A DNA stretch of 64,000 nt from assembly GCA_964614945.1 (NCBI GenBank), contig CAZTNW010000001.1, positions 30,573-94,572 on the forward strand, in the 5' to 3' direction. The translations under genes and the position numbers were made by a program. Numbering within the stretch: the first letter of the stretch is position 1; each line of letters starts with the position of its first letter. Below are positions 1-64,000 of this stretch, piece after piece. The notes below the pieces were generated by a model. The model saw nothing but the letters and a program-made list of their open reading frames with translations. It was not told the origin of the DNA and did no database searches. The stretch is from an uncultured bacterium. GTDB lineage: Bacteria; Caldisericota; JANLFM01.

Positions 1-764
1 TCATCATTGAACCTCCAGAGCCGGTAGAACTACAACCGGAACCGATGCCACTTCAGATCATCCACGAGGACGAGGATATTATCGTAATAAATAAACCCCG
101 GGGGATTGTTGTACATCCAGGTGCCGGTCATAGCAAGGGAACTTTGGCCAACGCCCTGCTCGCAGTTTCTCCCCTCTCTTCCGTGGGAGACCGGCTCCGG
201 CCGGGCATTGTTCATAGATTGGATAAGGACACGAGCGGGCTCTTGTTAGTGGCGAAAAACGACGTCGCTCACCTTGACCTTTCCTCCCAATTCAAAAATA
301 GGACGATTGAAAAGAAATATCTGGCGTTAGTGCACGGCAGGGTGGCTGAGGACGAGGGTTTGATAGATGTTCCGCTTTCCAGGAATCGAAGGGAGCGGAC
401 AAAAATACAGCCCCAGGCCTCGGGCAAAGTGGCTCAGACAGAGTTTCTTGTGCTAGAGCGGTTTTCTTCTTATTCCTTACTCCAGCTGCGACCTTACACC
501 GGTCGCACACACCAGTTACGAGTGCACTTAGCTTTTATCGGTCATCCGATAGTGGGTGACCCTCTCTATGCAGGCTCGAATCCCTGGGGGCAAAAGGGGC
601 AGCTCTTACATGCTCATTATCTTTCTTTTCTCCATCCTAAAGAGAAGTCCCGACTGGAGCTCACTCTCCCTCCGCCGGAGGATCTTCAAAAAATCCTGGA
701 CGATCTGAGAGATGTTGACAAAGGGAAATTGGTTAAGAATAATGGGGGAGTCCAAAGAAGGTGA
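1..764 (+). CDS. rluD: 23S rRNA pseudouridine synthase, RluA/RluD family; 5' end truncated by the window edge
   Basis: The frame is open from base 3. It contains the [16 protein letters not shown] catalytic motif and runs to a stop at 762-764. Confidence 0.8.
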
Positions 765-771
765 GAGAGCT

Positions 772-1029
772 GTGATAAAACTTATAAATATAGGTTTTGG
801 CAATTTCGTCGCCGCACAGAGGGTGATTGCAATACTTTCCCCGGATTCCGCACCAATTAAACGGATAATTTCGGAGACAAGGCAGGAAAAGAAATTGATA
901 GATGCCTGCCACGGGCGGCGCACGCGTGCAGTAATAATTATGGATTCTAGCTATGTAATCCTCTCATCTGTACAGCCTGAAACCGTGGCCTCTCGTTTAG
1001 AGGCCGAGGAGGAAGAGGGCTCTCTCTGA
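772..1029 (+). CDS. remA: RemA/DUF370 family regulator
   Basis: The protein begins [25 protein letters not shown] and has the [12 protein letters not shown] motif. A GTG start at 772 follows the SD GAAGGTGA and gives the canonical [12 protein letters not shown]-terminus. Synteny with gmk-rpoZ supports the call. Confidence 0.8.
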
Positions 1030-1030
1030 G

Positions 1031-1663
1031 GTGGAGCTGATTGTACCTAACCTATTGGTAGTTATCTCCGGCCCGTCAGGTGTGGGAAAGGGTTGTCTGG
1101 TGCGAGAATTGATCAATTCTCGCACGTCTGCTTATGCTCTTTCGGTTTCGGTTACGACCCGTCCTCCACGCGCAGAGGAATATGAGGGAGAGCATTATTT
1201 TTTTGTTACGAAGGAACGCTTCAGGCAGATGATAAAGGAGGAGAAGTTGCTGGAATGGGCGGAGGTCTTCGGTGATCTGTATGGAACTCCCCGCTCTTTT
1301 GTGGAGAAAACTTTGGCTTCCGGTAAAGATATCCTCCTCGAGATCGATGTGCAGGGAGCCATCAAGGTAAAAAATGCCATGCCGGATGCACTACTGATTT
1401 TTGTGCTTCCCCCGGGCTGGAAGGAACTGAGAAAGCGCTTAATGAATAGAGGGACAGAAAGCGAAGAGAAAATGCGAGAGCGTCTCGATGTCGCCCGCGT
1501 TGAATTAAAGGCTCTGCCTAACTATGATTATTTTCTCGTAAACGATAACTTGCAGGAGACCGCTCAAACATTAGAGAAGTTAATTTGTGCGGAGAAGCAC
1601 CGAGTTAGCAGATTACCCGTTACAGTGGAAGGAGGTCCCAACAAATGCTCTATCCTCCCTTAG
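1031..1663 (+). CDS. gmk: guanylate kinase
   Basis: It has the P-loop ISGPSGVGKG and lies between remA and rpoZ. Confidence 0.85.
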   Translation: MELIVPNLLVVISGPSGVGKGCLVRELINSRTSAYALSVSVTTRPPRAEEYEGEHYFFVTKERFRQMIKEEKLLEWAEVFGDLYGTPRSFVEKTLASGKDILLEIDVQGAIKVKNAMPDALLIFVLPPGWKELRKRLMNRGTESEEKMRERLDVARVELKALPNYDYFLVNDNLQETAQTLEKLICAEKHRVSRLPVTVEGGPNKCSILP

Positions 1664-1836
1664 AGGAGATGCTCAAGCTCGTAGAAGGAAATAAATACCT
1701 TTTGGTTGCCGTGGTCACCAAGCTGGCTCATAAATTGGAACAGGAAGAGAGCTTGAGGTCTGGCACGTCCCTCTCCGAGGCCTTAGAACTCATAGCGCAG
1801 AATAAAATCAGCATAGCTGAGGAAGCCACCATTTGA
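1645..1836 (+). CDS. rpoZ: DNA-directed RNA polymerase subunit omega
   Basis: The 63-aa product starts MLYPPLEEMLKLVEGNKYLLV, like RpoZ, and is followed by priA. Confidence 0.8.
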   Translation: MLYPPLEEMLKLVEGNKYLLVAVVTKLAHKLEQEESLRSGTSLSEALELIAQNKISIAEEATI

Positions 1837-3845
1837 CCGATTTCAGTGCCCAGTTCCTTGTCCTTGTTGACGTCCCTCTCCCCCCAGGGGAGGGACTTTT
1901 CTCTTATTTGAGCAAAGAACCCTTAATGGTAGGGGAGAGAGTCACAGTTCCGCTGGGAGTAAAAAATCGCTATGTTTCAGGTTATGTATTGGGAGAGGAT
2001 TCCTATGCGGGAGAGCTGAAGGAGGTTATTTCCAGATCCGGTGAAATTTTCTTCGATCGAGTGCGAGCTGCTCTCGCTCTCTGGATCTGGGAAAACTTTT
2101 ATACCAGCGCCCGTTCCCTGCTTCGCTCCCTCCTGGTCCCCCTGATCCTCGAAGCCCTTGTAGAAGTCAGATTGTCGTTAAATAAGAATGAATACATTCA
2201 ACTGTTGGACAGATTAAGCGGATACAGGGGCTATAGCCGCCTCCTCTCCTGTCTTTATGACCGCGGAGGAAGTTTGCCCTTGGCGGAACTACCAGGGAAA
2301 AATCTCCTTAATCGTGTGCTTAAAAAGGGATGGGCGCATTTAGAGAGGCTCTCCCTGATGGCTGCCGAAATCAGTCAGGATACTCTGGATGCCCGGCTGT
2401 ACTGGGCTCCCTGGGAAAAACAAGTGGATTTCCTTCTGGAGGAATTGCGCAGCGGAAAAGGAGAAGTCCGGCAATCGCTTCTTATTGTGCCAGAGAAGTC
2501 ACTGATGGCCACACTGGAGGGTTATCTCCAAAAGAAGGGTATCGACCTGCATCTTTTTTCGGCGGACAGCCCCATGAAGGATAGGCTTGCGGCTGTGAAG
2601 AAAGCCCAGGGCCAGAAAAACCTGATGCTTTTAGGAACCTGGAGCGCCCTCTTCCTCCCCTTTACTTCTTTGGGGAGGATCCTGGTGCTTCATGAGGAGA
2701 GTAAGAGGTACCGGCTCAATCATTCCCCTTCGATCCAGGTGGTTAGGACCGCAGAAGCTTTGGCACGACTCTCGGGCGCCAGGTTGAGGTTATTTTCCTG
2801 CACCCCCTCCCTGGATTCTTTTATGCATACCTTTTCTTGGCTAAAACCGATAAGAATCCCGCGACCATTTCCAGCGAGGAGAAGGGTAGTTCTTGCCCGG
2901 GAAGGACTTTCCCCTTTTATTCGCAGGGCCATTCTTAAAACGAGCTCTGCCGGAAAGAGAACGATGATCTTTCTCAATCGGCGCGGCTTCGCTAATTTGA
3001 TCATCTGCGAAGATTGCGGGGAAGATTTCACCTGCCCCATCTGTTCGGTTGCTATGACCCCTCATCGTGAGGAACTCGTTTGCCATTATTGCGGGCATTC
3101 AATCCCTATTCCCCTCCTCTGCCCCCGCTGCGGAGGAGCTCACCTATGCCCTAAGGGTCTTGGCCTGGAAGGCCTCGAAGAAATTTTAGGCGAGGACGGG
3201 ATAGGACAAAAGGTTTTCCGTATTGACGCAGGGATCACTCCCAATCAGGTGGAATTGGCTCGAAAACTGGGCTTGTTCCGACAGAGTAGGGGAGGAATTT
3301 TATTGGCCACGGGAGCCCTGATCGGTTCTTTCCTGCCCCGCGTTTCCCTCCTCGTGATTCTGAATTTAGATTTTCTCCTTCGGCTTCCTGATTTCAAGGC
3401 AACTGAGAGGGCTTATCAGCTGCTTCATAATCTGGAGCCTTTAGCAGGCGAGGAGCTTATCCTACAGGTGAGTAACTCCTATGGAATTAAAGAGCTCCTA
3501 GATGATGAAGGCTTTTACCGCCGTGAATTGGGCTTCCGCAAAGAAACGAGCTTTCCTCCCCACAGAAGGCTTCTGCGCCTCCTATTCCTGGGAAAGAAAG
3601 AGGAGGAGATCTGGGAAACGGCCCGAAGCATGCGTTCAGCCCTTGAGGAGACTACTCTGCGCGGCCAGTTAAGCGGTCCCCTGGAAGCAGTGCATTACCG
3701 ATTGCGGGGTTTCTGGCGAGTGGAGATTCTCTCTCGTTTCCCCTTGGGACCCATTCCTCCAGAGGTGCGGGAGCTGCTCCGGAACTTCTCCCTGCGCAAG
3801 GGAATGCAAATGCAAGTAGAATTGGAACCGGAGGAGCTTCTATGA
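1833..3845 (+). CDS. priA: primosomal protein N' (PriA) homologue with degenerate ATPase motifs
   Basis: It has the N-terminal 3'BD-like region and the Cys-rich Zn-binding insertion CEDCGEDFTCPIC..CHYCGH..CPRCGG. Helicase motif I reads ELRSGKGEVRQ, not GxxGSGKTEVY. Motif II reads VLHEES, not DEEH. The Arg-finger region reads LEPLAGE. Confidence 0.8.
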   Translation: MTDFSAQFLVLVDVPLPPGEGLFSYLSKEPLMVGERVTVPLGVKNRYVSGYVLGEDSYAGELKEVISRSGEIFFDRVRAALALWIWENFYTSARSLLRSLLVPLILEALVEVRLSLNKNEYIQLLDRLSGYRGYSRLLSCLYDRGGSLPLAELPGKNLLNRVLKKGWAHLERLSLMAAEISQDTLDARLYWAPWEKQVDFLLEELRSGKGEVRQSLLIVPEKSLMATLEGYLQKKGIDLHLFSADSPMKDRLAAVKKAQGQKNLMLLGTWSALFLPFTSLGRILVLHEESKRYRLNHSPSIQVVRTAEALARLSGARLRLFSCTPSLDSFMHTFSWLKPIRIPRPFPARRRVVLAREGLSPFIRRAILKTSSAGKRTMIFLNRRGFANLIICEDCGEDFTCPICSVAMTPHREELVCHYCGHSIPIPLLCPRCGGAHLCPKGLGLEGLEEILGEDGIGQKVFRIDAGITPNQVELARKLGLFRQSRGGILLATGALIGSFLPRVSLLVILNLDFLLRLPDFKATERAYQLLHNLEPLAGEELILQVSNSYGIKELLDDEGFYRRELGFRKETSFPPHRRLLRLLFLGKKEEEIWETARSMRSALEETTLRGQLSGPLEAVHYRLRGFWRVEILSRFPLGPIPPEVRELLRNFSLRKGMQMQVELEPEELL

Positions 3846-4780
3846 GATTGATCTTTTTTGGTACCCCGGAATTTGCTATTCCTTCTTTAGAGAAGCTAGC
3901 TAAACTTCACGAGATCAGCTATTGCGTCAGCAGGCTCGATAAGCCTCAGGGAAGAGGCCTCAAGCCTGCTTCTACTCCAGTAAAGGAAAGGGCGGAGAGC
4001 CTGGGGCTCTCCGTGCTGACCCCTGTTTCCTTAAAGGAGGAAGCCTTTCTGCAAATTTTGCGTTCCGCCTCACCCGATCTACAGGTTGTGGTGGCTTTTG
4101 CCATTCTTCCCCCTGAGATTCTCGCCATACCCAGATTTGGCTCGGTAAACCTCCATCCCTCTCTCTTACCCAGATACCGAGGAGCTGCACCAATCGAACG
4201 AGCGATCATGGCTGGCGAGAGTTCGACCGGTGTTTCCGTGCTTCTGCTCGAGGAATCCCTGGATCAGGGACCAGTACTGGCGCAAAGGGAGGTGGCGATA
4301 GGCGATGACGAAACTGGCGGAGAACTGAGCTCTCGCTTGGCTTTTGTGGGAGCGGAAGTCCTGGCCGAGACTGTCTCCAGCCTGGAGAAGGGTCAATTGA
4401 GGCCCATAGAACAGGACTCTCGGCTTGCCAGTTGGGCGCCCAAGATTAGAGCGCAGGATTGTGAAATCAACTGGAGGGAGGGGGCCGAGCGAATTCGGAA
4501 TTTAATCCGGGCACTGAACCCTGAGCCAGGGGCGTATACGTGTAGGTCGCTCAAAGGCAGGGCTGTTCGGATCAAAATATGGCGGGTTCGGGTCAGAAAG
4601 GATTTGACCTTAGCCCCTGGGTTCGTTCAAACCAAGGGGCTAAGCAGCCTTATCGTGGGTTGCGGAGAAGGATCGTTAGAGGTGCGGTCTTTGCAACAGG
4701 AAGGGAAGAGAATAATGGAGGCCGGAGATTTTCTCTGCGGAGGAAGAGTGGAGCAAGGAGAGATATGGGGTTCATTTTAG
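3842..4780 (+). CDS. fmt: methionyl-tRNA formyltransferase
   Basis: The product starts MRLIFFGTPEFAIPSLEKL, has the formyltransferase core and the C-terminal domain. Confidence 0.85.
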   Translation: MRLIFFGTPEFAIPSLEKLAKLHEISYCVSRLDKPQGRGLKPASTPVKERAESLGLSVLTPVSLKEEAFLQILRSASPDLQVVVAFAILPPEILAIPRFGSVNLHPSLLPRYRGAAPIERAIMAGESSTGVSVLLLEESLDQGPVLAQREVAIGDDETGGELSSRLAFVGAEVLAETVSSLEKGQLRPIEQDSRLASWAPKIRAQDCEINWREGAERIRNLIRALNPEPGAYTCRSLKGRAVRIKIWRVRVRKDLTLAPGFVQTKGLSSLIVGCGEGSLEVRSLQQEGKRIMEAGDFLCGGRVEQGEIWGSF

Positions 4781-5847
4781 ACCTGAGCTGGGAGGAGCTG
4801 GAGTCATACATTGCCGCCAAAGGCGAAAGGTTGTTTCGGGCGAAACAGATATGGGAGTGGATTTTCGAGAGATGCGAATTCTCGTTCACCAGGATGACCA
4901 ATCTCCCGACCCTCCTCAGGAGTCGATTGGCGCAAGACTTTTCCGAAAAGCGATGGCCGGCGCTCATGGATGTGCGGCGATCAAAGGATGGGACAGAAAA
5001 GTACCTCTGGCGCTTGCACGATGGAGAACTGCTGGAAAGCGTCATGCTTCACTACCAGACCTCTCAGACATCCTGGGTTTCCGCTTGCGTTTCCACTCAG
5101 GCAGGCTGCCCTGTCCGTTGTCGTTTCTGTGCTACCGGGCAGAACGGCTTCCAGCGTAACCTAAGCGCGGGAGAAGAATTGGCGCAGGTATTGCTGATGG
5201 AAGCGCACAGCGGGGAAAGAGCTTCCAGGATTCTCTTCATGGGGATGGGAGAACCCTTTCTCAACTGGCCTGAAACGCGGAAAGCCCTGATAGTTTTGCA
5301 ACATAGACAGGGACGGGCTTTAAGCAGGAGGAAAATCACTGTCTCGACCGTCGGTCCAGAGGGAATGGATCAATGTTTTTCTGCCCTTCCGCCAATAGAA
5401 TTAGCTTACTCCCTTCATGCGCCGAACGATGCTCTCAGAAACGAGCTGATTGCACGCAGCACTAAACTGCTTCCGCTTGGCCAGGCTCTATCTCTTCTAT
5501 CCGGTTATGCGATCTCCTCGGGGAACCGGGTTACCCTGGAGTACCTACTATTAGAGGGAGTGAACGATTCGCCGGAGCAGGCCATTGACCTTGTCCCATT
5601 GCTTGAAGGGAGGCCCTTTCGTCTGAACATTCTTCCTTTTAATCGGATTCCTGGCTCGGATTATCACCCTTCTTCTCCTCAGAGAACCAGGGATTTTCTA
5701 AATGCGCTGCGTCGCAGCGCGATCTCGGTTACCTTCCGCAAACCTCAAGGGGTGGATATTGCTGCGGCTTGCGGGCAGCTGAGAGGAAGTTCTTGCCAAA
5801 AGCCGCAGAAAAAGTATAATAAAAGCAGACAATGGGGTGCCCTGTAG
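4765..5847 (+). CDS. rlmN: 23S rRNA (adenine2503-C2)-methyltransferase, radical SAM
   Basis: It carries the CxxxCxxC motif (CPVRCRFCATG) and the conserved RlmN N-terminus MGFILDLSWEEL. The ATG at 4765 is preferred over the long ORF start at 4579, which overlaps fmt. Confidence 0.85.
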   Translation: MGFILDLSWEELESYIAAKGERLFRAKQIWEWIFERCEFSFTRMTNLPTLLRSRLAQDFSEKRWPALMDVRRSKDGTEKYLWRLHDGELLESVMLHYQTSQTSWVSACVSTQAGCPVRCRFCATGQNGFQRNLSAGEELAQVLLMEAHSGERASRILFMGMGEPFLNWPETRKALIVLQHRQGRALSRRKITVSTVGPEGMDQCFSALPPIELAYSLHAPNDALRNELIARSTKLLPLGQALSLLSGYAISSGNRVTLEYLLLEGVNDSPEQAIDLVPLLEGRPFRLNILPFNRIPGSDYHPSSPQRTRDFLNALRRSAISVTFRKPQGVDIAAACGQLRGSSCQKPQKKYNKSRQWGAL

Positions 5848-5920
5848 GGCTGAGAGGGATTAGTGCCGGTCCCAACCCATCGAACCTGAACTGGGTTATG
5901 CCAGCGTAGGGAAATAAATG
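5828..5920 (+). promoter_or_regulatory. TPP (THI-box) riboswitch aptamer
   Basis: The sequence GGGGUGCCC..GCUGAGAGG..ACCC..GAACCUGAACUGGGUUAUGCCAGCGUAGGGAA matches the THI-element consensus. It lies upstream of a thiamine transporter and a thiamine pyrophosphokinase. Confidence 0.8.
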
Positions 5921-5923
5921 GCG

Positions 5924-5951
5924 AGACGCTCCTATGCTGGGGGCGTTTTTC
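5924..5951 (+). terminator. riboswitch expression-platform intrinsic terminator
   Basis: A stem ACGCUCC/GGGGGCGU is followed by UUUUU and sits just before the SD GAGGAGG of thiT. Confidence 0.6.
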
Positions 5952-5969
5952 GTTGAGGAGGCAAAGATA

Positions 5970-6584
5970 ATGGATATTGGCACAGCAGGATGGCTCTCTT
6001 TTGGCGGAGCTTTAATCGGTGGAGCTCTTCTTATTCTTTTCCAGGTGAAGAAACTGACAACCAAGGATTGGGTTGAGGTTGGTGTGATGCTTGCCCTGGC
6101 CTTCGCCCTGAAATTCATTTCCAAGCAATTAATCCCCTCCTTCCGCATCTGGGCTCAAGGAGGATCGATCACCATTGCTTCCATGGTGCCCATCTTCTAC
6201 CTCTCCCTGAAGAGAGGTTGGGCGGTGGGAGCATTTGCTGGGGTGATCTTCGGCCTCTATGACTTTCTTCTCTCGCCCTATTTCTACCATCCAGCACAGT
6301 TTTTTCTTGACTACCCAATCGCTTTCGGCCTGCTGGGGATAACAGGGCTTTTTCAAAAGAATTTCGCTTTTGGTATCACCTTAGGGGGGCTGGCTCGTCT
6401 TTTCTCGCATTTCCTTTCCGGCATCATCTTTTTTGCAAGTTATGCTCCCGCCGGTTGGAATGCTTACTTGTACTCCCTAGCTTATAATAGCAGCTTCATG
6501 CTCCCGGAAATTCTTATTTCAGTATACGTTATGACCTTGCTGTGGCCTCGATTGAAGTGGGTTCAGGCTGGAAGCGGATCCTGA
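5970..6584 (+). CDS. thiT: ECF-type thiamine transporter S component (ThiT-like membrane protein)
   Basis: It is a polytopic membrane protein, and the ATG at 5970 follows GAGGAGG. It lies directly downstream of the TPP riboswitch and upstream of the TPK gene. Confidence 0.65.
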   Translation: MDIGTAGWLSFGGALIGGALLILFQVKKLTTKDWVEVGVMLALAFALKFISKQLIPSFRIWAQGGSITIASMVPIFYLSLKRGWAVGAFAGVIFGLYDFLLSPYFYHPAQFFLDYPIAFGLLGITGLFQKNFAFGITLGGLARLFSHFLSGIIFFASYAPAGWNAYLYSLAYNSSFMLPEILISVYVMTLLWPRLKWVQAGSGS

Positions 6585-7204
6585 TTTTTCTGAACGGGGA
6601 ATCAGTTCCTGTTAATTACTGGCAGGAACTGATTCCCGGGGCGCTGATCATTGCTGCCGATGGTGGAGTGAGAGCGCTCAAGCAGCGCAGCCTATTTCCC
6701 CAGGTATTGCTGGGAGATTTTGATTCGCTTGAGGAAGGAGAATTGGCGCAACTTGAACCATACATCCTGGAGGTCAGGAACTTCCCTGCAGAAAAGGACC
6801 AGACTGATGCCGAACTTGCTCTGGAGTACGCACTGTCCTCAGGCGTGAAAGAAATTGTCCTCATCGGTGGCTTGGGGAAGCGCATCGATCATGCTCTTGC
6901 GAATCTGATGCTCCTCGTGAAGATAGATTCTCAGGGAAAGAGGGGGCGGATGCTCAATCGAGAAAGCGAAATATTTTTAGTACCTGGGGAAATTCAACTG
7001 GTTCGTGAGCCAGGACAATTGATTTCTCTGCTCCCTTTAACCGATGTGGAAGGGGTGGAGGTTGAGGGGTGTCAGTATCCCCTCAATGGTGACAGTTTGA
7101 GAGTAGGGGAAACGAGGGGTATTTCCAATGCATTCATTCAAAACATAGTTCGGATAAGAAAGAAAACAGGATTGCTCCTGGCAATCCTGCCTCACAGTAA
7201 TTAG
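6542..7204 (+). CDS. thiN: thiamine pyrophosphokinase
   Basis: It has TPK catalytic-domain motifs (LIIAADGG, LLGDFDS, GGLGKRIDHALANL) and a C-terminal thiamine-binding domain. Confidence 0.8.
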   Translation: MASIEVGSGWKRILIFLNGESVPVNYWQELIPGALIIAADGGVRALKQRSLFPQVLLGDFDSLEEGELAQLEPYILEVRNFPAEKDQTDAELALEYALSSGVKEIVLIGGLGKRIDHALANLMLLVKIDSQGKRGRMLNRESEIFLVPGEIQLVREPGQLISLLPLTDVEGVEVEGCQYPLNGDSLRVGETRGISNAFIQNIVRIRKKTGLLLAILPHSN

Positions 7205-7211
7205 CTTTTTC

Positions 7212-7400
7212 TCAGCCCGCTCGCTTGACTTTGCCAGCTTTTAAGCATTTCGTGCAGACCCTGATAGTTCTGACATTGCCCTCGATATCCGTTTTGACTT
7301 TTTGCAGGTTAGGAAGCCAGCGCCTCTTTGTCTTTACATGGGAGTGGCTCACTTTGCTGCCTGTGGCCGGTTCTTTCCCGCAAATAGCACATTTTGCCAT
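7212..7400 (-). CDS. rpmB: 50S ribosomal protein L28, Zn-ribbon form
   Basis: The product MAKCAICGK...[12 protein letters not shown]...CTKCLKAG is an L28 with a Cys4 Zn ribbon. Confidence 0.9.
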
Positions 7401-7464
7401 GAGAAGTCTCCTTGGTCGAAATTCCTCAAGAATTTAGCACAAGCGCCTGATGAAGGCAAATGGC

Positions 7465-8121
7465 TTACTCTCCCTCTTCGGGAAAACCATACTTGCCTTT
7501 CAAGGGAACGAAGGCGCAGCGGCACAGGCTTTTCTGATGTGCTTCGCCCTGGATAATTTTAAACTGCAGGAGTTCCCCTCCACCCTGGAGATTGACCGGA
7601 CAGACCAGGATTCCTCCCTTCTTCAGCTGGGGAAATAATTGTTCGGGAATTCGCGGGGATAGGGCGGTCATAATAATTCGATCGAAAGGTGCTTCCGCAA
7701 CATACCCCTCACTGCCATCAGCTAGCAGGATTTCCACATTAGCTATTCCTAACTCCTTCAGCAAGCGCCTGGCTTTTGCCGCCAGTTCGTCGATTATCTC
7801 GGTTGCGAAAACCTTGCCTTTTTTTACGATCTGAGCCAGGATTGCAGTTTGATAGCCGGAACCTGCCCCAATCTCGAGGACCTTGTGGGTCTCTTCCAAT
7901 TCCAGCGCCTGTGTCATCAAAGAGACTATCGAGGGTTGAGATAGCGTTTGACCGTACCCGATCGGAATGGGAGAGTCGAGGCAGGCGTAATCCCACAATT
8001 TCTCAGGGACGAAATTTTTCCTCGGAACCTGCCGGAAAGCCTGTAAGACCTTTGGATCATTGATAAATCCGGTTTCTTCCCACTTTCTGATCAGCTTCTC
8101 CATTATTTTCCTTTCATCCAA
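7465..8121 (-). CDS. pcm: protein-L-isoaspartate O-methyltransferase
   Basis: It has the VLEIGAGSGYQTA SAM motif and the PCMT signature GYGQTLSQPS. Confidence 0.85.
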   Translation of the reverse strand: MDERKIMEKLIRKWEETGFINDPKVLQAFRQVPRKNFVPEKLWDYACLDSPIPIGYGQTLSQPSIVSLMTQALELEETHKVLEIGAGSGYQTAILAQIVKKGKVFATEIIDELAAKARRLLKELGIANVEILLADGSEGYVAEAPFDRIIMTALSPRIPEQLFPQLKKGGILVCPVNLQGGGELLQFKIIQGEAHQKSLCRCAFVPLKGKYGFPEEGE

Positions 8122-8127
8122 ACAGCC

Positions 8128-8346
8128 TCAAAAGTCGGACTCGTAAGCGACTCCTCGCAAAATGATATTATTCAAGCCAAGCATGAAGGTCTGCTTGAAG
8201 ATGTTAATTTTACCGTCCTTGCAGAAGAAAGTGACCATCAGGTACTGGCTTAAGGGCTCTCGAATAGAGTCAAATTCCTCGTTTTCAGGAAGCGAGAGCT
8301 TGACCTGCTTCACTCCTTCTGAAGTTTGGATAATCTTGGCGCTCAA
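8128..8346 (-). CDS. small hypothetical protein; start codon uncertain, with the frame open upstream to about 8470
   Basis: The ORF ends 6 nt upstream of the pcm start. The frame stays open for 42 more codons upstream with no ATG, GTG or TTG. A perfect AAGGAG lies 7 nt before an in-frame ATC. Confidence 0.35.
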   Translation of the reverse strand: MSAKIIQTSEGVKQVKLSLPENEEFDSIREPLSQYLMVTFFCKDGKINIFKQTFMLGLNNIILRGVAYESDF

Positions 8347-8582
8347 TCCTTCAGCACGTATTCCGGTTTCAGGGACTTGAAGATCAAAGTCTATATCAGC
8401 GACCCATTTTCCTTTGCTGTCCTTGTCCCCATATATATACCTTACACGAACGTAATGAAGGTTTAACTTGGCCTTGATCGAATTTCTCCTTCAGTTAGAA
8501 CTCTAAAGAGAAAACGCTTTATTCTTCAGGGTTATTCCGGAGCAAAAAAGCGCTATGGAAAAGGAGATTTCTATTTGTTACA

Positions 8583-8942
8583 ATGCAGGCGATTATGGAG
8601 ACCAAGCTTGGCAGAATCTACATGGCGCGAGAGGCCCTGGCTAAAATTGCCGGCTACGCCACTACTGAATGTTATGGGGTAGTGGGGATGACCAAAAGAA
8701 CGCCCACAGATTTTCTACAATCGTTCCTGAAGCGTGAGAACCTGGCGCAGGGCGTGGATGTGCAATTTCTGCCTCAGGGAGTTACTTTAACTCTCTTCGT
8801 TATCCTGGAGTTCGGGGTGCGAATTTCTGAAGTTGTAAGGAATATCCAGGAACAGGTTAAGTTTCGGATAAGCTCCATGACTCACCTGGAAAATTTCCAA
8901 GTGGAAATCGTCGTTTGTAATGTGAGAACTCATGAGGAATGA
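8583..8942 (+). CDS. Asp23/Gls24 family alkaline-shock protein
   Basis: It matches the Asp23 family pattern (IAGYATTECYGVVGM...) and sits upstream of the DAK2 protein and recG, in conserved synteny. Confidence 0.75.
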   Translation: MQAIMETKLGRIYMAREALAKIAGYATTECYGVVGMTKRTPTDFLQSFLKRENLAQGVDVQFLPQGVTLTLFVILEFGVRISEVVRNIQEQVKFRISSMTHLENFQVEIVVCNVRTHEE

Positions 8943-10572
8943 GCCCGAGAAAACCTCACTCAACCCCAGGCTTTCCCAGATCGATTTTCAGGTCCTTTTG
9001 TCTCTACTGGAAGGCGCAGCCCTTCACCTGGAGAAAAATAAAGAAATCGTAAATGCTCTCAATGTTTTTCCGGTCCCCGATGGGGATACCGGCACGAACA
9101 TGCATCTGACCCTTCTGTCAACACTGGAAGAGCTGAATTCTAACCATCCTCAATCGATGCGTGAGTTCGCAGAGGCACTCACCAAGGGTTCCCTTCTCGG
9201 AGCACGAGGTAATTCCGGCGTGATCCTCTCCCAGCTTTTTCGTGGGTTCGGTCGCTCGATTGACGGAAAGGAGAAACTGACCATAATCGACCTTGCTGAA
9301 GCCTTCGGAGAAGCAGCGCGGACTGCATATAAAGCCGTAATGAAACCAGTCGAGGGCACTATACTCACCGTAGCGCGGGAGGCAAGCTTAGCAGCATCTA
9401 AGGCCAAAGAAATGGATGACCTGACCGTCTTTTTAGAAGAGATCCTTTTCGCCGCGCAGGTGGCCCTGGCCAATACGCCCCACCTTCTTCCGGTACTCAA
9501 AGAAGCAGGGGTGGTCGACTCTGGCGGACAGGGACTGGTCTTTCTCATCGAAGGCGCAATTGCTAGATTGAAGGGAGTGGACCTGCCTATTGCTCAGGTT
9601 TCGCCGAAAGCTTGCATAGAAAAGGAGGAAATTTTCCGAGAGGAGCTTGACTACCGCTATGACACTCAATTTCTGATCCGGGGCTGCAATCTGGATCGGA
9701 ATGTGGTGGAGTCTCGGCTCAAACCTCTGGGCGATTCCTTATTGGTGATTGGAGGAGGAGACTTAGTAAGGGTTCATATCCACAGCAATCAGCCAACGCA
9801 ACTGCTGGAGGCCAGTGCTTCGTTTGGCTCTCTTGACCAAGTGATCATCGAGGACATGATCCGACAACATGAGGATTTCAAACAGCAGTCCCAGACAGAA
9901 AAAACTCCGGAAGGCATTGCCGTCATCAGCGTGTATGCCGGAGAAGGTTTTGAGGAAATCTTCAAGAGCCTCGGCGTTGCAGGGACAGTAATGGGGGGAC
10001 AATCGATGAACCCTTCGACTCAGGAGATCCTGCAGTCGATTGAGAACGTCAGAAAGGCGGAGGTTATTGTCCTGCCCAATAATGCCAATGTTATCAACAC
10101 GGCCCTGCAGGCCAAGAGCATGGGGAGGAAAAAAATAGCGGTAGTAGGAACTCGCAATTTGCCGCAAGGTATCGCAGCTTGCCTGACTTTTCAGAGCAAT
10201 CAGCCCTTGGAAGAGAATGTAAGAGCGATGGAACGGGCTATTCAGCTTGTTCATTGTGGTGAGGTCACTTACGCGGTGCGTGATGGCGGCATGAACGGCT
10301 TTTCCTTCCAGAAGGGGGCAATTATTGGATTTGTTGATGGTACTCTTTCTATTGTAGGCGAAGATCCACAGGAAGTCTGTCTGAAGGTTGTGGAAGAGCT
10401 GACAAAAAATACCTCGGGTGGTATAGTGGGTATCTATCGAGGGGAAGAAATTCCCGAAGAGGAAGCGGAGGACCTGCTTCAGGCTTTAAAGCAGTCGTTG
10501 CCTCTAGCAGAAGTTGATCTCCAATACGGGGGGCAGCCCTACTATTATTACGTTGTCTCCTTTGAGGAGTGA
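8932..10572 (+). CDS. yloV: DAK2-domain fusion protein YloV
   Basis: It has the N-terminal DhaL-like domain with the PDGDTGTNM motif and lies in asp23-yloV-recG synteny. Confidence 0.8.
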   Translation: MRNEPEKTSLNPRLSQIDFQVLLSLLEGAALHLEKNKEIVNALNVFPVPDGDTGTNMHLTLLSTLEELNSNHPQSMREFAEALTKGSLLGARGNSGVILSQLFRGFGRSIDGKEKLTIIDLAEAFGEAARTAYKAVMKPVEGTILTVAREASLAASKAKEMDDLTVFLEEILFAAQVALANTPHLLPVLKEAGVVDSGGQGLVFLIEGAIARLKGVDLPIAQVSPKACIEKEEIFREELDYRYDTQFLIRGCNLDRNVVESRLKPLGDSLLVIGGGDLVRVHIHSNQPTQLLEASASFGSLDQVIIEDMIRQHEDFKQQSQTEKTPEGIAVISVYAGEGFEEIFKSLGVAGTVMGGQSMNPSTQEILQSIENVRKAEVIVLPNNANVINTALQAKSMGRKKIAVVGTRNLPQGIAACLTFQSNQPLEENVRAMERAIQLVHCGEVTYAVRDGGMNGFSFQKGAIIGFVDGTLSIVGEDPQEVCLKVVEELTKNTSGGIVGIYRGEEIPEEEAEDLLQALKQSLPLAEVDLQYGGQPYYYYVVSFEE

Positions 10573-12662
10573 ACAAGTTTCTCGCCTGGCCAGAGCTGAT
10601 TTCCCCTGTTCAATACGCTAAGGGAATCGGCCCTTCTCGAGCAAGGCTTTTCGAGAAGGTTGGGGTCAAATCCCTTATCGATCTCCTCTATTACTTTCCT
10701 CGATCTTACCAAGACCGCACTCATTTTCGTCCCTTCTCTACCCTTAAGGAGGGAGACTGGGCGACCATAAAGGGAAGAGTATTAGGTGCGAGAGAGCAAA
10801 TCCCGAGGAAGGGGATCAGATTACTCAAGGTGGCCATCTCAGACGGCAGTGGTCGCCTGGAAGCAGTGTGGTTCAACCAGCCTTATCTGAAGAAAGAGTT
10901 TCCAGCTGGAGCAGAGGTTATTCTGTCCGGTCGCGTTTCCAGACGCTTCGGGCCGGTGCAGATCTCTTCTCCCGATTGGGAGATTTTGGAAGAGGATAAG
11001 GACCCCATCCATTCGGGCCGCATTGTCCCGATTTATTCGCTCACAGCAGGCTTAAAGCAGCGTGCTATGCGTCGCAAGATGAAGGACTTCATCGACAAGT
11101 ATTCGCCGCTTGTACCAGATTTTCTGCCTCCGACCATCCTGGCGCGCGAAAGTCTGATGCCTCTGCGCGTGGCTCTGAGCAAGATCCATTTCCCTGAGGA
11201 CTTCTCCGCGCTCGATGAAGCCAAACGCCGACTCATTTTCGAGGAGCTTTTTCTTCTGCAGCTAAGCTTTGCTCTACGCTGGTCGGAGCGAAAGGGAAAG
11301 CATGGTATTCCGATGAGTACAAAGGGAGAGCTGACAGGGAAATTTTTGCACGGTCTTCCTTTTCAGCTCACTGAAGGACAAAGAGATGCTCTGCAAGAGA
11401 TCGAAAAGGACATGCAAGCAAGTAAACCCATGAATCGCCTTTTGCAGGGGGAAGTGGGGTCAGGGAAGACCGTCATTGCCGCCTACGCTATGCTCGCTGC
11501 GATACAGAGCGGCTATCAGTCAGCTTTGATGGCACCAACCGAGATACTAGCGGAACAGCATTTTTTTGTATTGCAGGAGTTGCTGGAGGATTTGCCCGTG
11601 AAGATTGCCCTTCTGACGAGCGGTACCCGTTTTTCCATACGCTCCCGTTTACTTGAAGAGCTGGAAGCTGGAAGCATCGACCTATTGATCGGGACCCATG
11701 CCCTGTTAGAGGAGCGGGTCTGCTTTCGTAAGCTGGGCCTGACGGTAATCGATGAGCAACATCGATTCGGGGTCTTACAGAGAAAGATACTCGTAGAAAA
11801 AGGACAGAGCCCCGATGTTCTGGTGCTTACAGCTACCCCGATTCCCCGCAGCCTCGCTTTAACTTTTTATGGAGACTTCGACTTGAGTGTGATAAGAGGT
11901 CTTCCTCCAGGCAGGCAAAGCGTTGTCACCTATCTTGTCCATTCGGATCGAGAGACTGAGGTATTCAAATTCCTCCGCCGCCAGCTCCAGGAAGGCCGCC
12001 AGGCCTACATTGTCTGTCCAGTAATTGAGGAAAAGGATGAGGCCTTTGCCCTTCAGGCAGCCAAGGCCCTGAAGGAGAGATTGGAGACAGAGGTCTTCCC
12101 GGATTTGAAATTGGGCCTCTTGCACGGAAGGCTCAGCGCCAGGGAAAAAGATGAAGTAATGACCAGTTTCCGTCAGGGAGAGACACAGATCCTTGTCTCC
12201 ACCACGGTAATTGAAGTAGGAATAGATGTAGCGAACGCCTCAGTAATGGTTATCTGGGATGCAGACAGGTTCGGCCTGGCCCAGCTTCACCAATTGAGGG
12301 GGAGGATTGGACGCGGGCCCTACAAATCTTATTGCATCCTCATGGCGAATCCGAAAAAAGATGAGGCCCTCCAGAGACTGGATGTAATGGTGCGCATAAA
12401 TGATGGCTTCGTTATCTCGGCAGAAGACTTGAGGATTCGCGGCCCAGGAGAATTTTTCGGTACCACCCAGCATGGTGCACCGGAATTGAAGTTGGCAGAC
12501 CTGTTTTCGCCCCAGGACCAGGAGATACTCGAACGCTGCCGGGAGATAGCCTTTGAACTGGCTCACTATCAAGGTAAAAAGCTATTCAAGGATTTTCCCC
12601 TTTTAGGGGAGATGCTGAGCAGGAGGTTCCCCTTTCAAAGCGAATTTATCGAGGTCGGCTGA
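10569..12662 (+). CDS. recG: ATP-dependent DNA helicase RecG
   Basis: It has the wedge domain, Walker A GEVGSGKTVIAA and the DEQHRFG motif. Confidence 0.9.
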   Translation: MNKFLAWPELISPVQYAKGIGPSRARLFEKVGVKSLIDLLYYFPRSYQDRTHFRPFSTLKEGDWATIKGRVLGAREQIPRKGIRLLKVAISDGSGRLEAVWFNQPYLKKEFPAGAEVILSGRVSRRFGPVQISSPDWEILEEDKDPIHSGRIVPIYSLTAGLKQRAMRRKMKDFIDKYSPLVPDFLPPTILARESLMPLRVALSKIHFPEDFSALDEAKRRLIFEELFLLQLSFALRWSERKGKHGIPMSTKGELTGKFLHGLPFQLTEGQRDALQEIEKDMQASKPMNRLLQGEVGSGKTVIAAYAMLAAIQSGYQSALMAPTEILAEQHFFVLQELLEDLPVKIALLTSGTRFSIRSRLLEELEAGSIDLLIGTHALLEERVCFRKLGLTVIDEQHRFGVLQRKILVEKGQSPDVLVLTATPIPRSLALTFYGDFDLSVIRGLPPGRQSVVTYLVHSDRETEVFKFLRRQLQEGRQAYIVCPVIEEKDEAFALQAAKALKERLETEVFPDLKLGLLHGRLSAREKDEVMTSFRQGETQILVSTTVIEVGIDVANASVMVIWDADRFGLAQLHQLRGRIGRGPYKSYCILMANPKKDEALQRLDVMVRINDGFVISAEDLRIRGPGEFFGTTQHGAPELKLADLFSPQDQEILERCREIAFELAHYQGKKLFKDFPLLGEMLSRRFPFQSEFIEVG

Positions 12663-12663
12663 A

Positions 12664-13215
12664 GTGCGTATTTACGGAGGAAAGGCCAGGGGCAAAAGGC
12701 TTTGTTATAAGCCGAAGAAGAACCTCAGGCCTACCTCTGGAAAGGTCAAAGAGGCGCTTTTCAATATTCTGGCCTCGAAACTTCCCGGCTCCTCCTTCCT
12801 CGATTTATACGCTGGAACCGGGAGCATTGGCCTCGAGGCCTTGAGTCGTGGCGCACGCTTCTGTGTTTTTGTTGAGAAATCCACCACCTCTCTGCGCTTG
12901 CTGCGCCAAAACATGGAGCAGTCAAACTTCCGCGGGATAATAATCAGCGCTGATGCTATTCATTCCTTTCCTCGTCTTGTAGAACTGAAAGAGCTATTTG
13001 ATCTGGTTTTTCTCGATCCTCCCTATGAAAAGGGACTTGTCAGAATAACGCTCTCTCGATTAGTGCACGCTTCCATCCTGACTGATCATGCTATAATCGT
13101 GGCGGAGCACTCTGTTCGGGAAAATAGTGGTGAAATTTCAGGATTGGAGCTGATTCGCTCTTACCGGTATGGAGATACCGTGCTTTCCCTTTATCGAAGA
13201 AAGGGGTCAGACTAA
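12664..13215 (+). CDS. rsmD: 16S rRNA (guanine966-N2)-methyltransferase
   Basis: It is a small SAM methyltransferase with the DPPY motif (FLDPPYEKG), lying upstream of coaD. Confidence 0.8.
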   Translation: MRIYGGKARGKRLCYKPKKNLRPTSGKVKEALFNILASKLPGSSFLDLYAGTGSIGLEALSRGARFCVFVEKSTTSLRLLRQNMEQSNFRGIIISADAIHSFPRLVELKELFDLVFLDPPYEKGLVRITLSRLVHASILTDHAIIVAEHSVRENSGEISGLELIRSYRYGDTVLSLYRRKGSD

Positions 13216-13718
13216 TGAAAGCAGTAGTACCTGGAAGCTTTGATCCAGTGACATTTGGTCATCTTGATGTTATTGAAAGGGCTTCTTTTATTTTTTCTGG
13301 CATCGTGGTGGCTGTGATCGATAACGGAGCTAAAAAACATCTATTTACGCTCGAAGAAAGAGCATATATGCTTGAAGAGGTGACAGCGAAGTTGCCCAAT
13401 GTACATATTGACACGTTTTCCGGCTTGCTCGTAGCATATATGAAAAAAGAGCAGGCTAACGTCATCGTACGAGGATTGAGGGCATTGTCAGATTTTGAAT
13501 ATGAACTGCAAATGGCTTTGATGAATCACGAGCTCGACCCTGGAGTGGAGACCGTTTTTCTGGCTGCTTCATTTCAATATTCTTTCTTGAGCTCCAGTCT
13601 GGTTAAGGAAATCGCCTCAAGCGGTGGTCCTGTCAGGCAATTTGTTCCACCCGTAGTTGAGGAGAGGTTGCGGGAAAAATTCAGATCGGAAAGGGGTTGG
13701 AGGAAATCGGGGTTTTAG
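13215..13718 (+). CDS. coaD: phosphopantetheine adenylyltransferase
   Basis: The N-terminus reads MKAVVPGSFDPVTFGHLD, with the T/HxGH motif. Confidence 0.9.
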   Translation: MKAVVPGSFDPVTFGHLDVIERASFIFSGIVVAVIDNGAKKHLFTLEERAYMLEEVTAKLPNVHIDTFSGLLVAYMKKEQANVIVRGLRALSDFEYELQMALMNHELDPGVETVFLAASFQYSFLSSSLVKEIASSGGPVRQFVPPVVEERLREKFRSERGWRKSGF

Positions 13719-14206
13719 AACTTCTTGACGAGATTGAGTCTTTAATTGATCAGGGCAAGAAAATTCCTTTCACGCATAATGTGACGATCAATATGGATAG
13801 GATGCTGGAGCTTCTTGATCAGATCAGAGAAGGCTTCCCCGAGGAACTTTCCCAGGCCAAATGGGTTTTGCAGGAGCGCAAGAAAGTTCTGGAAGAAGCC
13901 CAGCAGGAAGCCGAAAGAGTATTACAGCAGGCCAGGGCACAAGCCCAGGCTCTTGTTTCAGAGAGCGAAATAATCAAACAGGCGGAGGTTAAAAGCAGAG
14001 AGATCTGGGAACGAAGAGGAGAGGAAGCCAGGGCGCTGAAGCGAGATGCTGAAGCCTATGCCGAATCACTGCTGACGAAACTCGAAGGCGTCCTGGAGAA
14101 AGCTCTTACCACTGTTAAAGCAGGCAAAGGGCAACTACGAGCTTCGATCGCGCAGACCGCTCCTTCCACATCCGCCCCAGGGACAAAGTCTGGCCCTTCT
14201 GTTTGA
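13697..14206 (+). CDS. conserved coiled-coil protein of unknown function
   Basis: The central region is rich in charged residues and alpha-helical (EEAQQEAERVLQQARAQAQAL...). The N-terminus carries the motif LLDEIESLIDQGKKIPFT. There is no enzymatic motif. Confidence 0.5.
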   Translation: MEEIGVLELLDEIESLIDQGKKIPFTHNVTINMDRMLELLDQIREGFPEELSQAKWVLQERKKVLEEAQQEAERVLQQARAQAQALVSESEIIKQAEVKSREIWERRGEEARALKRDAEAYAESLLTKLEGVLEKALTTVKAGKGQLRASIAQTAPSTSAPGTKSGPSV

Positions 14207-14386
14207 ATTAAGACCTACTTAACCCCACCGTGCCGTGTGAGGGGGGGTGATGAACCTGCAACTCGCAGGTGGGTTTCCTAACCGAGCAGAGGGAGGGATA
14301 ATTCCCGTCAAGCTCTGGATCAGAATCCCTTTGTTTTTGTGTTGGCTCATACCTTTACCCTTCATCACCAACACCGCAGGGTTTTT

Positions 14387-15652
14387 TCAATCATAAAAGA
14401 TAGAATCCAACCTCGCAAGCAAGGTAGCGGAGGGTACTTCCTCTTGCTCTCCTGTCCTGAGGTTCTTGAGCAAGTTGACTCCCCTGGCTAACTCTTCTTC
14501 CCCCAGAATAATGGCGTAGGCAGCTTTCTTTCGATCTGCTGTCTTGAGCTGAGAGGAGAGGCTGCGCTCTGGGTAAATAAGATCAACGGCGATTCCCCGC
14601 CTGCGCATTTCTAAAGCCATAGCCACGGCCTTTTTGCGGGCTAATTCACCGAGATGCACAATGAAAAGGGAGGGTTTCTCAGCGCCGAATATTTTACCCT
14701 TTTTCTGCATGATTAATAGTGCCCGTTCCATTCCTCCGGCGAAACCTACAGCGGAAGTAGGAGGACCGCCAAGCGTCTCCACCAAGTTATCGTAGCGACC
14801 CCCGCCGCAGAGAGAATTCTGAGCCCCCAACTCGGGAGAGATTATCTCGAAGACGGTACGGGTATAGTAATCGAGGCCGCGTACCAGTCTGGGCTCAATC
14901 TTAAAAGCAAGCCCCATTTCCGTGAGCAAGCTCTCGATCGTTTGGAAATGTATTTGGCATTCCGAGCAGAGATGATCTGTAGGGCGCGGAGCATAATCGA
15001 GAACCCGCACGCAGGAAGGATTTTTGCAATCTAAGATGCGTAAGGGATTACGAGAGAACCGTCTTTGGCAATCGTCGCAGAGCTCCCCGAGTTTTGCTTG
15101 CAGGGCTCTCTCTAATTCTTCGAGAAAGAGAGGTCGGCACTTCCGGCACCCAATTGAATTCAAGAGGACTTGAAACTGCGAAATCCCCAGCTCCATATAA
15201 ATAGAGATAGCAAGGGTTATGATCTCGACATCCAGTTCCGGCTCCTCTCCGCCGATTGCCTCAAACCCAAACTGATGATGTTGTCTATATCGGCCGGCCT
15301 GCGGTCTCTCGTAGCGGAACATTGGGCCCAGGTAATACAGCTTGACGGGAAGTCCTCGATTGGCCAGCTGATGCTGAAGATAAGCCCTGGCCACCCCTGC
15401 CGTCCCTTCAGGGCGCAGGGTGAGACTACGTCCCCTTTTGTCCTGGAAGGTGTACATTTCTTTGGAGACGATATCTGTCTCCATTCCCACTCCTCGCTGG
15501 AATAACTCTGAAAGCTCAAAAAGTGGCAGCCGTATTTCACCGTAGACGAAATTTCGAGCAATGCGTCGGATTAGGCACTCGAGCTGAAACCAGAGCTCTG
15601 AGTCAGGAGGGAGTATATCCTGTGTCCCGCGCGGGGCGTAAATATATTCCAT
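14387..15652 (-). CDS. hisS: histidyl-tRNA synthetase
   Basis: It has the class II aaRS motifs and the HisRS signatures. The preferred start is the M of MEYIYAPRGTQD, which abuts the stop of the upstream gene. Confidence 0.9.
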   Translation of the reverse strand: MEYIYAPRGTQDILPPDSELWFQLECLIRRIARNFVYGEIRLPLFELSELFQRGVGMETDIVSKEMYTFQDKRGRSLTLRPEGTAGVARAYLQHQLANRGLPVKLYYLGPMFRYERPQAGRYRQHHQFGFEAIGGEEPELDVEIITLAISIYMELGISQFQVLLNSIGCRKCRPLFLEELERALQAKLGELCDDCQRRFSRNPLRILDCKNPSCVRVLDYAPRPTDHLCSECQIHFQTIESLLTEMGLAFKIEPRLVRGLDYYTRTVFEIISPELGAQNSLCGGGRYDNLVETLGGPPTSAVGFAGGMERALLIMQKKGKIFGAEKPSLFIVHLGELARKKAVAMALEMRRRGIAVDLIYPERSLSSQLKTADRKKAAYAIILGEEELARGVNLLKNLRTGEQEEVPSATLLARLDSIFYD

Positions 15653-17001
15653 TAAGGATATATCCTCTCTAAGAGGCGGGGGAAAGGGATACTCTCCCTT
15701 ATATGCTCGAGGCCGCATATCCAGTATACTGTGCGCTCGATACCCAGGCCAAACCCGCTATGAGGTACGGAACCAAATCGTCTCAGGTCAAGATACCAGC
15801 GATAAGGTTCCTCGGGCAGGTGGTGTTCCTTCAGCTTTTTTTCCAAAAGAGCGAGGTCGTCGATTCTTTCCGACCCTCCGATAATTTCTCCAAATCCCTC
15901 GGGAGCTAATAGATCTGCGGAGAGCGTTACCTCCGGCCGGCGAGGATCGGGTTTCATGTAGAAAGCTTTGCAGGCCTGAGGGAAGTGAGTGACGAATACG
16001 GGTTTCTCGAATTGGGAACAGATGATTGTCTCGTGCGGCGAGCCAAAATCCTCCCCCCATTCGAGGGAGAGGTTGTTCTTCTTTAGCATCTCCAGAGATT
16101 GATCGTAGGTAATGCGCGGGAAGGGCGATTTAACCTTGGCGAGAGTGGACAAGTCACGTTTTAAGGTCTTGAGCTCCGGCTCCCTCTTAGTAAGAATTTC
16201 CTCGACGACGTAGGAGACTAACTCCTCCTGCAGTTGCAGATTGTCTTCGAAGGTATAGAAGGCCGCTTCTGGCTCCAGCATCCATAACTCCGTAAGGTGA
16301 CGACGAGTCCGTGACTTCTCTGCCCTGAAAGCCGGACCAAAGCAATAAACTCTGCCTAGGGCCATGCATGCAGCTTCATTATAAAGCTGACCACTCTGGG
16401 TCAAGTAGGCTTTTTCTCCAAAATAATCGAGCTGGAAAAGAGTGGTTGTTCCCTCGACAGCGGAGGGGGTCAGAATGGGAGCATCGACAAGGAGAAACCC
16501 CCTGGAATCCAGAAAATCTCTGCAGGCCTTGATGATCGTGGCTCGAATGCGCAAGATAGCAGCCTGGCGGCTGGATCGAAGCCAGAGATGACGGTGCTCC
16601 ATCAGGAAGGGGACGCCGTGCTCTTTCGGTGTGATCGGGTAGTCACTGGCAGAGCAGATGATTTTCAGTTCACTGAGATCCATTTCGACCCCTCCAGGCG
16701 CGCGCAGTTCGCGACGCACACGGCCTTTAACTTGCAGGGAGGATTCCTGCGTCAAATGTTTTACTTCCTCGAATATCTGCTCGGCCAGATTCCCTTTGTT
16801 GGCCACAACCTGAACAATCCCGGTGCCATCGCGGACCAGAACGAACTGTACGGAACCAGAAGACCTGGTGTTATAGACCCAGCCTTCAATAATGACTTCC
16901 TGATCGATGAATTGTTTGAGATCCTCAATGTACGCTTTTCTGATGTTCCTGACCTCCTTCTCGCCTAAGGTGACAGTTGCTCGCGATGCAAGGGACACCA
17001 C
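15652..17001 (-). CDS. asnS: class IIb aminoacyl-tRNA synthetase, asparaginyl-tRNA synthetase-like; archaeal-type AspRS is not excluded
   Basis: At 449 aa it has an N-terminal OB fold and a C-terminal motif-3 region GEIIGGSERI...WYLDLRRFGSVPHSGFGLGIER...IPFPR, which is closest to the AsnRS signature. Confidence 0.7.
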   Translation of the reverse strand: MVSLASRATVTLGEKEVRNIRKAYIEDLKQFIDQEVIIEGWVYNTRSSGSVQFVLVRDGTGIVQVVANKGNLAEQIFEEVKHLTQESSLQVKGRVRRELRAPGGVEMDLSELKIICSASDYPITPKEHGVPFLMEHRHLWLRSSRQAAILRIRATIIKACRDFLDSRGFLLVDAPILTPSAVEGTTTLFQLDYFGEKAYLTQSGQLYNEAACMALGRVYCFGPAFRAEKSRTRRHLTELWMLEPEAAFYTFEDNLQLQEELVSYVVEEILTKREPELKTLKRDLSTLAKVKSPFPRITYDQSLEMLKKNNLSLEWGEDFGSPHETIICSQFEKPVFVTHFPQACKAFYMKPDPRRPEVTLSADLLAPEGFGEIIGGSERIDDLALLEKKLKEHHLPEEPYRWYLDLRRFGSVPHSGFGLGIERTVYWICGLEHIRESIPFPRLLERIYP

Positions 17002-19004
17002 CTTGTTGGGCTGGTTCCCTCTAGAAAGACTTCTCTTTTAATCCTGTCTTCAGGACAAAAATCTGTAGCCAACAGACCTGAATCTTCACAGATGTAAACC
17101 GTTACCTTTTCTTCCCCCGGCGGAATCTCAAATTCATCGATTCTGATCAATTCCTTCGCCCTGCTAATGAAAGATCTCCAGATACTTGCCGGGAGATACA
17201 TGCCGATATTATAGCGCGTAGAAAAAGGAACGGAAGCAGAATCGTTGCCTGTAAAAACAACGCAGGAAATATGTGGCGTATAGCCGCAGAACCAGGCGTC
17301 TTTAAATAGGTCAGTGGTCCCGGTTTTTCCGGCCGAGGGTAATTCGGGAATGTAGGCACTGGTGGCTTTTATTACCGAGGTGAAATAATCGGTCATCTGG
17401 CAGGCTGTTTTAGCTGAGATGATTTGCTTCGCTTCGGGGGAGAATTCGTCCAATAAGGTTCCATCCCATTTTTCCACGCGCAGAAGCGGGCGAATATTGT
17501 ACCTGATTCCGTTCGTGGCGAGAATGGCATAAGCTTGAGCCATTTCGATGGGTTTCACTTCGTTTGAGCCTATGGCCAGGGAGGGATAGGGGAGAAGGGG
17601 CGTGGTTATTCCCATCTTTTGCGCATACTGGATTACCTTGTCTAGTCCGACCTTCATTGCTACCTTCAGCGCCGCAATGTTTGAAGAATGCACAAGTGCT
17701 TCACGCACTGACAATGGACCGTAATAACGCTTTCCGGCAAATGGATTCTCCCGGTACTCTGAAGGGGACCATCCTTCAATCTGGATCGGCTCAGAAACGA
17801 GGATATCTGTTGGGTGTAAAGTACCTTCCTCCAGGGCAGCAGCGTAGACAAAGATCTTGAAGGCCGACCCTGGTTGCCTCAGCGCTAAGGCGCGATTAAA
17901 TTCGGAGTCCTTGTAACTCGTTCCTCCGATCATTGCCAGCACATCCCCGTTTTGCGGGTCAATAGCGACAAGAGCTAATTGCGGCTGAGGCACTCCCCTG
18001 CCATCGACCAGTTCCACTGGCCAAACTTTCTCTCCCTGCCAGTACCCTATCGCCTCTCTGACTCCTTCCTCTGCCATTTTCTGCAGGCGCAGATCGAGCG
18101 AGGTATAAACACGTAGCCCTCCTTGGAACAACTCCTCTTCCCCGTATTTATCGATCAGGAGCTGTTTAATCCAATCGACGAAATATGGTGCCTGCCAGGA
18201 GGTCACGCTGGTATCTCGGAAGGTTAGCGAATAAGCCGCCGCCTGGGCGGCTTCTGCTTCGGAGATCATTCCATTCTTTTGCATCCGCTTCAGGACCTCC
18301 AATTGCCTGTTTTTCGACACCTGGAAGTTTGTATAAGGAGATAGCACGGAAGGAGCAGTTATTAAGCCTGCGAGAAAAGCGGATTCTGGCAGGTTGAGAT
18401 CCTGCACATGTTTGCCGAAATAAGTTCGGGCAGCTGCCTCTGCGCCGTAAGCCCCTTCTCCGAAGTAAATCGAATTAAGGTAAATTTGCAGAATCTCTTC
18501 TTTTGAGTATTGAGTTTCCATTCTCAGCGCCAGAAGAGCCTCCGTGATTTTTCTTTTCAGGGTGGACTCGTAGGAGAGGAAAAACTGGCGGACGAGCTGT
18601 TGAGTAATTGTCGATGCGCCCTCCACTAACATTCCGATCTGGATGTTGGCGGAGATCGCCCGCAGGATGGAAGGCAGGTCTATCCCATTGTGTCGCCAGA
18701 AATTTTTGTCTTCCGTGGCTACGATGGCATCGATGAGTGCCTGAGGGACCTGTGAGAGCGAGACGGGATACCTGAACTCATCTCCCCAGGCCTGGGCGAG
18801 GAGGTTACCGTTCCGATCGTATATTTCGCTCGTCAAAGCTAAATTAGGGCAGTTAATGGCTATCTGCGAGATCTCGGTGGGGTTAATGCCTAAAGCGTAT
18901 AGATAAGTCAGGGCCGCTGAAACAAAGCCTATGGAAAGGGCGAGGAAAATAATAGCCATTAGGGCCACAAAGCGCAGAAATATCTTAAAAATTCTTTTCC
19001 CCAT
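16965..19004 (-). CDS. mrcA: class A penicillin-binding protein (transglycosylase/transpeptidase)
   Basis: It has an N-terminal TM helix and a GT51 motif (EDKNFWRHNGID). The transpeptidase domain carries SAFK, SSN and KTGTT. Confidence 0.85.
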   Translation of the reverse strand: MGKRIFKIFLRFVALMAIIFLALSIGFVSAALTYLYALGINPTEISQIAINCPNLALTSEIYDRNGNLLAQAWGDEFRYPVSLSQVPQALIDAIVATEDKNFWRHNGIDLPSILRAISANIQIGMLVEGASTITQQLVRQFFLSYESTLKRKITEALLALRMETQYSKEEILQIYLNSIYFGEGAYGAEAAARTYFGKHVQDLNLPESAFLAGLITAPSVLSPYTNFQVSKNRQLEVLKRMQKNGMISEAEAAQAAAYSLTFRDTSVTSWQAPYFVDWIKQLLIDKYGEEELFQGGLRVYTSLDLRLQKMAEEGVREAIGYWQGEKVWPVELVDGRGVPQPQLALVAIDPQNGDVLAMIGGTSYKDSEFNRALALRQPGSAFKIFVYAAALEEGTLHPTDILVSEPIQIEGWSPSEYRENPFAGKRYYGPLSVREALVHSSNIAALKVAMKVGLDKVIQYAQKMGITTPLLPYPSLAIGSNEVKPIEMAQAYAILATNGIRYNIRPLLRVEKWDGTLLDEFSPEAKQIISAKTACQMTDYFTSVIKATSAYIPELPSAGKTGTTDLFKDAWFCGYTPHISCVVFTGNDSASVPFSTRYNIGMYLPASIWRSFISRAKELIRIDEFEIPPGEEKVTVYICEDSGLLATDFCPEDRIKREVFLEGTSPTRWCPLHREQLSP

Positions 19005-19040
19005 TGTAATAGCTTAGATGGAAAAACGAGAATCAGCCAT

Positions 19041-19115
19041 TGGTGGAGACAGCGGGAGTTGAACCCGCAACCTCTTCCGTGCGAGGGAAGCGCTCTCCCT
19101 TTGAGCTATGTCCCC
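19041..19115 (-). tRNA. tRNA-Ala (anticodon CGC)
   Basis: The cloverleaf folds with a G3:U70 pair, an anticodon loop CUCGCAC, a T-arm GCGGG/UUCAACU/CCCGC and an encoded CCA. Confidence 0.85.
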
Positions 19116-19140
19116 ATGATTAGTGCCCCCTATTCTATCC

Positions 19141-19587
19141 CTATTTCTCTCTGGAATCCAGCCAGATGGTCACAGGCCCATCATTTTCCAGAGAGACCAC
19201 CATCAAAGTCTGGAACTCACCCGTTTTCGGGGAAAATCCCTCCTTCTTGAGAACTTTGAGGAATAAATGATAGAGGGATGAAGCTTTCTCGGGCGAAGAG
19301 GCCATGGTAAAGGAAGGTCGTCTTCCTTTCCGCGTATCGGCAAAGAGAGTGAATTGGGAGACGACGAGAATCTCTCCATCGATATCCTTGAGCGACAGAT
19401 TCATCTTACCGGAGCAGTCCTCAAAGATTCTCAAGACAGCGATTTTTTGAGCTAAAAAGGAGGCATCCTCCTCCCGGTCATCCCGGCTTATGCCCAGCAG
19501 AACGAGGAGACCCCGCTTAATCCGCGCAAGTTCCCGACCCTTGACCTTCACGGATGCGCTCTTCACTCTTTGTAGGACTGCCCGCAT
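19141..19587 (-). CDS. dtd: D-aminoacyl-tRNA deacylase
   Basis: The N-terminus reads MRAVLQRV and the C-terminal motif SQFTL is present, at the typical length of 148 aa. Confidence 0.9.
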   Translation of the reverse strand: MRAVLQRVKSASVKVKGRELARIKRGLLVLLGISRDDREEDASFLAQKIAVLRIFEDCSGKMNLSLKDIDGEILVVSQFTLFADTRKGRRPSFTMASSPEKASSLYHLFLKVLKKEGFSPKTGEFQTLMVVSLENDGPVTIWLDSREK

Positions 19588-19588
19588 T

Positions 19589-21760
19589 TTATTTTCTCCG
19601 TACTCTGTTCACTGAAGGGATGCCCTCCAATTTATTCATTAATTGACGCAGTTGGGAGAGATCCTGAACCTGTACGGTTAGGTCAATTCCGGTGAGTTCC
19701 GAAGGCAATGGATAAGCATTTATTTCCTGAATGTTTATCTCCTCCTCGGCGATAGCGAAAGTAATGTCTTTCAGCACGCCAGGCCGATTGGCAGCCCGGA
19801 GAAAGAGCTGAGCCGGATAAAAACCTCCCGTTTTCTCCTTAGGCCAGGAAAGGGCCACTCTCCTTTCCTTCTCGGGGAAAGTAAGCAGGTTCCGACAATC
19901 CGAGCGATGGATGGAAATTCCTCTCCCTTGAGTTATGTAGCCTACGATAGGATCCCCCGGCAAGGGGGCACAGCAGCCGGCAATACGCACAAGGAGGCCT
20001 TCCGTGCCCATGACCTGCGGTTCGCTTTCTCTGTGGCGCGTGGTAACTATGGGGAGACCCTCTTGTTCCTTTTCCTGCCGAAGCCTTTGGAGATTTGTCA
20101 AAATCTGTTGTGGTGTCACTTGTCCCTGCCCTAAGGCGAGAAAGAGCTCCTCCTCGCTCTCCAGATTCAATGACTTGATGATCGATACCAATTCTTCTGC
20201 TTCCGCGAATTGCTTGCGCAGAGATCGGTCGAAAATGCCCTTTCCCTCGCTGATATTCTCCTCCCGGTTCTTCTGGCGGAAGAAGGCTTTGATCTTGCCT
20301 TTAGCGGACGAAGTCCGGACGAACTGCAACCAGTCTCTGCTGGGGGAAGTGCTCTGCTTGGTGATAATTTCCACCCGGTCTCCTGTTTGCAAGTGGTAGC
20401 TGAGGGGGACGATCCGGCCGTTCACTTTTGAACCGGCGCAATGCGTGCCCACTTCAGTATGGATATGATAGGCAAAATCAACCGGTGTGGCCCCTACAGG
20501 CAGATCCACGACTTCCCCTTTGGGGGTGAAGACCAGAACCTCATCGGCAAACAAGTCAACCTTGACCCGTTCCAGGAATTCGTGTGAATCCACCAGTTCT
20601 CGCTGCCATTCGAGGACTTCTCGCAGCCAGACCAATTTTTTCTCCATTTGAGGGTCTCTCTTCCCGCCCTCCTTGTAGCGCCAATGAGCTGCAATGCCGA
20701 GCTCAGCCGTCTTATGCATTTCCTGTGTACGGATCTGAATCTCTACTGGCTCCCCCTCCGGCCCTATCACCACTGTGTGCAAAGACTGGTAGAGATTGGG
20801 TTTAGGCATGGCGATATAGTCCTTCAACCTTCCTGGAATCGGACGGAAGAGGGAATGTGCGACCCCCAGTACTTCGTAGCAGCTGGGTATATCCTTCACG
20901 ATAACGCGCAAAGCGAGAAGATCGTAGATCTCTTCGAAAGGAACCCAGTCATTTTGCATTTTTTGATGAATTGAGTAAAGATGCTTTGCCCTGTACTGAA
21001 TTTCGGGATTGATTTTTTGTCGCTTTAACTCCAATTGCAGTGTTTCACTTACTTCGCGCAGGATTCTTTCCCTCTCACTCCGTTTTCGCTGCATTCTCTT
21101 AGCCAGATCGAAATATATATCCGGATTCAGATAACGAAAAGAAAGATCTTCAAGCTCCCATTTCAATTTATAGACGCCGAGGCGGGAAGCAAGAGGAGCG
21201 TAAATTTCCAGTGTTTCCCGCGCAATTTCCTCCTGTTTCTGCGTGGTCAGGTAGTTGAGCGTGCGTAAATTGTGCAATCGATCGGCCAGTTTGATTAATA
21301 CTACACGGACATCCCGGGCCATGGCCAGAAAGATCTTACGCAGATTTTCCACCTGACGTTCTTCTTTAGAGGCATAACTCAGAGTCGAGATTTTCGTCAA
21401 TCCGTCCACAAGGGCAGCTATTTCATCGCCAAAGCTAGCGCGTAGAGAGTCTAACGTTTGTGGCGTGTCCTCCACCACGTCATGAAGCAGCGCGGATACA
21501 ATCGTCGGCCGATCAGCCTCCAGCTCAGCTAAAATTGAGGCTACCTGCAGCGGATGATTAATATACGGCTCGCCTGACTCGCGCCGTTGACCCCCGTGCG
21601 CCTTCAAGGCAAAATTGAAAGCTTCGCGGAGAGTATCCAGTTCAATTCTGGGCCAATGGCTTAACTTCTGCTCAAGATCCTCAATTGTCAAGGCTACCTC
21701 TTTGAGGGGATTATAACATCTAAGGTTGATGCGGTTCGGAGTGCACGATGACCTCATCAA
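19589..21760 (-). CDS. rel: bifunctional (p)ppGpp synthetase/hydrolase
   Basis: It has the HD hydrolase domain, the RelA/SpoT synthetase domain, and the TGS and ACT domains, at 723 aa. Confidence 0.9.
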   Translation of the reverse strand: MMRSSCTPNRINLRCYNPLKEVALTIEDLEQKLSHWPRIELDTLREAFNFALKAHGGQRRESGEPYINHPLQVASILAELEADRPTIVSALLHDVVEDTPQTLDSLRASFGDEIAALVDGLTKISTLSYASKEERQVENLRKIFLAMARDVRVVLIKLADRLHNLRTLNYLTTQKQEEIARETLEIYAPLASRLGVYKLKWELEDLSFRYLNPDIYFDLAKRMQRKRSERERILREVSETLQLELKRQKINPEIQYRAKHLYSIHQKMQNDWVPFEEIYDLLALRVIVKDIPSCYEVLGVAHSLFRPIPGRLKDYIAMPKPNLYQSLHTVVIGPEGEPVEIQIRTQEMHKTAELGIAAHWRYKEGGKRDPQMEKKLVWLREVLEWQRELVDSHEFLERVKVDLFADEVLVFTPKGEVVDLPVGATPVDFAYHIHTEVGTHCAGSKVNGRIVPLSYHLQTGDRVEIITKQSTSPSRDWLQFVRTSSAKGKIKAFFRQKNREENISEGKGIFDRSLRKQFAEAEELVSIIKSLNLESEEELFLALGQGQVTPQQILTNLQRLRQEKEQEGLPIVTTRHRESEPQVMGTEGLLVRIAGCCAPLPGDPIVGYITQGRGISIHRSDCRNLLTFPEKERRVALSWPKEKTGGFYPAQLFLRAANRPGVLKDITFAIAEEEINIQEINAYPLPSELTGIDLTVQVQDLSQLRQLMNKLEGIPSVNRVRRK

Positions 21761-23153
21761 TGTGGGGAAGCAGCTGTTTTATTCTATCCTCAACCGAAGT
21801 AGTGACGCTGTGGGCGTCTTCCAAAGACAGACTCTCCTCAATCAGAATATGGCAGCTCAGTAGGTTTCCCGTGGAGCTTGAATGTATGGAAATAGCGTGC
21901 ACTCCGAGGATACGAGGATCTTGAAGGATTTCCCTTTTTAAACGCTCGATTTCCCCGGGCGAAAGGCTCTCCTGTTTTCCATCGCCAAAATCACTGGTGG
22001 CTTCTAGATGCGTGGTAAGGCCGGAGATGTCCGGTATTCCATTCTTCAGATCTCTCTCCAGACGATCAACTATAGCGTGTGCGCGCTCGAGCGAGAAGAC
22101 TGGGTCTAACTTCAGATGAAGGCTGAGAAAGTATTTCCCGTTCTCACTGTCCTGGTATGCGTTCAGATTGTGCACTTCGGTGATTTCCGGGTAACGATCG
22201 GATATGGCACGGATCTTATCCAGGATGGTTTCACCGGAGGCAGAAGGAAGGAACTTCACCATAATGTCGCTTTGGGGGACAATCTCTCTCACCTTTTTTT
22301 CGATCTGGTTTGTCAGATCATATCCGTGATCGAGGGAATAGGAACGTTTGGCCGAGACCACAATATCTATAAAAGTGTGGGGACCAGAGGGGCGAATTCT
22401 TATCTTTTCAACGCGCTCTACCTCTGGAATTTCACTCACCTCGGATAGAATCTTCTCGTTCAAACCAGCAGGGGCACGATCGACAAGCCCATCGATTGTC
22501 TTTCTGATAAGTCTGATTCCGGCAATTGATACCAGCAGGGCCACCCCCAGCGCAGCAATCGGGTCGAGGATTGGTAAGCCGAAACGCACTCCGATCAATC
22601 CGGCGATGACGATGGAGGAGGAAAGGATGTCGGAAGAATAATGCAGGGCATCTGCCTCCAGGGCTTGAGAAGAGTGTTTTCGCGCCCCTCGATAGAGAAT
22701 GCGGGAAATCAGTATATCGAGGATGACAGAAATCCCCATTACGAGGAATGCCACCCAGGTCGCTTCCACTTCGGCGGGCTTGCCCAGCAGCCGCTGTACG
22801 GCCTCGTAAACTATCCAGAGGCAGGTGGCGAGAAGGAGGAGAGATTCGGCCAGAGCAGACAAGTTCTCCACTTTGCCGTGACCGTATTGATGCTTGGCAT
22901 CAGGCGGTCGGGACGAAATACGAACAGAGAAGAGAGTAATTAGAGCCGCTCCCAGATCGAGCAAGGAATGCGCTGCCTCCGACAATATGCCTAAGCTTCC
23001 CGTTAGGAGACCAACAATAAGCTTCAGGCCTGTGAGTGTCAGACCTACAAGAACTGAATAGAAAGCGACCCTGACCTTTGTTTCAGGCTGCCCGATCTTC
23101 CGGCTTGAGGTTAATCTCGTTGTCTTTGGAGTCTCTGTTTTCTTCATAAGCAA
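21720..23153 (-). CDS. cation diffusion facilitator (CDF) family metal efflux transporter with an extended C-terminal cytoplasmic region
   Basis: It has six TM segments with HSLLD and HxxxD-type metal-site motifs. The C-terminal portion is about 170 aa longer than in typical CDF proteins. Confidence 0.75.
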   Translation of the reverse strand: MLMKKTETPKTTRLTSSRKIGQPETKVRVAFYSVLVGLTLTGLKLIVGLLTGSLGILSEAAHSLLDLGAALITLFSVRISSRPPDAKHQYGHGKVENLSALAESLLLLATCLWIVYEAVQRLLGKPAEVEATWVAFLVMGISVILDILISRILYRGARKHSSQALEADALHYSSDILSSSIVIAGLIGVRFGLPILDPIAALGVALLVSIAGIRLIRKTIDGLVDRAPAGLNEKILSEVSEIPEVERVEKIRIRPSGPHTFIDIVVSAKRSYSLDHGYDLTNQIEKKVREIVPQSDIMVKFLPSASGETILDKIRAISDRYPEITEVHNLNAYQDSENGKYFLSLHLKLDPVFSLERAHAIVDRLERDLKNGIPDISGLTTHLEATSDFGDGKQESLSPGEIERLKREILQDPRILGVHAISIHSSSTGNLLSCHILIEESLSLEDAHSVTTSVEDRIKQLLPHIDEVIVHSEPHQP

Positions 23154-23237
23154 AAACCTGCGGCTCTGGAATCCCGCAGGTCTCTCTGCTGCGCCATAAT
23201 AAACGCCCGAAAGCTTTCACTTTCTGTTTTCGCTACA
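23151..23237 (-). promoter_or_regulatory. structured 5' leader of the CDF gene with a terminator-like hairpin; candidate attenuator or metal riboswitch
   Basis: The hairpin CCUGCGG-N10-CCGCAGG is followed by UUUUU and ends at the TTG/ATG start. A perfect palindrome GAAAGCTTTC lies at 23209-23218. Confidence 0.4.
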
Positions 23238-23244
23238 GACGATA

Positions 23245-23272
23245 TTTTTATTGATTTTTATACGCTTGTCAA
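23245..23272 (-). promoter_or_regulatory. putative sigma-70 promoter for the CDF gene
   Basis: On the minus strand a TTGACA (23267-23272) is followed by a 16-nt spacer and a TAAAAAT (23244-23250). The -35 box overlaps the secDF stop codon. Confidence 0.4.
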
Positions 23273-25662
23273 ATCTGAGCCCTCTTCCTACCTGACTTTT
23301 TCCGGGCCTCCATCCGCTGAAGCCAGAGGTTAATGATAGGCGTGGCTACAAAGAAAGAGGAGTATGCGCCGGTCGCGATTCCCACAAAGAGGCCGAGCGA
23401 AAAATCCAAGATTGAGCTTCCGCCAAATATCACGAGGGCGAGGATAGCGAGCAAGGTGGTGAGAGTGGTGTTCATAGAGCGGGTGAAAGTCTGGAGGATG
23501 CTGCGATTGATGAGGTCGGGTATTGTTTCCTTCTTGCGAAAACGCATGTTCTCGCGAATCCGGTCGAGCACCACCACTGTATCCATCACGGAATAGCCGG
23601 TAACTGTAAGAAGTACCGCCACGAAGGGGCTGTTGACCTCCATAAAAGTGAGGGCGAAAAACCCGATAATGATCAGGATATCGTGCAATAAAGCAACGAT
23701 TGTAGCCACAGCAAAGCGGAACTCAAAGCGGATGGAAATATATATAATGATTCCGAGAAGAGCGAGTAAAACTGCGTAAAGGGCATTGAGCTGAAGATCT
23801 TTGCCTACAACCGGGCCGACATAGTCCGCTCCCAAGAGATGAATGGAAGGGAAATTATCCTTTAAGACCTCGACCAACTCGTTAGTTTGCTCTGACTTGA
23901 GCTCCTTGGTCCTCACTACGACATGATAGTCGTTCACAGGCTGGATTTGATGCTCCGGAAGACCCTGGGAGACCAGAACTTGTTTAAGGACTGAGGGATC
24001 CAGCCTGTCCGGCGATTCCGCTGTAAATTCAATTCGGCTTCCCCCTGTGAAGTCGATTCCTAAATTGAGGGGAAGGCTCTCGGATTTGACGGTCCAGTTG
24101 ATGCCAGCCATCGCCAGACCCAGCACTATCAGAACCAGGGACAACGAGAACCAAAGCTTGGTCTTACCTATAATGTTCCATTTTCCGGGGCGGATTAGGG
24201 AGAAGGAGCGTTCATGCATGTTAAGTAAGGGCAGGTTGTGTGAGACCTTTGTTTGAGCGACCAGATCGACGAAAACCCGGCTGACGAAAACCGCCGTGAA
24301 TAAACTGACCAGGATTCCCAGGGCAAGGGTGATGGAGAAGCCGCGAATGGATCCGGTACCGAACCAGTAAAGCGAGGCGGCGGCGATCAAAGTGGTTGCG
24401 TTGGAATCAATTATGGTACGGAACGCTTTAGCGAAGCCAGAAGTGATAGCTCCTCGCAGAGTTTTTCCTGTTCTCACCTCCTCCCGGATGCGCTCGAAAA
24501 TAAGAACATTGGCATCTACAGCCATGCCCACAGAGAGAACTACTCCGGCGATACCGGGGAGGGTGAGTACAGCCCCCAATAGCTTGAGAATTGCCAACAG
24601 AAGGAGGACGTAGATCATTAGGGATATATCAGCGAGCAGACCGAGGAGCCGGTAATTAACAATCATGAAAAGAGCCACGAGTAAAACAGCAATGATTCCA
24701 GCGATGAGAGAGGCGCGAATGGCGGCCTCTCCCAGCGTGGGAGCCACCGTCCTCTCCTCGGCAATCACCAATTTTACCGGCAGGGCCCCACCCCTGAGCA
24801 GCGCCGCGATGCTGGATGCTTCGTTTATATCGAATTTGCCGGTGAGCCTCGCTTCGCCTGAGGGAATCTCTTCTTGAACGGTTCCGGCGAAGACTATATC
24901 GTTGTCAAGAACCGTGTAGATCATTTTGCCGACGGTTTCCTTGGTTAGCCGGGCGAAGAGGCTCGTGCCTTCTTCATTAAATTTTATCCCTACCTCAGCT
25001 TCACCCTTTTCTCCGAAGCGAGCACGAGCATCAACCAGGTACTGGCCAGTGAGGGCCACCTCACCTCGGGGGAGCTCCAATTTGAGGCCAGGCGTGGGAG
25101 TAATGGTTTTGCGGGCGGCATCCAGAGATTCGAATCCTGGCTCCTGGGCTGCATAGCCCCCAACTACGGCAAATTTCCGATTTCCCATGGCGTCGTAATA
25201 TAGAAGGAGCATGGGAATACTGCTCCGGGGTTCCGAGATGATCGTGGGGGTATAGGTTTCGCCAGCTGTGGTGGTTGCTGTGAGATCTGTAGAAGTGAGC
25301 GTAACGCGTTCTTTAGCCACGATGAATTCGAGCATCGCCGTTCGCCCGAGAATCTCTCGGGCCTTTTCTGGATCCTGGTAGCGGGGAAGATCGACGATGA
25401 TCCGGTTCCAGCGTTCCCCACCCTGGCCCTGAATGATCGGCTCTGAGAGGCCAAGGGCGTTGACGCGTCCGGAAATCACCCGGATCGCTGCCTCCACTCC
25501 TTCCCGCGTGGCTTTGGCTTCAGGCGTGTCGACCGCTTCCAAAGTGAAATGAACTCCTCCGGCCAAATCTAAGCCGTACCGCAGAGGAAGAAAATAGAAA
25601 GCCAGAATTCCTCCTACGACTACGATCAGGATAAAGATCACCTTGATTGAAAGCCTGTTCAC
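23269..25662 (-). CDS. secDF: protein translocase subunit SecDF (fused SecD-SecF)
   Basis: At 797 aa it has twelve TM segments, with SecD and SecF periplasmic domains fused. Confidence 0.9.
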   Translation of the reverse strand: MNRLSIKVIFILIVVVGGILAFYFLPLRYGLDLAGGVHFTLEAVDTPEAKATREGVEAAIRVISGRVNALGLSEPIIQGQGGERWNRIIVDLPRYQDPEKAREILGRTAMLEFIVAKERVTLTSTDLTATTTAGETYTPTIISEPRSSIPMLLLYYDAMGNRKFAVVGGYAAQEPGFESLDAARKTITPTPGLKLELPRGEVALTGQYLVDARARFGEKGEAEVGIKFNEEGTSLFARLTKETVGKMIYTVLDNDIVFAGTVQEEIPSGEARLTGKFDINEASSIAALLRGGALPVKLVIAEERTVAPTLGEAAIRASLIAGIIAVLLVALFMIVNYRLLGLLADISLMIYVLLLLAILKLLGAVLTLPGIAGVVLSVGMAVDANVLIFERIREEVRTGKTLRGAITSGFAKAFRTIIDSNATTLIAAASLYWFGTGSIRGFSITLALGILVSLFTAVFVSRVFVDLVAQTKVSHNLPLLNMHERSFSLIRPGKWNIIGKTKLWFSLSLVLIVLGLAMAGINWTVKSESLPLNLGIDFTGGSRIEFTAESPDRLDPSVLKQVLVSQGLPEHQIQPVNDYHVVVRTKELKSEQTNELVEVLKDNFPSIHLLGADYVGPVVGKDLQLNALYAVLLALLGIIIYISIRFEFRFAVATIVALLHDILIIIGFFALTFMEVNSPFVAVLLTVTGYSVMDTVVVLDRIRENMRFRKKETIPDLINRSILQTFTRSMNTTLTTLLAILALVIFGGSSILDFSLGLFVGIATGAYSSFFVATPIINLWLQRMEARKKSGRKRAQI

Positions 25663-25735
25663 TTTTTGACGCTCCTTCTATGGCAGACCTTTGCAGAGTA
25701 TAGGAATATTTATCCGGCTAAGCAAGGTCAGAGGA

Positions 25736-28539
<2,804 letters not shown>

Positions 28540-28543
<4 letters not shown>

Positions 28544-30015
28544 TACTGGCTCGCGATCTGAACTCCTTGGTAATAATAAGTTAGAATCTTATCATAGGCG
28601 AGACCTTCCTCCGCTCGCGCTTTAGCTCCCCATTGTGGCATGCCGACTCCGTGCCCCCATCCCTGCCCGATGAAAGTGATCACGTCACTGGAGAGGGATA
28701 GTGAGTAGGTTTCATCTAAAGTAATCAGGCCTGTGGAACTGAGTATCGCCAAAGGGAGGGACGCGGGACTATTTCCCTGAGTGGAGAGGATGTTCAATGT
28801 ATTAGCCAAAACCTGGTGAATACCGGAGGAGGCGATCAGCGCCAAAGAAGCAGACACTCCACCGGGAGAATAATCGAGGGAGACGAGGCTTGAACGCAGA
28901 TCAGCTGCTTTCCGTAATTCTTCTCCTGTCAGGGTGGCCGTCCCTGTGGACCCGACGACCTCCAGCACCTTTACTCTCCCCGACACCCCCTTTTCCAAGA
29001 TGTTCAGCTGTTTAAAATTCCCCAATTTGATGCCTTTCTTCTCCTCCACTCTGCGCAGAAATTCGCTCGCTGTGACTGTCTGGGTCCAGCTGTAGTATTT
29101 TGATCCCTCTTCTCCGGGACTGAGCACTCCCCTCAGGTAAGGCACGGCAGAACCCTGCCAGACGTTTTCGTTGTTTTCCGTATGCCCGCCTGAACAGGAG
29201 TGAAAAGAAGCCGTTATGATCTTGCCCTCGCACATTAAAACCTGCCCCTTTGTGGCATCCACCGCTGCATTGGACTCAGGTTTTTCCACTTCATACCCTC
29301 TGTAAACTTGATCATAAATAGTGGCATTAAGGTCGTAACCCTCTACCGCGCTCTTATTTTCCTGGACTTTTTTCATAGCATAAGAACGAGAGGCCAAAGC
29401 CTGAGCCTTAAGTGCTTCAGAGTGCCAATCATGAGGCATTTCCGCAGGCACTACCCCGTAAAGATATTTTTCCAGCGCGAGGATATTGATTATCCTGAGC
29501 TCTGCCCCTCTCCAAAACAGCTCGAGGTTTCCTCTATAGCTCCTTCCATTCAGGGAAAAGGTGCAATCATCCCCCGAAGGGGACAAAAGCAGTGCCGGCT
29601 CTTCGCCCTCTCCACCCCAACCGAGATCGGAGTTTCCCGGACGACGGAAAAGCAGTGAAAAAGGGGGGGAAATTACCTCAGCTTGAGGGAACCGAGAACG
29701 AGCCTGATCCTGTGCCCGTTGAGCCTGGGACAGATCCGCGAAGGGTCCCAGAGCCAAGCTTAATCGGCGTCCTATCTCGGCCAGAACTGGCTTCCCCACG
29801 AGCTGCCAGAGCTCCTGGTGGGCTGGGACGATGCTCTCGATCTCGCCCTGGGTTCCGCAGAAGAGGGAAACCCATAAGAGGCCTGCATTTGCCCAGGCAA
29901 GTTCCAGCGATTCAGACCCTGATTGAATTTTGTTCCCGCTTGGGGATGTGACCGTGTATGGACCGGCGAACCCTGTGCTTAATGAGGTTGGATCAACCAT
30001 AAGAAGGACTCTCAC
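28540..30015 (-). CDS. SpoIID/LytB-domain protein
   Basis: It has an N-terminal signal sequence and a central SpoIID/LytB domain (YLYGVVPAEMP, SFHSCSGGHTE). Confidence 0.7.
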
Positions 30016-30094
30016 CTCTGGAACTTGAGCTCCCTTGCTTTCGATAAGGGGGAAAGACAGTAGACTGGCGACAAAAATTAAGAGGAGGGCAAAT

Positions 30095-31090
30095 TTACGC
30101 GAGAAGATCGAGTTCTCCCTCCAGACTCAGATGTTTGGCTTCCTCAGTGAGCATGCGGCCGCGCGGTGTGCGCTCCAGTAGGCCGGACTGGATCAAGTAT
30201 GGTTCATAGACGTCTTCTACAGTGGCCCTGTCCTCGCCGAGTATTGCGCAGATGGCTTCCATTCCTACTGGTCCTCCTCCATACTGCGTGGCGATAACAT
30301 TAAGGAGTCTGCGATCCATTTCGTCCAGACCCATGCGGTCGATCTTCATTAAATTGAAGGTCTCCTCCACTGCCTGACGGTTCAGGACCCCCTGATTCCT
30401 TGCTAAGGCGAAATCAATCACTCTCTGCAGCAGCCTGTTAGCGATCCGGGGCGTTCCCCGAGATCGCTGGGCTATTGCCCAGGCGCAGTCTTCCTTCAGG
30501 CGTATTTTGAGGATAGTTGCAGACCTCCTGACGATTTGCAGCATCTCGTCAGGAGAGTAATAGCCGAGGCGAAAGACAAGGCCAAAGCGGTCACGCAGTG
30601 GGCTCGTAAGAAGTCCTGCCCTTGTTGTGGCTCCCACGAGGGTAAAAGGAGAAAGAGGGATTTCTACAGCCTTAGCTGTGGGCCCCTTTCCCAGGGTGAT
30701 GTGAAAAGTAAAATCCTCCATAACAGGATAGAGGCTTTCCTCGCTGGCTGAGTTCAGGCGGTGAATCTCATCGATGAAAAGGACATCCCCTCTCTCCAGG
30801 TTAGCTACGATCGTGGCGAGGTCGCGCGGAGAGGTGATGGCAGGTCCCGTGGATCGCCAGAGATGCCCCTGCATTTCATGAGCGACGACAGCAGCAATCG
30901 TAGTTTTTCCCATGCCGGGGGGGCCGTAGATCAGGATGTGATCGATTGGCTTTCCGCGAATAATAGCTGCATCAATCGAAATCTTCAAGGAATCCTTGAC
31001 CTGCTTTTGGCCAATGTATTCGGAAAGGGTTCTGGGCCTCAGATCGAGTTCTTCTTCCTCGCGCAGGAGCTCTTCAACAGTTTTTTTCAC
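30095..31090 (-). CDS. ruvB: Holliday junction branch migration ATPase RuvB
   Basis: It is an AAA+ protein with GPPGMGKTT, and the RuvB N and C domains. Confidence 0.9.
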   Translation of the reverse strand: MKKTVEELLREEEELDLRPRTLSEYIGQKQVKDSLKISIDAAIIRGKPIDHILIYGPPGMGKTTIAAVVAHEMQGHLWRSTGPAITSPRDLATIVANLERGDVLFIDEIHRLNSASEESLYPVMEDFTFHITLGKGPTAKAVEIPLSPFTLVGATTRAGLLTSPLRDRFGLVFRLGYYSPDEMLQIVRRSATILKIRLKEDCAWAIAQRSRGTPRIANRLLQRVIDFALARNQGVLNRQAVEETFNLMKIDRMGLDEMDRRLLNVIATQYGGGPVGMEAICAILGEDRATVEDVYEPYLIQSGLLERTPRGRMLTEEAKHLSLEGELDLLA

Positions 31091-31647
31091 TGCCGGAGGG
31101 CCTCCTTCACGATCTCAACTGTCGTCATGGAAGAATCTTGTAAATTCACTTTCCTCAAACGTTCTCTTGCTTCCGCCTCGCTGAAACCAAGCGAAATCAG
31201 GGCCTGTAAGGATTCCGCCCATAATAAAGACGGCGCGGCAAATTCATCCTGAGCCAGCAGTTTGCCCTGCATGGCGAAGAGGATGCGGGTGGCCGTCTTC
31301 TTGCCAATACCCGGAATACGGAGAAGAGAGGAGGGATTATTTCTCAGAATGGCCTCACTTAGCTCTTCCAGCGACAAATGTGCTATCAGGCTCTGTGCAA
31401 GTTTAGGTCCCACTCCCGAAACAGTAAGCAGCCGGCGAAACAGCTCCAGTTCCTCCCTTTTTTGAAAACCGAAGAGAGCGAAAGCTTCTTCTTTGACCAG
31501 AAGATAAGTGTAGAGTTCGATTGTGGATCCGATTACAAATTCTCCCTGCTTCGGAGAAAAGAAGAGGCGCAGGTCCACCGGTCCCATCTGGAGAATGAGC
31601 TCGTTCTCCCTCTGTTCTAGAACCTGTCCGCGTACCCGCTCAATCAT
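31087..31647 (-). CDS. ruvA: Holliday junction DNA helicase RuvA
   Basis: At 186 aa it has the HhH motifs and sits between ruvC and ruvB. Confidence 0.85.
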   Translation of the reverse strand: MIERVRGQVLEQRENELILQMGPVDLRLFFSPKQGEFVIGSTIELYTYLLVKEEAFALFGFQKREELELFRRLLTVSGVGPKLAQSLIAHLSLEELSEAILRNNPSSLLRIPGIGKKTATRILFAMQGKLLAQDEFAAPSLLWAESLQALISLGFSEAEARERLRKVNLQDSSMTTVEIVKEALRQ

Positions 31648-32170
31648 TTTTCCCTATACGGATCCTGTTTCTGAATTTTCTTGCATAAGCATGGCATAGA
31701 GCAACGGCCAGCGCATCGGTGGCGTCGTCGAGAGAAGGAAGTTCGCTGTAGCCCAGAAGCAGCTTGAGCATTTCCTTGACCTGGGTTTTGCTTGCCCGAC
31801 CATAGCCTGTGATAGCCATCTTCACCTGGGGCGGAGAATACTTGTACAAGGGAATTTTTTTTTGCGCGGCGAGGAGGGTGATAATTCCGATAACGGACCC
31901 CACGGAAAAAGCCGTGCGGGTATTTTTGTTGAAATATAGTTCTTCACAAGCTATTGAACCGGGCCTGTTTGTCCGGATAATCTGGCCCAGGCTACTGTAT
32001 AGCGAGAGAACTCTCTTTTCCATGGGATCTATCTTGTCGGTGTGCAGGCAACTGCAGCTCTGCACCCTCCACGAGGGTTCTTCCCAGGCAATGATGGCGA
32101 AGCCAAGCGATGCAGTGCCAGGGTCTAGCCCGAGGATTATCTTGTGGTCTTCCTCGTTCCTGGGGTACAA
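31640..32170 (-). CDS. ruvC: crossover junction endodeoxyribonuclease RuvC
   Basis: It has the motif ILGLDPGTASLGFAII. The long ORF overlaps yebC, so the likely start is a TTG at 32168-32170 next to the yebC stop. Confidence 0.75.
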   Translation of the reverse strand: MYPRNEEDHKIILGLDPGTASLGFAIIAWEEPSWRVQSCSCLHTDKIDPMEKRVLSLYSSLGQIIRTNRPGSIACEELYFNKNTRTAFSVGSVIGIITLLAAQKKIPLYKYSPPQVKMAITGYGRASKTQVKEMLKLLLGYSELPSLDDATDALAVALCHAYARKFRNRIRIGKND

Positions 32171-32171
32171 A

Positions 32172-32924
32172 TCAGGAAGCGGAAATCCGCTGGAGCTCGT
32201 CGTCGGGAATATCAAAGTTGGCATAGAGGTGCACGACGTCCTCATGTTCTTCTAAGGCCTCGACTAAAGAAATCATGCGACCGGCTTCCTCTCCACTCAA
32301 TGATACGAAAGTGTTTGGCACCATTGTTAAATCGGCAGTGACAATCCTTGCATTCATCTCTTGCAAGCTCTGCTTTACTTTGAGCAAGCTTTCCGGCGGG
32401 CAGATGATCTCGAGGTAATCCTTTTCTTCCTTGAAATCTTCTGCTCCCGCATCGATGGCGGCCAACATCATATCATCGTCCCACTTGCCCCCTTTGTCTA
32501 TCTGAATGACCCCCTTCATCTGGAAGAGCCAATTCACGCATCCGGCTTCACCCATGTTCCCCCCGTACTTTGAGAAAAGATGCCGAATAGATGCCGAAGT
32601 ACGATTTCGATTATCTGTCGATGCTTCTACCAGAATTGCTACTCCACCAGGTCCGTAGCCCTCGTAAGTGATTTGCTCGAAAGTTTGCCCGGGTAAATCC
32701 CCCGCCCCCTTCTGTATCGCCCGCTTCACTGTATCTGAGGGAACGTTATTCTCCCTGGCTTTCTCTAAAGCAACGCGCAGGCGGACATTACTATCCGGGT
32801 TTGCACCGCCCTGACGGGTAGCTGCTGTGATTTCCCGGGTGATTTTCGTGAAGGTCTTCCCCCGCTCTGCATCAGCGGCGCTTTTTTTTGCTTTTATGTT
32901 ATGCCATTTGGAATGGCCGGACAT
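32172..32924 (-). CDS. yebC: YebC/PmpR family DNA-binding transcriptional regulator
   Basis: The product starts MSGHSKWHNIKAKKSAADAERGK. Confidence 0.85.
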   Translation of the reverse strand: MSGHSKWHNIKAKKSAADAERGKTFTKITREITAATRQGGANPDSNVRLRVALEKARENNVPSDTVKRAIQKGAGDLPGQTFEQITYEGYGPGGVAILVEASTDNRNRTSASIRHLFSKYGGNMGEAGCVNWLFQMKGVIQIDKGGKWDDDMMLAAIDAGAEDFKEEKDYLEIICPPESLLKVKQSLQEMNARIVTADLTMVPNTFVSLSGEEAGRMISLVEALEEHEDVVHLYANFDIPDDELQRISAS

Positions 32925-33006
32925 CCTTCACCTCCAGGAGGTATTCTTTTAAAATTGTATAGCTGGCTGCCCACAAGGGCAAGTTAGACCAAGGAGGCTG
33001 TCCTTA

Positions 33007-34086
33007 ATGAATTGCTCGCGAGAGAGACGACTCAAAAAATTGCGGCAAAAGATGAAAGATTTGAGGCTCGATGCCCTTTTAGTGTCCAAAAGAGAAAACC
33101 TTTACTACCTTTCGGGCTTTGCAGGGGATAGCGGGTACTTGGCCATTACCCCTGAAAGAAAATGGATTCTGGTGGATTCGCGCTTCACAGAGCAGGCCAA
33201 ATTAGAGTCAACTGATTGGGAGCTTCTGCAGTTTACGCAATTCCCGGCTTCAGTTAGCGAGCTCTGGAAGAAACTCAAGGTAAGATATGTAGGGTTTGAG
33301 AGCCACAGTATGAGTTGCGAGGACTTTCGGAGGCTGGAAAGGGAAAGCTCGTTCTGGACCTACATCGCCTGCCCTTTGCTCGTGGAGTGGTTGAGAGCGA
33401 AGAAGGAGCCAGTGGAGCTTGAGCGAATTCGCCATTCCATTGGGGTTGCAGAAAACGCTTTGCACGAACTTCTGAAAAAAGGTCTCTCAGGGCGGAGGGA
33501 AGTGGAGTTATCATTCGCCCTGGAGTACAATATGCGCCTGCAAGGGGCAGACAAGTCAGCTTTCGACCTGATTGTGGCTTCCGGAGTTCGAAGCGCTCTG
33601 CCCCATGGCGTGGCTACAACTAAAGAGGTCGAAAATGGAGAGATCGTGCTCTTTGATTGGGGGGCGCAAGATAGCGGTTACATTTCAGATCTCACCCGAT
33701 GTTTTTTTACCGCTAAGCCCACTCCAAGGCAGAAAGCTGTCTATCAAGCAGTCTGGGGAGTGCAGGAGGAAGTAATTTCCTCCCTCGGAGCAGGAAGAGA
33801 AGCAAGGGAGATCTATCAAAGGGCGGTTGACCTGATGGAGAAGACCAAATTTCGAGATCATGCCTTTCAACATGGTCTTGGCCATGGTATAGGTCTGGAG
33901 GTGCACGAGCAGCCTCTCTTAAACCTTCGCACCTCGCACTCACTCGAAGAAGGAGAAGTGATCACGATCGAACCGGGAATATACATCCCCGGTTGGGGTG
34001 GGGTGCGCCTTGAAGATGTTGTCTTAATCAAGAAGAGTGGATGCGAAGTCCTGTCCACCTTTTCTAAAGAGATAATGATCGTATGA
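33007..34086 (+). CDS. pepP: Xaa-Pro aminopeptidase (M24B family)
   Basis: It has the creatinase-like N-domain and the M24 metal ligands ([15 protein letters not shown]). Confidence 0.8.
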
Positions 34087-34099
34087 GGAGGATCAGCGG

Positions 34100-34666
34100 A
34101 TGATTTCCAGCAACGATTTACGGCCCGGTGTAACTTTCGAGTTGGATGGGCAGATTTGGGTGGTGGTGCAATTTCAGCATGTGAAGCCGGGAAAAGGTGC
34201 CGCATTTGTGCGCACAAAGATCAAGAATGTAGAAACGGGCAATGTGATAGAGAGGACTTTTCGCGCTGGGGAACGCCTGAATCGCGCTTACCTGGACAGA
34301 AAGCAAATGCAGTTCCTTTACTCGGTGAAGGATGAGTATTATTTTATGGACATGGAGACATTTGAGCAGGTAGTATTAGGAAAAGCAGAGTTGGAGGAGG
34401 CATCGTCCTACCTTAAGGAGAATATGATCCTCAATGTCCTCTATTTCAAAGGAAAACATATCGGAGTGGAACTTCCTGTCTTCGTTGAGCTTGCCGTGGC
34501 GGAAACCGAGCCTGCTTTCCGCGGGGATACCGCTGCTGGAAATACCAAACCTGCCAGGATGGAAACCGGGGCGGTCGTGCAAGTCCCATTTTTCGTGGAA
34601 GTAGGGGACAGGATCAAGATCGATACCCGTACCGGCGAGTACATCGAGAGGGTGGGGAAACTATGA
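34100..34666 (+). CDS. efp: elongation factor P
   Basis: The N-terminus reads [22 protein letters not shown] and the KPGKG loop is present. Confidence 0.9.
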
Positions 34667-34989
34667 AGATAAGAGTTTCCCCCGATGTGATTCGCTTGAT
34701 CGCTATCAAGGCCGCTCTTGATGTGGAAGGAGTGACTCGTTCCGCTCCTCGTTTTCCCCTGGGGCGTGATCAAAAAAGAGGAGTGAGCTTGCGTGTGCAT
34801 GATTCCAATATGGAATTGGAGATGCACCTCGCCTTTCGCTATGGAGTGGACCTTTTGGAAACCGCTCGCGCCGTGCAGGAGACGGTGAAAAGAGCTGTGG
34901 AGAATCAGGTGGGAGTGGAGGTCAGTTCCATAGATATAGTCGTTGAAGATGTAGATTTTCTCAAATCGAATGCGGCGGCAAAAAATTAG
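34663..34989 (+). CDS. Asp23/Gls24 family protein (YqhY-like)
   Basis: It shows the Asp23 pattern ([12 protein letters not shown]) and lies between efp and nusB, as in Bacillus. Confidence 0.65.
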
Positions 34990-35389
34990 GGAAACCGCTT
35001 TTTTGCTTCTTTACCGTACAGATATGGGGGGAATTTCCCTCAATGAAGCGATGGAGTGCGTTGAAAAAAAACCAGATCCAGATATTTGGGAAAGAGCTTG
35101 CGCTTTGGCAAAGGCCGTGAAGGGAAAAGAAGCTGATGTCGACCAGAAGATCCGTCAATTCTCCCTGACATGGGATCTTGAGCGCATTGTCTCCACAGAT
35201 CGCAGCGTACTGCGGCTTGCCGTCTTCGAGCTGCTTTACGAAAGGAATGTTCCCGTTCCTGTGATCGTAGATCAGGCTTTAAAACTGGCACACAAATACG
35301 GGACGGACGATTCCAGCCGTTTTGTGAACGGAATCCTTGGCGCAATTGCGAGAGAAATTGAATCGAAAAAGTGTTCGGTTCATCATTAA
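34970..35389 (+). CDS. nusB: transcription antitermination factor NusB
   Basis: The product [15 protein letters not shown]... is the NusB fold, at 139 aa. Confidence 0.85.
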   Translation: MRRQKIRETAFLLLYRTDMGGISLNEAMECVEKKPDPDIWERACALAKAVKGKEADVDQKIRQFSLTWDLERIVSTDRSVLRLAVFELLYERNVPVPVIVDQALKLAHKYGTDDSSRFVNGILGAIAREIESKKCSVHH

Positions 35390-35639
35390 GGGATTTGTGC
35401 AGGGGGTTGGCTTTCGCTACTGGGTATATCGCCAGGCCGAAATTCTCGATCTCACTGGATTCGTGCGCAACAGGAAAGATGGGAGTGTGGAGGTCCTGGC
35501 TCAGGGTTCCGCTGGGCAGGTGCAGGAAATGCTCCATCTCTTGAGGCACGGCCCTCCCATGGCAGAAGTAAGCTCGGTAGAGGTCGAGGAAAATTTGGGA
35601 GAAATCCCCGCCCATTCCTTTCGAATTCGCTATGATTGA
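35337..35639 (+). CDS. acyP: acylphosphatase
   Basis: It has the motifs VRFIIKGFVQGVGFRYWV and GFVRNRKDGSVEV. Confidence 0.75.
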   Translation: MAQLREKLNRKSVRFIIKGFVQGVGFRYWVYRQAEILDLTGFVRNRKDGSVEVLAQGSAGQVQEMLHLLRHGPPMAEVSSVEVEENLGEIPAHSFRIRYD

Positions 35640-36462
35640 GCGCGACCTTTTGAAGAAGAAGAGCTGGATAGATGAAGCTCTGGAAGATTTGCTTAAGGCT
35701 GAGAACCTTGCTCCTTCCAGCCTTGAGATCCTGTCTTATGTGTTGTTGGGAGAAGGTAAGCGCTTACGGCCGGCGTTCGTCCTGTGGGCAGTCGAGTCCT
35801 TTGCAGGCGACCCCAGTTGGGCTTTAAAGGGAGCCTGCGGGATGGAATGCCTTCATGCCTTTTCTCTCGTTCATGACGACCTTCCCGGATTGGACGATTC
35901 CCCCGTGCGGCGCGGACGTCCATCCTGTCATCGAGCCTTCAGTTTAGGGCAGGCGATTTTGGCGGGAGATGCCCTGTTTGCTTTGGGATTCGAGTGGATT
36001 GCCGAAAACCTGCTGCAAGAGAGGATAGCGGAATGCGGAGGTATATTGAAAGAAGTCGCTCAGGCCTGCGGGCCCGCCGGAATGATCGGCGGCCAATTCG
36101 AGGACATCTCACTGTGCCAGCGCAACCTTGAGGAGTGGTTGAGCCTCTACGAGAAGAAAACCGCCAGGCTTTTCCAGCTTTCATTATCTTTAGGAGCCTC
36201 AATCGTCCGAGCTGAAGCCAGGCAGATCGAGATATTAAGGAAATTCGGCCTCCATTTTGGTTTAGCTTTTCAATTGCTGGATGACCTTGCCGATGAGGGC
36301 TCAACCGAGGGACCATCCCTGATTCGATCCCTGGGAAGGGCTGAGGGAAGACAACTCTTCCGCGGCTTCCTGCTCAAGGCCAGAGAAGCATTAGGGGGTT
36401 TTAGAGGGGACCCCGCCGCCTTTCTCTCCTTAGTCAACTATCTGGAGGCGAGAGTTGGTTAA
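35632..36462 (+). CDS. ispA: polyprenyl diphosphate synthase (farnesyl/geranylgeranyl-PP synthase)
   Basis: It has the first Asp-rich motif LVHDDLPGLDD and the second QLLDDLAD. Confidence 0.8.
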   Translation: MIERDLLKKKSWIDEALEDLLKAENLAPSSLEILSYVLLGEGKRLRPAFVLWAVESFAGDPSWALKGACGMECLHAFSLVHDDLPGLDDSPVRRGRPSCHRAFSLGQAILAGDALFALGFEWIAENLLQERIAECGGILKEVAQACGPAGMIGGQFEDISLCQRNLEEWLSLYEKKTARLFQLSLSLGASIVRAEARQIEILRKFGLHFGLAFQLLDDLADEGSTEGPSLIRSLGRAEGRQLFRGFLLKAREALGGFRGDPAAFLSLVNYLEARVG

Positions 36463-38359
36463 AGATAATTCCCTCCTTCAGCGGATCAGCTCTCCCTGCG
36501 ACCTGAAGAAGCTTGACATCCCACAGCTCAAGGCGTTAGCCAAAGAGGTGCGAGAGAAAATTATCCGCCAGGTTGCTTTCGGCGGAGGCCACCTGTCTTC
36601 AAATTTAGGCACTATCGAGTTGACCCTGGCCCTCCACTATGTTTTTGACGCCCCTGAGGACCTGATTCTGTGGGATGTAGGCCATCAAACCTATACACAC
36701 AAATTGATTACGGGCAGAGAAGATCAATTTAGTTCGCTGCGACAGGACAACGGACTTTCAGGCTTTCCTTCGCGCGAGGAATCGGTTTTTGATGTCGCCA
36801 ATGTCGGCCACGCTTCCACATCATTGTCTCAAGCTCTGGGATTGCGTGCAGCACGGGATATCAGAGGAGGAAATCATAAAATAATTGCCGTCATGGGGGA
36901 CGGGGCACTTACCGGCGGGCTCGCCCTGGAGGCCCTCAACAATGCAGGACAGCTGCAGAAGGATTTAATCCTGATCCTCAATGATAACGAGCATTCTATC
37001 TCGCGCAATGTAGGAGCAATGGCCAGAAACCTGGCAAAACTACGCTCTTCCAGGCGTTACCGGGGAGCTAAACGGCTAGCCAAGAGTTTCCTGCATCGTT
37101 TCCCGCTCTTCGGACGGTGGATTATTCATCTCTTCGATAGGTTTAAGTTTGTCCTCAAGGCAATGGTCCTCCCTAGCATGCTGTTTGAAAGCTTCGGATT
37201 CTCTTACTTAGGTCCGATCGACGGACATAATCTGAAAGCTCTGATTGAGGTTATGAACCAGGCTAGAAATTTTGAGACTCCGGTGTTCCTCCATGTTATT
37301 ACCCGCAAGGGGATGGGGTATCCTCCCGCTGAGCGAAATCCGGTTAAATACCATTCCGCAAGCCCTTTCGATATCAAAAACGGCGAAGCGTTGAAGCCCG
37401 AATCGCCGACCTTTACAGACGTCACGCGCAGCACATTAGCCGATCTGGGGGGAAAGAGACCAGATTTGGTTTGCATCACAGCGGCCATGGCAGACGGAAC
37501 AGGACTCAACGAGTTCGCTCGTCTTTACCCCACTAGGTTTTTCGATGTGGGTATTGCCGAGGAACACGCGCTCAGCTTTGCCTCCGGTCTTTCCCTCGCA
37601 GGCATGAAACCGGTTGTAGCCATTTATTCAACATTTTTTCAAAGATCTTTCGATCAAATGCTTGAGGATATTTGCCTGCAGAACTTGCCGGTCCTTGTCC
37701 TTCTAGATCGAGCTGGCCTAGTGCCCGGAGACGGACCAACACATCAGGGAATTTATGATTTGAGCTTTTTGCGCATAATGCCGAATCTATCGATTATGGC
37801 TCCCTCTTGCGGCCAAGATCTCAGGAACATGATTTATACGGCCCTGGAGCAGGATGGCCCTGTGGCCATAAGATATCCAAAAGGTGAAATCCCGGAGGGG
37901 CACTCGCCTTCCGGCCCTTACAGTAAAATCGCTTGGGGCCGAGGCCAGCTGGTCAGGGAAGGAACAGATATGGCCTTTCTGGCTTTGGGGTCAATGGTGG
38001 AAGTTGCCAGGGAAGCTTCTTCTATTCTTAAGATGGCTGGAGTTGATGCCGCAATTTACGATCTGCGTTTTTTAAAACCGCTCGATCAAGAGCTGGTCTT
38101 CGCAGCCCACCGTCGCTTTCCCCACCTGGTGATCATGGAGGAGAATGTAGAATGGGGAGGATTGGGTTCCGCTATCTTGGAACTACTCAATATAAAAAGG
38201 CTATCCACCCAGAAGATCCAGTGCATTGGGATTGCTTCGACGCCAGGAGTGGGAAGCCGCTCTTTCCTTCTCAAGCGAGCGGGCTTAGCCGCCGATAGTG
38301 TAGTAGATCAGCTCTCAGGGATTTTAAAAAACCGGGAAGGAATAAAGGGACATGTTTAG
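36455..38359 (+). CDS. dxs: 1-deoxy-D-xylulose-5-phosphate synthase
   Basis: At 634 aa it has the TPP-binding GDG motif, the transketolase-like domains, and ispA-dxs synteny. Confidence 0.9.
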   Translation: MVKDNSLLQRISSPCDLKKLDIPQLKALAKEVREKIIRQVAFGGGHLSSNLGTIELTLALHYVFDAPEDLILWDVGHQTYTHKLITGREDQFSSLRQDNGLSGFPSREESVFDVANVGHASTSLSQALGLRAARDIRGGNHKIIAVMGDGALTGGLALEALNNAGQLQKDLILILNDNEHSISRNVGAMARNLAKLRSSRRYRGAKRLAKSFLHRFPLFGRWIIHLFDRFKFVLKAMVLPSMLFESFGFSYLGPIDGHNLKALIEVMNQARNFETPVFLHVITRKGMGYPPAERNPVKYHSASPFDIKNGEALKPESPTFTDVTRSTLADLGGKRPDLVCITAAMADGTGLNEFARLYPTRFFDVGIAEEHALSFASGLSLAGMKPVVAIYSTFFQRSFDQMLEDICLQNLPVLVLLDRAGLVPGDGPTHQGIYDLSFLRIMPNLSIMAPSCGQDLRNMIYTALEQDGPVAIRYPKGEIPEGHSPSGPYSKIAWGRGQLVREGTDMAFLALGSMVEVAREASSILKMAGVDAAIYDLRFLKPLDQELVFAAHRRFPHLVIMEENVEWGGLGSAILELLNIKRLSTQKIQCIGIASTPGVGSRSFLLKRAGLAADSVVDQLSGILKNREGIKGHV

Positions 38360-39179
38360 GGCAGTGGGCTTATTTCCTAACAATCGAAATTCGAAGGCTA
38401 TGGCCCTGGCCTTGGAACTTGGCCGGGTTTTTCAGAAAAAGGGCACCGAGCCCCTATTGCCTGAGGGAATTCCACAGAAAACTATTCCTGCCTGGAGGAC
38501 TTTTCCGGCCGTACGGCCGGATCTTGTCCTCAGCTTGGGCGGAGACGGCACTCTATTGCGCTGCGTGCACGAGGTTTTAGACCTCTGCCCAATTCTTGGC
38601 GTGAACCTCGGCAATCTCGGATTTCTTACAGCGTCCGATCAATCAAGAATTCTCGGGGACCTGGAGAACCTGCTTGAGGGAAAGTTCCGAATTGAAAGGA
38701 GACCCATTCTTTCAATTCAGGTCAACGGCTGCACTTATTTCGCCCTGAATGAGTGCGCGGTTGCCCAGAGGAGGGTAGGGCGGATGTTCGGGCTGCGCTT
38801 AACCATTAACGGAACGGAGCTGGGAGAACTGAGAGGGGATGGGGTTTTGGTGTCCACCTCAACCGGCTCCACTGCCTACGCTCTTGCTTGTGGTGGCCCG
38901 ATAGTGATACCGGAGATGAAGATAATGCTACTGTGTGCGATCTCGCCGCATAGCTTTTCTTCTCGCCCGTTGGTCCTCGCCGGGGAGGATCAAGTAGAAA
39001 TCCAGCTTCTTCAAGATCAAGAGGGGCTGTGTGTAATTGATGGGCAGGAAATGGTTTCCATCTCGTCAGCGGAAAGCATCTACCTGACTCTTTCGCCAAA
39101 AAATGCGGAACTTGTCTTTTTTGAAAGCGATTTCTTTGTAAAATTGATCCAGAAAAAATTTTCATGGGGCAATTATTGA
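38352..39179 (+). CDS. nadK: NAD kinase
   Basis: It has the GGDGTLL motif and the NADK fold. Confidence 0.85.
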   Translation: MFRAVGLFPNNRNSKAMALALELGRVFQKKGTEPLLPEGIPQKTIPAWRTFPAVRPDLVLSLGGDGTLLRCVHEVLDLCPILGVNLGNLGFLTASDQSRILGDLENLLEGKFRIERRPILSIQVNGCTYFALNECAVAQRRVGRMFGLRLTINGTELGELRGDGVLVSTSTGSTAYALACGGPIVIPEMKIMLLCAISPHSFSSRPLVLAGEDQVEIQLLQDQEGLCVIDGQEMVSISSAESIYLTLSPKNAELVFFESDFFVKLIQKKFSWGNY

Positions 39180-40834
39180 TTGAGACCATCGCCATCCACA
39201 ATCTGGCGATCGTAAAGAATCTGACCTTTGATTTGAGCAGAGGTCTCAACGTATTTACCGGTGAAACAGGGACGGGAAAGTCCCTGGTGGTGGATGCGAT
39301 ATCCTTCCTTCTGGGCGGAAGAAGCCAGGGCGAGTGGATAGGGTCAGGCGGAGAAGAGTTGAAGGTGGAGGCAAGCTTGAGCCTGGAAGATTCCCCACAG
39401 AGGGACGAGCTCAAGGAGGTAGGATTCGAGGAGCCCTTCCTTTATATTTCCCGCACTTTAAATCGAGAGGGACGAAGCAGGGCCAGGATCAATGGCAAAG
39501 GTGTGCCTGTAAGCTTTCTGCGAGACACTCTTGCTGGCCTTGTTCACCTTCATGGGCAGCAGGAGCATGAAGCACTGGCTTCCCCTCAATACCAACTGGA
39601 CGCCCTGGATCAATTTGCCGGAGTAGAAGCGCTCGAGCTTCGGATAAAAGCAGAGGGATTTTTGAGTGAAGGGAGGAGGTTGGAAAGAGAAAGGGTCCTG
39701 GCCGAAGAGCAACAGAGGGAGCGGGAAAGACAGCTCGACTTTCTGCGCTACGAGATTATGGAGATCGAGAATGCTCATTTTGCGGGAGAAAGGGAGGAAG
39801 AGGAGCTGCAGAAGAAGAGGGAATTCCTCCGCACACAACTGAAAGTGCAGCAGCATCTACAGCGGATCTCCGATCTACTCGAAGAAGGGCTGCCCAGGAT
39901 GGAAAAAGAAGCGAAGGGATTAGCCGAATTCTCTTTGCTGCATGAAAAATTGGCTGAACTCAGCTCGCGGCTGGCAAACGTAGGAGTGGAATTGAAGGAT
40001 CTGCAGTGGGAATTGAGATCATTTCTCCCTACACTGGAGGCTGAGCCAAACCAGTTGGATTCGATTGAAGAGAGACTCGATTCTATTTCACGTCTGAAAA
40101 GAAAATATGGCTCAACGATTCCTCTGATTCTCTCTTACTTGAGCACTGCTAAGGAAAAACTGGAGTTTCTCGGTCGCATTGAGCATGAGCTATCCGACCT
40201 TGAGGATCAACTGGCAAAAAATTGTGAGCAGTTAACTGGCTCGCTCTCAAGGCTGAGGGTTTTGAGGAGAAAAAAGGCCGGGGAACTCGAGGCTAAAGTA
40301 GTCAGAGGCTTGCAGGAGCTGGGCATCGCCCAGCCGTCATTTTCCATCCTTTACCATGAACTTCCCCAGGATAGTCTGCGCTCTTATGGACTCGACCGGG
40401 TAGAGTATCTTTTTTCCACTAACCCTGGCGAGGAATTGAAACCAATCGGAAAGGTAGCTTCAGGCGGAGAGCTCTCGCGCTTTATGTTGGTCTTAAAGAC
40501 CGCCCTGGCCTCGATTGTCAAAGCCTCCACAGTGGTCTTCGATGAGGTGGATGCCGGGATTGGCGGGATAGTGGGGGAGAGTCTCGCCCGGAAGCTAAGG
40601 CAGCTTTCCTGTTCTCATCAGGTCCTTTGTATAACTCATTTGCCGCAGATTGCAGCGCAGGCAGGTGCGCACTTCGTCGTTGAGAAGAAAACCGTCCGGG
40701 ACCGCACTTCCGTGAAATTGAGACGTGTTTCCGGGCAAGAGCGGGTCCTGGAAATGGCTCGCATGTTGGCTGGGAAAAAGGTTACTTCGGCTGTATTGGC
40801 GCATGCTCGAGAATTAGCGGAAGGGGGGAAATGA
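39164..40834 (+). CDS. recN: DNA repair protein RecN
   Basis: It is an SMC-like protein with an N-terminal Walker A GETGTGKS and long coiled coils, at 556 aa. Confidence 0.9.
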   Translation: MGQLLIETIAIHNLAIVKNLTFDLSRGLNVFTGETGTGKSLVVDAISFLLGGRSQGEWIGSGGEELKVEASLSLEDSPQRDELKEVGFEEPFLYISRTLNREGRSRARINGKGVPVSFLRDTLAGLVHLHGQQEHEALASPQYQLDALDQFAGVEALELRIKAEGFLSEGRRLERERVLAEEQQRERERQLDFLRYEIMEIENAHFAGEREEEELQKKREFLRTQLKVQQHLQRISDLLEEGLPRMEKEAKGLAEFSLLHEKLAELSSRLANVGVELKDLQWELRSFLPTLEAEPNQLDSIEERLDSISRLKRKYGSTIPLILSYLSTAKEKLEFLGRIEHELSDLEDQLAKNCEQLTGSLSRLRVLRRKKAGELEAKVVRGLQELGIAQPSFSILYHELPQDSLRSYGLDRVEYLFSTNPGEELKPIGKVASGGELSRFMLVLKTALASIVKASTVVFDEVDAGIGGIVGESLARKLRQLSCSHQVLCITHLPQIAAQAGAHFVVEKKTVRDRTSVKLRRVSGQERVLEMARMLAGKKVTSAVLAHARELAEGGK

Positions 40835-41883
40835 GAAAATTTCTTATTCTTGTAATCAACCCTGGTTCGACTTCAACTAAAGTTTCCCTTTTTCTGAATG
40901 ATCAGGCCTGGAATGAGTCCACGATTCATCATAAAGAAAGCAAATTGGAGATTCTCGAGAATCTGCCGGAAAGACTCAGGGACATACACAGCTGGCTTTC
41001 CCAAGGACTTAAGCCCCAGCTCGATGGGGTTGTAGCGCGGGGAGGATTGTTGAAGCCTATTTCCTCGGGCACCTACCGGGTAAACGAGGTGATGCTAAAT
41101 GACCTTCGTTTCCGCCCGCAAGCGCAGCACGCCTCTAACCTCGGCGCTTTCATTGCTAAGGAATTAGGGGAAGAGTTCCAGGTGCCGGCATTGATCGTAG
41201 ACCCTGTGTCGGTGGACGAATTTGAGCCACTTGCCCGTTATTCGGGATTGCCCGAACTTCCCCGCAGGGCCCTTTCACATGCCTTAAACATTAAGGCCGT
41301 GGGGAGGAAGGTGGCGCAGGAACTGGGCAAGTCCCTGAGTGAGTGCAATTTTGTCGTCGGGCATTTAGGGGGCGGAATTTCTGTTGTACCGCTTAGAGGC
41401 GGACGTATAATCGATGCGAATGATGCCAATCAGGGAGGGCCGTTCTCCCCGGAAAGAGCGGGTGCTCTTCCCGTCGTCGATTTAGTCCATCTTGCTTATT
41501 CTGGCAAATATTCGGAGAAAGAACTGGTCACGCGTATGGTCAAACGGGGCGGGCTGACCGCTTATCTCGGCACGAACGATGCTAAAGAGGTAGAAGCTCG
41601 AATTCGAGCGGGAGATCGAGAGGCGCAAGAAGTTTATGAGGCGATGGCCTATCAGGTCGCTAAAGAAATCGGAGCTATGGCTACAGTGCTCAAAGGAGAG
41701 TTGGATCGGATTATCCTTACCGGAGGTTTGGCCTTTTCCTCGCTGCTCGTCCCTCTGATTGAGGAGCGAGTTGCCTTTATAGCACCCCTGCAGATCATAC
41801 CGGGAGAGGGAGAGATGGAAGCCTTGGCTTTAGGAGCCCTGAGAGTTCTAACCGGAGAGGAGGAGGCCCAAGAATATGTATAG
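40831..41883 (+). CDS. buk: butyrate (short or branched-chain acyl) kinase
   Basis: It belongs to the ASKHA family with the N-terminus LVINPGSTSTKVSLF, at about 350 aa, and is adjacent to ptb. Confidence 0.8.
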   Translation: MRKFLILVINPGSTSTKVSLFLNDQAWNESTIHHKESKLEILENLPERLRDIHSWLSQGLKPQLDGVVARGGLLKPISSGTYRVNEVMLNDLRFRPQAQHASNLGAFIAKELGEEFQVPALIVDPVSVDEFEPLARYSGLPELPRRALSHALNIKAVGRKVAQELGKSLSECNFVVGHLGGGISVVPLRGGRIIDANDANQGGPFSPERAGALPVVDLVHLAYSGKYSEKELVTRMVKRGGLTAYLGTNDAKEVEARIRAGDREAQEVYEAMAYQVAKEIGAMATVLKGELDRIILTGGLAFSSLLVPLIEERVAFIAPLQIIPGEGEMEALALGALRVLTGEEEAQEYV

Positions 41884-42793
41884 CAAGTTGCAAGAAATCG
41901 CGCAAAGAGCGGCAGGAATCCCGCTGATGACCGCTGCCGTTCCCTGCCCGGAAGAAGCAGATACACTTCTGGGAATTGATCAAGCATTCAAATCCGGTTT
42001 GATTCAGCCCCATTTGTTCGGTGACGAATCGGCAGTAAAGAAATTAGCGAGGGAATCGGGAATTGTCTTAGACGAATACGAACTGCATCATTGCCTTAAC
42101 CAGGAAGAAAGCGCTCTTTCCGCTGTTCAGTTCTGTCGAGAGGGGAAGGGAGAGATACTGATTAAAGGTTTTTTGCCGACGCCGATCTTCCTGAAGGCTG
42201 TTCTGCACAAGGAAAGGGGCATTGGCACGGGATCTCTTCTCTCGCATATAGCTGTTTTTGAGGTTCCGACAATTCCTCGCCTGCTGTTTTTAACCGACGG
42301 GGGAATGGTAGTTGCGCCGACCCTGGCGCAAAAAATAGAGATACTGCAGAACGCCCTGGGGGTTTGTCATGCTCTGGGCATCAGGGAGCCGAAAGTCGCC
42401 ATTCTGGCCTCGGTTGAAACGGTCAGCCCTGAAATTCCCGCCACTTGTGACGCTGCAGTTATTACCGCCATGTGGCGGCGCAGGCAAATTAAGGGATGCA
42501 TCCTGGATGGTCCCCTGGCCCTGGATAATGCTTTATCCCCACAGGCTCTCAAGGAGAAGGGGATCGAGAGTCCAGTGGGAGGAAATGCAGACATTCTCCT
42601 CGTTCCGAATATTGAATCAGGTAATTTGCTGGGAAAATCGTTCATTCATGTGGCCGGAGGGGTGATGGCCGGAGTTGTGCAAGGAGCACGGGTCCCAATA
42701 GTCCTGGTCTCTCGGGTGGATCCGCCTGATTCGAAGCTTTTCTCCGTAGCCATCGCCGCCATGATTAGCTGGCAGGCCAAAGAGAGGGTCTGA
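41876..42793 (+). CDS. ptb: phosphate butyryltransferase / phosphotransacylase
   Basis: It is a PTA/PTB-family protein of 305 aa, adjacent to the acyl kinase. Confidence 0.8.
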   Translation: MYSKLQEIAQRAAGIPLMTAAVPCPEEADTLLGIDQAFKSGLIQPHLFGDESAVKKLARESGIVLDEYELHHCLNQEESALSAVQFCREGKGEILIKGFLPTPIFLKAVLHKERGIGTGSLLSHIAVFEVPTIPRLLFLTDGGMVVAPTLAQKIEILQNALGVCHALGIREPKVAILASVETVSPEIPATCDAAVITAMWRRRQIKGCILDGPLALDNALSPQALKEKGIESPVGGNADILLVPNIESGNLLGKSFIHVAGGVMAGVVQGARVPIVLVSRVDPPDSKLFSVAIAAMISWQAKERV

Positions 42794-42794
42794 G

Positions 42795-43508
42795 ATAAAG
42801 GAGCGACTCCCACTTAATCGTTGTCGGATTCTTATCATCAGCGGCCCTTCAGGTTCGGGGAAAAGCGAGATCAGCCTTAACCTTGCTCTTACCCTGAATA
42901 GCACCACTGAGGTAGCGTTGATCGACTTAGATATCGTTAAACCTCTTTTTCGCCTACGCAATCATCGAGCCCAGATTGATGAGTTTGGCCTGCGTCTAGT
43001 TTCACCCGGCGGAGAGTTGGACTCAGCCGATCTGCCAATTCTACCGCAGGAGGCGATCAGGTACCTTTCTTCCCCGCACAGGGCGGTTGTTGATCTGGGA
43101 GGGGAAGCAGCCGGGGCTCGCGTATTGAAGCAGTATCAAAATTTTCTCAAGGGAGGTGACGTCTGCCATTTCTTCGTAGTAAATCCCTTTCGTCCCTTTT
43201 CCCGGACAGCAGGAGAATTAAGAACTCAACTCAACGAGATTGAAAGGAGCAGTGGAGCGAGAATCGAGGGCTTGCTCTCCAATCCGCATTTGAAGGAGGA
43301 GACAACCCTGGAAATAATCCAACAAGGGCATCTCGTGGCCTTGGAGCTTTCTCAGGCTTTCAACTTGCCGATCATTTGCCTGTGCGTGAACGAGGTTTTA
43401 ACCGCTGAGGTCTCTGCGCTGATGGAGATTCCCATTTTGCCCATGAAGCTTTTTATCCAGCCTCCCTGGGTTGAGATGCCTTTAAATTGGAAGGAGGACC
43501 ATGAATAA
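42795..43508 (+). CDS. P-loop kinase-like protein (shikimate/gluconate-kinase-type fold); start codon unresolved
   Basis: The frame is open from 42765 to 43508. It carries Walker A IISGPSGSGKS, followed 17 residues later by ALIDLD. No ATG, GTG or TTG occurs in frame before the annotated TTG at 42918, which would cut off the P-loop. The only in-frame ATT, ATC or ATA codons are upstream of it. Confidence 0.45.
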   Translation: MKERLPLNRCRILIISGPSGSGKSEISLNLALTLNSTTEVALIDLDIVKPLFRLRNHRAQIDEFGLRLVSPGGELDSADLPILPQEAIRYLSSPHRAVVDLGGEAAGARVLKQYQNFLKGGDVCHFFVVNPFRPFSRTAGELRTQLNEIERSSGARIEGLLSNPHLKEETTLEIIQQGHLVALELSQAFNLPIICLCVNEVLTAEVSALMEIPILPMKLFIQPPWVEMPLNWKEDHE

Positions 43509-43737
43509 AGTAAATATTGAGGAGGATTTCTGCAAGGCCTGTGAACTCTGCGTGGCTGTTTGCCCGGTACACGTGCTGGCCCTTTCCAACCGCCTAAATT
43601 CTTTAGGCTACCACCCTGTGGAATTAGTAGACGAGGATGGCTGCATTTCCTGCACTTTTTGCGCCAGGATTTGTCCTGATGCCGCGATCGAGGTCTATCG
43701 CAAAAGCACGGGGCCGAGGCCGGAAAGGAATAAATAA
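43501..43737 (+). CDS. 2-oxoacid:ferredoxin oxidoreductase delta subunit (2x[4Fe-4S] ferredoxin)
   Basis: It has two CxxCxxCxxxCP motifs, at 78 aa. Confidence 0.8.
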   Translation: MNKVNIEEDFCKACELCVAVCPVHVLALSNRLNSLGYHPVELVDEDGCISCTFCARICPDAAIEVYRKSTGPRPERNK

Positions 43738-44801
43738 TGAGCGAGAAGATCCTGATGAAGGGCGCTGAAGCTTGCGCTGAGGCTGCAATCAAAGCAGGCT
43801 GCAGGTTTTTCTTCGGTTACCCGATTACCCCGCAAAATGAGGTAGCTTCTTACATGTCGCGTCGCCTGCCGGAGGTCGGAGGGGTATACCTGCAGGGGGA
43901 GAGTGAAGTAGCTTCAATAAATATGGTATTAGGCGCGGCAGCTGCTGGTGCCAGAGCTATGACCTCTTCGTCTTCTCCAGGCATATCGCTGATGCAAGAA
44001 GGGATTTCTTATATGGTGGGGTGCCAGCTCCCCGCCGTGATAGTTAACTTTGTCAGAGGAGGCCCTGGCCTGGGAGGGATCGGCCCCTCTCAATCCGATT
44101 ACTTTCAGGCGGTTAAAGGAGGAGGACACGGAGATTACAACCTGGTGGTCCTCGCCCCCTCTTCTATCCAGGAGCTGATGGACTTGATGAAGGACGCCTT
44201 CGACATCGCCGATCGCTATCGCAATCCCACCATGGTTTTAGCTGACGGGATAATCGCTCAGATGATGGAGGCGGTCTCCTTCAATTTTGAGATTGATCCG
44301 CCCGCTTTGCCTCCGAAGTCCTGGGCGGTCACCGGGGCCAAAGACAGGAAGAAGAACATCATCAACTCTCTTGAATTGGACCCAGAGAAATTGGAAGCGA
44401 ACAACTGGGAGCTGCAGAAGAAATTTGCCCTCGCTAAAGTGAAAGAGGTTCGCTGGGAAGAATATCTGCTGCAGGATGCCAGCCTGGTTTTGGTTTGTTT
44501 TGGAACGGTTGCCCGGATTGCCAAAAAAGCCATCGATAATTTGCGCGAGCGCGGCATGAATGTGGGGATGATTCGTCCCATCACTCTCTGGCCTTATCCG
44601 ACAGCCCCTTTTGAGAGAGCGATCCCTCATGCCGAGCAGTTTCTTGTTCTGGAAATGAATGCCGGGCAGATGATCGAGGATGTGCGCTTAGCTGTCCAGG
44701 GTGCGAGACCTGTTCACTTTCGAGGCAAGCCAGGCGGGACGATCTTTAATCCATTAGAAGTGGAACGATTTATACTGGAGGAAGCGGTAAAGGAGGCATG
44801 A
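43737..44801 (+). CDS. 2-oxoacid:ferredoxin oxidoreductase alpha subunit
   Basis: It has the POR/VOR/KOR alpha-subunit domains, at 354 aa. Confidence 0.85.
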   Translation: MSEKILMKGAEACAEAAIKAGCRFFFGYPITPQNEVASYMSRRLPEVGGVYLQGESEVASINMVLGAAAAGARAMTSSSSPGISLMQEGISYMVGCQLPAVIVNFVRGGPGLGGIGPSQSDYFQAVKGGGHGDYNLVVLAPSSIQELMDLMKDAFDIADRYRNPTMVLADGIIAQMMEAVSFNFEIDPPALPPKSWAVTGAKDRKKNIINSLELDPEKLEANNWELQKKFALAKVKEVRWEEYLLQDASLVLVCFGTVARIAKKAIDNLRERGMNVGMIRPITLWPYPTAPFERAIPHAEQFLVLEMNAGQMIEDVRLAVQGARPVHFRGKPGGTIFNPLEVERFILEEAVKEA

Positions 44802-45556
44802 TGGAAGCACCAGTTTATACCCCTTTGTATCAACGACCGAAGTCGCTGTCGCTTGTGCACAATAGTTACTGCCCAGGATGCCATCACGGGATTGTACACA
44901 AACTTCTGGCGGAGGTAATTGACGAGCTGGGTATCCAGGAGCGAACCGTGATAATCTCTCCAGTTGGCTGTTCGGTTCGGGCCTACGATTTCTTTGAGCT
45001 GGATTCTGTACAGGCTGCTCATGGTAGAGCACCCGCTGTAGCAACCGGCATCAAGCGAGTCAATCCCCAGACCATTGTCATCACCTACCAGGGCGACGGC
45101 GACCTGGCGGCAATAGGTACCGCAGAAATTATTCATGCGGCAAATCGGGGTGAGAGAATTACCACTATTTTTATAAACAACACCAACTTTGGCATGACTG
45201 GTGGCCAGATGGCACCCACAACGCTGATTGGGCAAAAGACGGAAACCACTCCTTACGGCCGTGACCCTTTGCGCGACGGCTATCCGATTCGGGTAGCCGA
45301 GCTGATTGCCGGATTGACCGGTCCTGCTTATGTAGCCAGGATGGCGGTTTTTAACCCTGCGCAAGCCGTCAAGACCAGAAATTCCTTAAAGAAAGCGCTC
45401 CAAGCACAGATCGAAGGGAAAGGCTTCAGCTTTGTGGAAGTCCTCTCCGCTTGCCCGACCAACTGGGGTCTCTCTCCTATCCAGGCAATCAAGTGGCTCG
45501 AGGAGAATATGGTTTCCTATTATCCCCTGGGTGAATTTGTGGGAGGGCAGAAATGA
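44798..45556 (+). CDS. 2-oxoacid:ferredoxin oxidoreductase beta subunit (TPP-binding)
   Basis: It has the TPP-binding GDG motif and the Cys ligands of the proximal cluster (CPGCHHG). Confidence 0.85.
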   Translation: MMEAPVYTPLYQRPKSLSLVHNSYCPGCHHGIVHKLLAEVIDELGIQERTVIISPVGCSVRAYDFFELDSVQAAHGRAPAVATGIKRVNPQTIVITYQGDGDLAAIGTAEIIHAANRGERITTIFINNTNFGMTGGQMAPTTLIGQKTETTPYGRDPLRDGYPIRVAELIAGLTGPAYVARMAVFNPAQAVKTRNSLKKALQAQIEGKGFSFVEVLSACPTNWGLSPIQAIKWLEENMVSYYPLGEFVGGQK

Positions 45557-46104
45557 CGCACGAGGTGATTTGCGCCGGCTTTGGCGGTCAGGGCGTAATG
45601 CTTATGGGACAATTATTGGCTTATGCCGCGACGATGGAGGGGAAAGAGGCCACTTGGTATCCTTCCTATGGCCCCGAGATGCGTGGAGGCACAGCTAACT
45701 GCCAGGTCGTTATCTCCGATCAGCCCATCAATTCTCCCGTCCTGTCCCTTCCCCAGTCCGTCATCGTGCTCAATCGGCCTTCATTCGAAAAGTTTGCCTC
45801 AACTGTCGCCCCAGGTGGTCTATTGCTCGTGAACCTCTCCCTTGTCGATATAAAATCCAAAAGGACTGACTTGGAAATTCACGAAATCCCAGCCACGGAA
45901 ATTGCCCAGCAGATCGGCAGCACTTTAGTGGCCAATATCATTCTGCTTGGAGCATATTTGGAGAGGATGAAATCGGTGAGATTCGAATCAGTAGAGGCGG
46001 TTTTACAAAAGACAATGAGCGGCAGGAGAGAAAAATTCATTCCCCTCAATATGGAGGCTCTTCATGCCGGAAGAGAGTTTATCCGGAAAAGCACGTCCGA
46101 ATAG
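45553..46104 (+). CDS. 2-oxoacid:ferredoxin oxidoreductase gamma subunit
   Basis: It has the gamma-subunit fold with GFGGQGV, at 183 aa. Confidence 0.8.
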   Translation: MTHEVICAGFGGQGVMLMGQLLAYAATMEGKEATWYPSYGPEMRGGTANCQVVISDQPINSPVLSLPQSVIVLNRPSFEKFASTVAPGGLLLVNLSLVDIKSKRTDLEIHEIPATEIAQQIGSTLVANIILLGAYLERMKSVRFESVEAVLQKTMSGRREKFIPLNMEALHAGREFIRKSTSE

Positions 46105-46152
46105 TCTTTTCACCTGAATCTTCCGATGGAAGGAAATAGGAGGAAGCAGAAG

Positions 46153-47235
46153 ATGGTTTCTTCAGCGCGCCTTTTGGAAGAGTTCTTGCAAGCAATCCAG
46201 ATCCCTTCAGTTTCAGGAGCGGAAGAAAGCTTCGCCCGGTATGTCTGGGAAAAACTTAGACAATTAGGACTGCAAGCGGGTCGCGATGAAGCGGGGAACG
46301 TCTTCGCCGTCCTTGAAGGAGACTCAGCTCGGCGCCCGATTCTTTTCAATGCTCACCTGGATACCGTGCCCACTGGCCCCGTTCATTGCCGCCTGGACGG
46401 TGATTGGATAACGACTGAGGGGAACTCGATCCTGGCGGCGGACGACAAATCTTCGATCAGCGTAATTTTAGAAACCCTGCGAACTTTAGAGGAAAATAGG
46501 GATCCCCACGGCAGAATAGAGATCCTCTTGACCGTGGAAGAGGAAACCGAGATGAGAGGAGCGAAGAACTTCGACCTGGGCCGTTCAATGGCCGAATGTT
46601 TCTTCGTACTGGACTATACGGGAGCGGTAGGAGGTTTTGTGGCCAGTGCCCCATTCGCCAATTCCCTCCGTTTTATTTTCCAAGGCAAAGCAGCTCACGC
46701 AGGGGCTGAACCTGAAAAAGGCATCTCGGCGATCCTTGCCCAGTCCCGGGCTATCAGTAAAATGTCCCTCGGCCGCATCGATCATGAGACCACATCCAAC
46801 ATCGGCACGATGAAGGGAGGAAGCGCAGACAATGTAGTCCCGGATTATGCAGAGATGACCGGCGAAGTGCGCAGCCGGAATAGGGACAAACTAGCAAAGG
46901 TGACGGAATTAATGCGTGTTACGGCAGAGAGAGAAGCCGCCAGGCTGGGCGCCAGTGTAGAGGTCATTGCCCGTGAGGATTACCAGGGATACTGCATTGA
47001 GGATGACGATCCTTCTCTTATCTGGTTAAAGAAGGCGGCCGCTGATTTGTTCCTCGAATTGAAGCCTTGCCACGCGGGGGGAGCTTCCGACGCAAATGTG
47101 TACCGGGCAAGAGGGAAGAGCTCAATCGTGCTTGGCTCCGGTTTTTATTCCCCCCACACCTTTGAAGAAAAAGTATCAGTTTCTGAAATGCTGAAGCTTC
47201 AACAGCTTCTTCACGCTATAATCAGTCATGCCTAA
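46153..47235 (+). CDS. M20 family metallopeptidase (peptidase T-like)
   Basis: It has M20 metal-ligand motifs (NAHLDTVP, DDKSSI, EEETEM). The ATG at 46153 follows AGGAGG. Confidence 0.7.
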   Translation: MVSSARLLEEFLQAIQIPSVSGAEESFARYVWEKLRQLGLQAGRDEAGNVFAVLEGDSARRPILFNAHLDTVPTGPVHCRLDGDWITTEGNSILAADDKSSISVILETLRTLEENRDPHGRIEILLTVEEETEMRGAKNFDLGRSMAECFFVLDYTGAVGGFVASAPFANSLRFIFQGKAAHAGAEPEKGISAILAQSRAISKMSLGRIDHETTSNIGTMKGGSADNVVPDYAEMTGEVRSRNRDKLAKVTELMRVTAEREAARLGASVEVIAREDYQGYCIEDDDPSLIWLKKAAADLFLELKPCHAGGASDANVYRARGKSSIVLGSGFYSPHTFEEKVSVSEMLKLQQLLHAIISHA

Positions 47236-47758
47236 AACGGAGAAGAAATTACAACAGAGCATTGTCTATCGGGGAAATTTTTTGACTGTGGAAAAAGTCG
47301 AGATATTGTTCGCATCCGGGCTACGCACAGAAAGAGAGATTATCCATCACCCCGGAGCTGTCTCCATCCTCGCCCTGAATGAAGAAGGTGACGTTCTTCT
47401 TGTCAGGCAGTTCCGCTCTGCCATAGATGAAGAACTCTGGGAGATTCCTGCGGGAAAGCTGGAAAAGGAGGAGAGCCCCCTCAAATCAGCGCAAAGGGAA
47501 CTCCTGGAAGAAACCGGACACGAAGCCAAGAATTGGGTTCACCTTCATTCTTTTTACCCTTCCCCCGGTTATTCGGACGAGATCATTCATTTATTCCTGG
47601 CGCAGGAATTGAGGCAGAAGAAGCACAAAGCTCAACCCGATGAGGAGATTGAGTGGAAATTTTTCCCCCGTCAGGAACTGGATAATTTTTTGAAACCTGG
47701 CCAGGTGAGGGATGGCAAGACCCTTCTTGCACTCCATTACCTGAAATTGCATGTTTGA
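47228..47758 (+). CDS. NUDIX hydrolase (ADP-ribose pyrophosphatase-like)
   Basis: It has the Nudix box GKLEKEESPLKSAQRELLEETG. Confidence 0.8.
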   Translation: MPKTEKKLQQSIVYRGNFLTVEKVEILFASGLRTEREIIHHPGAVSILALNEEGDVLLVRQFRSAIDEELWEIPAGKLEKEESPLKSAQRELLEETGHEAKNWVHLHSFYPSPGYSDEIIHLFLAQELRQKKHKAQPDEEIEWKFFPRQELDNFLKPGQVRDGKTLLALHYLKLHV

Positions 47759-48938
47759 ACGTGTGATCCTGATCGTCTTGGATGGAGTAGGTGTGGGCGC
47801 TTTACCCGATGCATCTCAGTACAACGATACAGGCGCTAATACCCTAGTGAATGCTTTGCGAGCGGCGAAGAACTATTCGCTCCCTTTTCTGAGTCGGGCT
47901 GGTTTGGGTTTAATTATCGATGAGGGTCTTCTCCCTCAGGAAGAGAGACCTCTGGCTTCCTGGGGAACCATGCGGGAAGCTTCTGTTGGGAAAGACACAA
48001 TAATCGGTCATTGGGAGATGATGGGCCTGAAAACTGAACATCCTTTTCCCACATTCCCTGGCGGATTTCCTGCGGATTGGGTCTCCTGTTTCGAGCAGGC
48101 GATCGAGAGAAAAACTCTGGGGAATCTCGCTATTTCAGGGACAGAAATCCTGAAGCTCTTCGGGCAAGAACATATGCGCAGCGGTAGGCCGATCATTTAT
48201 ACCTCTGCGGATTCCGTCCTGCAAATCGCCTGCCACGAAGAAATTGTGCCCCTCGCTGAACTCTATCGCTTCTGCACGATTGCCCGCTCTCTTCTTCAGG
48301 GAGATCTGGCCGTTCTAAGGGTCATTGCCCGGCCTTTTCAGGGAAGTGAGGGGGTTTTTATCCGAACCGGAAACCGCAGAGACTTTACCCTATCCCCGCC
48401 AGGGTTGACTGTTTTAGACTTACTCTTTCAGGCTGGCTTGAAGGTCGTGGCTCTTGGGAAAATTGCGGATGTTTTTTCCGGCAGAGGTATCACTGTAGCC
48501 GAGCACACTCCCTTCAACCGGGAAACGATGGATGTGACAAGAAAATGGTTGAGATCAGAGAGCAGAGCCTTCATTTTCGTGAACCTGGGGGATTTCGATA
48601 CCCTCTGGGGACATCGCCGTCTTCCCCGGGAGTTTGTACGCTGCCTGGAGCGAGCAGATTCCTTCCTGGAAGAGATATGGGAAGGCCTTACCCCCGAAGA
48701 TTTACTGATTGTCACTGCAGATCACGGTAATGATCCCACGATGACCAGGCATAGTGATCACACGCGAGAGGAGGTGCCATTAATGATTTTCTGGCGAGGA
48801 AAAGTTGGCAGGCCACTGGGCCAAAGAGAGAGCTTCCTCGATATCGGAGAGACCATTGTGACCGCCTTTGGTCTTCAGGAGACTGTCGGCGGGAAAGGAT
48901 TGCTTCCCCTTTTGACAGGCAAACAACCTATTAGGTAG
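47751..48938 (+). CDS. deoB: phosphopentomutase
   Basis: The N-terminus reads MFERVILIVLDGVGVG and it belongs to the alkaline-phosphatase superfamily. Confidence 0.9.
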   Translation: MFERVILIVLDGVGVGALPDASQYNDTGANTLVNALRAAKNYSLPFLSRAGLGLIIDEGLLPQEERPLASWGTMREASVGKDTIIGHWEMMGLKTEHPFPTFPGGFPADWVSCFEQAIERKTLGNLAISGTEILKLFGQEHMRSGRPIIYTSADSVLQIACHEEIVPLAELYRFCTIARSLLQGDLAVLRVIARPFQGSEGVFIRTGNRRDFTLSPPGLTVLDLLFQAGLKVVALGKIADVFSGRGITVAEHTPFNRETMDVTRKWLRSESRAFIFVNLGDFDTLWGHRRLPREFVRCLERADSFLEEIWEGLTPEDLLIVTADHGNDPTMTRHSDHTREEVPLMIFWRGKVGRPLGQRESFLDIGETIVTAFGLQETVGGKGLLPLLTGKQPIR

Positions 48939-48947
48939 TATCCTTAA

Positions 48948-49832
48948 TTGATTATGTGGCACAAGAGGATCGACCTATTGAAATCCGGAAGGACCTTTGT
49001 CCTTATAGCTTTATCCGCACTCCTCTTCCTCTCTTTCCAGCTCTCAGCCAAAGGCCATAACGTGAGTTCGCAGGAATTGGCTAGGGTTGTGCTCACGGTG
49101 CGAACGGCTAGTAAAGAAATATCATTCAATGCTATTAAGGGCGTTACTTTAGAGAAAGCTCTGAACGATCGTGGTTTTGCTCTCGATGAGGAGGACATAC
49201 TCGATGCCCCCAGGAACCTTACTCTGGAAGGAGATAAAACAATCCGCTTGATAGAGGTGGAAGAGGAGATGATAAAGGAGCAGGAGGCGACCCCCTTCGC
49301 ACGAAAGTTCCTGCCTGACCTTTCTTTAGGATTGGGCAAAAGGTCATCTCTGCAGCTTGGTCGGTTAGGAACGATTGAGAAGACTTACCTGCTTCGTCGT
49401 GAGGATGGAAAAATCCTCTCTAAGAAGCTTATCGGCGAGAAGGTGCTGGCCGAGCCTGTCCCTCAGATTGAGTGTGTAGGAGTGATGATCTCGTCCCCCG
49501 AGGAGGCAATGGCAGCTTCTCGTGATTATCCGGCTTCATCGTCCGAGGACTATTTGCTGATGGAAGCCACAGCCTATTGCCCTCTCTCTTCTGAGACGGA
49601 TGGAAACCCCTGGGCTACGTCGGTGGGGCTCCGATCCGGTTATGGAATCGTAGCAGTTGACCCCACAGTGATCCCCTATTTCACCCCCCTTTACATCGAG
49701 GGTTATGGCTACGCGATTGCCGGGGACACGGGAGGGGCGATCAGGGGGGATCGCATTGACCTTTTTTTCTACAGCTGGGAGGAGACAAGTATTTTCGGTA
49801 GACGGCTGGTTAAAGTTTGGATCCTGGATTAA
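48948..49832 (+). CDS. 3D-domain cell-wall-associated protein (YabE/YuiC-like)
   Basis: It has an N-terminal TM helix and a C-terminal 3D domain with conserved Asp residues (AVDPTVIPYFT...AGDTGGAIRGDRIDLFF). Confidence 0.65.
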   Translation: MIMWHKRIDLLKSGRTFVLIALSALLFLSFQLSAKGHNVSSQELARVVLTVRTASKEISFNAIKGVTLEKALNDRGFALDEEDILDAPRNLTLEGDKTIRLIEVEEEMIKEQEATPFARKFLPDLSLGLGKRSSLQLGRLGTIEKTYLLRREDGKILSKKLIGEKVLAEPVPQIECVGVMISSPEEAMAASRDYPASSSEDYLLMEATAYCPLSSETDGNPWATSVGLRSGYGIVAVDPTVIPYFTPLYIEGYGYAIAGDTGGAIRGDRIDLFFYSWEETSIFGRRLVKVWILD

Positions 49833-50671
49833 AGCACAGCTCTCCACGTAATTTTTTCGCTCGCTCAAATTTGAAGCCAAAGAAAAGGCTTGGACAGGTT
49901 TTTCTCCATCAACTCTCGGTACTTGAACAGCCCCTCGCTTATCTTGATCCATCGGCAGGGGCCAGGATTTTGGAAATAGGAGCCGGATATGGAAGCATCA
50001 CCGCGCTTCTGCTTGAACGAGAAGCAAGGGTTTTCGCTCTGGAGATAGATCAGCGTTTTGAAGCGAGCCTGAGAGAGCTGGCGATGCAATATTCCAACCT
50101 CACTTACAGGATTGACGATGCGTCAACCCTTTCCTGGGATCTTTTCTGCCGGGAGGAGCCCTACTTGATTTTTGGAAATCTCCCCTATTATCTCAGCGCC
50201 TCTCTTCTGGAGAAGCTCCTGGAAAAAGAAAAATTATGGCGGAGGTCGGTTCTCCTGCTACAGCGGGAATTCGCCGATCGCCTGGTAGCCCAGCCCGGGT
50301 CCAAAGACTATTCCTCATTGACAGTTCTGACCTCTTTTTATGCCGAAATCCGGAAAGGGCCGACTGTTTCCCACTATAGTTTTTATCCTGTGCCAGCGGT
50401 TGATTCATCTTTTGTCTATCTTATAAGAAGGGAAATTCCCCCCTTTTCCTTCGGGGACTGGCCCCTGTTTTGGCGAATTGTACGCGGCTCTTTTAGCCAC
50501 CGGCGCAAGACCATCCTAAACAATTTGTTGTCCCTTGTGACCCCCAATCTGTCCAAAGAATTCCTAATTCAGAGATTAACAAAGAACGGCGTTGACCCAC
50601 AAAAAAGAGCGGAAGACTTGAGCCTCATGGATTTCCGACTTCTGGCAGGTCTCTTCGAGGATGTGCTCTGA
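49817..50671 (+). CDS. rsmA: 16S rRNA (adenine1518/1519-N6)-dimethyltransferase
   Basis: It has the KsgA motifs (LGQVFLHQ, ILEIGAGYGS, NLPY). Confidence 0.85.
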   Translation: MDPGLKHSSPRNFFARSNLKPKKRLGQVFLHQLSVLEQPLAYLDPSAGARILEIGAGYGSITALLLEREARVFALEIDQRFEASLRELAMQYSNLTYRIDDASTLSWDLFCREEPYLIFGNLPYYLSASLLEKLLEKEKLWRRSVLLLQREFADRLVAQPGSKDYSSLTVLTSFYAEIRKGPTVSHYSFYPVPAVDSSFVYLIRREIPPFSFGDWPLFWRIVRGSFSHRRKTILNNLLSLVTPNLSKEFLIQRLTKNGVDPQKRAEDLSLMDFRLLAGLFEDVL

Positions 50672-50672
50672 T

Positions 50673-51536
50673 ATGAGCCTTAGCGTCTTCAGTGCTCAAG
50701 CTCCGGCTAAGGTGAACCTATCGCTTTCCATTCTGGGTCGAAGGCCTGATGGTTACCATGAGATCGAATCGATCATGCAGACCGTCGACATTTTCGATGA
50801 GGTCTCCCTCTCCCTGCGCAAGGGAGGAATTAAGCTTGTCTGCCAACCCTCCCTCGATTTAGAAGAGGAGGAGAATCTTGCTTACCAGGCCGCGGTTATG
50901 TTCTTCGAGGCGACATCCATCGCTGGAGGGGTGGAGATCTGCGTGCGCAAGCAAATTCCGGTAACTGCAGGTTTAGGCGGGGGTAGCGCGGACGCTGCGG
51001 CAGTCCTCTCTCTTTTGAATCGTGCTCACAATTATCCTTTGAAGCCTCGCGAGCTGGAGGATCTGGGAGCGGCCATCGGTTCTGATGTCCCTTTCGCCAT
51101 AAGGCAGGGTTGCGCATTGGTCAAGGGTAAGGGGGAGAAGGTCTTTTCTCTGAACTCCTCGTTGCCCCTGACCTTTGTCTTAGTGAAACCAGAAGAGACC
51201 CTACCGACGAGATCGGTCTACCTCAACCTTCTACCTGAAGAGACGCAATCTATAAAAAAAACTCAGGAGGTAATCAAGGCTATTTTTTCCGGAGATCTGG
51301 CCTTGCTCGCTCACTCTCTTTTCAACGGGCTTGAGCCCTCGGCTAACAGGCTCGTCCCCAATATTGTGGGGTTGAAGGAGAAGCTTATTTCCCGGGGAGC
51401 GCTGAACGCGCTGGTCTGCGGAAGCGGACCCTCTCTTTTCGGTCTCTTTTCCGAGGCCGCTGCAGCATCCAGGGTCGCCAATCAATTCAAGAGAGAAGGC
51501 CTATGGGCGCGGAATGCTCAGAGTTATCCCTATTGA
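50673..51536 (+). CDS. ispE: 4-diphosphocytidyl-2-C-methyl-D-erythritol kinase
   Basis: It is a GHMP kinase with the N-terminus PAKVNLSL...DGYHEI and the motif GLGGGSADAAA. The ATG at 50673 lies 2 nt after the ksgA stop. Confidence 0.85.
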   Translation: MSLSVFSAQAPAKVNLSLSILGRRPDGYHEIESIMQTVDIFDEVSLSLRKGGIKLVCQPSLDLEEEENLAYQAAVMFFEATSIAGGVEICVRKQIPVTAGLGGGSADAAAVLSLLNRAHNYPLKPRELEDLGAAIGSDVPFAIRQGCALVKGKGEKVFSLNSSLPLTFVLVKPEETLPTRSVYLNLLPEETQSIKKTQEVIKAIFSGDLALLAHSLFNGLEPSANRLVPNIVGLKEKLISRGALNALVCGSGPSLFGLFSEAAAASRVANQFKREGLWARNAQSYPY

Positions 51537-51598
51537 GTTCGGTAATGAGCCAGCAGTGCTGCTGAACTAAGAGGAAGGCCTGAAGCAAGGACCACTCC

Positions 51599-51968
51599 AA
51601 TGTTTCTTGTGGAAAATGTAGATGAAGCTACCGAATGGTATAAGGACGTCTTTGGAGCGAAACCCTAGGCCGGTTTGCCAAAAGAGCCGCCTTTTGAATG
51701 AGCAACCTGATGCTGGGGGATGTAGAAATCATGCTGGCGAGGAAAGATTCAGCGCAGAAGTGGTATTCGGAAAGGCCTCCATTGCAGAAAAACCAGCTAA
51801 TTTCGTTGCGTACATTTATGTGTAAGATGCCGAGAGTCTGTTTCTCAAGATTAGAGGCGAAGCTGAAATCATCCTTGAATTAATCGACCAGTGGTATGGA
51901 ATAAGAGAGAGTTCTCTATACAAGATCCCTTTGGAAATACTCTGATATTCGCTCAGATTTCGACTTGA
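51599..51968 (+). pseudogene. VOC/glyoxalase-bleomycin resistance family gene disrupted by an in-frame stop and frameshifts
   Basis: VOC-like segments lie in three frames (MFLVENVDEATEWYKDVFGAKP*, ...MLGDVEIMLAR..., ...REFSIQDPFGNTLIFAQ). No single ORF is longer than 67 aa. Confidence 0.6.
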
Positions 51969-52120
51969 GTTAAATTGCATTGCCGTTTCTCTCAATATTC
52001 ATTGGCCAGCGCCAGCCATTCTCTATTCCATTAGAACATCGTATATACTGTTAATGTTTTGACCAGGATAACGTCATCGGGGCGCAAGCCAAAGAAACCT
52101 GATGATTGATATTGGATCAG

Positions 52121-52196
52121 GGGCGGATAGCTCAGCGGTAAGAGCGCCTGCCTTACAAGCAGGAAGCCGCAGGTTCAAATCCTGCTCCGCCCACCA
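52121..52196 (+). tRNA. tRNA-Val (anticodon TAC)
   Basis: The cloverleaf has an acceptor GGGCGGA/UCCGCCC, an anticodon loop CUUACAA, a T-loop UUCAAAU and an encoded CCA. Confidence 0.85.
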
Positions 52197-52324
52197 ATAT
52201 TCTGTGCAGATAGACCCTCATGGAATCAGTTTATTTACCCTTGACGGTGTTATTATAATGTTTGCGTGATCAGTGAGGCGAAGGTCTACTTGGGACTTTT
52301 AAACCTGATAGGAGGGGCATTTCA

Positions 52325-53683
52325 GTGGGATACGTAGAGACTGTATTCGAAGAGGTTCAGAGAAGAAATCAAAATGAGCCGGAATTTTTGCAAGCAGTGC
52401 GTGAAGTCTTTGAATCCGTCAAGCCTGTTTTTGAGAAGTACCCGCATTTTAGCGAGGCCCGTATTTTGGAGAGGATTGTTGAGCCAGAGAGAGTGGTGAT
52501 TTTCCGGGTTCCCTGGATAGACGACAGAGGGCAATTTCGTGTAAATCGTGGATATCGGATTGAAATGAACAGCGCGATTGGCCCCTACAAAGGCGGCGTT
52601 CGCTTTCATCCCTCAGTCAATTTGAGTATTCTTAAATTCCTTGCTTTTGAGCAGGTTTTCAAAAATAGCCTCACCACTCTTTCCATGGGCGGAGGCAAGG
52701 GCGGATCTGATTTTGATCCGAAAGGCAAGACCGAAAATGAGGTGATGAATTTTTGCCAGAGCTTCATGCTCGAATTGCAGCGGCACATCGGTCCAAACAC
52801 GGATGTGCCCGCAGGGGATATCGGGGTAGGCGCACGCGAGATCGGCTTTATGTTCGGGCAATACAAGCGCATCCGCAATGAATTCACCGGCGTGCTTACG
52901 GGAAAAGGCCTTAATTGGGGAGGTTCTCTTATCAGGCCCGAAGCCACCGGGTACGGCTGTGTATACTTTGCTTTCGAGATGTTGAAGACGACAGGCGAAG
53001 ATTTGCAGGGAAAGGTCTGTCTGGTATCCGGCAGCGGAAACGTCGCCCAGCATACCGTTCAGAAACTGCTGGACCTCGGCGCCAAGCCTGTGAGCCTCTC
53101 TGATTCGGATGGTTTCATCTACGACCCGGAAGGGATAGATCGCGAGAAGTTGGCCTGGGTGATGGAATTGAAGAATTTACGCCGGGGAAGGATTCGGGAG
53201 TACCAGGATCAGTTCAAGGGAGCAAGGTATACCGCTGCTGACACCGTTTTACCTTACAATCCTCTCTGGGCAATTCCCTGCGATTGTGCTTTCCCGAGCG
53301 CAACGCAGAATGAAATAAACGGGAAAGATGCGGAAAACCTTTTACAGGGTGGGTGCAAGTTAGTGGCAGAGGGCGCTAACATGCCTACCAATCCTGAAGG
53401 GGTGGAAAAGTTCCTTGCCGCCAGGATCCATTATGGTCCGGCCAAAGCAGCTAACGCCGGTGGAGTTGCCACCTCCGGCCTCGAGATGTCGCAAAACAGT
53501 ATGAGGCTTAACTGGCCGCGCGAAGAGGTGGATAGGCGCCTGCGCGATATCATGATCGCCATCCATAAGAACTGTTTTGAGACCGCGAAGCTCTTCGGGG
53601 TCCCGGGGAACTACGTGATTGGGGCGAATATTGCCGGCTTCCTCAAAGTAGCTAACGCCATGCTTGATCAAGGATTAGTGTAG
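52325..53683 (+). CDS. gdhA: glutamate dehydrogenase (NADP-type, GdhA-like)
   Basis: It has the GDH signature KGGVRFHP...MGGGKGGSDFDPKG. The GTG start follows AGGAGGGG. Confidence 0.9.
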   Translation: MGYVETVFEEVQRRNQNEPEFLQAVREVFESVKPVFEKYPHFSEARILERIVEPERVVIFRVPWIDDRGQFRVNRGYRIEMNSAIGPYKGGVRFHPSVNLSILKFLAFEQVFKNSLTTLSMGGGKGGSDFDPKGKTENEVMNFCQSFMLELQRHIGPNTDVPAGDIGVGAREIGFMFGQYKRIRNEFTGVLTGKGLNWGGSLIRPEATGYGCVYFAFEMLKTTGEDLQGKVCLVSGSGNVAQHTVQKLLDLGAKPVSLSDSDGFIYDPEGIDREKLAWVMELKNLRRGRIREYQDQFKGARYTAADTVLPYNPLWAIPCDCAFPSATQNEINGKDAENLLQGGCKLVAEGANMPTNPEGVEKFLAARIHYGPAKAANAGGVATSGLEMSQNSMRLNWPREEVDRRLRDIMIAIHKNCFETAKLFGVPGNYVIGANIAGFLKVANAMLDQGLV

Positions 53684-56002
53684 GGATAGCGGGCGGTTAA
53701 GGGCCTTCTCGAAAAAACCTACTGCCCGGTCGGTATCTCCGTCCATAATGACCGAGAGGTTGGAATTTTCTACGACCTTGGGAACATGGATAACCCTGAT
53801 CGTCGAGTCCGATTTATGCGCAGCGGCGGTAAAACGTCGCAGACTGTTATGGGCGTTACGGAAAAAACTTTCATTGAAGACAATTCCGCTATCGTCCGGA
53901 TAGAGGGGCAAATAGCGGATCCCTGCCTCCACCAAATCCTGGAAGAAATGCGTACCGAAGGATAACTCGGGCACGTAGTCTTTCTTCTTCCGAGCTACCT
54001 CGATAAGCATTGCCGTATTGTTGATGTCGCTGTAGCCAACCCGGACACCCAACTTTATATCCCTACTTCCCCAGCGCCCCGGACCGATCAAAATGAATTT
54101 CTGCCGGGGCAATCTGGCGTTCAGCTCGCTTATTGATCGTCCTACCTGGATTAAATCCGAGAGCGTGGAGAGCCGATCGTACTCTTCCGGATCCACATAG
54201 ACGATAAATTCGATCCCCTTTACCTGTGCCGTGTTCACATAGCGGTTAGCGGTGAATAGGATGTCTTTCCTCGGAATGTTTTCCGGAATCGAGACCCTTA
54301 TTGTGCCGCCGACCTGGCTTTGCGGCCGGCACTGTAGCAGGTAGAGCTTGTGGATATCCCCGTCACAAGCGAATTCGATATCCACCGGGAAGCCGAGGGT
54401 CTCCTCCAGAATACCAAATATATCTTTGATCATCGGGATAAAAGGGGCCCCGCCGGAAAGGAGACGAGCAAAGGTTACTACGGGTTTGCCTTCCGATAAC
54501 CTGATTACCGTGCCAGTTGGCGGGATAAGCTGGCCGTCGTGATAGATGGAGATGATCTGGGAAAGGGCGGGGAATTCAGAACCTACCCTCTCGATTACTC
54601 TCTCCACCGGAAGGGTCTCCAACCTTCTTGTCTCCAGATTGATGACATCCATGTTCTTCTGCGAGTACCAGAGGGTCTCCTCCGGGGTTACGTTTACTCT
54701 CAGGCCGGGCTGGCCGGGACTGACCAATACGGGATAATCATCTCCTACCCGGTCCACTGCCCGAGTGCCGAGTCCGGTAACCATGCGGATGATCCCATCC
54801 TTCTTCTTTATGCGGGGAGACCAGCGGAATTCGTTACAAGAGAAGGCCACTCCGGCGAAGGCTGGGAAAAAGTAGTTCCCTGCCCGCCGGCCGACTGCCT
54901 CCTGGATCATGATGGCCATCTCCTCGTTGAAATCCAATAGCCCTCGCTCTCTGCGGTATTCGATCGGGTCGGGGGAGAAAACGCTGGCGTAAATTTCCAA
55001 AATGGCATCAACTAAGGCGCTCAATCTTTCTTTTTTGCTCCCCTGATTGGCGAGAAAGAGGCTTTTGTATTTTCCGGCGAAAGATGAGCCGAAGGTATCC
55101 TCGAGCAGGCTGGACGATCGGACGATCAACGGTCTCTCGCCGAAGTCATCCAGCACGAGGTTCAGGCCGGCGATTATACCGGGCGATAGCTGCGAGTTCT
55201 TGAAGATTTGCTCCAAATAGGGATATTCCTGTCGGATCTCCCCCGGATCTCGGTATTTGATGATCGGCATTTCCTCTAAGGCGTTAAAATGCAGGAAGTC
55301 CATGATCGCATCCGAGGCCAGATACCATGTCTTCGGGACCGTCAGATTCCGCAAGGAGATCGTTTCTTTCTTGGTCAGCAGAATTTTTTCCGCCCGAAAT
55401 AAACCCGCTGCTTTTCCTCCGAGCTTTCCGTTTCCCGAACCGGGGCCGATCGTCTGAGCGAGGATGGTGGCAAAATCCAGGACGGAGACATACTTCTTCG
55501 TCACGTTCAGGTAATCCAGGTCATCGCTGAAGAAACGCCGAATCAGGGCTACCTTGGTGCTGATGGCTTCCTCGGGAGAAAGGTTTTTTTGTGCATCCGG
55601 CATCTGCGCGAAGCGGCGCACGGCGTTGGAAATTTCCGCGAGAGAGACATCTCTTTTTTCCGTGGCCATCGTGAGGAATCGAGCCTGTTCATTTTTGAGC
55701 CAGATCCCCACCATCGTGTTGATTATTTCAAGGGATAGCTCTTTGGCCGCAATCTGAAAGACCTCTTCGATGAATCGATCAAGTACCAACGGGTCTAACC
55801 GCTGAATCGGTTCGTTCTCGCCGACAGGGTGTAAGAGTTGATCAGTTGTCGAACTGAGGCGTCTCATGAGGTCCTGAGCGGAGGAGATATTGCACTTGAA
55901 GAGGTAATTCATCATCTTGCGCCCAATCCGATCGAGGAGATTCGGGTTGGTGTCGCGCAAGAGATCGACAATCACCTTCCACTCAGGTTTCGGCTTACTC
56001 AA
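53675..56002 (-). CDS. PEP-synthase/PPDK-like ATP-grasp (PPDK_N) domain protein with a C-terminal swivel-like domain; lacks the PEP/pyruvate TIM-barrel domain
   Basis: At 775 aa it has GKAAGL and the motif IVRSSSLLEDTFGSSFAGKYKSLFL (compare VAVRSSATxEDLPxASFAGQQ of PEP synthase), plus ...DIEFACDGDIHKLYLLQCRPQ. The C-terminal domain carries GPGRWGS...GTHFFQDL. It overlaps the downstream paralogue by 4 nt. Confidence 0.65.
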   Translation of the reverse strand: MSKPKPEWKVIVDLLRDTNPNLLDRIGRKMMNYLFKCNISSAQDLMRRLSSTTDQLLHPVGENEPIQRLDPLVLDRFIEEVFQIAAKELSLEIINTMVGIWLKNEQARFLTMATEKRDVSLAEISNAVRRFAQMPDAQKNLSPEEAISTKVALIRRFFSDDLDYLNVTKKYVSVLDFATILAQTIGPGSGNGKLGGKAAGLFRAEKILLTKKETISLRNLTVPKTWYLASDAIMDFLHFNALEEMPIIKYRDPGEIRQEYPYLEQIFKNSQLSPGIIAGLNLVLDDFGERPLIVRSSSLLEDTFGSSFAGKYKSLFLANQGSKKERLSALVDAILEIYASVFSPDPIEYRRERGLLDFNEEMAIMIQEAVGRRAGNYFFPAFAGVAFSCNEFRWSPRIKKKDGIIRMVTGLGTRAVDRVGDDYPVLVSPGQPGLRVNVTPEETLWYSQKNMDVINLETRRLETLPVERVIERVGSEFPALSQIISIYHDGQLIPPTGTVIRLSEGKPVVTFARLLSGGAPFIPMIKDIFGILEETLGFPVDIEFACDGDIHKLYLLQCRPQSQVGGTIRVSIPENIPRKDILFTANRYVNTAQVKGIEFIVYVDPEEYDRLSTLSDLIQVGRSISELNARLPRQKFILIGPGRWGSRDIKLGVRVGYSDINNTAMLIEVARKKKDYVPELSFGTHFFQDLVEAGIRYLPLYPDDSGIVFNESFFRNAHNSLRRFTAAAHKSDSTIRVIHVPKVVENSNLSVIMDGDTDRAVGFFEKALNRPLSLH

Positions 56003-58971
56003 GCTCCTGCTCCTTCTGATTTATCAGACCTCAGGACGATCCCCCGTCCGGTACGTCCATCCATCTTGACGATGAAGCCCTCAGAAGATTTTACCACCCT
56101 TAAGTGGTCCGTTTCCTTGAGAGAGGGTTGGGTTTCTAACCAATTCCAATCTAAACCGGATTTTTCATTGTGCGCGCTGACAGTGAAATAGCCGATGCGC
56201 AAAGAAGTCAGGTTCTGGAAAAAGTGCGAACCTTGAGAAGGATCTGGATGCATCCCGGGTAAATCAACTTCCACGATTACTCTGGCCTGACTGATCTGGT
56301 TCCATTTAACCGGAATGCCCAGCCAGGGATCGGAAGAACCCCAGCGCCCCGGACCAATAAGGATAGAGCTGTCGCCTTCTTTTTTCAGCCAATCATTGAG
56401 CAGGCCGATTTCTTGAGCGATTTGGGCGTTATCCTTCGGGTGGAAACTCTGCAGCTTTACGTAGATCAGGTGGTGTATGGGCGGCAGAACTCCGTTCCCC
56501 AATACATGGTCGCTGAAAATGAGAGCGTCTTTCACCGTCTCGGTTAGATCCATACTGACGAGCTCATCGCCGACGACCAGAGGACGGATCTGAAGAAAGC
56601 CGAAATTCACCGGAAACGACTTTTGGTCGTTCCATGAGATGGCAAATTCAATCTCTACAGGATTCCCCATCGCCTGCTTTGCCGTATCCAGCAGATTTAA
56701 AAGAAGGGGAGAGAGGGGGAACGCCTCGCGCTTGAGAATGGGAGCAAAGGTTAAAATCCTCGGACCAGGGGCGGCGATTCCGTCAAGGACTCTTTCATCT
56801 TCCCGGTTATAGGTGGAGGCGATCCAGTCCAGAACCCCGTCCAACTCCGCTTCCTTGAGGTCCAGTTTCACCAGGTATTGATCCTCCTCTGAGAAAGCGG
56901 AGGAGTAACCGGGATGCATATCTATGGCGTAATATTCCCGCTGGGAGTATTTCAGCGTACTGGCAGAGGAGTTGAATTGAGGCAAGATCTGTGGGTAACG
57001 GGGAGAAAACCTCAGGGATACTCCGCCCTCCACGATTGTTTTCCCCAATCCCAGGGCTATATAAGCTACTCCATCTTCTGGTGTGGCGTGACCGAACGGG
57101 TAAAAATTGTATGAACGTGCCACGCCGGAGAGGTGGGGGTAAAATCGCCATCCATGTCTTTCGCCCACAACCTCCTGCACGATGACGGCCATTTTCTCCT
57201 CCTCCGGCAGATGGTGGGTCGATTCTATATAAGTCCGGGCCCGGTGAAAAAAAGTAGAGGCATAGACCAGCTTGATAGCGTTGGTCAGACTGAGGAAACG
57301 CGCATCGGCATCCGGTTCATTATTGGGAATCATTTTGGTGATATAGATGCCGGCGAAGGGCTGATAAAGAGCGTCCTCAAGCAGGCTGGAGGAGCGGACA
57401 GCGAGAGGGAAACGCTCCTCCAGGATGAAATGACGTAGATCCCCGACCAGGGTAGGGGAGAGTTCCGCACCCAGGAATGCACCAGCTATTCTGATGTCGG
57501 ATTTCTCCTCCAAAGCAAACTTAAGAAGTCTGTTTCTCTGAAGAAAATCCTCGAAAATCTCAGTGGAAAGGATTAGTGCTCTCGGTATGCCCACTTCTAC
57601 TTCGGGAAATGTGGTGGGGGAGAAGTTGGAGGCAAGGATCTTGTCCATGAAAGCCAATCCGCGAGCTTTTCCTCCCATCGAGCCCTCTCCAATTCTGCAG
57701 AAATGCCAGGTCTCTATGGGAACGCGGCGGGAAAAAGGGACAACGTTTCCCCTCTGCCTCTTTTGCCTCCAGCTATCGAGCACTTCCTTGATTTCGCGGC
57801 GAATATCTCCTTTTATTTCTCGGGAGGAGAGTTCCTTGGCCAGGCCCAATTCCGTGCGAGCCCAAAGCCAGCGAGTGATATCACCGTTCCGGAACTGGCG
57901 CTCAATAACGCCGGGGGGCAGACTCTCGATAATCGAACTCATGACCTCCAAATTGGGCACCCGGGCTATCTCATGCTGGTCATGATCACGGAATACGAGG
58001 TCCCCGAAGCCGAAGAACTCAAGAAGAAGCAGACGGAAGTCCTCGATCAAGGTTGGGGAGTGTTTATGCAAAAAGCCGGCATTCAGACTGCTTGCGTAGG
58101 CTCTTGTCCTCAGCTCGCTCGATTGCAGCAGGATGGGGAGATGTGGAAGCTCCTCCCTGGCTGAACGAGCAAACTCCAGTCCAGCTAAATTATCCACCTC
58201 TTTGCCCCTGGAAAAGCTGACGTCTGTTATCAGGCCGAGTAAGTGAGATTTAAATTTCTGAAAGATCTGCAGCCCCTCTTCGTAGTCCGTTGCCAGGTGT
58301 ACGCGAGGCCTGCCTCTTTGCCTCAGCAGTCTCTCAGTGAAACTCAGATTCTCCTTAAGAAGCCCATGGGTTAATTTCAAAAGCTCGTCAAAAAGAAAGG
58401 TAAGATAGGCGGAATAGAACTGCACCGAATCCTCGATGACTAGGAGATTGGGCACGCCTATCAGCTCCGTGTCATAGGCAGCGTTTCTTCGGTCCTCGAT
58501 GAACTGGATGATGCCGACAAGGATTTTGCCGTCTCCCTGCCAGAGAAAGATTTTATCGACCGACTTTCCGTCATTTGCCTCAAGAAGGCGCTCCAGCTCA
58601 GGAGTCTGAAAAGCCAGAATTACTACGGGAAGGCCCGGAGAAATTTGCTTTGCTTGCGACCCGAAGGCGAAAGGGTTTATCTCGCCGACCCTCTGCATCG
58701 CTATAACGAGATCGAATCCTTCCCTCTTTATTTCCTCAAGAGCCGTTTCTGCATCCGGCGTCCTGTGGATAACCGGCACATAGCCCAGATTTTTCTCCTG
58801 ATAAGCCTGGTTTAAAAGATCGATCAGGCGACCATCCTCTTCCAGAATAAAGGCGTCATACAGGCTGGCCACAAGGAGAACCTTGCGCACCTTGAAGGGC
58901 ATTAACCTCTGTAGCAGGATTGTTTGGTCATCGGAAAACAACCATTCCCTGTCTGAGTAATTCTTCTCCAT
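55999..58971 (-). CDS. response-regulator receiver fused to a PEP-synthase-like ATP-grasp (PPDK_N) and swivel-like domain
   Basis: At 990 aa it has an N-terminal pseudo-receiver (KVLLVAS...FDLVIAMQ, lacking the acidic pocket and the phospho-Asp). A canonical receiver follows (LLVIEDS...LITDVSF...PILLQSS...FLHKHSP). Then come PPDK_N motifs (GGKARGLAFM, AVRSSSLLEDALYQPFAGIYI, FGFLQIRP) and a C-terminal GPGRWGS...GSHFFQNL. Confidence 0.65.
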   Translation of the reverse strand: MEKNYSDREWLFSDDQTILLQRLMPFKVRKVLLVASLYDAFILEEDGRLIDLLNQAYQEKNLGYVPVIHRTPDAETALEEIKREGFDLVIAMQRVGEINPFAFGSQAKQISPGLPVVILAFQTPELERLLEANDGKSVDKIFLWQGDGKILVGIIQFIEDRRNAAYDTELIGVPNLLVIEDSVQFYSAYLTFLFDELLKLTHGLLKENLSFTERLLRQRGRPRVHLATDYEEGLQIFQKFKSHLLGLITDVSFSRGKEVDNLAGLEFARSAREELPHLPILLQSSELRTRAYASSLNAGFLHKHSPTLIEDFRLLLLEFFGFGDLVFRDHDQHEIARVPNLEVMSSIIESLPPGVIERQFRNGDITRWLWARTELGLAKELSSREIKGDIRREIKEVLDSWRQKRQRGNVVPFSRRVPIETWHFCRIGEGSMGGKARGLAFMDKILASNFSPTTFPEVEVGIPRALILSTEIFEDFLQRNRLLKFALEEKSDIRIAGAFLGAELSPTLVGDLRHFILEERFPLAVRSSSLLEDALYQPFAGIYITKMIPNNEPDADARFLSLTNAIKLVYASTFFHRARTYIESTHHLPEEEKMAVIVQEVVGERHGWRFYPHLSGVARSYNFYPFGHATPEDGVAYIALGLGKTIVEGGVSLRFSPRYPQILPQFNSSASTLKYSQREYYAIDMHPGYSSAFSEEDQYLVKLDLKEAELDGVLDWIASTYNREDERVLDGIAAPGPRILTFAPILKREAFPLSPLLLNLLDTAKQAMGNPVEIEFAISWNDQKSFPVNFGFLQIRPLVVGDELVSMDLTETVKDALIFSDHVLGNGVLPPIHHLIYVKLQSFHPKDNAQIAQEIGLLNDWLKKEGDSSILIGPGRWGSSDPWLGIPVKWNQISQARVIVEVDLPGMHPDPSQGSHFFQNLTSLRIGYFTVSAHNEKSGLDWNWLETQPSLKETDHLRVVKSSEGFIVKMDGRTGRGIVLRSDKSEGAGA

Positions 58972-58992
58972 ATCTTTATGATACCAAGCTCT

Positions 58993-59027
58993 AAAAAGAA
59001 AAAGCGCGGAGGGAATCCGCGCTTTTT
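58993..59027 (-). terminator. intrinsic terminator (bidirectional in form) after the minus-strand gdh gene
   Basis: The hairpin GCGCGGAGGGAAUCCGCGC is flanked by an A-run upstream and a T-run downstream. It lies only 21 nt from the start of the 990-aa gene. Confidence 0.6.
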
Positions 59028-59052
59028 CTTTAGTCCGCGCTTATCAGGTTGG

Positions 59053-60339
59053 TTATATCCAACCCCTCATCTTACAGGCTTCGGCGACTCGCTGAATGGC
59101 GATCATGTAAGCAGCATCACGCACATAGACTTTCTCTTCACGGGCCAGGGCGGAAACCTTCAAGTAGGCGTCAGTCATTTTTGTATCCAGTTTAGCCAGA
59201 GCCTCATCCTTTGTCCAGAAGTAGTTCATGTTGCACTGGACTTGTTCGAAATAACTACACGTCACTCCGCCGGCATTAGCGAGAAAATCCGGGACCACGA
59301 AAATGCCCTTCTCCTTGAGGATTTTGTCCGCTTCGGGAGTGGTGGGACCATTGGCACCCTCCACCATCAGGCGGACGGAATTGGAAATGCGTGCAGCTGT
59401 ATCTCCGGTCACCTGATTCTCTAAGGCCGCAGGAACCAGAATCTCCGCCTCCTGCTCGATCCAGGCCTCTCCTTCGAGGATTTCATAGCCGCATTCCGAG
59501 GCCTTCTTCTTTTGAATGCCGCCGAAAGGGTCTGTAAAAGAGCACAGCTCTTCCAAATTTATCCCGTTCTTCTTGCGGAAAGTATAGGATCTCTGCTCCT
59601 CTTGATCCCAGCAGGATACACAGATGGGTGTTCCACCGTACTCGCTGTATAATTTCACCGCGTGTTGAGCGACATTGCCGAACCCCTGGAAGGCTGCCCT
59701 GGTTTTTTTAATATCGATTCCCAGCTCACGCAAGGCTTCACGCATGACATAAACAACGCCATAGCCCGTGGCCTCCTTCCTGCCCAGTGATCCCCCTACG
59801 CCAAGAGGCTTACCGGTGATGACTCCCGGATAATGACCCCTAAAGATATTCTCGTACTCATCCAGCATCCACACCATATGTTTACCGGAAGTCATTACGT
59901 CGGGAGCAGGAACATCCTGGATAGGGCCTATATTGGCGGCAATTTGGCGGATCCATCCGCGGCACAGGCCTTCTTGTTCTCTCTCGGAAAGATGGTGCGG
60001 ATCACAGATAATTCCGCCCTTCCCCCCTCCAAGAGGAATATCCACCACTGAACATTTCCAGGTCATCCACATGGCTAATGCTCGTACCGTATCGACGGTC
60101 TCCTGCGGGTGAAAGCGTATCCCGCCCTTGCATGGGCCGCGGGCGTCGTTATGCTGGACGCGGAATCCCTGGAAGATTTTGAAGCCCCCATCGTCCATAC
60201 GAACCGGGATTAGAAAATGGAATTCTCTCATTGGGTTTCGTAAAAGATCGCGGGTTGCTTGGTCCAACCCCAGCTTCTCGGCTACGCCATCAAATTGTTG
60301 CTGGGCCATTTTGAAGGCGTTGAAAGACTTGTCAGCCAT
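59053..60339 (-). CDS. gdh: Glu/Leu/Phe/Val dehydrogenase family protein (glutamate dehydrogenase, second copy)
   Basis: It has KGGIRFHP...PLGGGKGG and a Rossmann fold. The preferred start is MADKSF, which follows AAGGAG. Confidence 0.85.
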   Translation of the reverse strand: MADKSFNAFKMAQQQFDGVAEKLGLDQATRDLLRNPMREFHFLIPVRMDDGGFKIFQGFRVQHNDARGPCKGGIRFHPQETVDTVRALAMWMTWKCSVVDIPLGGGKGGIICDPHHLSEREQEGLCRGWIRQIAANIGPIQDVPAPDVMTSGKHMVWMLDEYENIFRGHYPGVITGKPLGVGGSLGRKEATGYGVVYVMREALRELGIDIKKTRAAFQGFGNVAQHAVKLYSEYGGTPICVSCWDQEEQRSYTFRKKNGINLEELCSFTDPFGGIQKKKASECGYEILEGEAWIEQEAEILVPAALENQVTGDTAARISNSVRLMVEGANGPTTPEADKILKEKGIFVVPDFLANAGGVTCSYFEQVQCNMNYFWTKDEALAKLDTKMTDAYLKVSALAREEKVYVRDAAYMIAIQRVAEACKMRGWI

Positions 60340-60491
60340 AACTATCTCCTTCGCCGAACTTGATGTGTTTTTAGAACAAAAAGAGGAATGGAATACTTCC
60401 ATTGCCCCTTACTTAATTGTATGATATCCGAAGGCATTGTCAAGGAATTCTCCTACTCTGCTTTACTTGGTTTTGCGCTCCTCTGCCTGGG

Positions 60492-60521
60492 TTTACAAAA
60501 TGAAGTTAATTCTTGTAATAT
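60492..60521 (+). promoter_or_regulatory. putative sigma-70 promoter of the tRNA operon
   Basis: A TTTACA (60492-60497) is followed by an 18-nt spacer and a TAATAT (60516-60521), ending 8 nt before the tRNA-Asp 5' end. Confidence 0.45.
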
Positions 60522-60529
60522 ATGCGCGC

Positions 60530-60606
60530 GGGGTCGTGGTGTAGCGGTCTAACATGCAGGCCTGTCACGCCTGAGATCGCGGGTTCAATTCCCGTCGACC
60601 CCGCCA
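60530..60606 (+). tRNA. tRNA-Asp (GTC)
   Basis: The cloverleaf has an anticodon loop CUGUCAC, an acceptor GGGGUCG/CGACCCC and an encoded CCA. Confidence 0.85.
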
Positions 60607-60613
60607 CTTAAGC

Positions 60614-60689
60614 GCCGAGGTAGCTCAGTTGGTAGAGCAGTGGACTGAAAATCCTCGTGTCGGCAGTTCGATTCTGCCCCTCGGCACCA
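60614..60689 (+). tRNA. tRNA-Phe (GAA)
   Basis: The anticodon loop is CUGAAAA and the T-loop is UUCGAUU. The anticodon stem has one U-U mismatch. CCA is encoded. Confidence 0.8.
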
Positions 60690-60820
60690 TCTTTCCCTCA
60701 GGCCAAGCACCTCTATCCTGTTCATTATTGACCGGCTCTGAGCATTTCCTTAGAATAGGCTTGAGCGTCTCCCCCGCTGGACTGATTGTGTAAGTTCTCC
60801 AAGATGAAGGGGCATTTTGA

Positions 60821-60896
60821 GCGGGAATAGCTCAGTCGGTAGAGCATCAGCTTCCCAAGCTGAGGGTCGCGGGTTCGAGTCCCGTTTCCCGCTCCA
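60821..60896 (+). tRNA. tRNA-Gly (CCC)
   Basis: The anticodon loop is UUCCCAA, the acceptor is GCGGGAA/UUCCCGC and CCA is encoded. Confidence 0.85.
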
Positions 60897-60904
60897 AAGA
60901 GAGA

Positions 60905-60978
60905 GGCGACATGGCCAAGTGGCAAGGCAAGGGTCTGCAAAACCCTCACCCCCGGTTCGAATCCGGGTGTCGCCTCCA
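60905..60978 (+). tRNA. tRNA-Cys (GCA)
   Basis: The anticodon loop is CUGCAAA, the acceptor is GGCGACA/UGUCGCC and CCA is encoded. Confidence 0.85.
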
Positions 60979-61004
60979 TCCTTTCGGAAAGAAGGACAGC
61001 AGAC

Positions 61005-61580
61005 ATGCTTTCGTGGGACGTGATCTTTCAGCTTATCCTTTTGGCCTTGTTCCTCGTTCTTACCGTCGGGAAAACCTTCTATTTGAGGTGGGCCAAGCAG
61101 GTCAACGCGATTGTCTTGGGGCGAAGCGCAAGGGGTTCGGTAGAGATCCTAATTTTGGCCACTCTTATCTGGGTGGTTGTTCTGCTCAATCTTTCCGCCG
61201 GCTTTGGCCGAAAGGTTTCTCCAATGGCCGGGAACTATCCCCGTGGAGCTTACCCTGGTCCTGTTCGGCTTTGCCTTTTTTGGAAGCCCTGATTCAATTG
61301 GAAACTTGTGGAGGCTTGGCATTGATGAGAAATACCCGGGGAAACTTGTGACAAAAGGAATTTATGCCTTTACGCGCAACCCCATCTATCTTTTTTTTCA
61401 TCTTTATTTCCTGGGCACTTTCTTCTTGAGAGATTCCGCTATTACCTGTTATTTTTCTCGATCATGGCCCTTTTACTTCATTTAGAGATTGTGCGGGAGG
61501 AAAAATATCTCCTCAGAGTCCACGGGATCATTATGCTAAATATTGCAAGAAGACCGGTAGTACTGGACCTGGAGTATTAA
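61005..61580 (+). pseudogene. isoprenylcysteine carboxyl methyltransferase (ICMT/PEMT) family membrane methyltransferase disrupted by multiple frameshifts
   Basis: N-terminal TM helices lie in frame A (61005-61230). The family signature LVTKGIYAFTRNPIYLFFHLYFLG lies in frame B. The C-terminal EEKYLL and HYAKYCKKTG motifs lie in two further frames. Confidence 0.55.
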
Positions 61581-61664
61581 TTCACCCCACTCTCTCGGCT
61601 AAATCAAGCCTTCCTCCTGAGTCAATAGACAGGAAAATAGGAAACCCTTAAAATTCCAAGCAAA

Positions 61665-61748
61665 GCCGGGGTGGCGGAACAGGCAGACGCAGCGGACTTA
61701 AAATCCGCTTCCCGCGAGGGAGTACCGGTTCGATTCCGGTCCCCGGCA
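61665..61748 (+). tRNA. tRNA-Leu (TAA), class II with a long variable arm
   Basis: The anticodon loop is CUUAAAA, the variable arm is long, and the acceptor is GCCGGGG/CCCCGGC. CCA is not encoded. Confidence 0.85.
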
Positions 61749-61762
61749 CTTTCGCTTGAAAC

Positions 61763-62404
61763 TTAAAGTCTTTGCGCCAGGAGCCTTGCCCAGGCATGAC
61801 GGTGTGGTGAAGAGTAGCGGTAGTCCAAAGAATCGCCTTCCGCATAGTAGATTACTTTCAAATCGGAAAAATAAGAGCGTAGTTCACCGGGGGAAAAGAA
61901 GTAGAGATGGCCACCATCACGGGTAAGAAAATGCCCTATACCCTGTGCTTTCAATCGCATCTGCGCGGCAAAGTGACCAGGATCTTGCTCGGTGTAGGCA
62001 GCACAGGCAAGAAGACCGCCGGATTTAAGTCCCGAAGAAATCGAGTTAGCCAGTTCAGCAATTTTCTCAGGAGGGAAAAAGGTGAGGGACCAGAAAGAGC
62101 ATATCAGCTCGTAAAAATTCTCAGAGATGGGGAATTGAGCCAAATCCAGACGATAAGTTTTAATCTTTAAGCTTTCCTCCCTCGCCCTTTCCTTGAGGCG
62201 ATTGATCGCTAAACGGGAAGCATCGACTGCAGTCATCTCAAGACCCAAGCGGGCGAGAAAGATTGTCTCCCTCCCCTCTCCCATACCTAAATCCAGGCCG
62301 ATCCCCCGCCGAGGAAGCAGGAATTGATGGGATAGAAGGAGATCGTCGGGCCGTTCTCTCCATTGGTCTGTTCTCTCTTCATATAGGTTTTGCCTGGAGT
62401 TCAT
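61763..62404 (-). CDS. class I SAM-dependent methyltransferase (TehB-like)
   Basis: It has the motif GLDLGMGEGRETIFLARLG and a Rossmann MTase fold, at 213 aa. Confidence 0.75.
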   Translation of the reverse strand: MNSRQNLYEERTDQWRERPDDLLLSHQFLLPRRGIGLDLGMGEGRETIFLARLGLEMTAVDASRLAINRLKERAREESLKIKTYRLDLAQFPISENFYELICSFWSLTFFPPEKIAELANSISSGLKSGGLLACAAYTEQDPGHFAAQMRLKAQGIGHFLTRDGGHLYFFSPGELRSYFSDLKVIYYAEGDSLDYRYSSPHRHAWARLLAQRL

Positions 62405-62452
62405 GGCATAATTATTATAATTCCCTTGGTAAGGAAATTCAGGAGGTGCGAG

Positions 62453-62896
62453 GTGTTTAAAAAGATCTTGGTTCCTGTTGATGGGTCAGAGGAAGCGCAA
62501 AAGGCTGTGGAAACAGCCAGGGAGCTCGCTAAATGCGCCCAAAGCGAGGTCACTCTTCTCTATGTCCTGGCTCCCCTTACTATGGTGGCTACCGCCGCTC
62601 CTGGTGAGGAAAGGATTCTTTCTGCAATCCCCGAATTGCTGGTCTTCCGCCAAAATGAGGGAAATGCCATCCTGAAAGAAATGGTCAGCAAGTTTGCGGA
62701 TTCTGGCATCGAACCGAAAAGGAAGATGATAGAGGGCCATCCAGCTCGATCTATTCTCTCTCTGGCCAAAGAGGAAAATTTCGAGCTCATCATAATGGGC
62801 TCTCGCGGCCTTTCACGCATTGCAGGCTTTCTTCTGGGATCGATCAGTGATGCGGTTGTCCATCATGCTCACTGCCCGGTTTTGATCGTGAGATAA
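62453..62896 (+). CDS. universal stress protein (UspA family)
   Basis: It has ILVPVDGSEEAQKA and the C-terminal motif GSRGLSRIAGFLLGS. The GTG at 62453 follows AGGAGGTG. Confidence 0.8.
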   Translation: MFKKILVPVDGSEEAQKAVETARELAKCAQSEVTLLYVLAPLTMVATAAPGEERILSAIPELLVFRQNEGNAILKEMVSKFADSGIEPKRKMIEGHPARSILSLAKEENFELIIMGSRGLSRIAGFLLGSISDAVVHHAHCPVLIVR

Positions 62897-62953
62897 AGAG
62901 GCGCACGAGGAGAACTTGTCGCTCTCTCCCTCTTTCTATATGATTACCCCGTT

Positions 62954-63442
62954 ATGCTGATTCGTGTCGTGGATATCAGAAAAGTAATCGGGCAGACTCT
63001 ATCAGTTCCACTCTTCCTGACTCCCAGGGCACTGGATTCAATAAAACTCCTTTCCCCGATTGAGGGGGAGATTCTCGTAGAGAATCAGGGGAGCAGGCTG
63101 CTCGTAAAGGGAAGCATCAAGACCACAGCCGAACTCGAATGTGTTCGCTGTCTTGCACCCTTTCCTTATTTGGTCGAGGTTTCTTTTGCGGAGAACTTCG
63201 TCGAGGGGAATGCTCCTTCGATCGGGGACGACGCTGTCCTTACCGAGGAAGAGCTGGATACTTTTTACTTTCAGGGCGAATCACTGGATCTGAGTGAGCC
63301 GATCAGGGATCATATCCTGCTCTCTCTACCGTGGATACCACTGTGTAAGAAGGACTGTCTTGGATTGTGCCAGTTTTGCGGTATAAACTTGAATTTCAAG
63401 AAGTGCAGCTGTTCTACCTCTGGCGCCGAGCAGATATCATGA
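62954..63442 (+). CDS. yceD: YceD/DUF177 family protein (large-subunit rRNA accumulation protein)
   Basis: Its Cys-rich C-terminus and its position immediately upstream of rpmF-plsX match conserved synteny. Confidence 0.8.
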   Translation: MLIRVVDIRKVIGQTLSVPLFLTPRALDSIKLLSPIEGEILVENQGSRLLVKGSIKTTAELECVRCLAPFPYLVEVSFAENFVEGNAPSIGDDAVLTEEELDTFYFQGESLDLSEPIRDHILLSLPWIPLCKKDCLGLCQFCGINLNFKKCSCSTSGAEQIS

Positions 63443-63460
63443 TGAGAAGGAGGAGTACTT

Positions 63461-63670
63461 TTGGGAGTTCCTAAGAAGAAAAAAACCACCACGAAAATCG
63501 GAAGTCGTCAGTCTCACCAGCGCCTTCCCTCTCCAACCTTAGTGGAGTGCTCTCACTGTCATAAGCTGATGGCACCGCATCGCGTTTGCCCTCATTGTGG
63601 TTATTATGAGGATAGACACGAGGTAGAGATCAAGGTTAAAGAGCACAAGAAAAAGATAAGAGGGAGATAG
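63461..63670 (+). CDS. rpmF: 50S ribosomal protein L32 (Zn-ribbon form)
   Basis: The product reads MGVPKKKTTTKIGSRQSHQRL...CSHCHKL...CPHCGYY. Confidence 0.85.
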   Translation: MGVPKKKKTTTKIGSRQSHQRLPSPTLVECSHCHKLMAPHRVCPHCGYYEDRHEVEIKVKEHKKKIRGR

Positions 63671-63671
63671 C

Positions 63672-64000
63672 ATGTTAGTCCGCATCGCCCTGGACTTAAT
63701 GGGCGGTGATTTCGCTCCCGCGGAGATTTTGCAAGGAGCGAAAGATTTCGTAGAGGCAAACCAGGTTGTCCTTTCTCTTGTCGGGTCTAATTTTGCGACG
63801 GAGCAAAAGGAGTGGAAAATCGGACCCGAATCTTCTTCTATTTGGGTTTCAGCGAGCGAGAAGGTCGGCATGAAAGAGATTCCCTCCCTTTCGCTGCGCA
63901 AGAAGGATTCCTCGATTCAGGTAGGCTTGAGGTTGCTTAAAGAAGAGAGGGCGGATGCCTTTGTCTCTGCCGGGAACACAGGCGCCATAATGGCCGCAAG
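63672..64000 (+). CDS. plsX: phosphate acyltransferase PlsX; 3' end truncated by the window edge
   Basis: The N-terminus reads MLVRIALDLMGGDFAP...VSAGNTGAIMAA, and the gene runs off the window. Confidence 0.85.
   Translation, partial: MLVRIALDLMGGDFAPAEILQGAKDFVEANQVVLSLVGSNFATEQKEWKIGPESSSIWVSASEKVGMKEIPSLSLRKKDSSIQVGLRLLKEERADAFVSAGNTGAIMAA

Follow-up and report, generated by a model that had tools for sequence, protein, structure and literature searches.

The RR990 locus and its neighbors

We analyzed a 64,000-nucleotide stretch of DNA from an uncultured bacterium, referred to here as the window. It encodes a 990-residue protein, RR990, in which two receiver (REC) domains precede a catalytic module related to dikinases. 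The gene lies next to that of a receiver-less paralogue, PAR775, and a glutamate dehydrogenase (GDH) gene is found on either side of the two.

52325-53683, plus strand: GDH_dn, a second glutamate dehydrogenase (Pfam), convergent with PAR775 and overlapping it by 9 bp
53675-56002, minus strand: PAR775, the receiver-less paralogue (Pfam PPDK_N, 181 bits)
55999-58971, minus strand: RR990 gene, an ORF of 990 aa coding for an aspartate-less REC, a second REC, a linker, PPDK_N, and a C-terminal His domain
58993-59033, minus strand: GC-rich hairpin resembling a bidirectional intrinsic terminator (read in the sequence and by RNA folding)
59053-60402, minus strand: GDH_up, a glutamate dehydrogenase (Pfam ELFV_dehydrog and ELFV_dehydrog_N), directly upstream of RR990 on the same strand
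60416-60443, minus strand: sigma-70-like promoter match upstream of GDH_up (TTGACA-16-TACAAT, 11/12; a consensus match only)

Three codons are candidates for the start of RR990: ATG at 58971, TTG at 58941, and ATG at 58902. Homologues align with the protein from residue 20-23 on, and an identical database protein (P0001) has 980 residues. In the full-length AlphaFold2 (AF2) model (pLDDT 87, pTM 0.83), residues 1-14 fall below a pLDDT of 50. PAR775 overlaps RR990 by 4 bp if its TTG start is used. It shares with RR990 the ATP-grasp and the C-terminal His domain (27% identity to RR990 residues 428-978 by BLASTP, E 3e-44) and has an unrelated N-terminal region of 190 residues. That the catalytic module occurs in PAR775 without receivers suggests the receivers of RR990 are regulatory add-ons.

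The two GDHs of the window are 33% identical to each other. Relatives of GDH_up (72-81% identical) are encoded near RR990- or PAR775-type genes in Chrysiogenia, Aminicenantes, and other metagenome-assembled loci. GDH_up and RR990 are 81 bp apart, and the strong hairpin, flanked by runs of A and U, lies within this gap. Its predicted RNA fold (-30.3 kcal/mol, z -5.1) was equalled by none of 200 shuffles. Because this terminator-like element separates the two genes, their co-transcription is not assured, which weakens a simple gdh-RR990-PAR775 operon. A consensus terminator scan did not report the hairpin.

The architecture of RR990 is found in at least 599 GTDB species from many phyla, and more than 8000 clusters at 90% identity match the family at E<=1e-50. 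The habitats represented by these hundreds of species are soils, sediments, and those of gut-related Bacteroidales; when homologues were sought in Bacteroides, only environmental Bacteroidales were retrieved. Enzymatic outputs are well known among response regulators, and the REC-PPDK architecture is already catalogued in two response-regulator censuses (PMC5847659; PMC4395418), neither of which gives it a function or a linkage to GDH. RR990 is a member of the REC-PPDK_N regulators listed there, sharing their architecture and phyla (Bacteroidetes, Acidobacteria, Spirochaetes, and others). An initial sequence-only reading of the window, which called the output unusual for a response regulator, thus overstated its rarity. 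No characterized member of the family was found in the literature searched, and a direct phmmer search of whole RR990 against PDB sequences gave no match.

The two receiver domains

The same reading had flagged positions 58041-58890, which encode residues 28-310 of RR990, as a pseudo-receiver followed by an intact receiver. The motifs it quoted are all present in the translation: LLVASLYD (32-39), FDLVIAMQ (86-93), and PVVILAFQ (115-122) in the first domain, and LLVIEDS (176-182), LITDVSF (247-253), PILLQSS (279-285), and FLHKHSP (300-306) in the second. The domains of RR990 are as follows.

58459-58890, minus strand: REC1 (residues 28-171), an aspartate-less pseudo-receiver (receiver homology, model topology, conservation)
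58012-58449, minus strand: REC2 (residues 175-320), an intact receiver (CheY alignment, AF2 model, Foldseek, conservation)
57712-57999, minus strand: linker domain (residues 325-420) between REC2 and the ATP-grasp, a beta-hairpin and a helical bundle by AF2 secondary structure
56557-57702, minus strand: PPDK_N-type ATP-grasp (residues 424-805) (Pfam, Foldseek, conserved motifs)
56017-56556, minus strand: C-terminal family-specific domain (residues 806-985) with the conserved motifs GPGRWGS (873-879) and SQGSH916FFQN

Conservation of residues was counted in 94 RR990 homologues from many phyla. Searched as an isolated segment, REC1 matches Pfam Response_reg (PF00072) at E 1.3e-3; of 30 orthologous segments, 24 match at E<=1e-3, the strongest at 1.4e-8. 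A family profile of REC1 matched many solved receivers in the PDB, the best at 2.9e-6. When REC1 was aligned with CheY using hhalign, M92 (codon at 58696-58698) fell on the phospho-acceptor D57 and A120 on T87, and the position of the acidic pair is taken by S36-L37. In most of the 94 homologues, residue 92 is M, T, or N; in none is it D or E. REC1 therefore combines the homology and fold of a receiver with the lack of an Asp or Glu at the acceptor position, the two hallmarks of an aspartate-less receiver, and its designation as a pseudo-receiver is borne out. Other positions are strongly conserved, with D39 and W144 invariant and F142 found in 92 of 94 homologues. In the AF2 model, alpha5 of REC1 is long (149-171) and continues into REC2.

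The isolated REC2 segment scores 15.7 bits (E 0.017) with PF00072, below the gathering score of 30.2 bits; whole RR990 reaches 28.8 bits with Response_reg, spread over two stretches, and a family profile of REC2 reaches E 0.01 at best against the PDB. Ten of 30 orthologous segments match at E<=1e-3, with Response_reg the sole match. The AF2 model of the domain (pLDDT 86.7, pTM 0.82) has receiver topology from beta1 to alpha5, and the best 50 matches to it in the PDB by Foldseek are all receiver domains (top E 2.4e-6). With hhalign, D250 (codon at 58222-58224), S284, and K303 are equivalent to D57, T87, and K109 of CheY. The acidic pair, E180-D181, lies within LLVIEDS, and F300 is the switch aromatic. 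Among the 94 homologues, E180 is retained in 94, D181 in 89, D250 in 93, Ser or Thr at 284 in 94, F300 in 93, and K303 in 94. The identity of REC2 as a receiver is far beyond chance, and the sequence-only reading was right to consider it intact, a conserved Asp being found at the phospho-acceptor position. Two features set REC2 apart in the AF2 model: its alpha1 is extended (183-219), and beta3 is followed by an inserted beta-hairpin (253-260) that lies beside the active site.

In the census of Galperin et al. (2015, PMC4395418), 18 of 18 Response_reg~PPDK_N proteins were scored as aspartate-less. The 100% rating arose because REC2 was missed: the census gives these regulators one receiver, lacking the aspartate, whereas RR990 has a second, intact receiver between the pseudo-receiver and the enzyme. 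The sequence-only reading thus spotted a domain that the literature census overlooked. Assignment to the aspartate-less class implies no phosphorylation; with the canonical acceptor site of REC2, the family calls for a different classification and a different approach to its study. Given the complete set of phosphorylation residues in REC2, control of the output by phosphorylation, as had been proposed, would be the natural inference; the accompanying description of that output as an ATP-grasp domain was too narrow, since it comprises more than an ATP-grasp.

Like RR990, PleD (REC-REC'-GGDEF; PDB 1w25/2v0n) places a phosphorylatable receiver and an aspartate-less adaptor receiver before an enzymatic output, and it matches the full RR990 model by Foldseek (E 1.6e-6). 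The order is reversed in RR990, where the pseudo-receiver comes first. RR990 also differs from PleD in having a PPDK_N ATP-grasp instead of a GGDEF output and in the alpha1 extension and hairpin insertion of REC2.

We also searched for a kinase partner. A Pfam scan of 33 ORFs of the window, among them all 28 with at least 300 aa, found no histidine kinase. Across 81 loci encoding the family, no kinase is a conserved neighbor, and adjacent kinase genes are present in only two (L024 and L067). The second most frequent neighbor "family", present in nine of the 81 loci, was considered as the partner and rejected, as it is a mixture of receiver-containing proteins with only two adjacent kinases. 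RR990 itself had no Pfam match to HisKA or HATPase_c at E<=1.

The linker and the catalytic output

The linker is specific to the family and always accompanies REC1-REC2, as judged from a representative search in which matches span residues 20-416 and come from proteins of about 1000 aa. Two homologues have a weak Pfam match to DUF5752 at the linker (E 1e-5 and 1e-4); that of RR990 has no Pfam match.

Pfam PPDK_N (PF01326) matches residues 431-805 of RR990 with 110.4 bits (gathering cut-off 27; E 1.5e-31). The ATP-grasp motifs are GGK435, VR526SSS, E773xE775, and Q794. All 94 homologues have K435, R526, E773, E775, and Q794, which from the PPS/PPDK motifs we take to be the ATP- and Mg-binding residues. 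With Foldseek, the output module matches rifampin phosphotransferase (RPH; 5hv3, E 8.6e-12), HpeI (9goj, 1.2e-9), and PPDK (1ggo, 5e-5). The GGK, VRSSS, ExE, and Q motifs, and a His downstream of the grasp, are common to RR990 and RPH (5hv1/5hv3), PEP synthase, PPDK, HpeHI, and PigC/RedH. Unlike these enzymes, RR990 has no recognizable PEP-utilizers swivel, rifampin-binding domain, or PEP/pyruvate barrel, and two receivers are added at its N-terminus.

Neither PEP-utilizers (PF00391) nor the PEP-utilizers_C TIM barrel (PF02896) was detected in RR990 with Pfam at E<=1. The similarity to the PEP-synthase-like dikinases of NCBIfam is weak and lies over the ATP-grasp, with the PEP-synthase/PPDK equivalogs scoring 9-34 bits against cut-offs of 456-1063. 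By its domain content, which lacks the PEP/pyruvate barrel, RR990 is not a PEP synthase. Homologues are named "phosphoenolpyruvate synthase" or histidine kinase in some sources.

The C-terminal domain, shared by RR990 and PAR775, is also well conserved, with R876 in 93 of the 94 homologues, W877 in 92, and H916 in 93. In the AF2 model, H916 (codon at 56224-56226) lies where a helix begins. Nothing in Pfam matched the domain in 24 members. A PDB profile search with the domain returned chance matches only (the GPGRW loop of gp120 and longin domains), so that its sequence lends no support to a recognizable PEP-utilizers swivel. Genuine PEP-utilizers proteins, sought for a comparison profile, were absent from the loci fetched. 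A Pol-beta nucleotidyltransferase reading of the region with GPGRWGS and E901 was discarded, because in the alignments conservation does not extend to the second acidic residue, D903. The domain is a candidate swivel-like phosphocarrier His domain, and the invariant His together with the order of secondary-structure elements is consistent with a phosphohistidine step. The output as a whole is a PEP-synthase/rifampin-phosphotransferase-like module joined to a C-terminal domain that is specific to the family and bears the invariant His. The order of pseudo-receiver, intact receiver, and PPDK_N enzyme is common to all of the family.

Pairing with glutamate dehydrogenase and possible function

GDH is the only conserved gene neighbor of the RR990 family, though the link is not obligatory. 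GDH is encoded in 48 of the 81 loci and the next most frequent gene family in nine; 64 GDH genes were counted in 1.46 Mb of flanking DNA. For 42 of 93 RR990-type genes a GDH gene is found within 600 bp and for 59 within 10 kb. The GDH immediately beside the RR990-type gene is of the GDH_dn type in 38 of the 42. Another 34 of the 93 have no GDH in the DNA available, which for 12 of these reaches the whole 10 kb in either direction. The adjacency is found in Bacteroidota, Acidobacteriota, Gemmatimonadota, Desulfobacterales, Myxococcota, and Chrysiogenia as well as in the organism of the window, with varying order and orientation of the paired genes, and it recurs in independent look-ups. Several loci (L008, L012, L016, L033, L053, and L055) encode repeated GDH-RR units. 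A literature search found nothing tying GDH to the family, and the pairing, the strongest functional clue, had not been part of the sequence-only reading. The hidden REC2, the size and breadth of the family, and the duplicated, cross-phylum pairing with GDH are new beyond the published catalogue.

RR990 is probably an orphan response regulator that, through its phosphorylation, governs a dikinase-like enzyme whose target is GDH or the glutamate/2-oxoglutarate node. D250 of REC2 would be phosphorylated by a kinase encoded elsewhere or by a small phosphodonor, with REC1 possibly acting as an adaptor or dimerization module. The S284/F300/K303 switch would then rearrange REC1, REC2, and the linker, thereby activating or shutting down the catalytic module. 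The rearrangement is probably by dimerization as in PleD, for which activation is phosphorylation-driven dimerization. The module may work like PEP synthase or RPH, with ATP bound in the grasp domain and the beta-phosphate placed on H916 and then passed to an acceptor. That acceptor or target is probably GDH itself, activated or inactivated post-translationally, or else a metabolite of the glutamate/2-oxoglutarate node. Either is suggested by GDH being the sole conserved neighbor, by the duplicated pairs, and by the presence of a receiver-less paralogue with a second type of GDH; adjacency cannot separate the GDH protein from a metabolite as the target.

Given the apparent lack of a conserved histidine kinase in the window and the 81 loci, RR990 could instead be a self-contained phosphorelay. 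The ATP-grasp and H916 would serve as an unconventional histidine kinase, passing phosphate to D250 of the same or a partner chain, and the phosphorylated receiver would be the output. Both residues are invariant and encoded in one polypeptide, and swivel-His domains do pass phosphate to proteins, as from PTS Enzyme I to HPr. However, PAR775 and its relatives lack a receiver yet retain the whole catalytic module together with the His, indicating that the primary acceptor of the module is not the receiver. As orphan response regulators are also common and the data do not bring H916 near D250, we regard such a relay as quite unlikely. The absence of a cognate kinase nearby would also fit receivers that are purely structural, the acidic pocket of REC2 being used for a metal, a ligand, or dimerization and never phosphorylated, with the enzyme constitutive or allosteric. 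REC2 is divergent in its alpha1 and in the hairpin beside its active site, and in the census literature the family counts as aspartate-less. Yet the five phosphorylation residues and the aromatic switch are retained in 89-94 of the 94 homologues and lost in REC1, the pattern that selection for phosphotransfer chemistry yields, making a structural role for both receivers improbable.

Other alternatives concern the substrate. A genuine phospho-regulated PEP synthase or PPDK, encoded beside GDH for co-regulation of amino-acid catabolism and gluconeogenesis, would be in line with the naming of some homologues, the intact PPDK_N domain, and the 2-oxoacid:ferredoxin oxidoreductase-like genes nearby in seven loci. 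It is very hard to reconcile with the missing PF00391 and PF02896 domains, the low equivalog scores, and 180 C-terminal residues without any known match, and we give it little credence. The closest solved relatives of the module act on small molecules, raising the possibility that a xenobiotic or secondary metabolite unrelated to GDH is phosphorylated, as with RPH, HpeHI, and PigC, and that the GDH adjacency is a syntenic remnant. About one-third of the family genes have no GDH nearby, consistent with such a substrate. A remnant, though, would not be expected to be found in distant lineages with variable order and orientation and in duplicated pairs, so a GDH-unrelated substrate appears unlikely. 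We favor an orphan regulator with GDH or the glutamate/2-oxoglutarate node as its target.

A more specific proposal is that the RR990 family and its receiver-less paralogues are an unrecognized class of dikinase-type, two-component-controlled enzymes that covalently switch their cognate GDH on or off by phosphoryl transfer via His916; we offer it tentatively and consider it somewhat doubtful. The pairing provides a concrete and cheaply testable hypothesis. GDH stands at a central branch point of carbon and nitrogen metabolism, and its signal-dependent post-translational control in bacteria is poorly understood. If GDH is the target, a new ATP-grasp/His dikinase class, working on or for a metabolic enzyme, would be added to the regulation of nitrogen metabolism beside GlnE, GlnD, and PII. 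In Bacteroides, GDH is reportedly inactivated reversibly in vivo according to older accounts. Baggio & Morrison are said to have found in 1996 that GdhA of B. thetaiotaomicron, when expressed in E. coli, depends for its activity on a trans-acting region of about 3 kb downstream of gdhA. Covalent modification, if true, would supply the mechanism missing from these reports. B. thetaiotaomicron BT1970 and BT1973 were considered as GDHs flanking an RR990-type gene, which was not borne out, BT1971 being a catalase. A study of pathways for organic-acid synthesis discusses BT1969.

In gene arrangements of the glnA-ntrB-ntrC type, the gene for a nitrogen-assimilation enzyme is followed by those for its two-component regulators. 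By analogy only, GDH_up and RR990 are similar, with the gene for an ammonium/glutamate enzyme, a terminator-like hairpin, and then a gene for a regulator with receiver domains. RR990 differs in having an enzymatic rather than a DNA-binding output and no kinase gene, and the homology is limited to the receiver domain.

In keeping with the GDH link, six to seven loci encode GltD-like proteins and a pair of proteins resembling 2-oxoacid:ferredoxin oxidoreductase. Nucleotidyltransferase domains of the Pol-beta type are used by GlnE and GlnD to modify proteins of nitrogen metabolism, and one paralogue has a domain of this type fused to it.

Domain organization of RR990

The 990-codon open reading frame of RR990 runs over 55999..58971 on the minus strand, and window positions 58041-58890 encode its residues 28-310. 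All seven peptide motifs quoted in the sequence-only reading were found in the translation. The start codon is ambiguous between ATG 58971, TTG 58941 and ATG 58902. No Shine-Dalgarno-like sequence precedes the annotated ATG 58971; AGGGA/AGAGG stands before each of the in-frame TTG 58941 and ATG 58902. An identical protein in the database has 980 aa, homologues align only from residue 20-23 onward, and residues 1-14 were modeled with a pLDDT below 50. Residue numbering throughout is that of the 990-aa version.

In a Pfam scan of the whole protein, PPDK_N was placed at residues 431-805 (110 bits, E 1.5e-31) and Response_reg remained sub-threshold over two stretches (28.8 bits versus a cut-off of 30.2). 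Scanned alone, residues 1-172 matched Response_reg at E 1.3e-3 and residues 161-417 at E 0.017 (matched stretch 209-299). By these values REC1 (residues 28-171), the pseudo-receiver, resembles canonical receivers more closely in sequence than does REC2 (residues 175-320), the intact one. NCBIfam returned a weak, ATP-grasp-level likeness to PigC, RedH, PEP synthases and rifampin phosphotransferase, with scores of 9-36 bits against cut-offs of 456-1350.

A profile built from 30 REC1 segments matches many solved receivers (best E 2.9e-6), and 24 of these segments match PF00072 at E<=1e-3. The full RR990 model shows REC1 as a regular β1-α5 receiver whose long α5 (149-171) continues directly into REC2. 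When REC1 was aligned with CheY using hhalign, FDLVIAMQR fell on YGFVISDWN, with M92 at D57 and A120 at T87. Over 94 homologues, position 92 is Met in 46, Thr in 25, Asn in 13 and otherwise non-acidic, never Asp or Glu, bearing out the earlier proposal of a pseudo-receiver without the phospho-acceptor Asp. Position 120 is Ala in most. REC1 has invariant residues of its own, D39 and W144 (94/94) and F142 (92/94), and an EEDG motif kept among close relatives. Selection therefore maintains REC1 for a role other than phosphotransfer.

Taken alone, the sequence evidence for REC2 is marginal: against the PDB the family profile reached only E 0.01, and hhalign gave a probability of 37% to CheY. PF00072 was matched by 10 of 30 orthologous REC2 segments (best 1.6e-5), and no other family was matched. 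An AF2 model of residues 170-322 (pLDDT 86.7, pTM 0.82) shows the topology of a receiver, with two unusual features, an extended and split α1 (183-219) and a β-hairpin insertion directly after β3 (253-260). Foldseek found 82 PDB matches to this model at E<=1e-3; the best 50 of the 82 are all receiver domains, and TM-scores reach 0.79 on the target. The hhalign alignment with CheY equates D250 with D57, S284 with T87 and K303 with K109, and by register F300 with Y106; E180-D181 lie at the end of β1. These positions are conserved across the 94 homologues (E180 in 94, D181 in 89, D250 in 93 with one Glu, S/T284 in 94, F300 in 93 and K303 in 94), in agreement with the claim that residues 175-310 keep all the hallmark receiver residues. 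Running the receiver profile on the segments separately and aligning them with CheY gave nothing to refute this observation, which therefore stands on the fold, the CheY alignment and the conservation.

The full RR990 model (pLDDT 87, pTM 0.83) matched rifampin phosphotransferase (E 8.6e-12), HpeI (1.2e-9) and PPDK (5e-5) over its catalytic part. The GGK435, VR526SSS, E773xE775 and Q794 motifs are invariant, and by analogy with PEP synthase and PPDK we take them to be the ATP/Mg site. No match was found in Pfam or among PDB sequences for the C-terminal 180 residues, which contain the invariant motifs GPGRWGS and SQGSH916FFQN. A PEP/pyruvate barrel is absent from RR990 in the Pfam scan, so the 'PEP synthase' annotations of homologues are unsupported. 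At its N-terminus RR990 carries two receivers, one with a dead and one with a complete phospho-site; an intact ATP-grasp and an invariant His domain follow. We consider the domain architecture, as assigned, very likely to be correct.

Distribution of the family

More than 100 full-length homologues of about 1000 aa were returned, 45-76% identical to RR990 and named in their sources 'PEP/pyruvate-binding domain-containing protein', 'CheY-like', 'phosphoenolpyruvate synthase' or 'histidine kinase'. Scanning GTDB with a single genome for each species confirmed at least 599 relatives. They come from Bacteroidota, Ignavibacteria, Acidobacteriota, Gemmatimonadota, Eisenbacteria, Zixibacteria, Fibrobacteres, Calditrichia, Desulfobacterales, Myxococcota, Chromatiales, Hyphomicrobiales, Spirochaetes, Firmicutes and others. 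With a Bacteroidales member as query, at least 8000 clusters were found at E<=1e-50. A search of 1.84 billion representatives with the N-terminal 425 residues yielded 372 clusters at E<=1e-30. Essentially all full-length matches of that search cover residues ~20-416 at the N-terminus of a ~1000-aa protein; REC1, REC2 and the linker (residues 325-420) are therefore a fixed unit dedicated to PPDK_N-type output. Rare longer variants are P0387 (1557 aa), P0367 (1041 aa) and P0381 (1123 aa), the first with an unannotated 588-residue N-terminal extension ahead of the REC1-REC2 module. DUF5752 matches the linker region weakly in P0387 (E 1e-5) and P0367 (E 1e-4), and RR990 falls below that.

The REC-PPDK architecture was already catalogued in response-regulator censuses (Galperin et al., PMC5847659; PMC4395418). 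All 18 of 18 Response_reg~PPDK_N proteins, from Bacteroidetes, Acidobacteria and Spirochaetes, were classed as aspartate-less (Maule et al. 2015, PMC4395418). That census evidently saw REC1 only, and the position of the intact REC2 below the Pfam threshold explains the misclassification. RR990 belongs to a response-regulator architecture that is known but uncharacterised. Its intact receiver had gone unrecognised, and its functional link to glutamate dehydrogenase (GDH) is new and testable. We found no paper on a function or GDH link for the family in the searchable library, where absence is no proof.

Association with glutamate dehydrogenase genes

RR990 and its receiver-less paralogue, PAR775, form a pair flanked by two different GDH genes:

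52325-53683, plus strand: GDH_dn, second GDH gene, convergent with PAR775, 33% identical to GDH_up
53675-56002, minus strand: PAR775, immediately downstream of RR990
55999-58971, minus strand: RR990
59053-60402, minus strand: GDH_up, first GDH gene, 81 bp from RR990

PAR775 has the ATP-grasp and C-terminal His domain of RR990 without the receivers (27% identity to RR990 residues 428-978, E 3e-44). Upstream of GDH_up is a sigma-70-like promoter match (consensus match only). A tRNA cluster bounds the region on the upstream side: five genes (Asp-GTC, Phe-GAA, Gly-CCC, Cys-GCA, Leu-TAA) at 60530-61749 on the plus strand, divergent from the GDH_up promoter region, which explain the spurious antisense ORFs there. 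In the gap from the stop of GDH_up to the start of RR990, a GC-rich hairpin (GCGCGGA/TCCGCGC) at 58993-59033 lies between an A-run and a T-run (-30.3 kcal/mol, z -5.1). Its sequence suggests an intrinsic terminator that could work on both strands; a consensus terminator scan of the window did not report it. Such a strong hairpin makes co-transcription of GDH_up and RR990 uncertain. Read-through at a partial terminator would resemble glnA-ntrBC, by analogy only.

To determine how common this pairing is, we surveyed 80 GTDB loci, each with at most 10 kb of flanking DNA per side; they contain 93 receiver-containing (RR-type) genes. A GDH gene lies within 600 bp of 42 of the 93 and within 10 kb of 59, many of those without one being on truncated contigs. 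Unsupervised clustering of all ORFs found GDH in 48 of 81 loci; the second-commonest neighbour 'family', heterogeneous receiver proteins, occurs in nine. The 64 GDH genes in 1.46 Mb of flanking DNA are, by a rough estimate from typical genome content, about two orders of magnitude above expectation. The 42 adjacent GDH genes share the strand of the RR-type gene and lie upstream of it in 25 cases and downstream in nine; in eight they are on the opposite strand. The median same-strand gap is ~167 bp. RR-type genes adjoin the GDH_dn type in 38 of these 42 cases, and PAR775-type genes tend to adjoin the GDH_up type (4/7). Independent look-ups returned the pairing in two MAGs that share a gene order, one of them from Chrysiogenia, as well as in the ENA metagenome contig L004 and in a genome from Bacteroidota. 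The pairing of the family with GDH genes is specific and cross-phylum.

Receiver-less paralogues with an extension are encoded in both MAGs:

L001:13790-16981, minus strand: Chrysiogenia MAG
L003:14532-17714, minus strand: second MAG, same gene order

At their C-terminus these proteins (1060-1063 aa) carry a nucleotidyltransferase domain of the Pol-beta type (NTP_transf_2, E 9.4e-8). Here a GDH gene adjoins the receiver-less paralogue, and next after the RR-type gene comes a Metallophos phosphoesterase. Tandem pairs of RR-type genes, 36-41% identical to RR990, occur in the Bacteroidales loci L027, L039, L061, L066, L079, L082 and L083, with GDH within 10 kb in four (L039, L079, L082, L083).

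Possible target and phosphodonor

The target of RR990 may be GDH or the glutamate/2-oxoglutarate node, a tentative assignment to which we give slightly less than an even chance. A metabolite of that node is one possible target. GltD-like genes (Fer4_20 + Pyr_redox_2) lie near the family gene in six loci (L037, L041, L045, L068, L081, L084) and a 2-oxoacid:ferredoxin oxidoreductase-like gene pair in six to seven (L026, L057, L061, L066, L083, L084 and the window at 43737-44801), both in keeping with a glutamate/2-oxoglutarate theme. GDH-RR units are repeated in L008, L012, L016, L033, L053 and L055, of which L016, L053 and L055 are Ignavibacteria and Melioribacter loci. A pairing with GDH paralogues that is both one-to-one and duplicated favours the cognate GDH protein over a shared metabolite as the target. 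Baggio & Morrison (1996) reportedly found that the activity of B. thetaiotaomicron GdhA in E. coli depended on a ~3-kb region downstream of gdhA in trans. That this region encodes a family member is a lead, not evidence.

The sequence-only reading had proposed phosphorylation-dependent control of an ATP-grasp output. It is supported in part: the receiver architecture holds, and phospho-control of RR990 is probable. The phosphate on D250 would come from a kinase encoded elsewhere or from a small phosphodonor. Phospho-D250 would then remodel the REC1-REC2-linker unit and gate the catalytic module as in PleD, which Foldseek matches to the tandem receivers of the RR990 model (E 1.6e-6). The catalytic module would pass phosphate via H916 to an acceptor.

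No histidine kinase was found by Pfam in the 33 window ORFs scanned, including all 28 of at least 300 aa. Only two of the 81 loci have a histidine-kinase gene directly beside the RR-type gene:

L024:12959-15190, plus strand: histidine-kinase gene
L067:8273-9418, minus strand: histidine-kinase gene

One of these kinases is 743 aa and encoded just downstream; the other is a 381-aa REC-HisKA-HATPase_c protein with a divergently transcribed gene. They are possibly cognate to the RR-type proteins of those species. Acyl phosphates can phosphorylate orphan receivers. In the window an acetate/butyrate-kinase-like gene adjoins a phosphate acetyl/butyryl-transferase gene (40831-42793, plus strand), a possible source of acyl phosphate.
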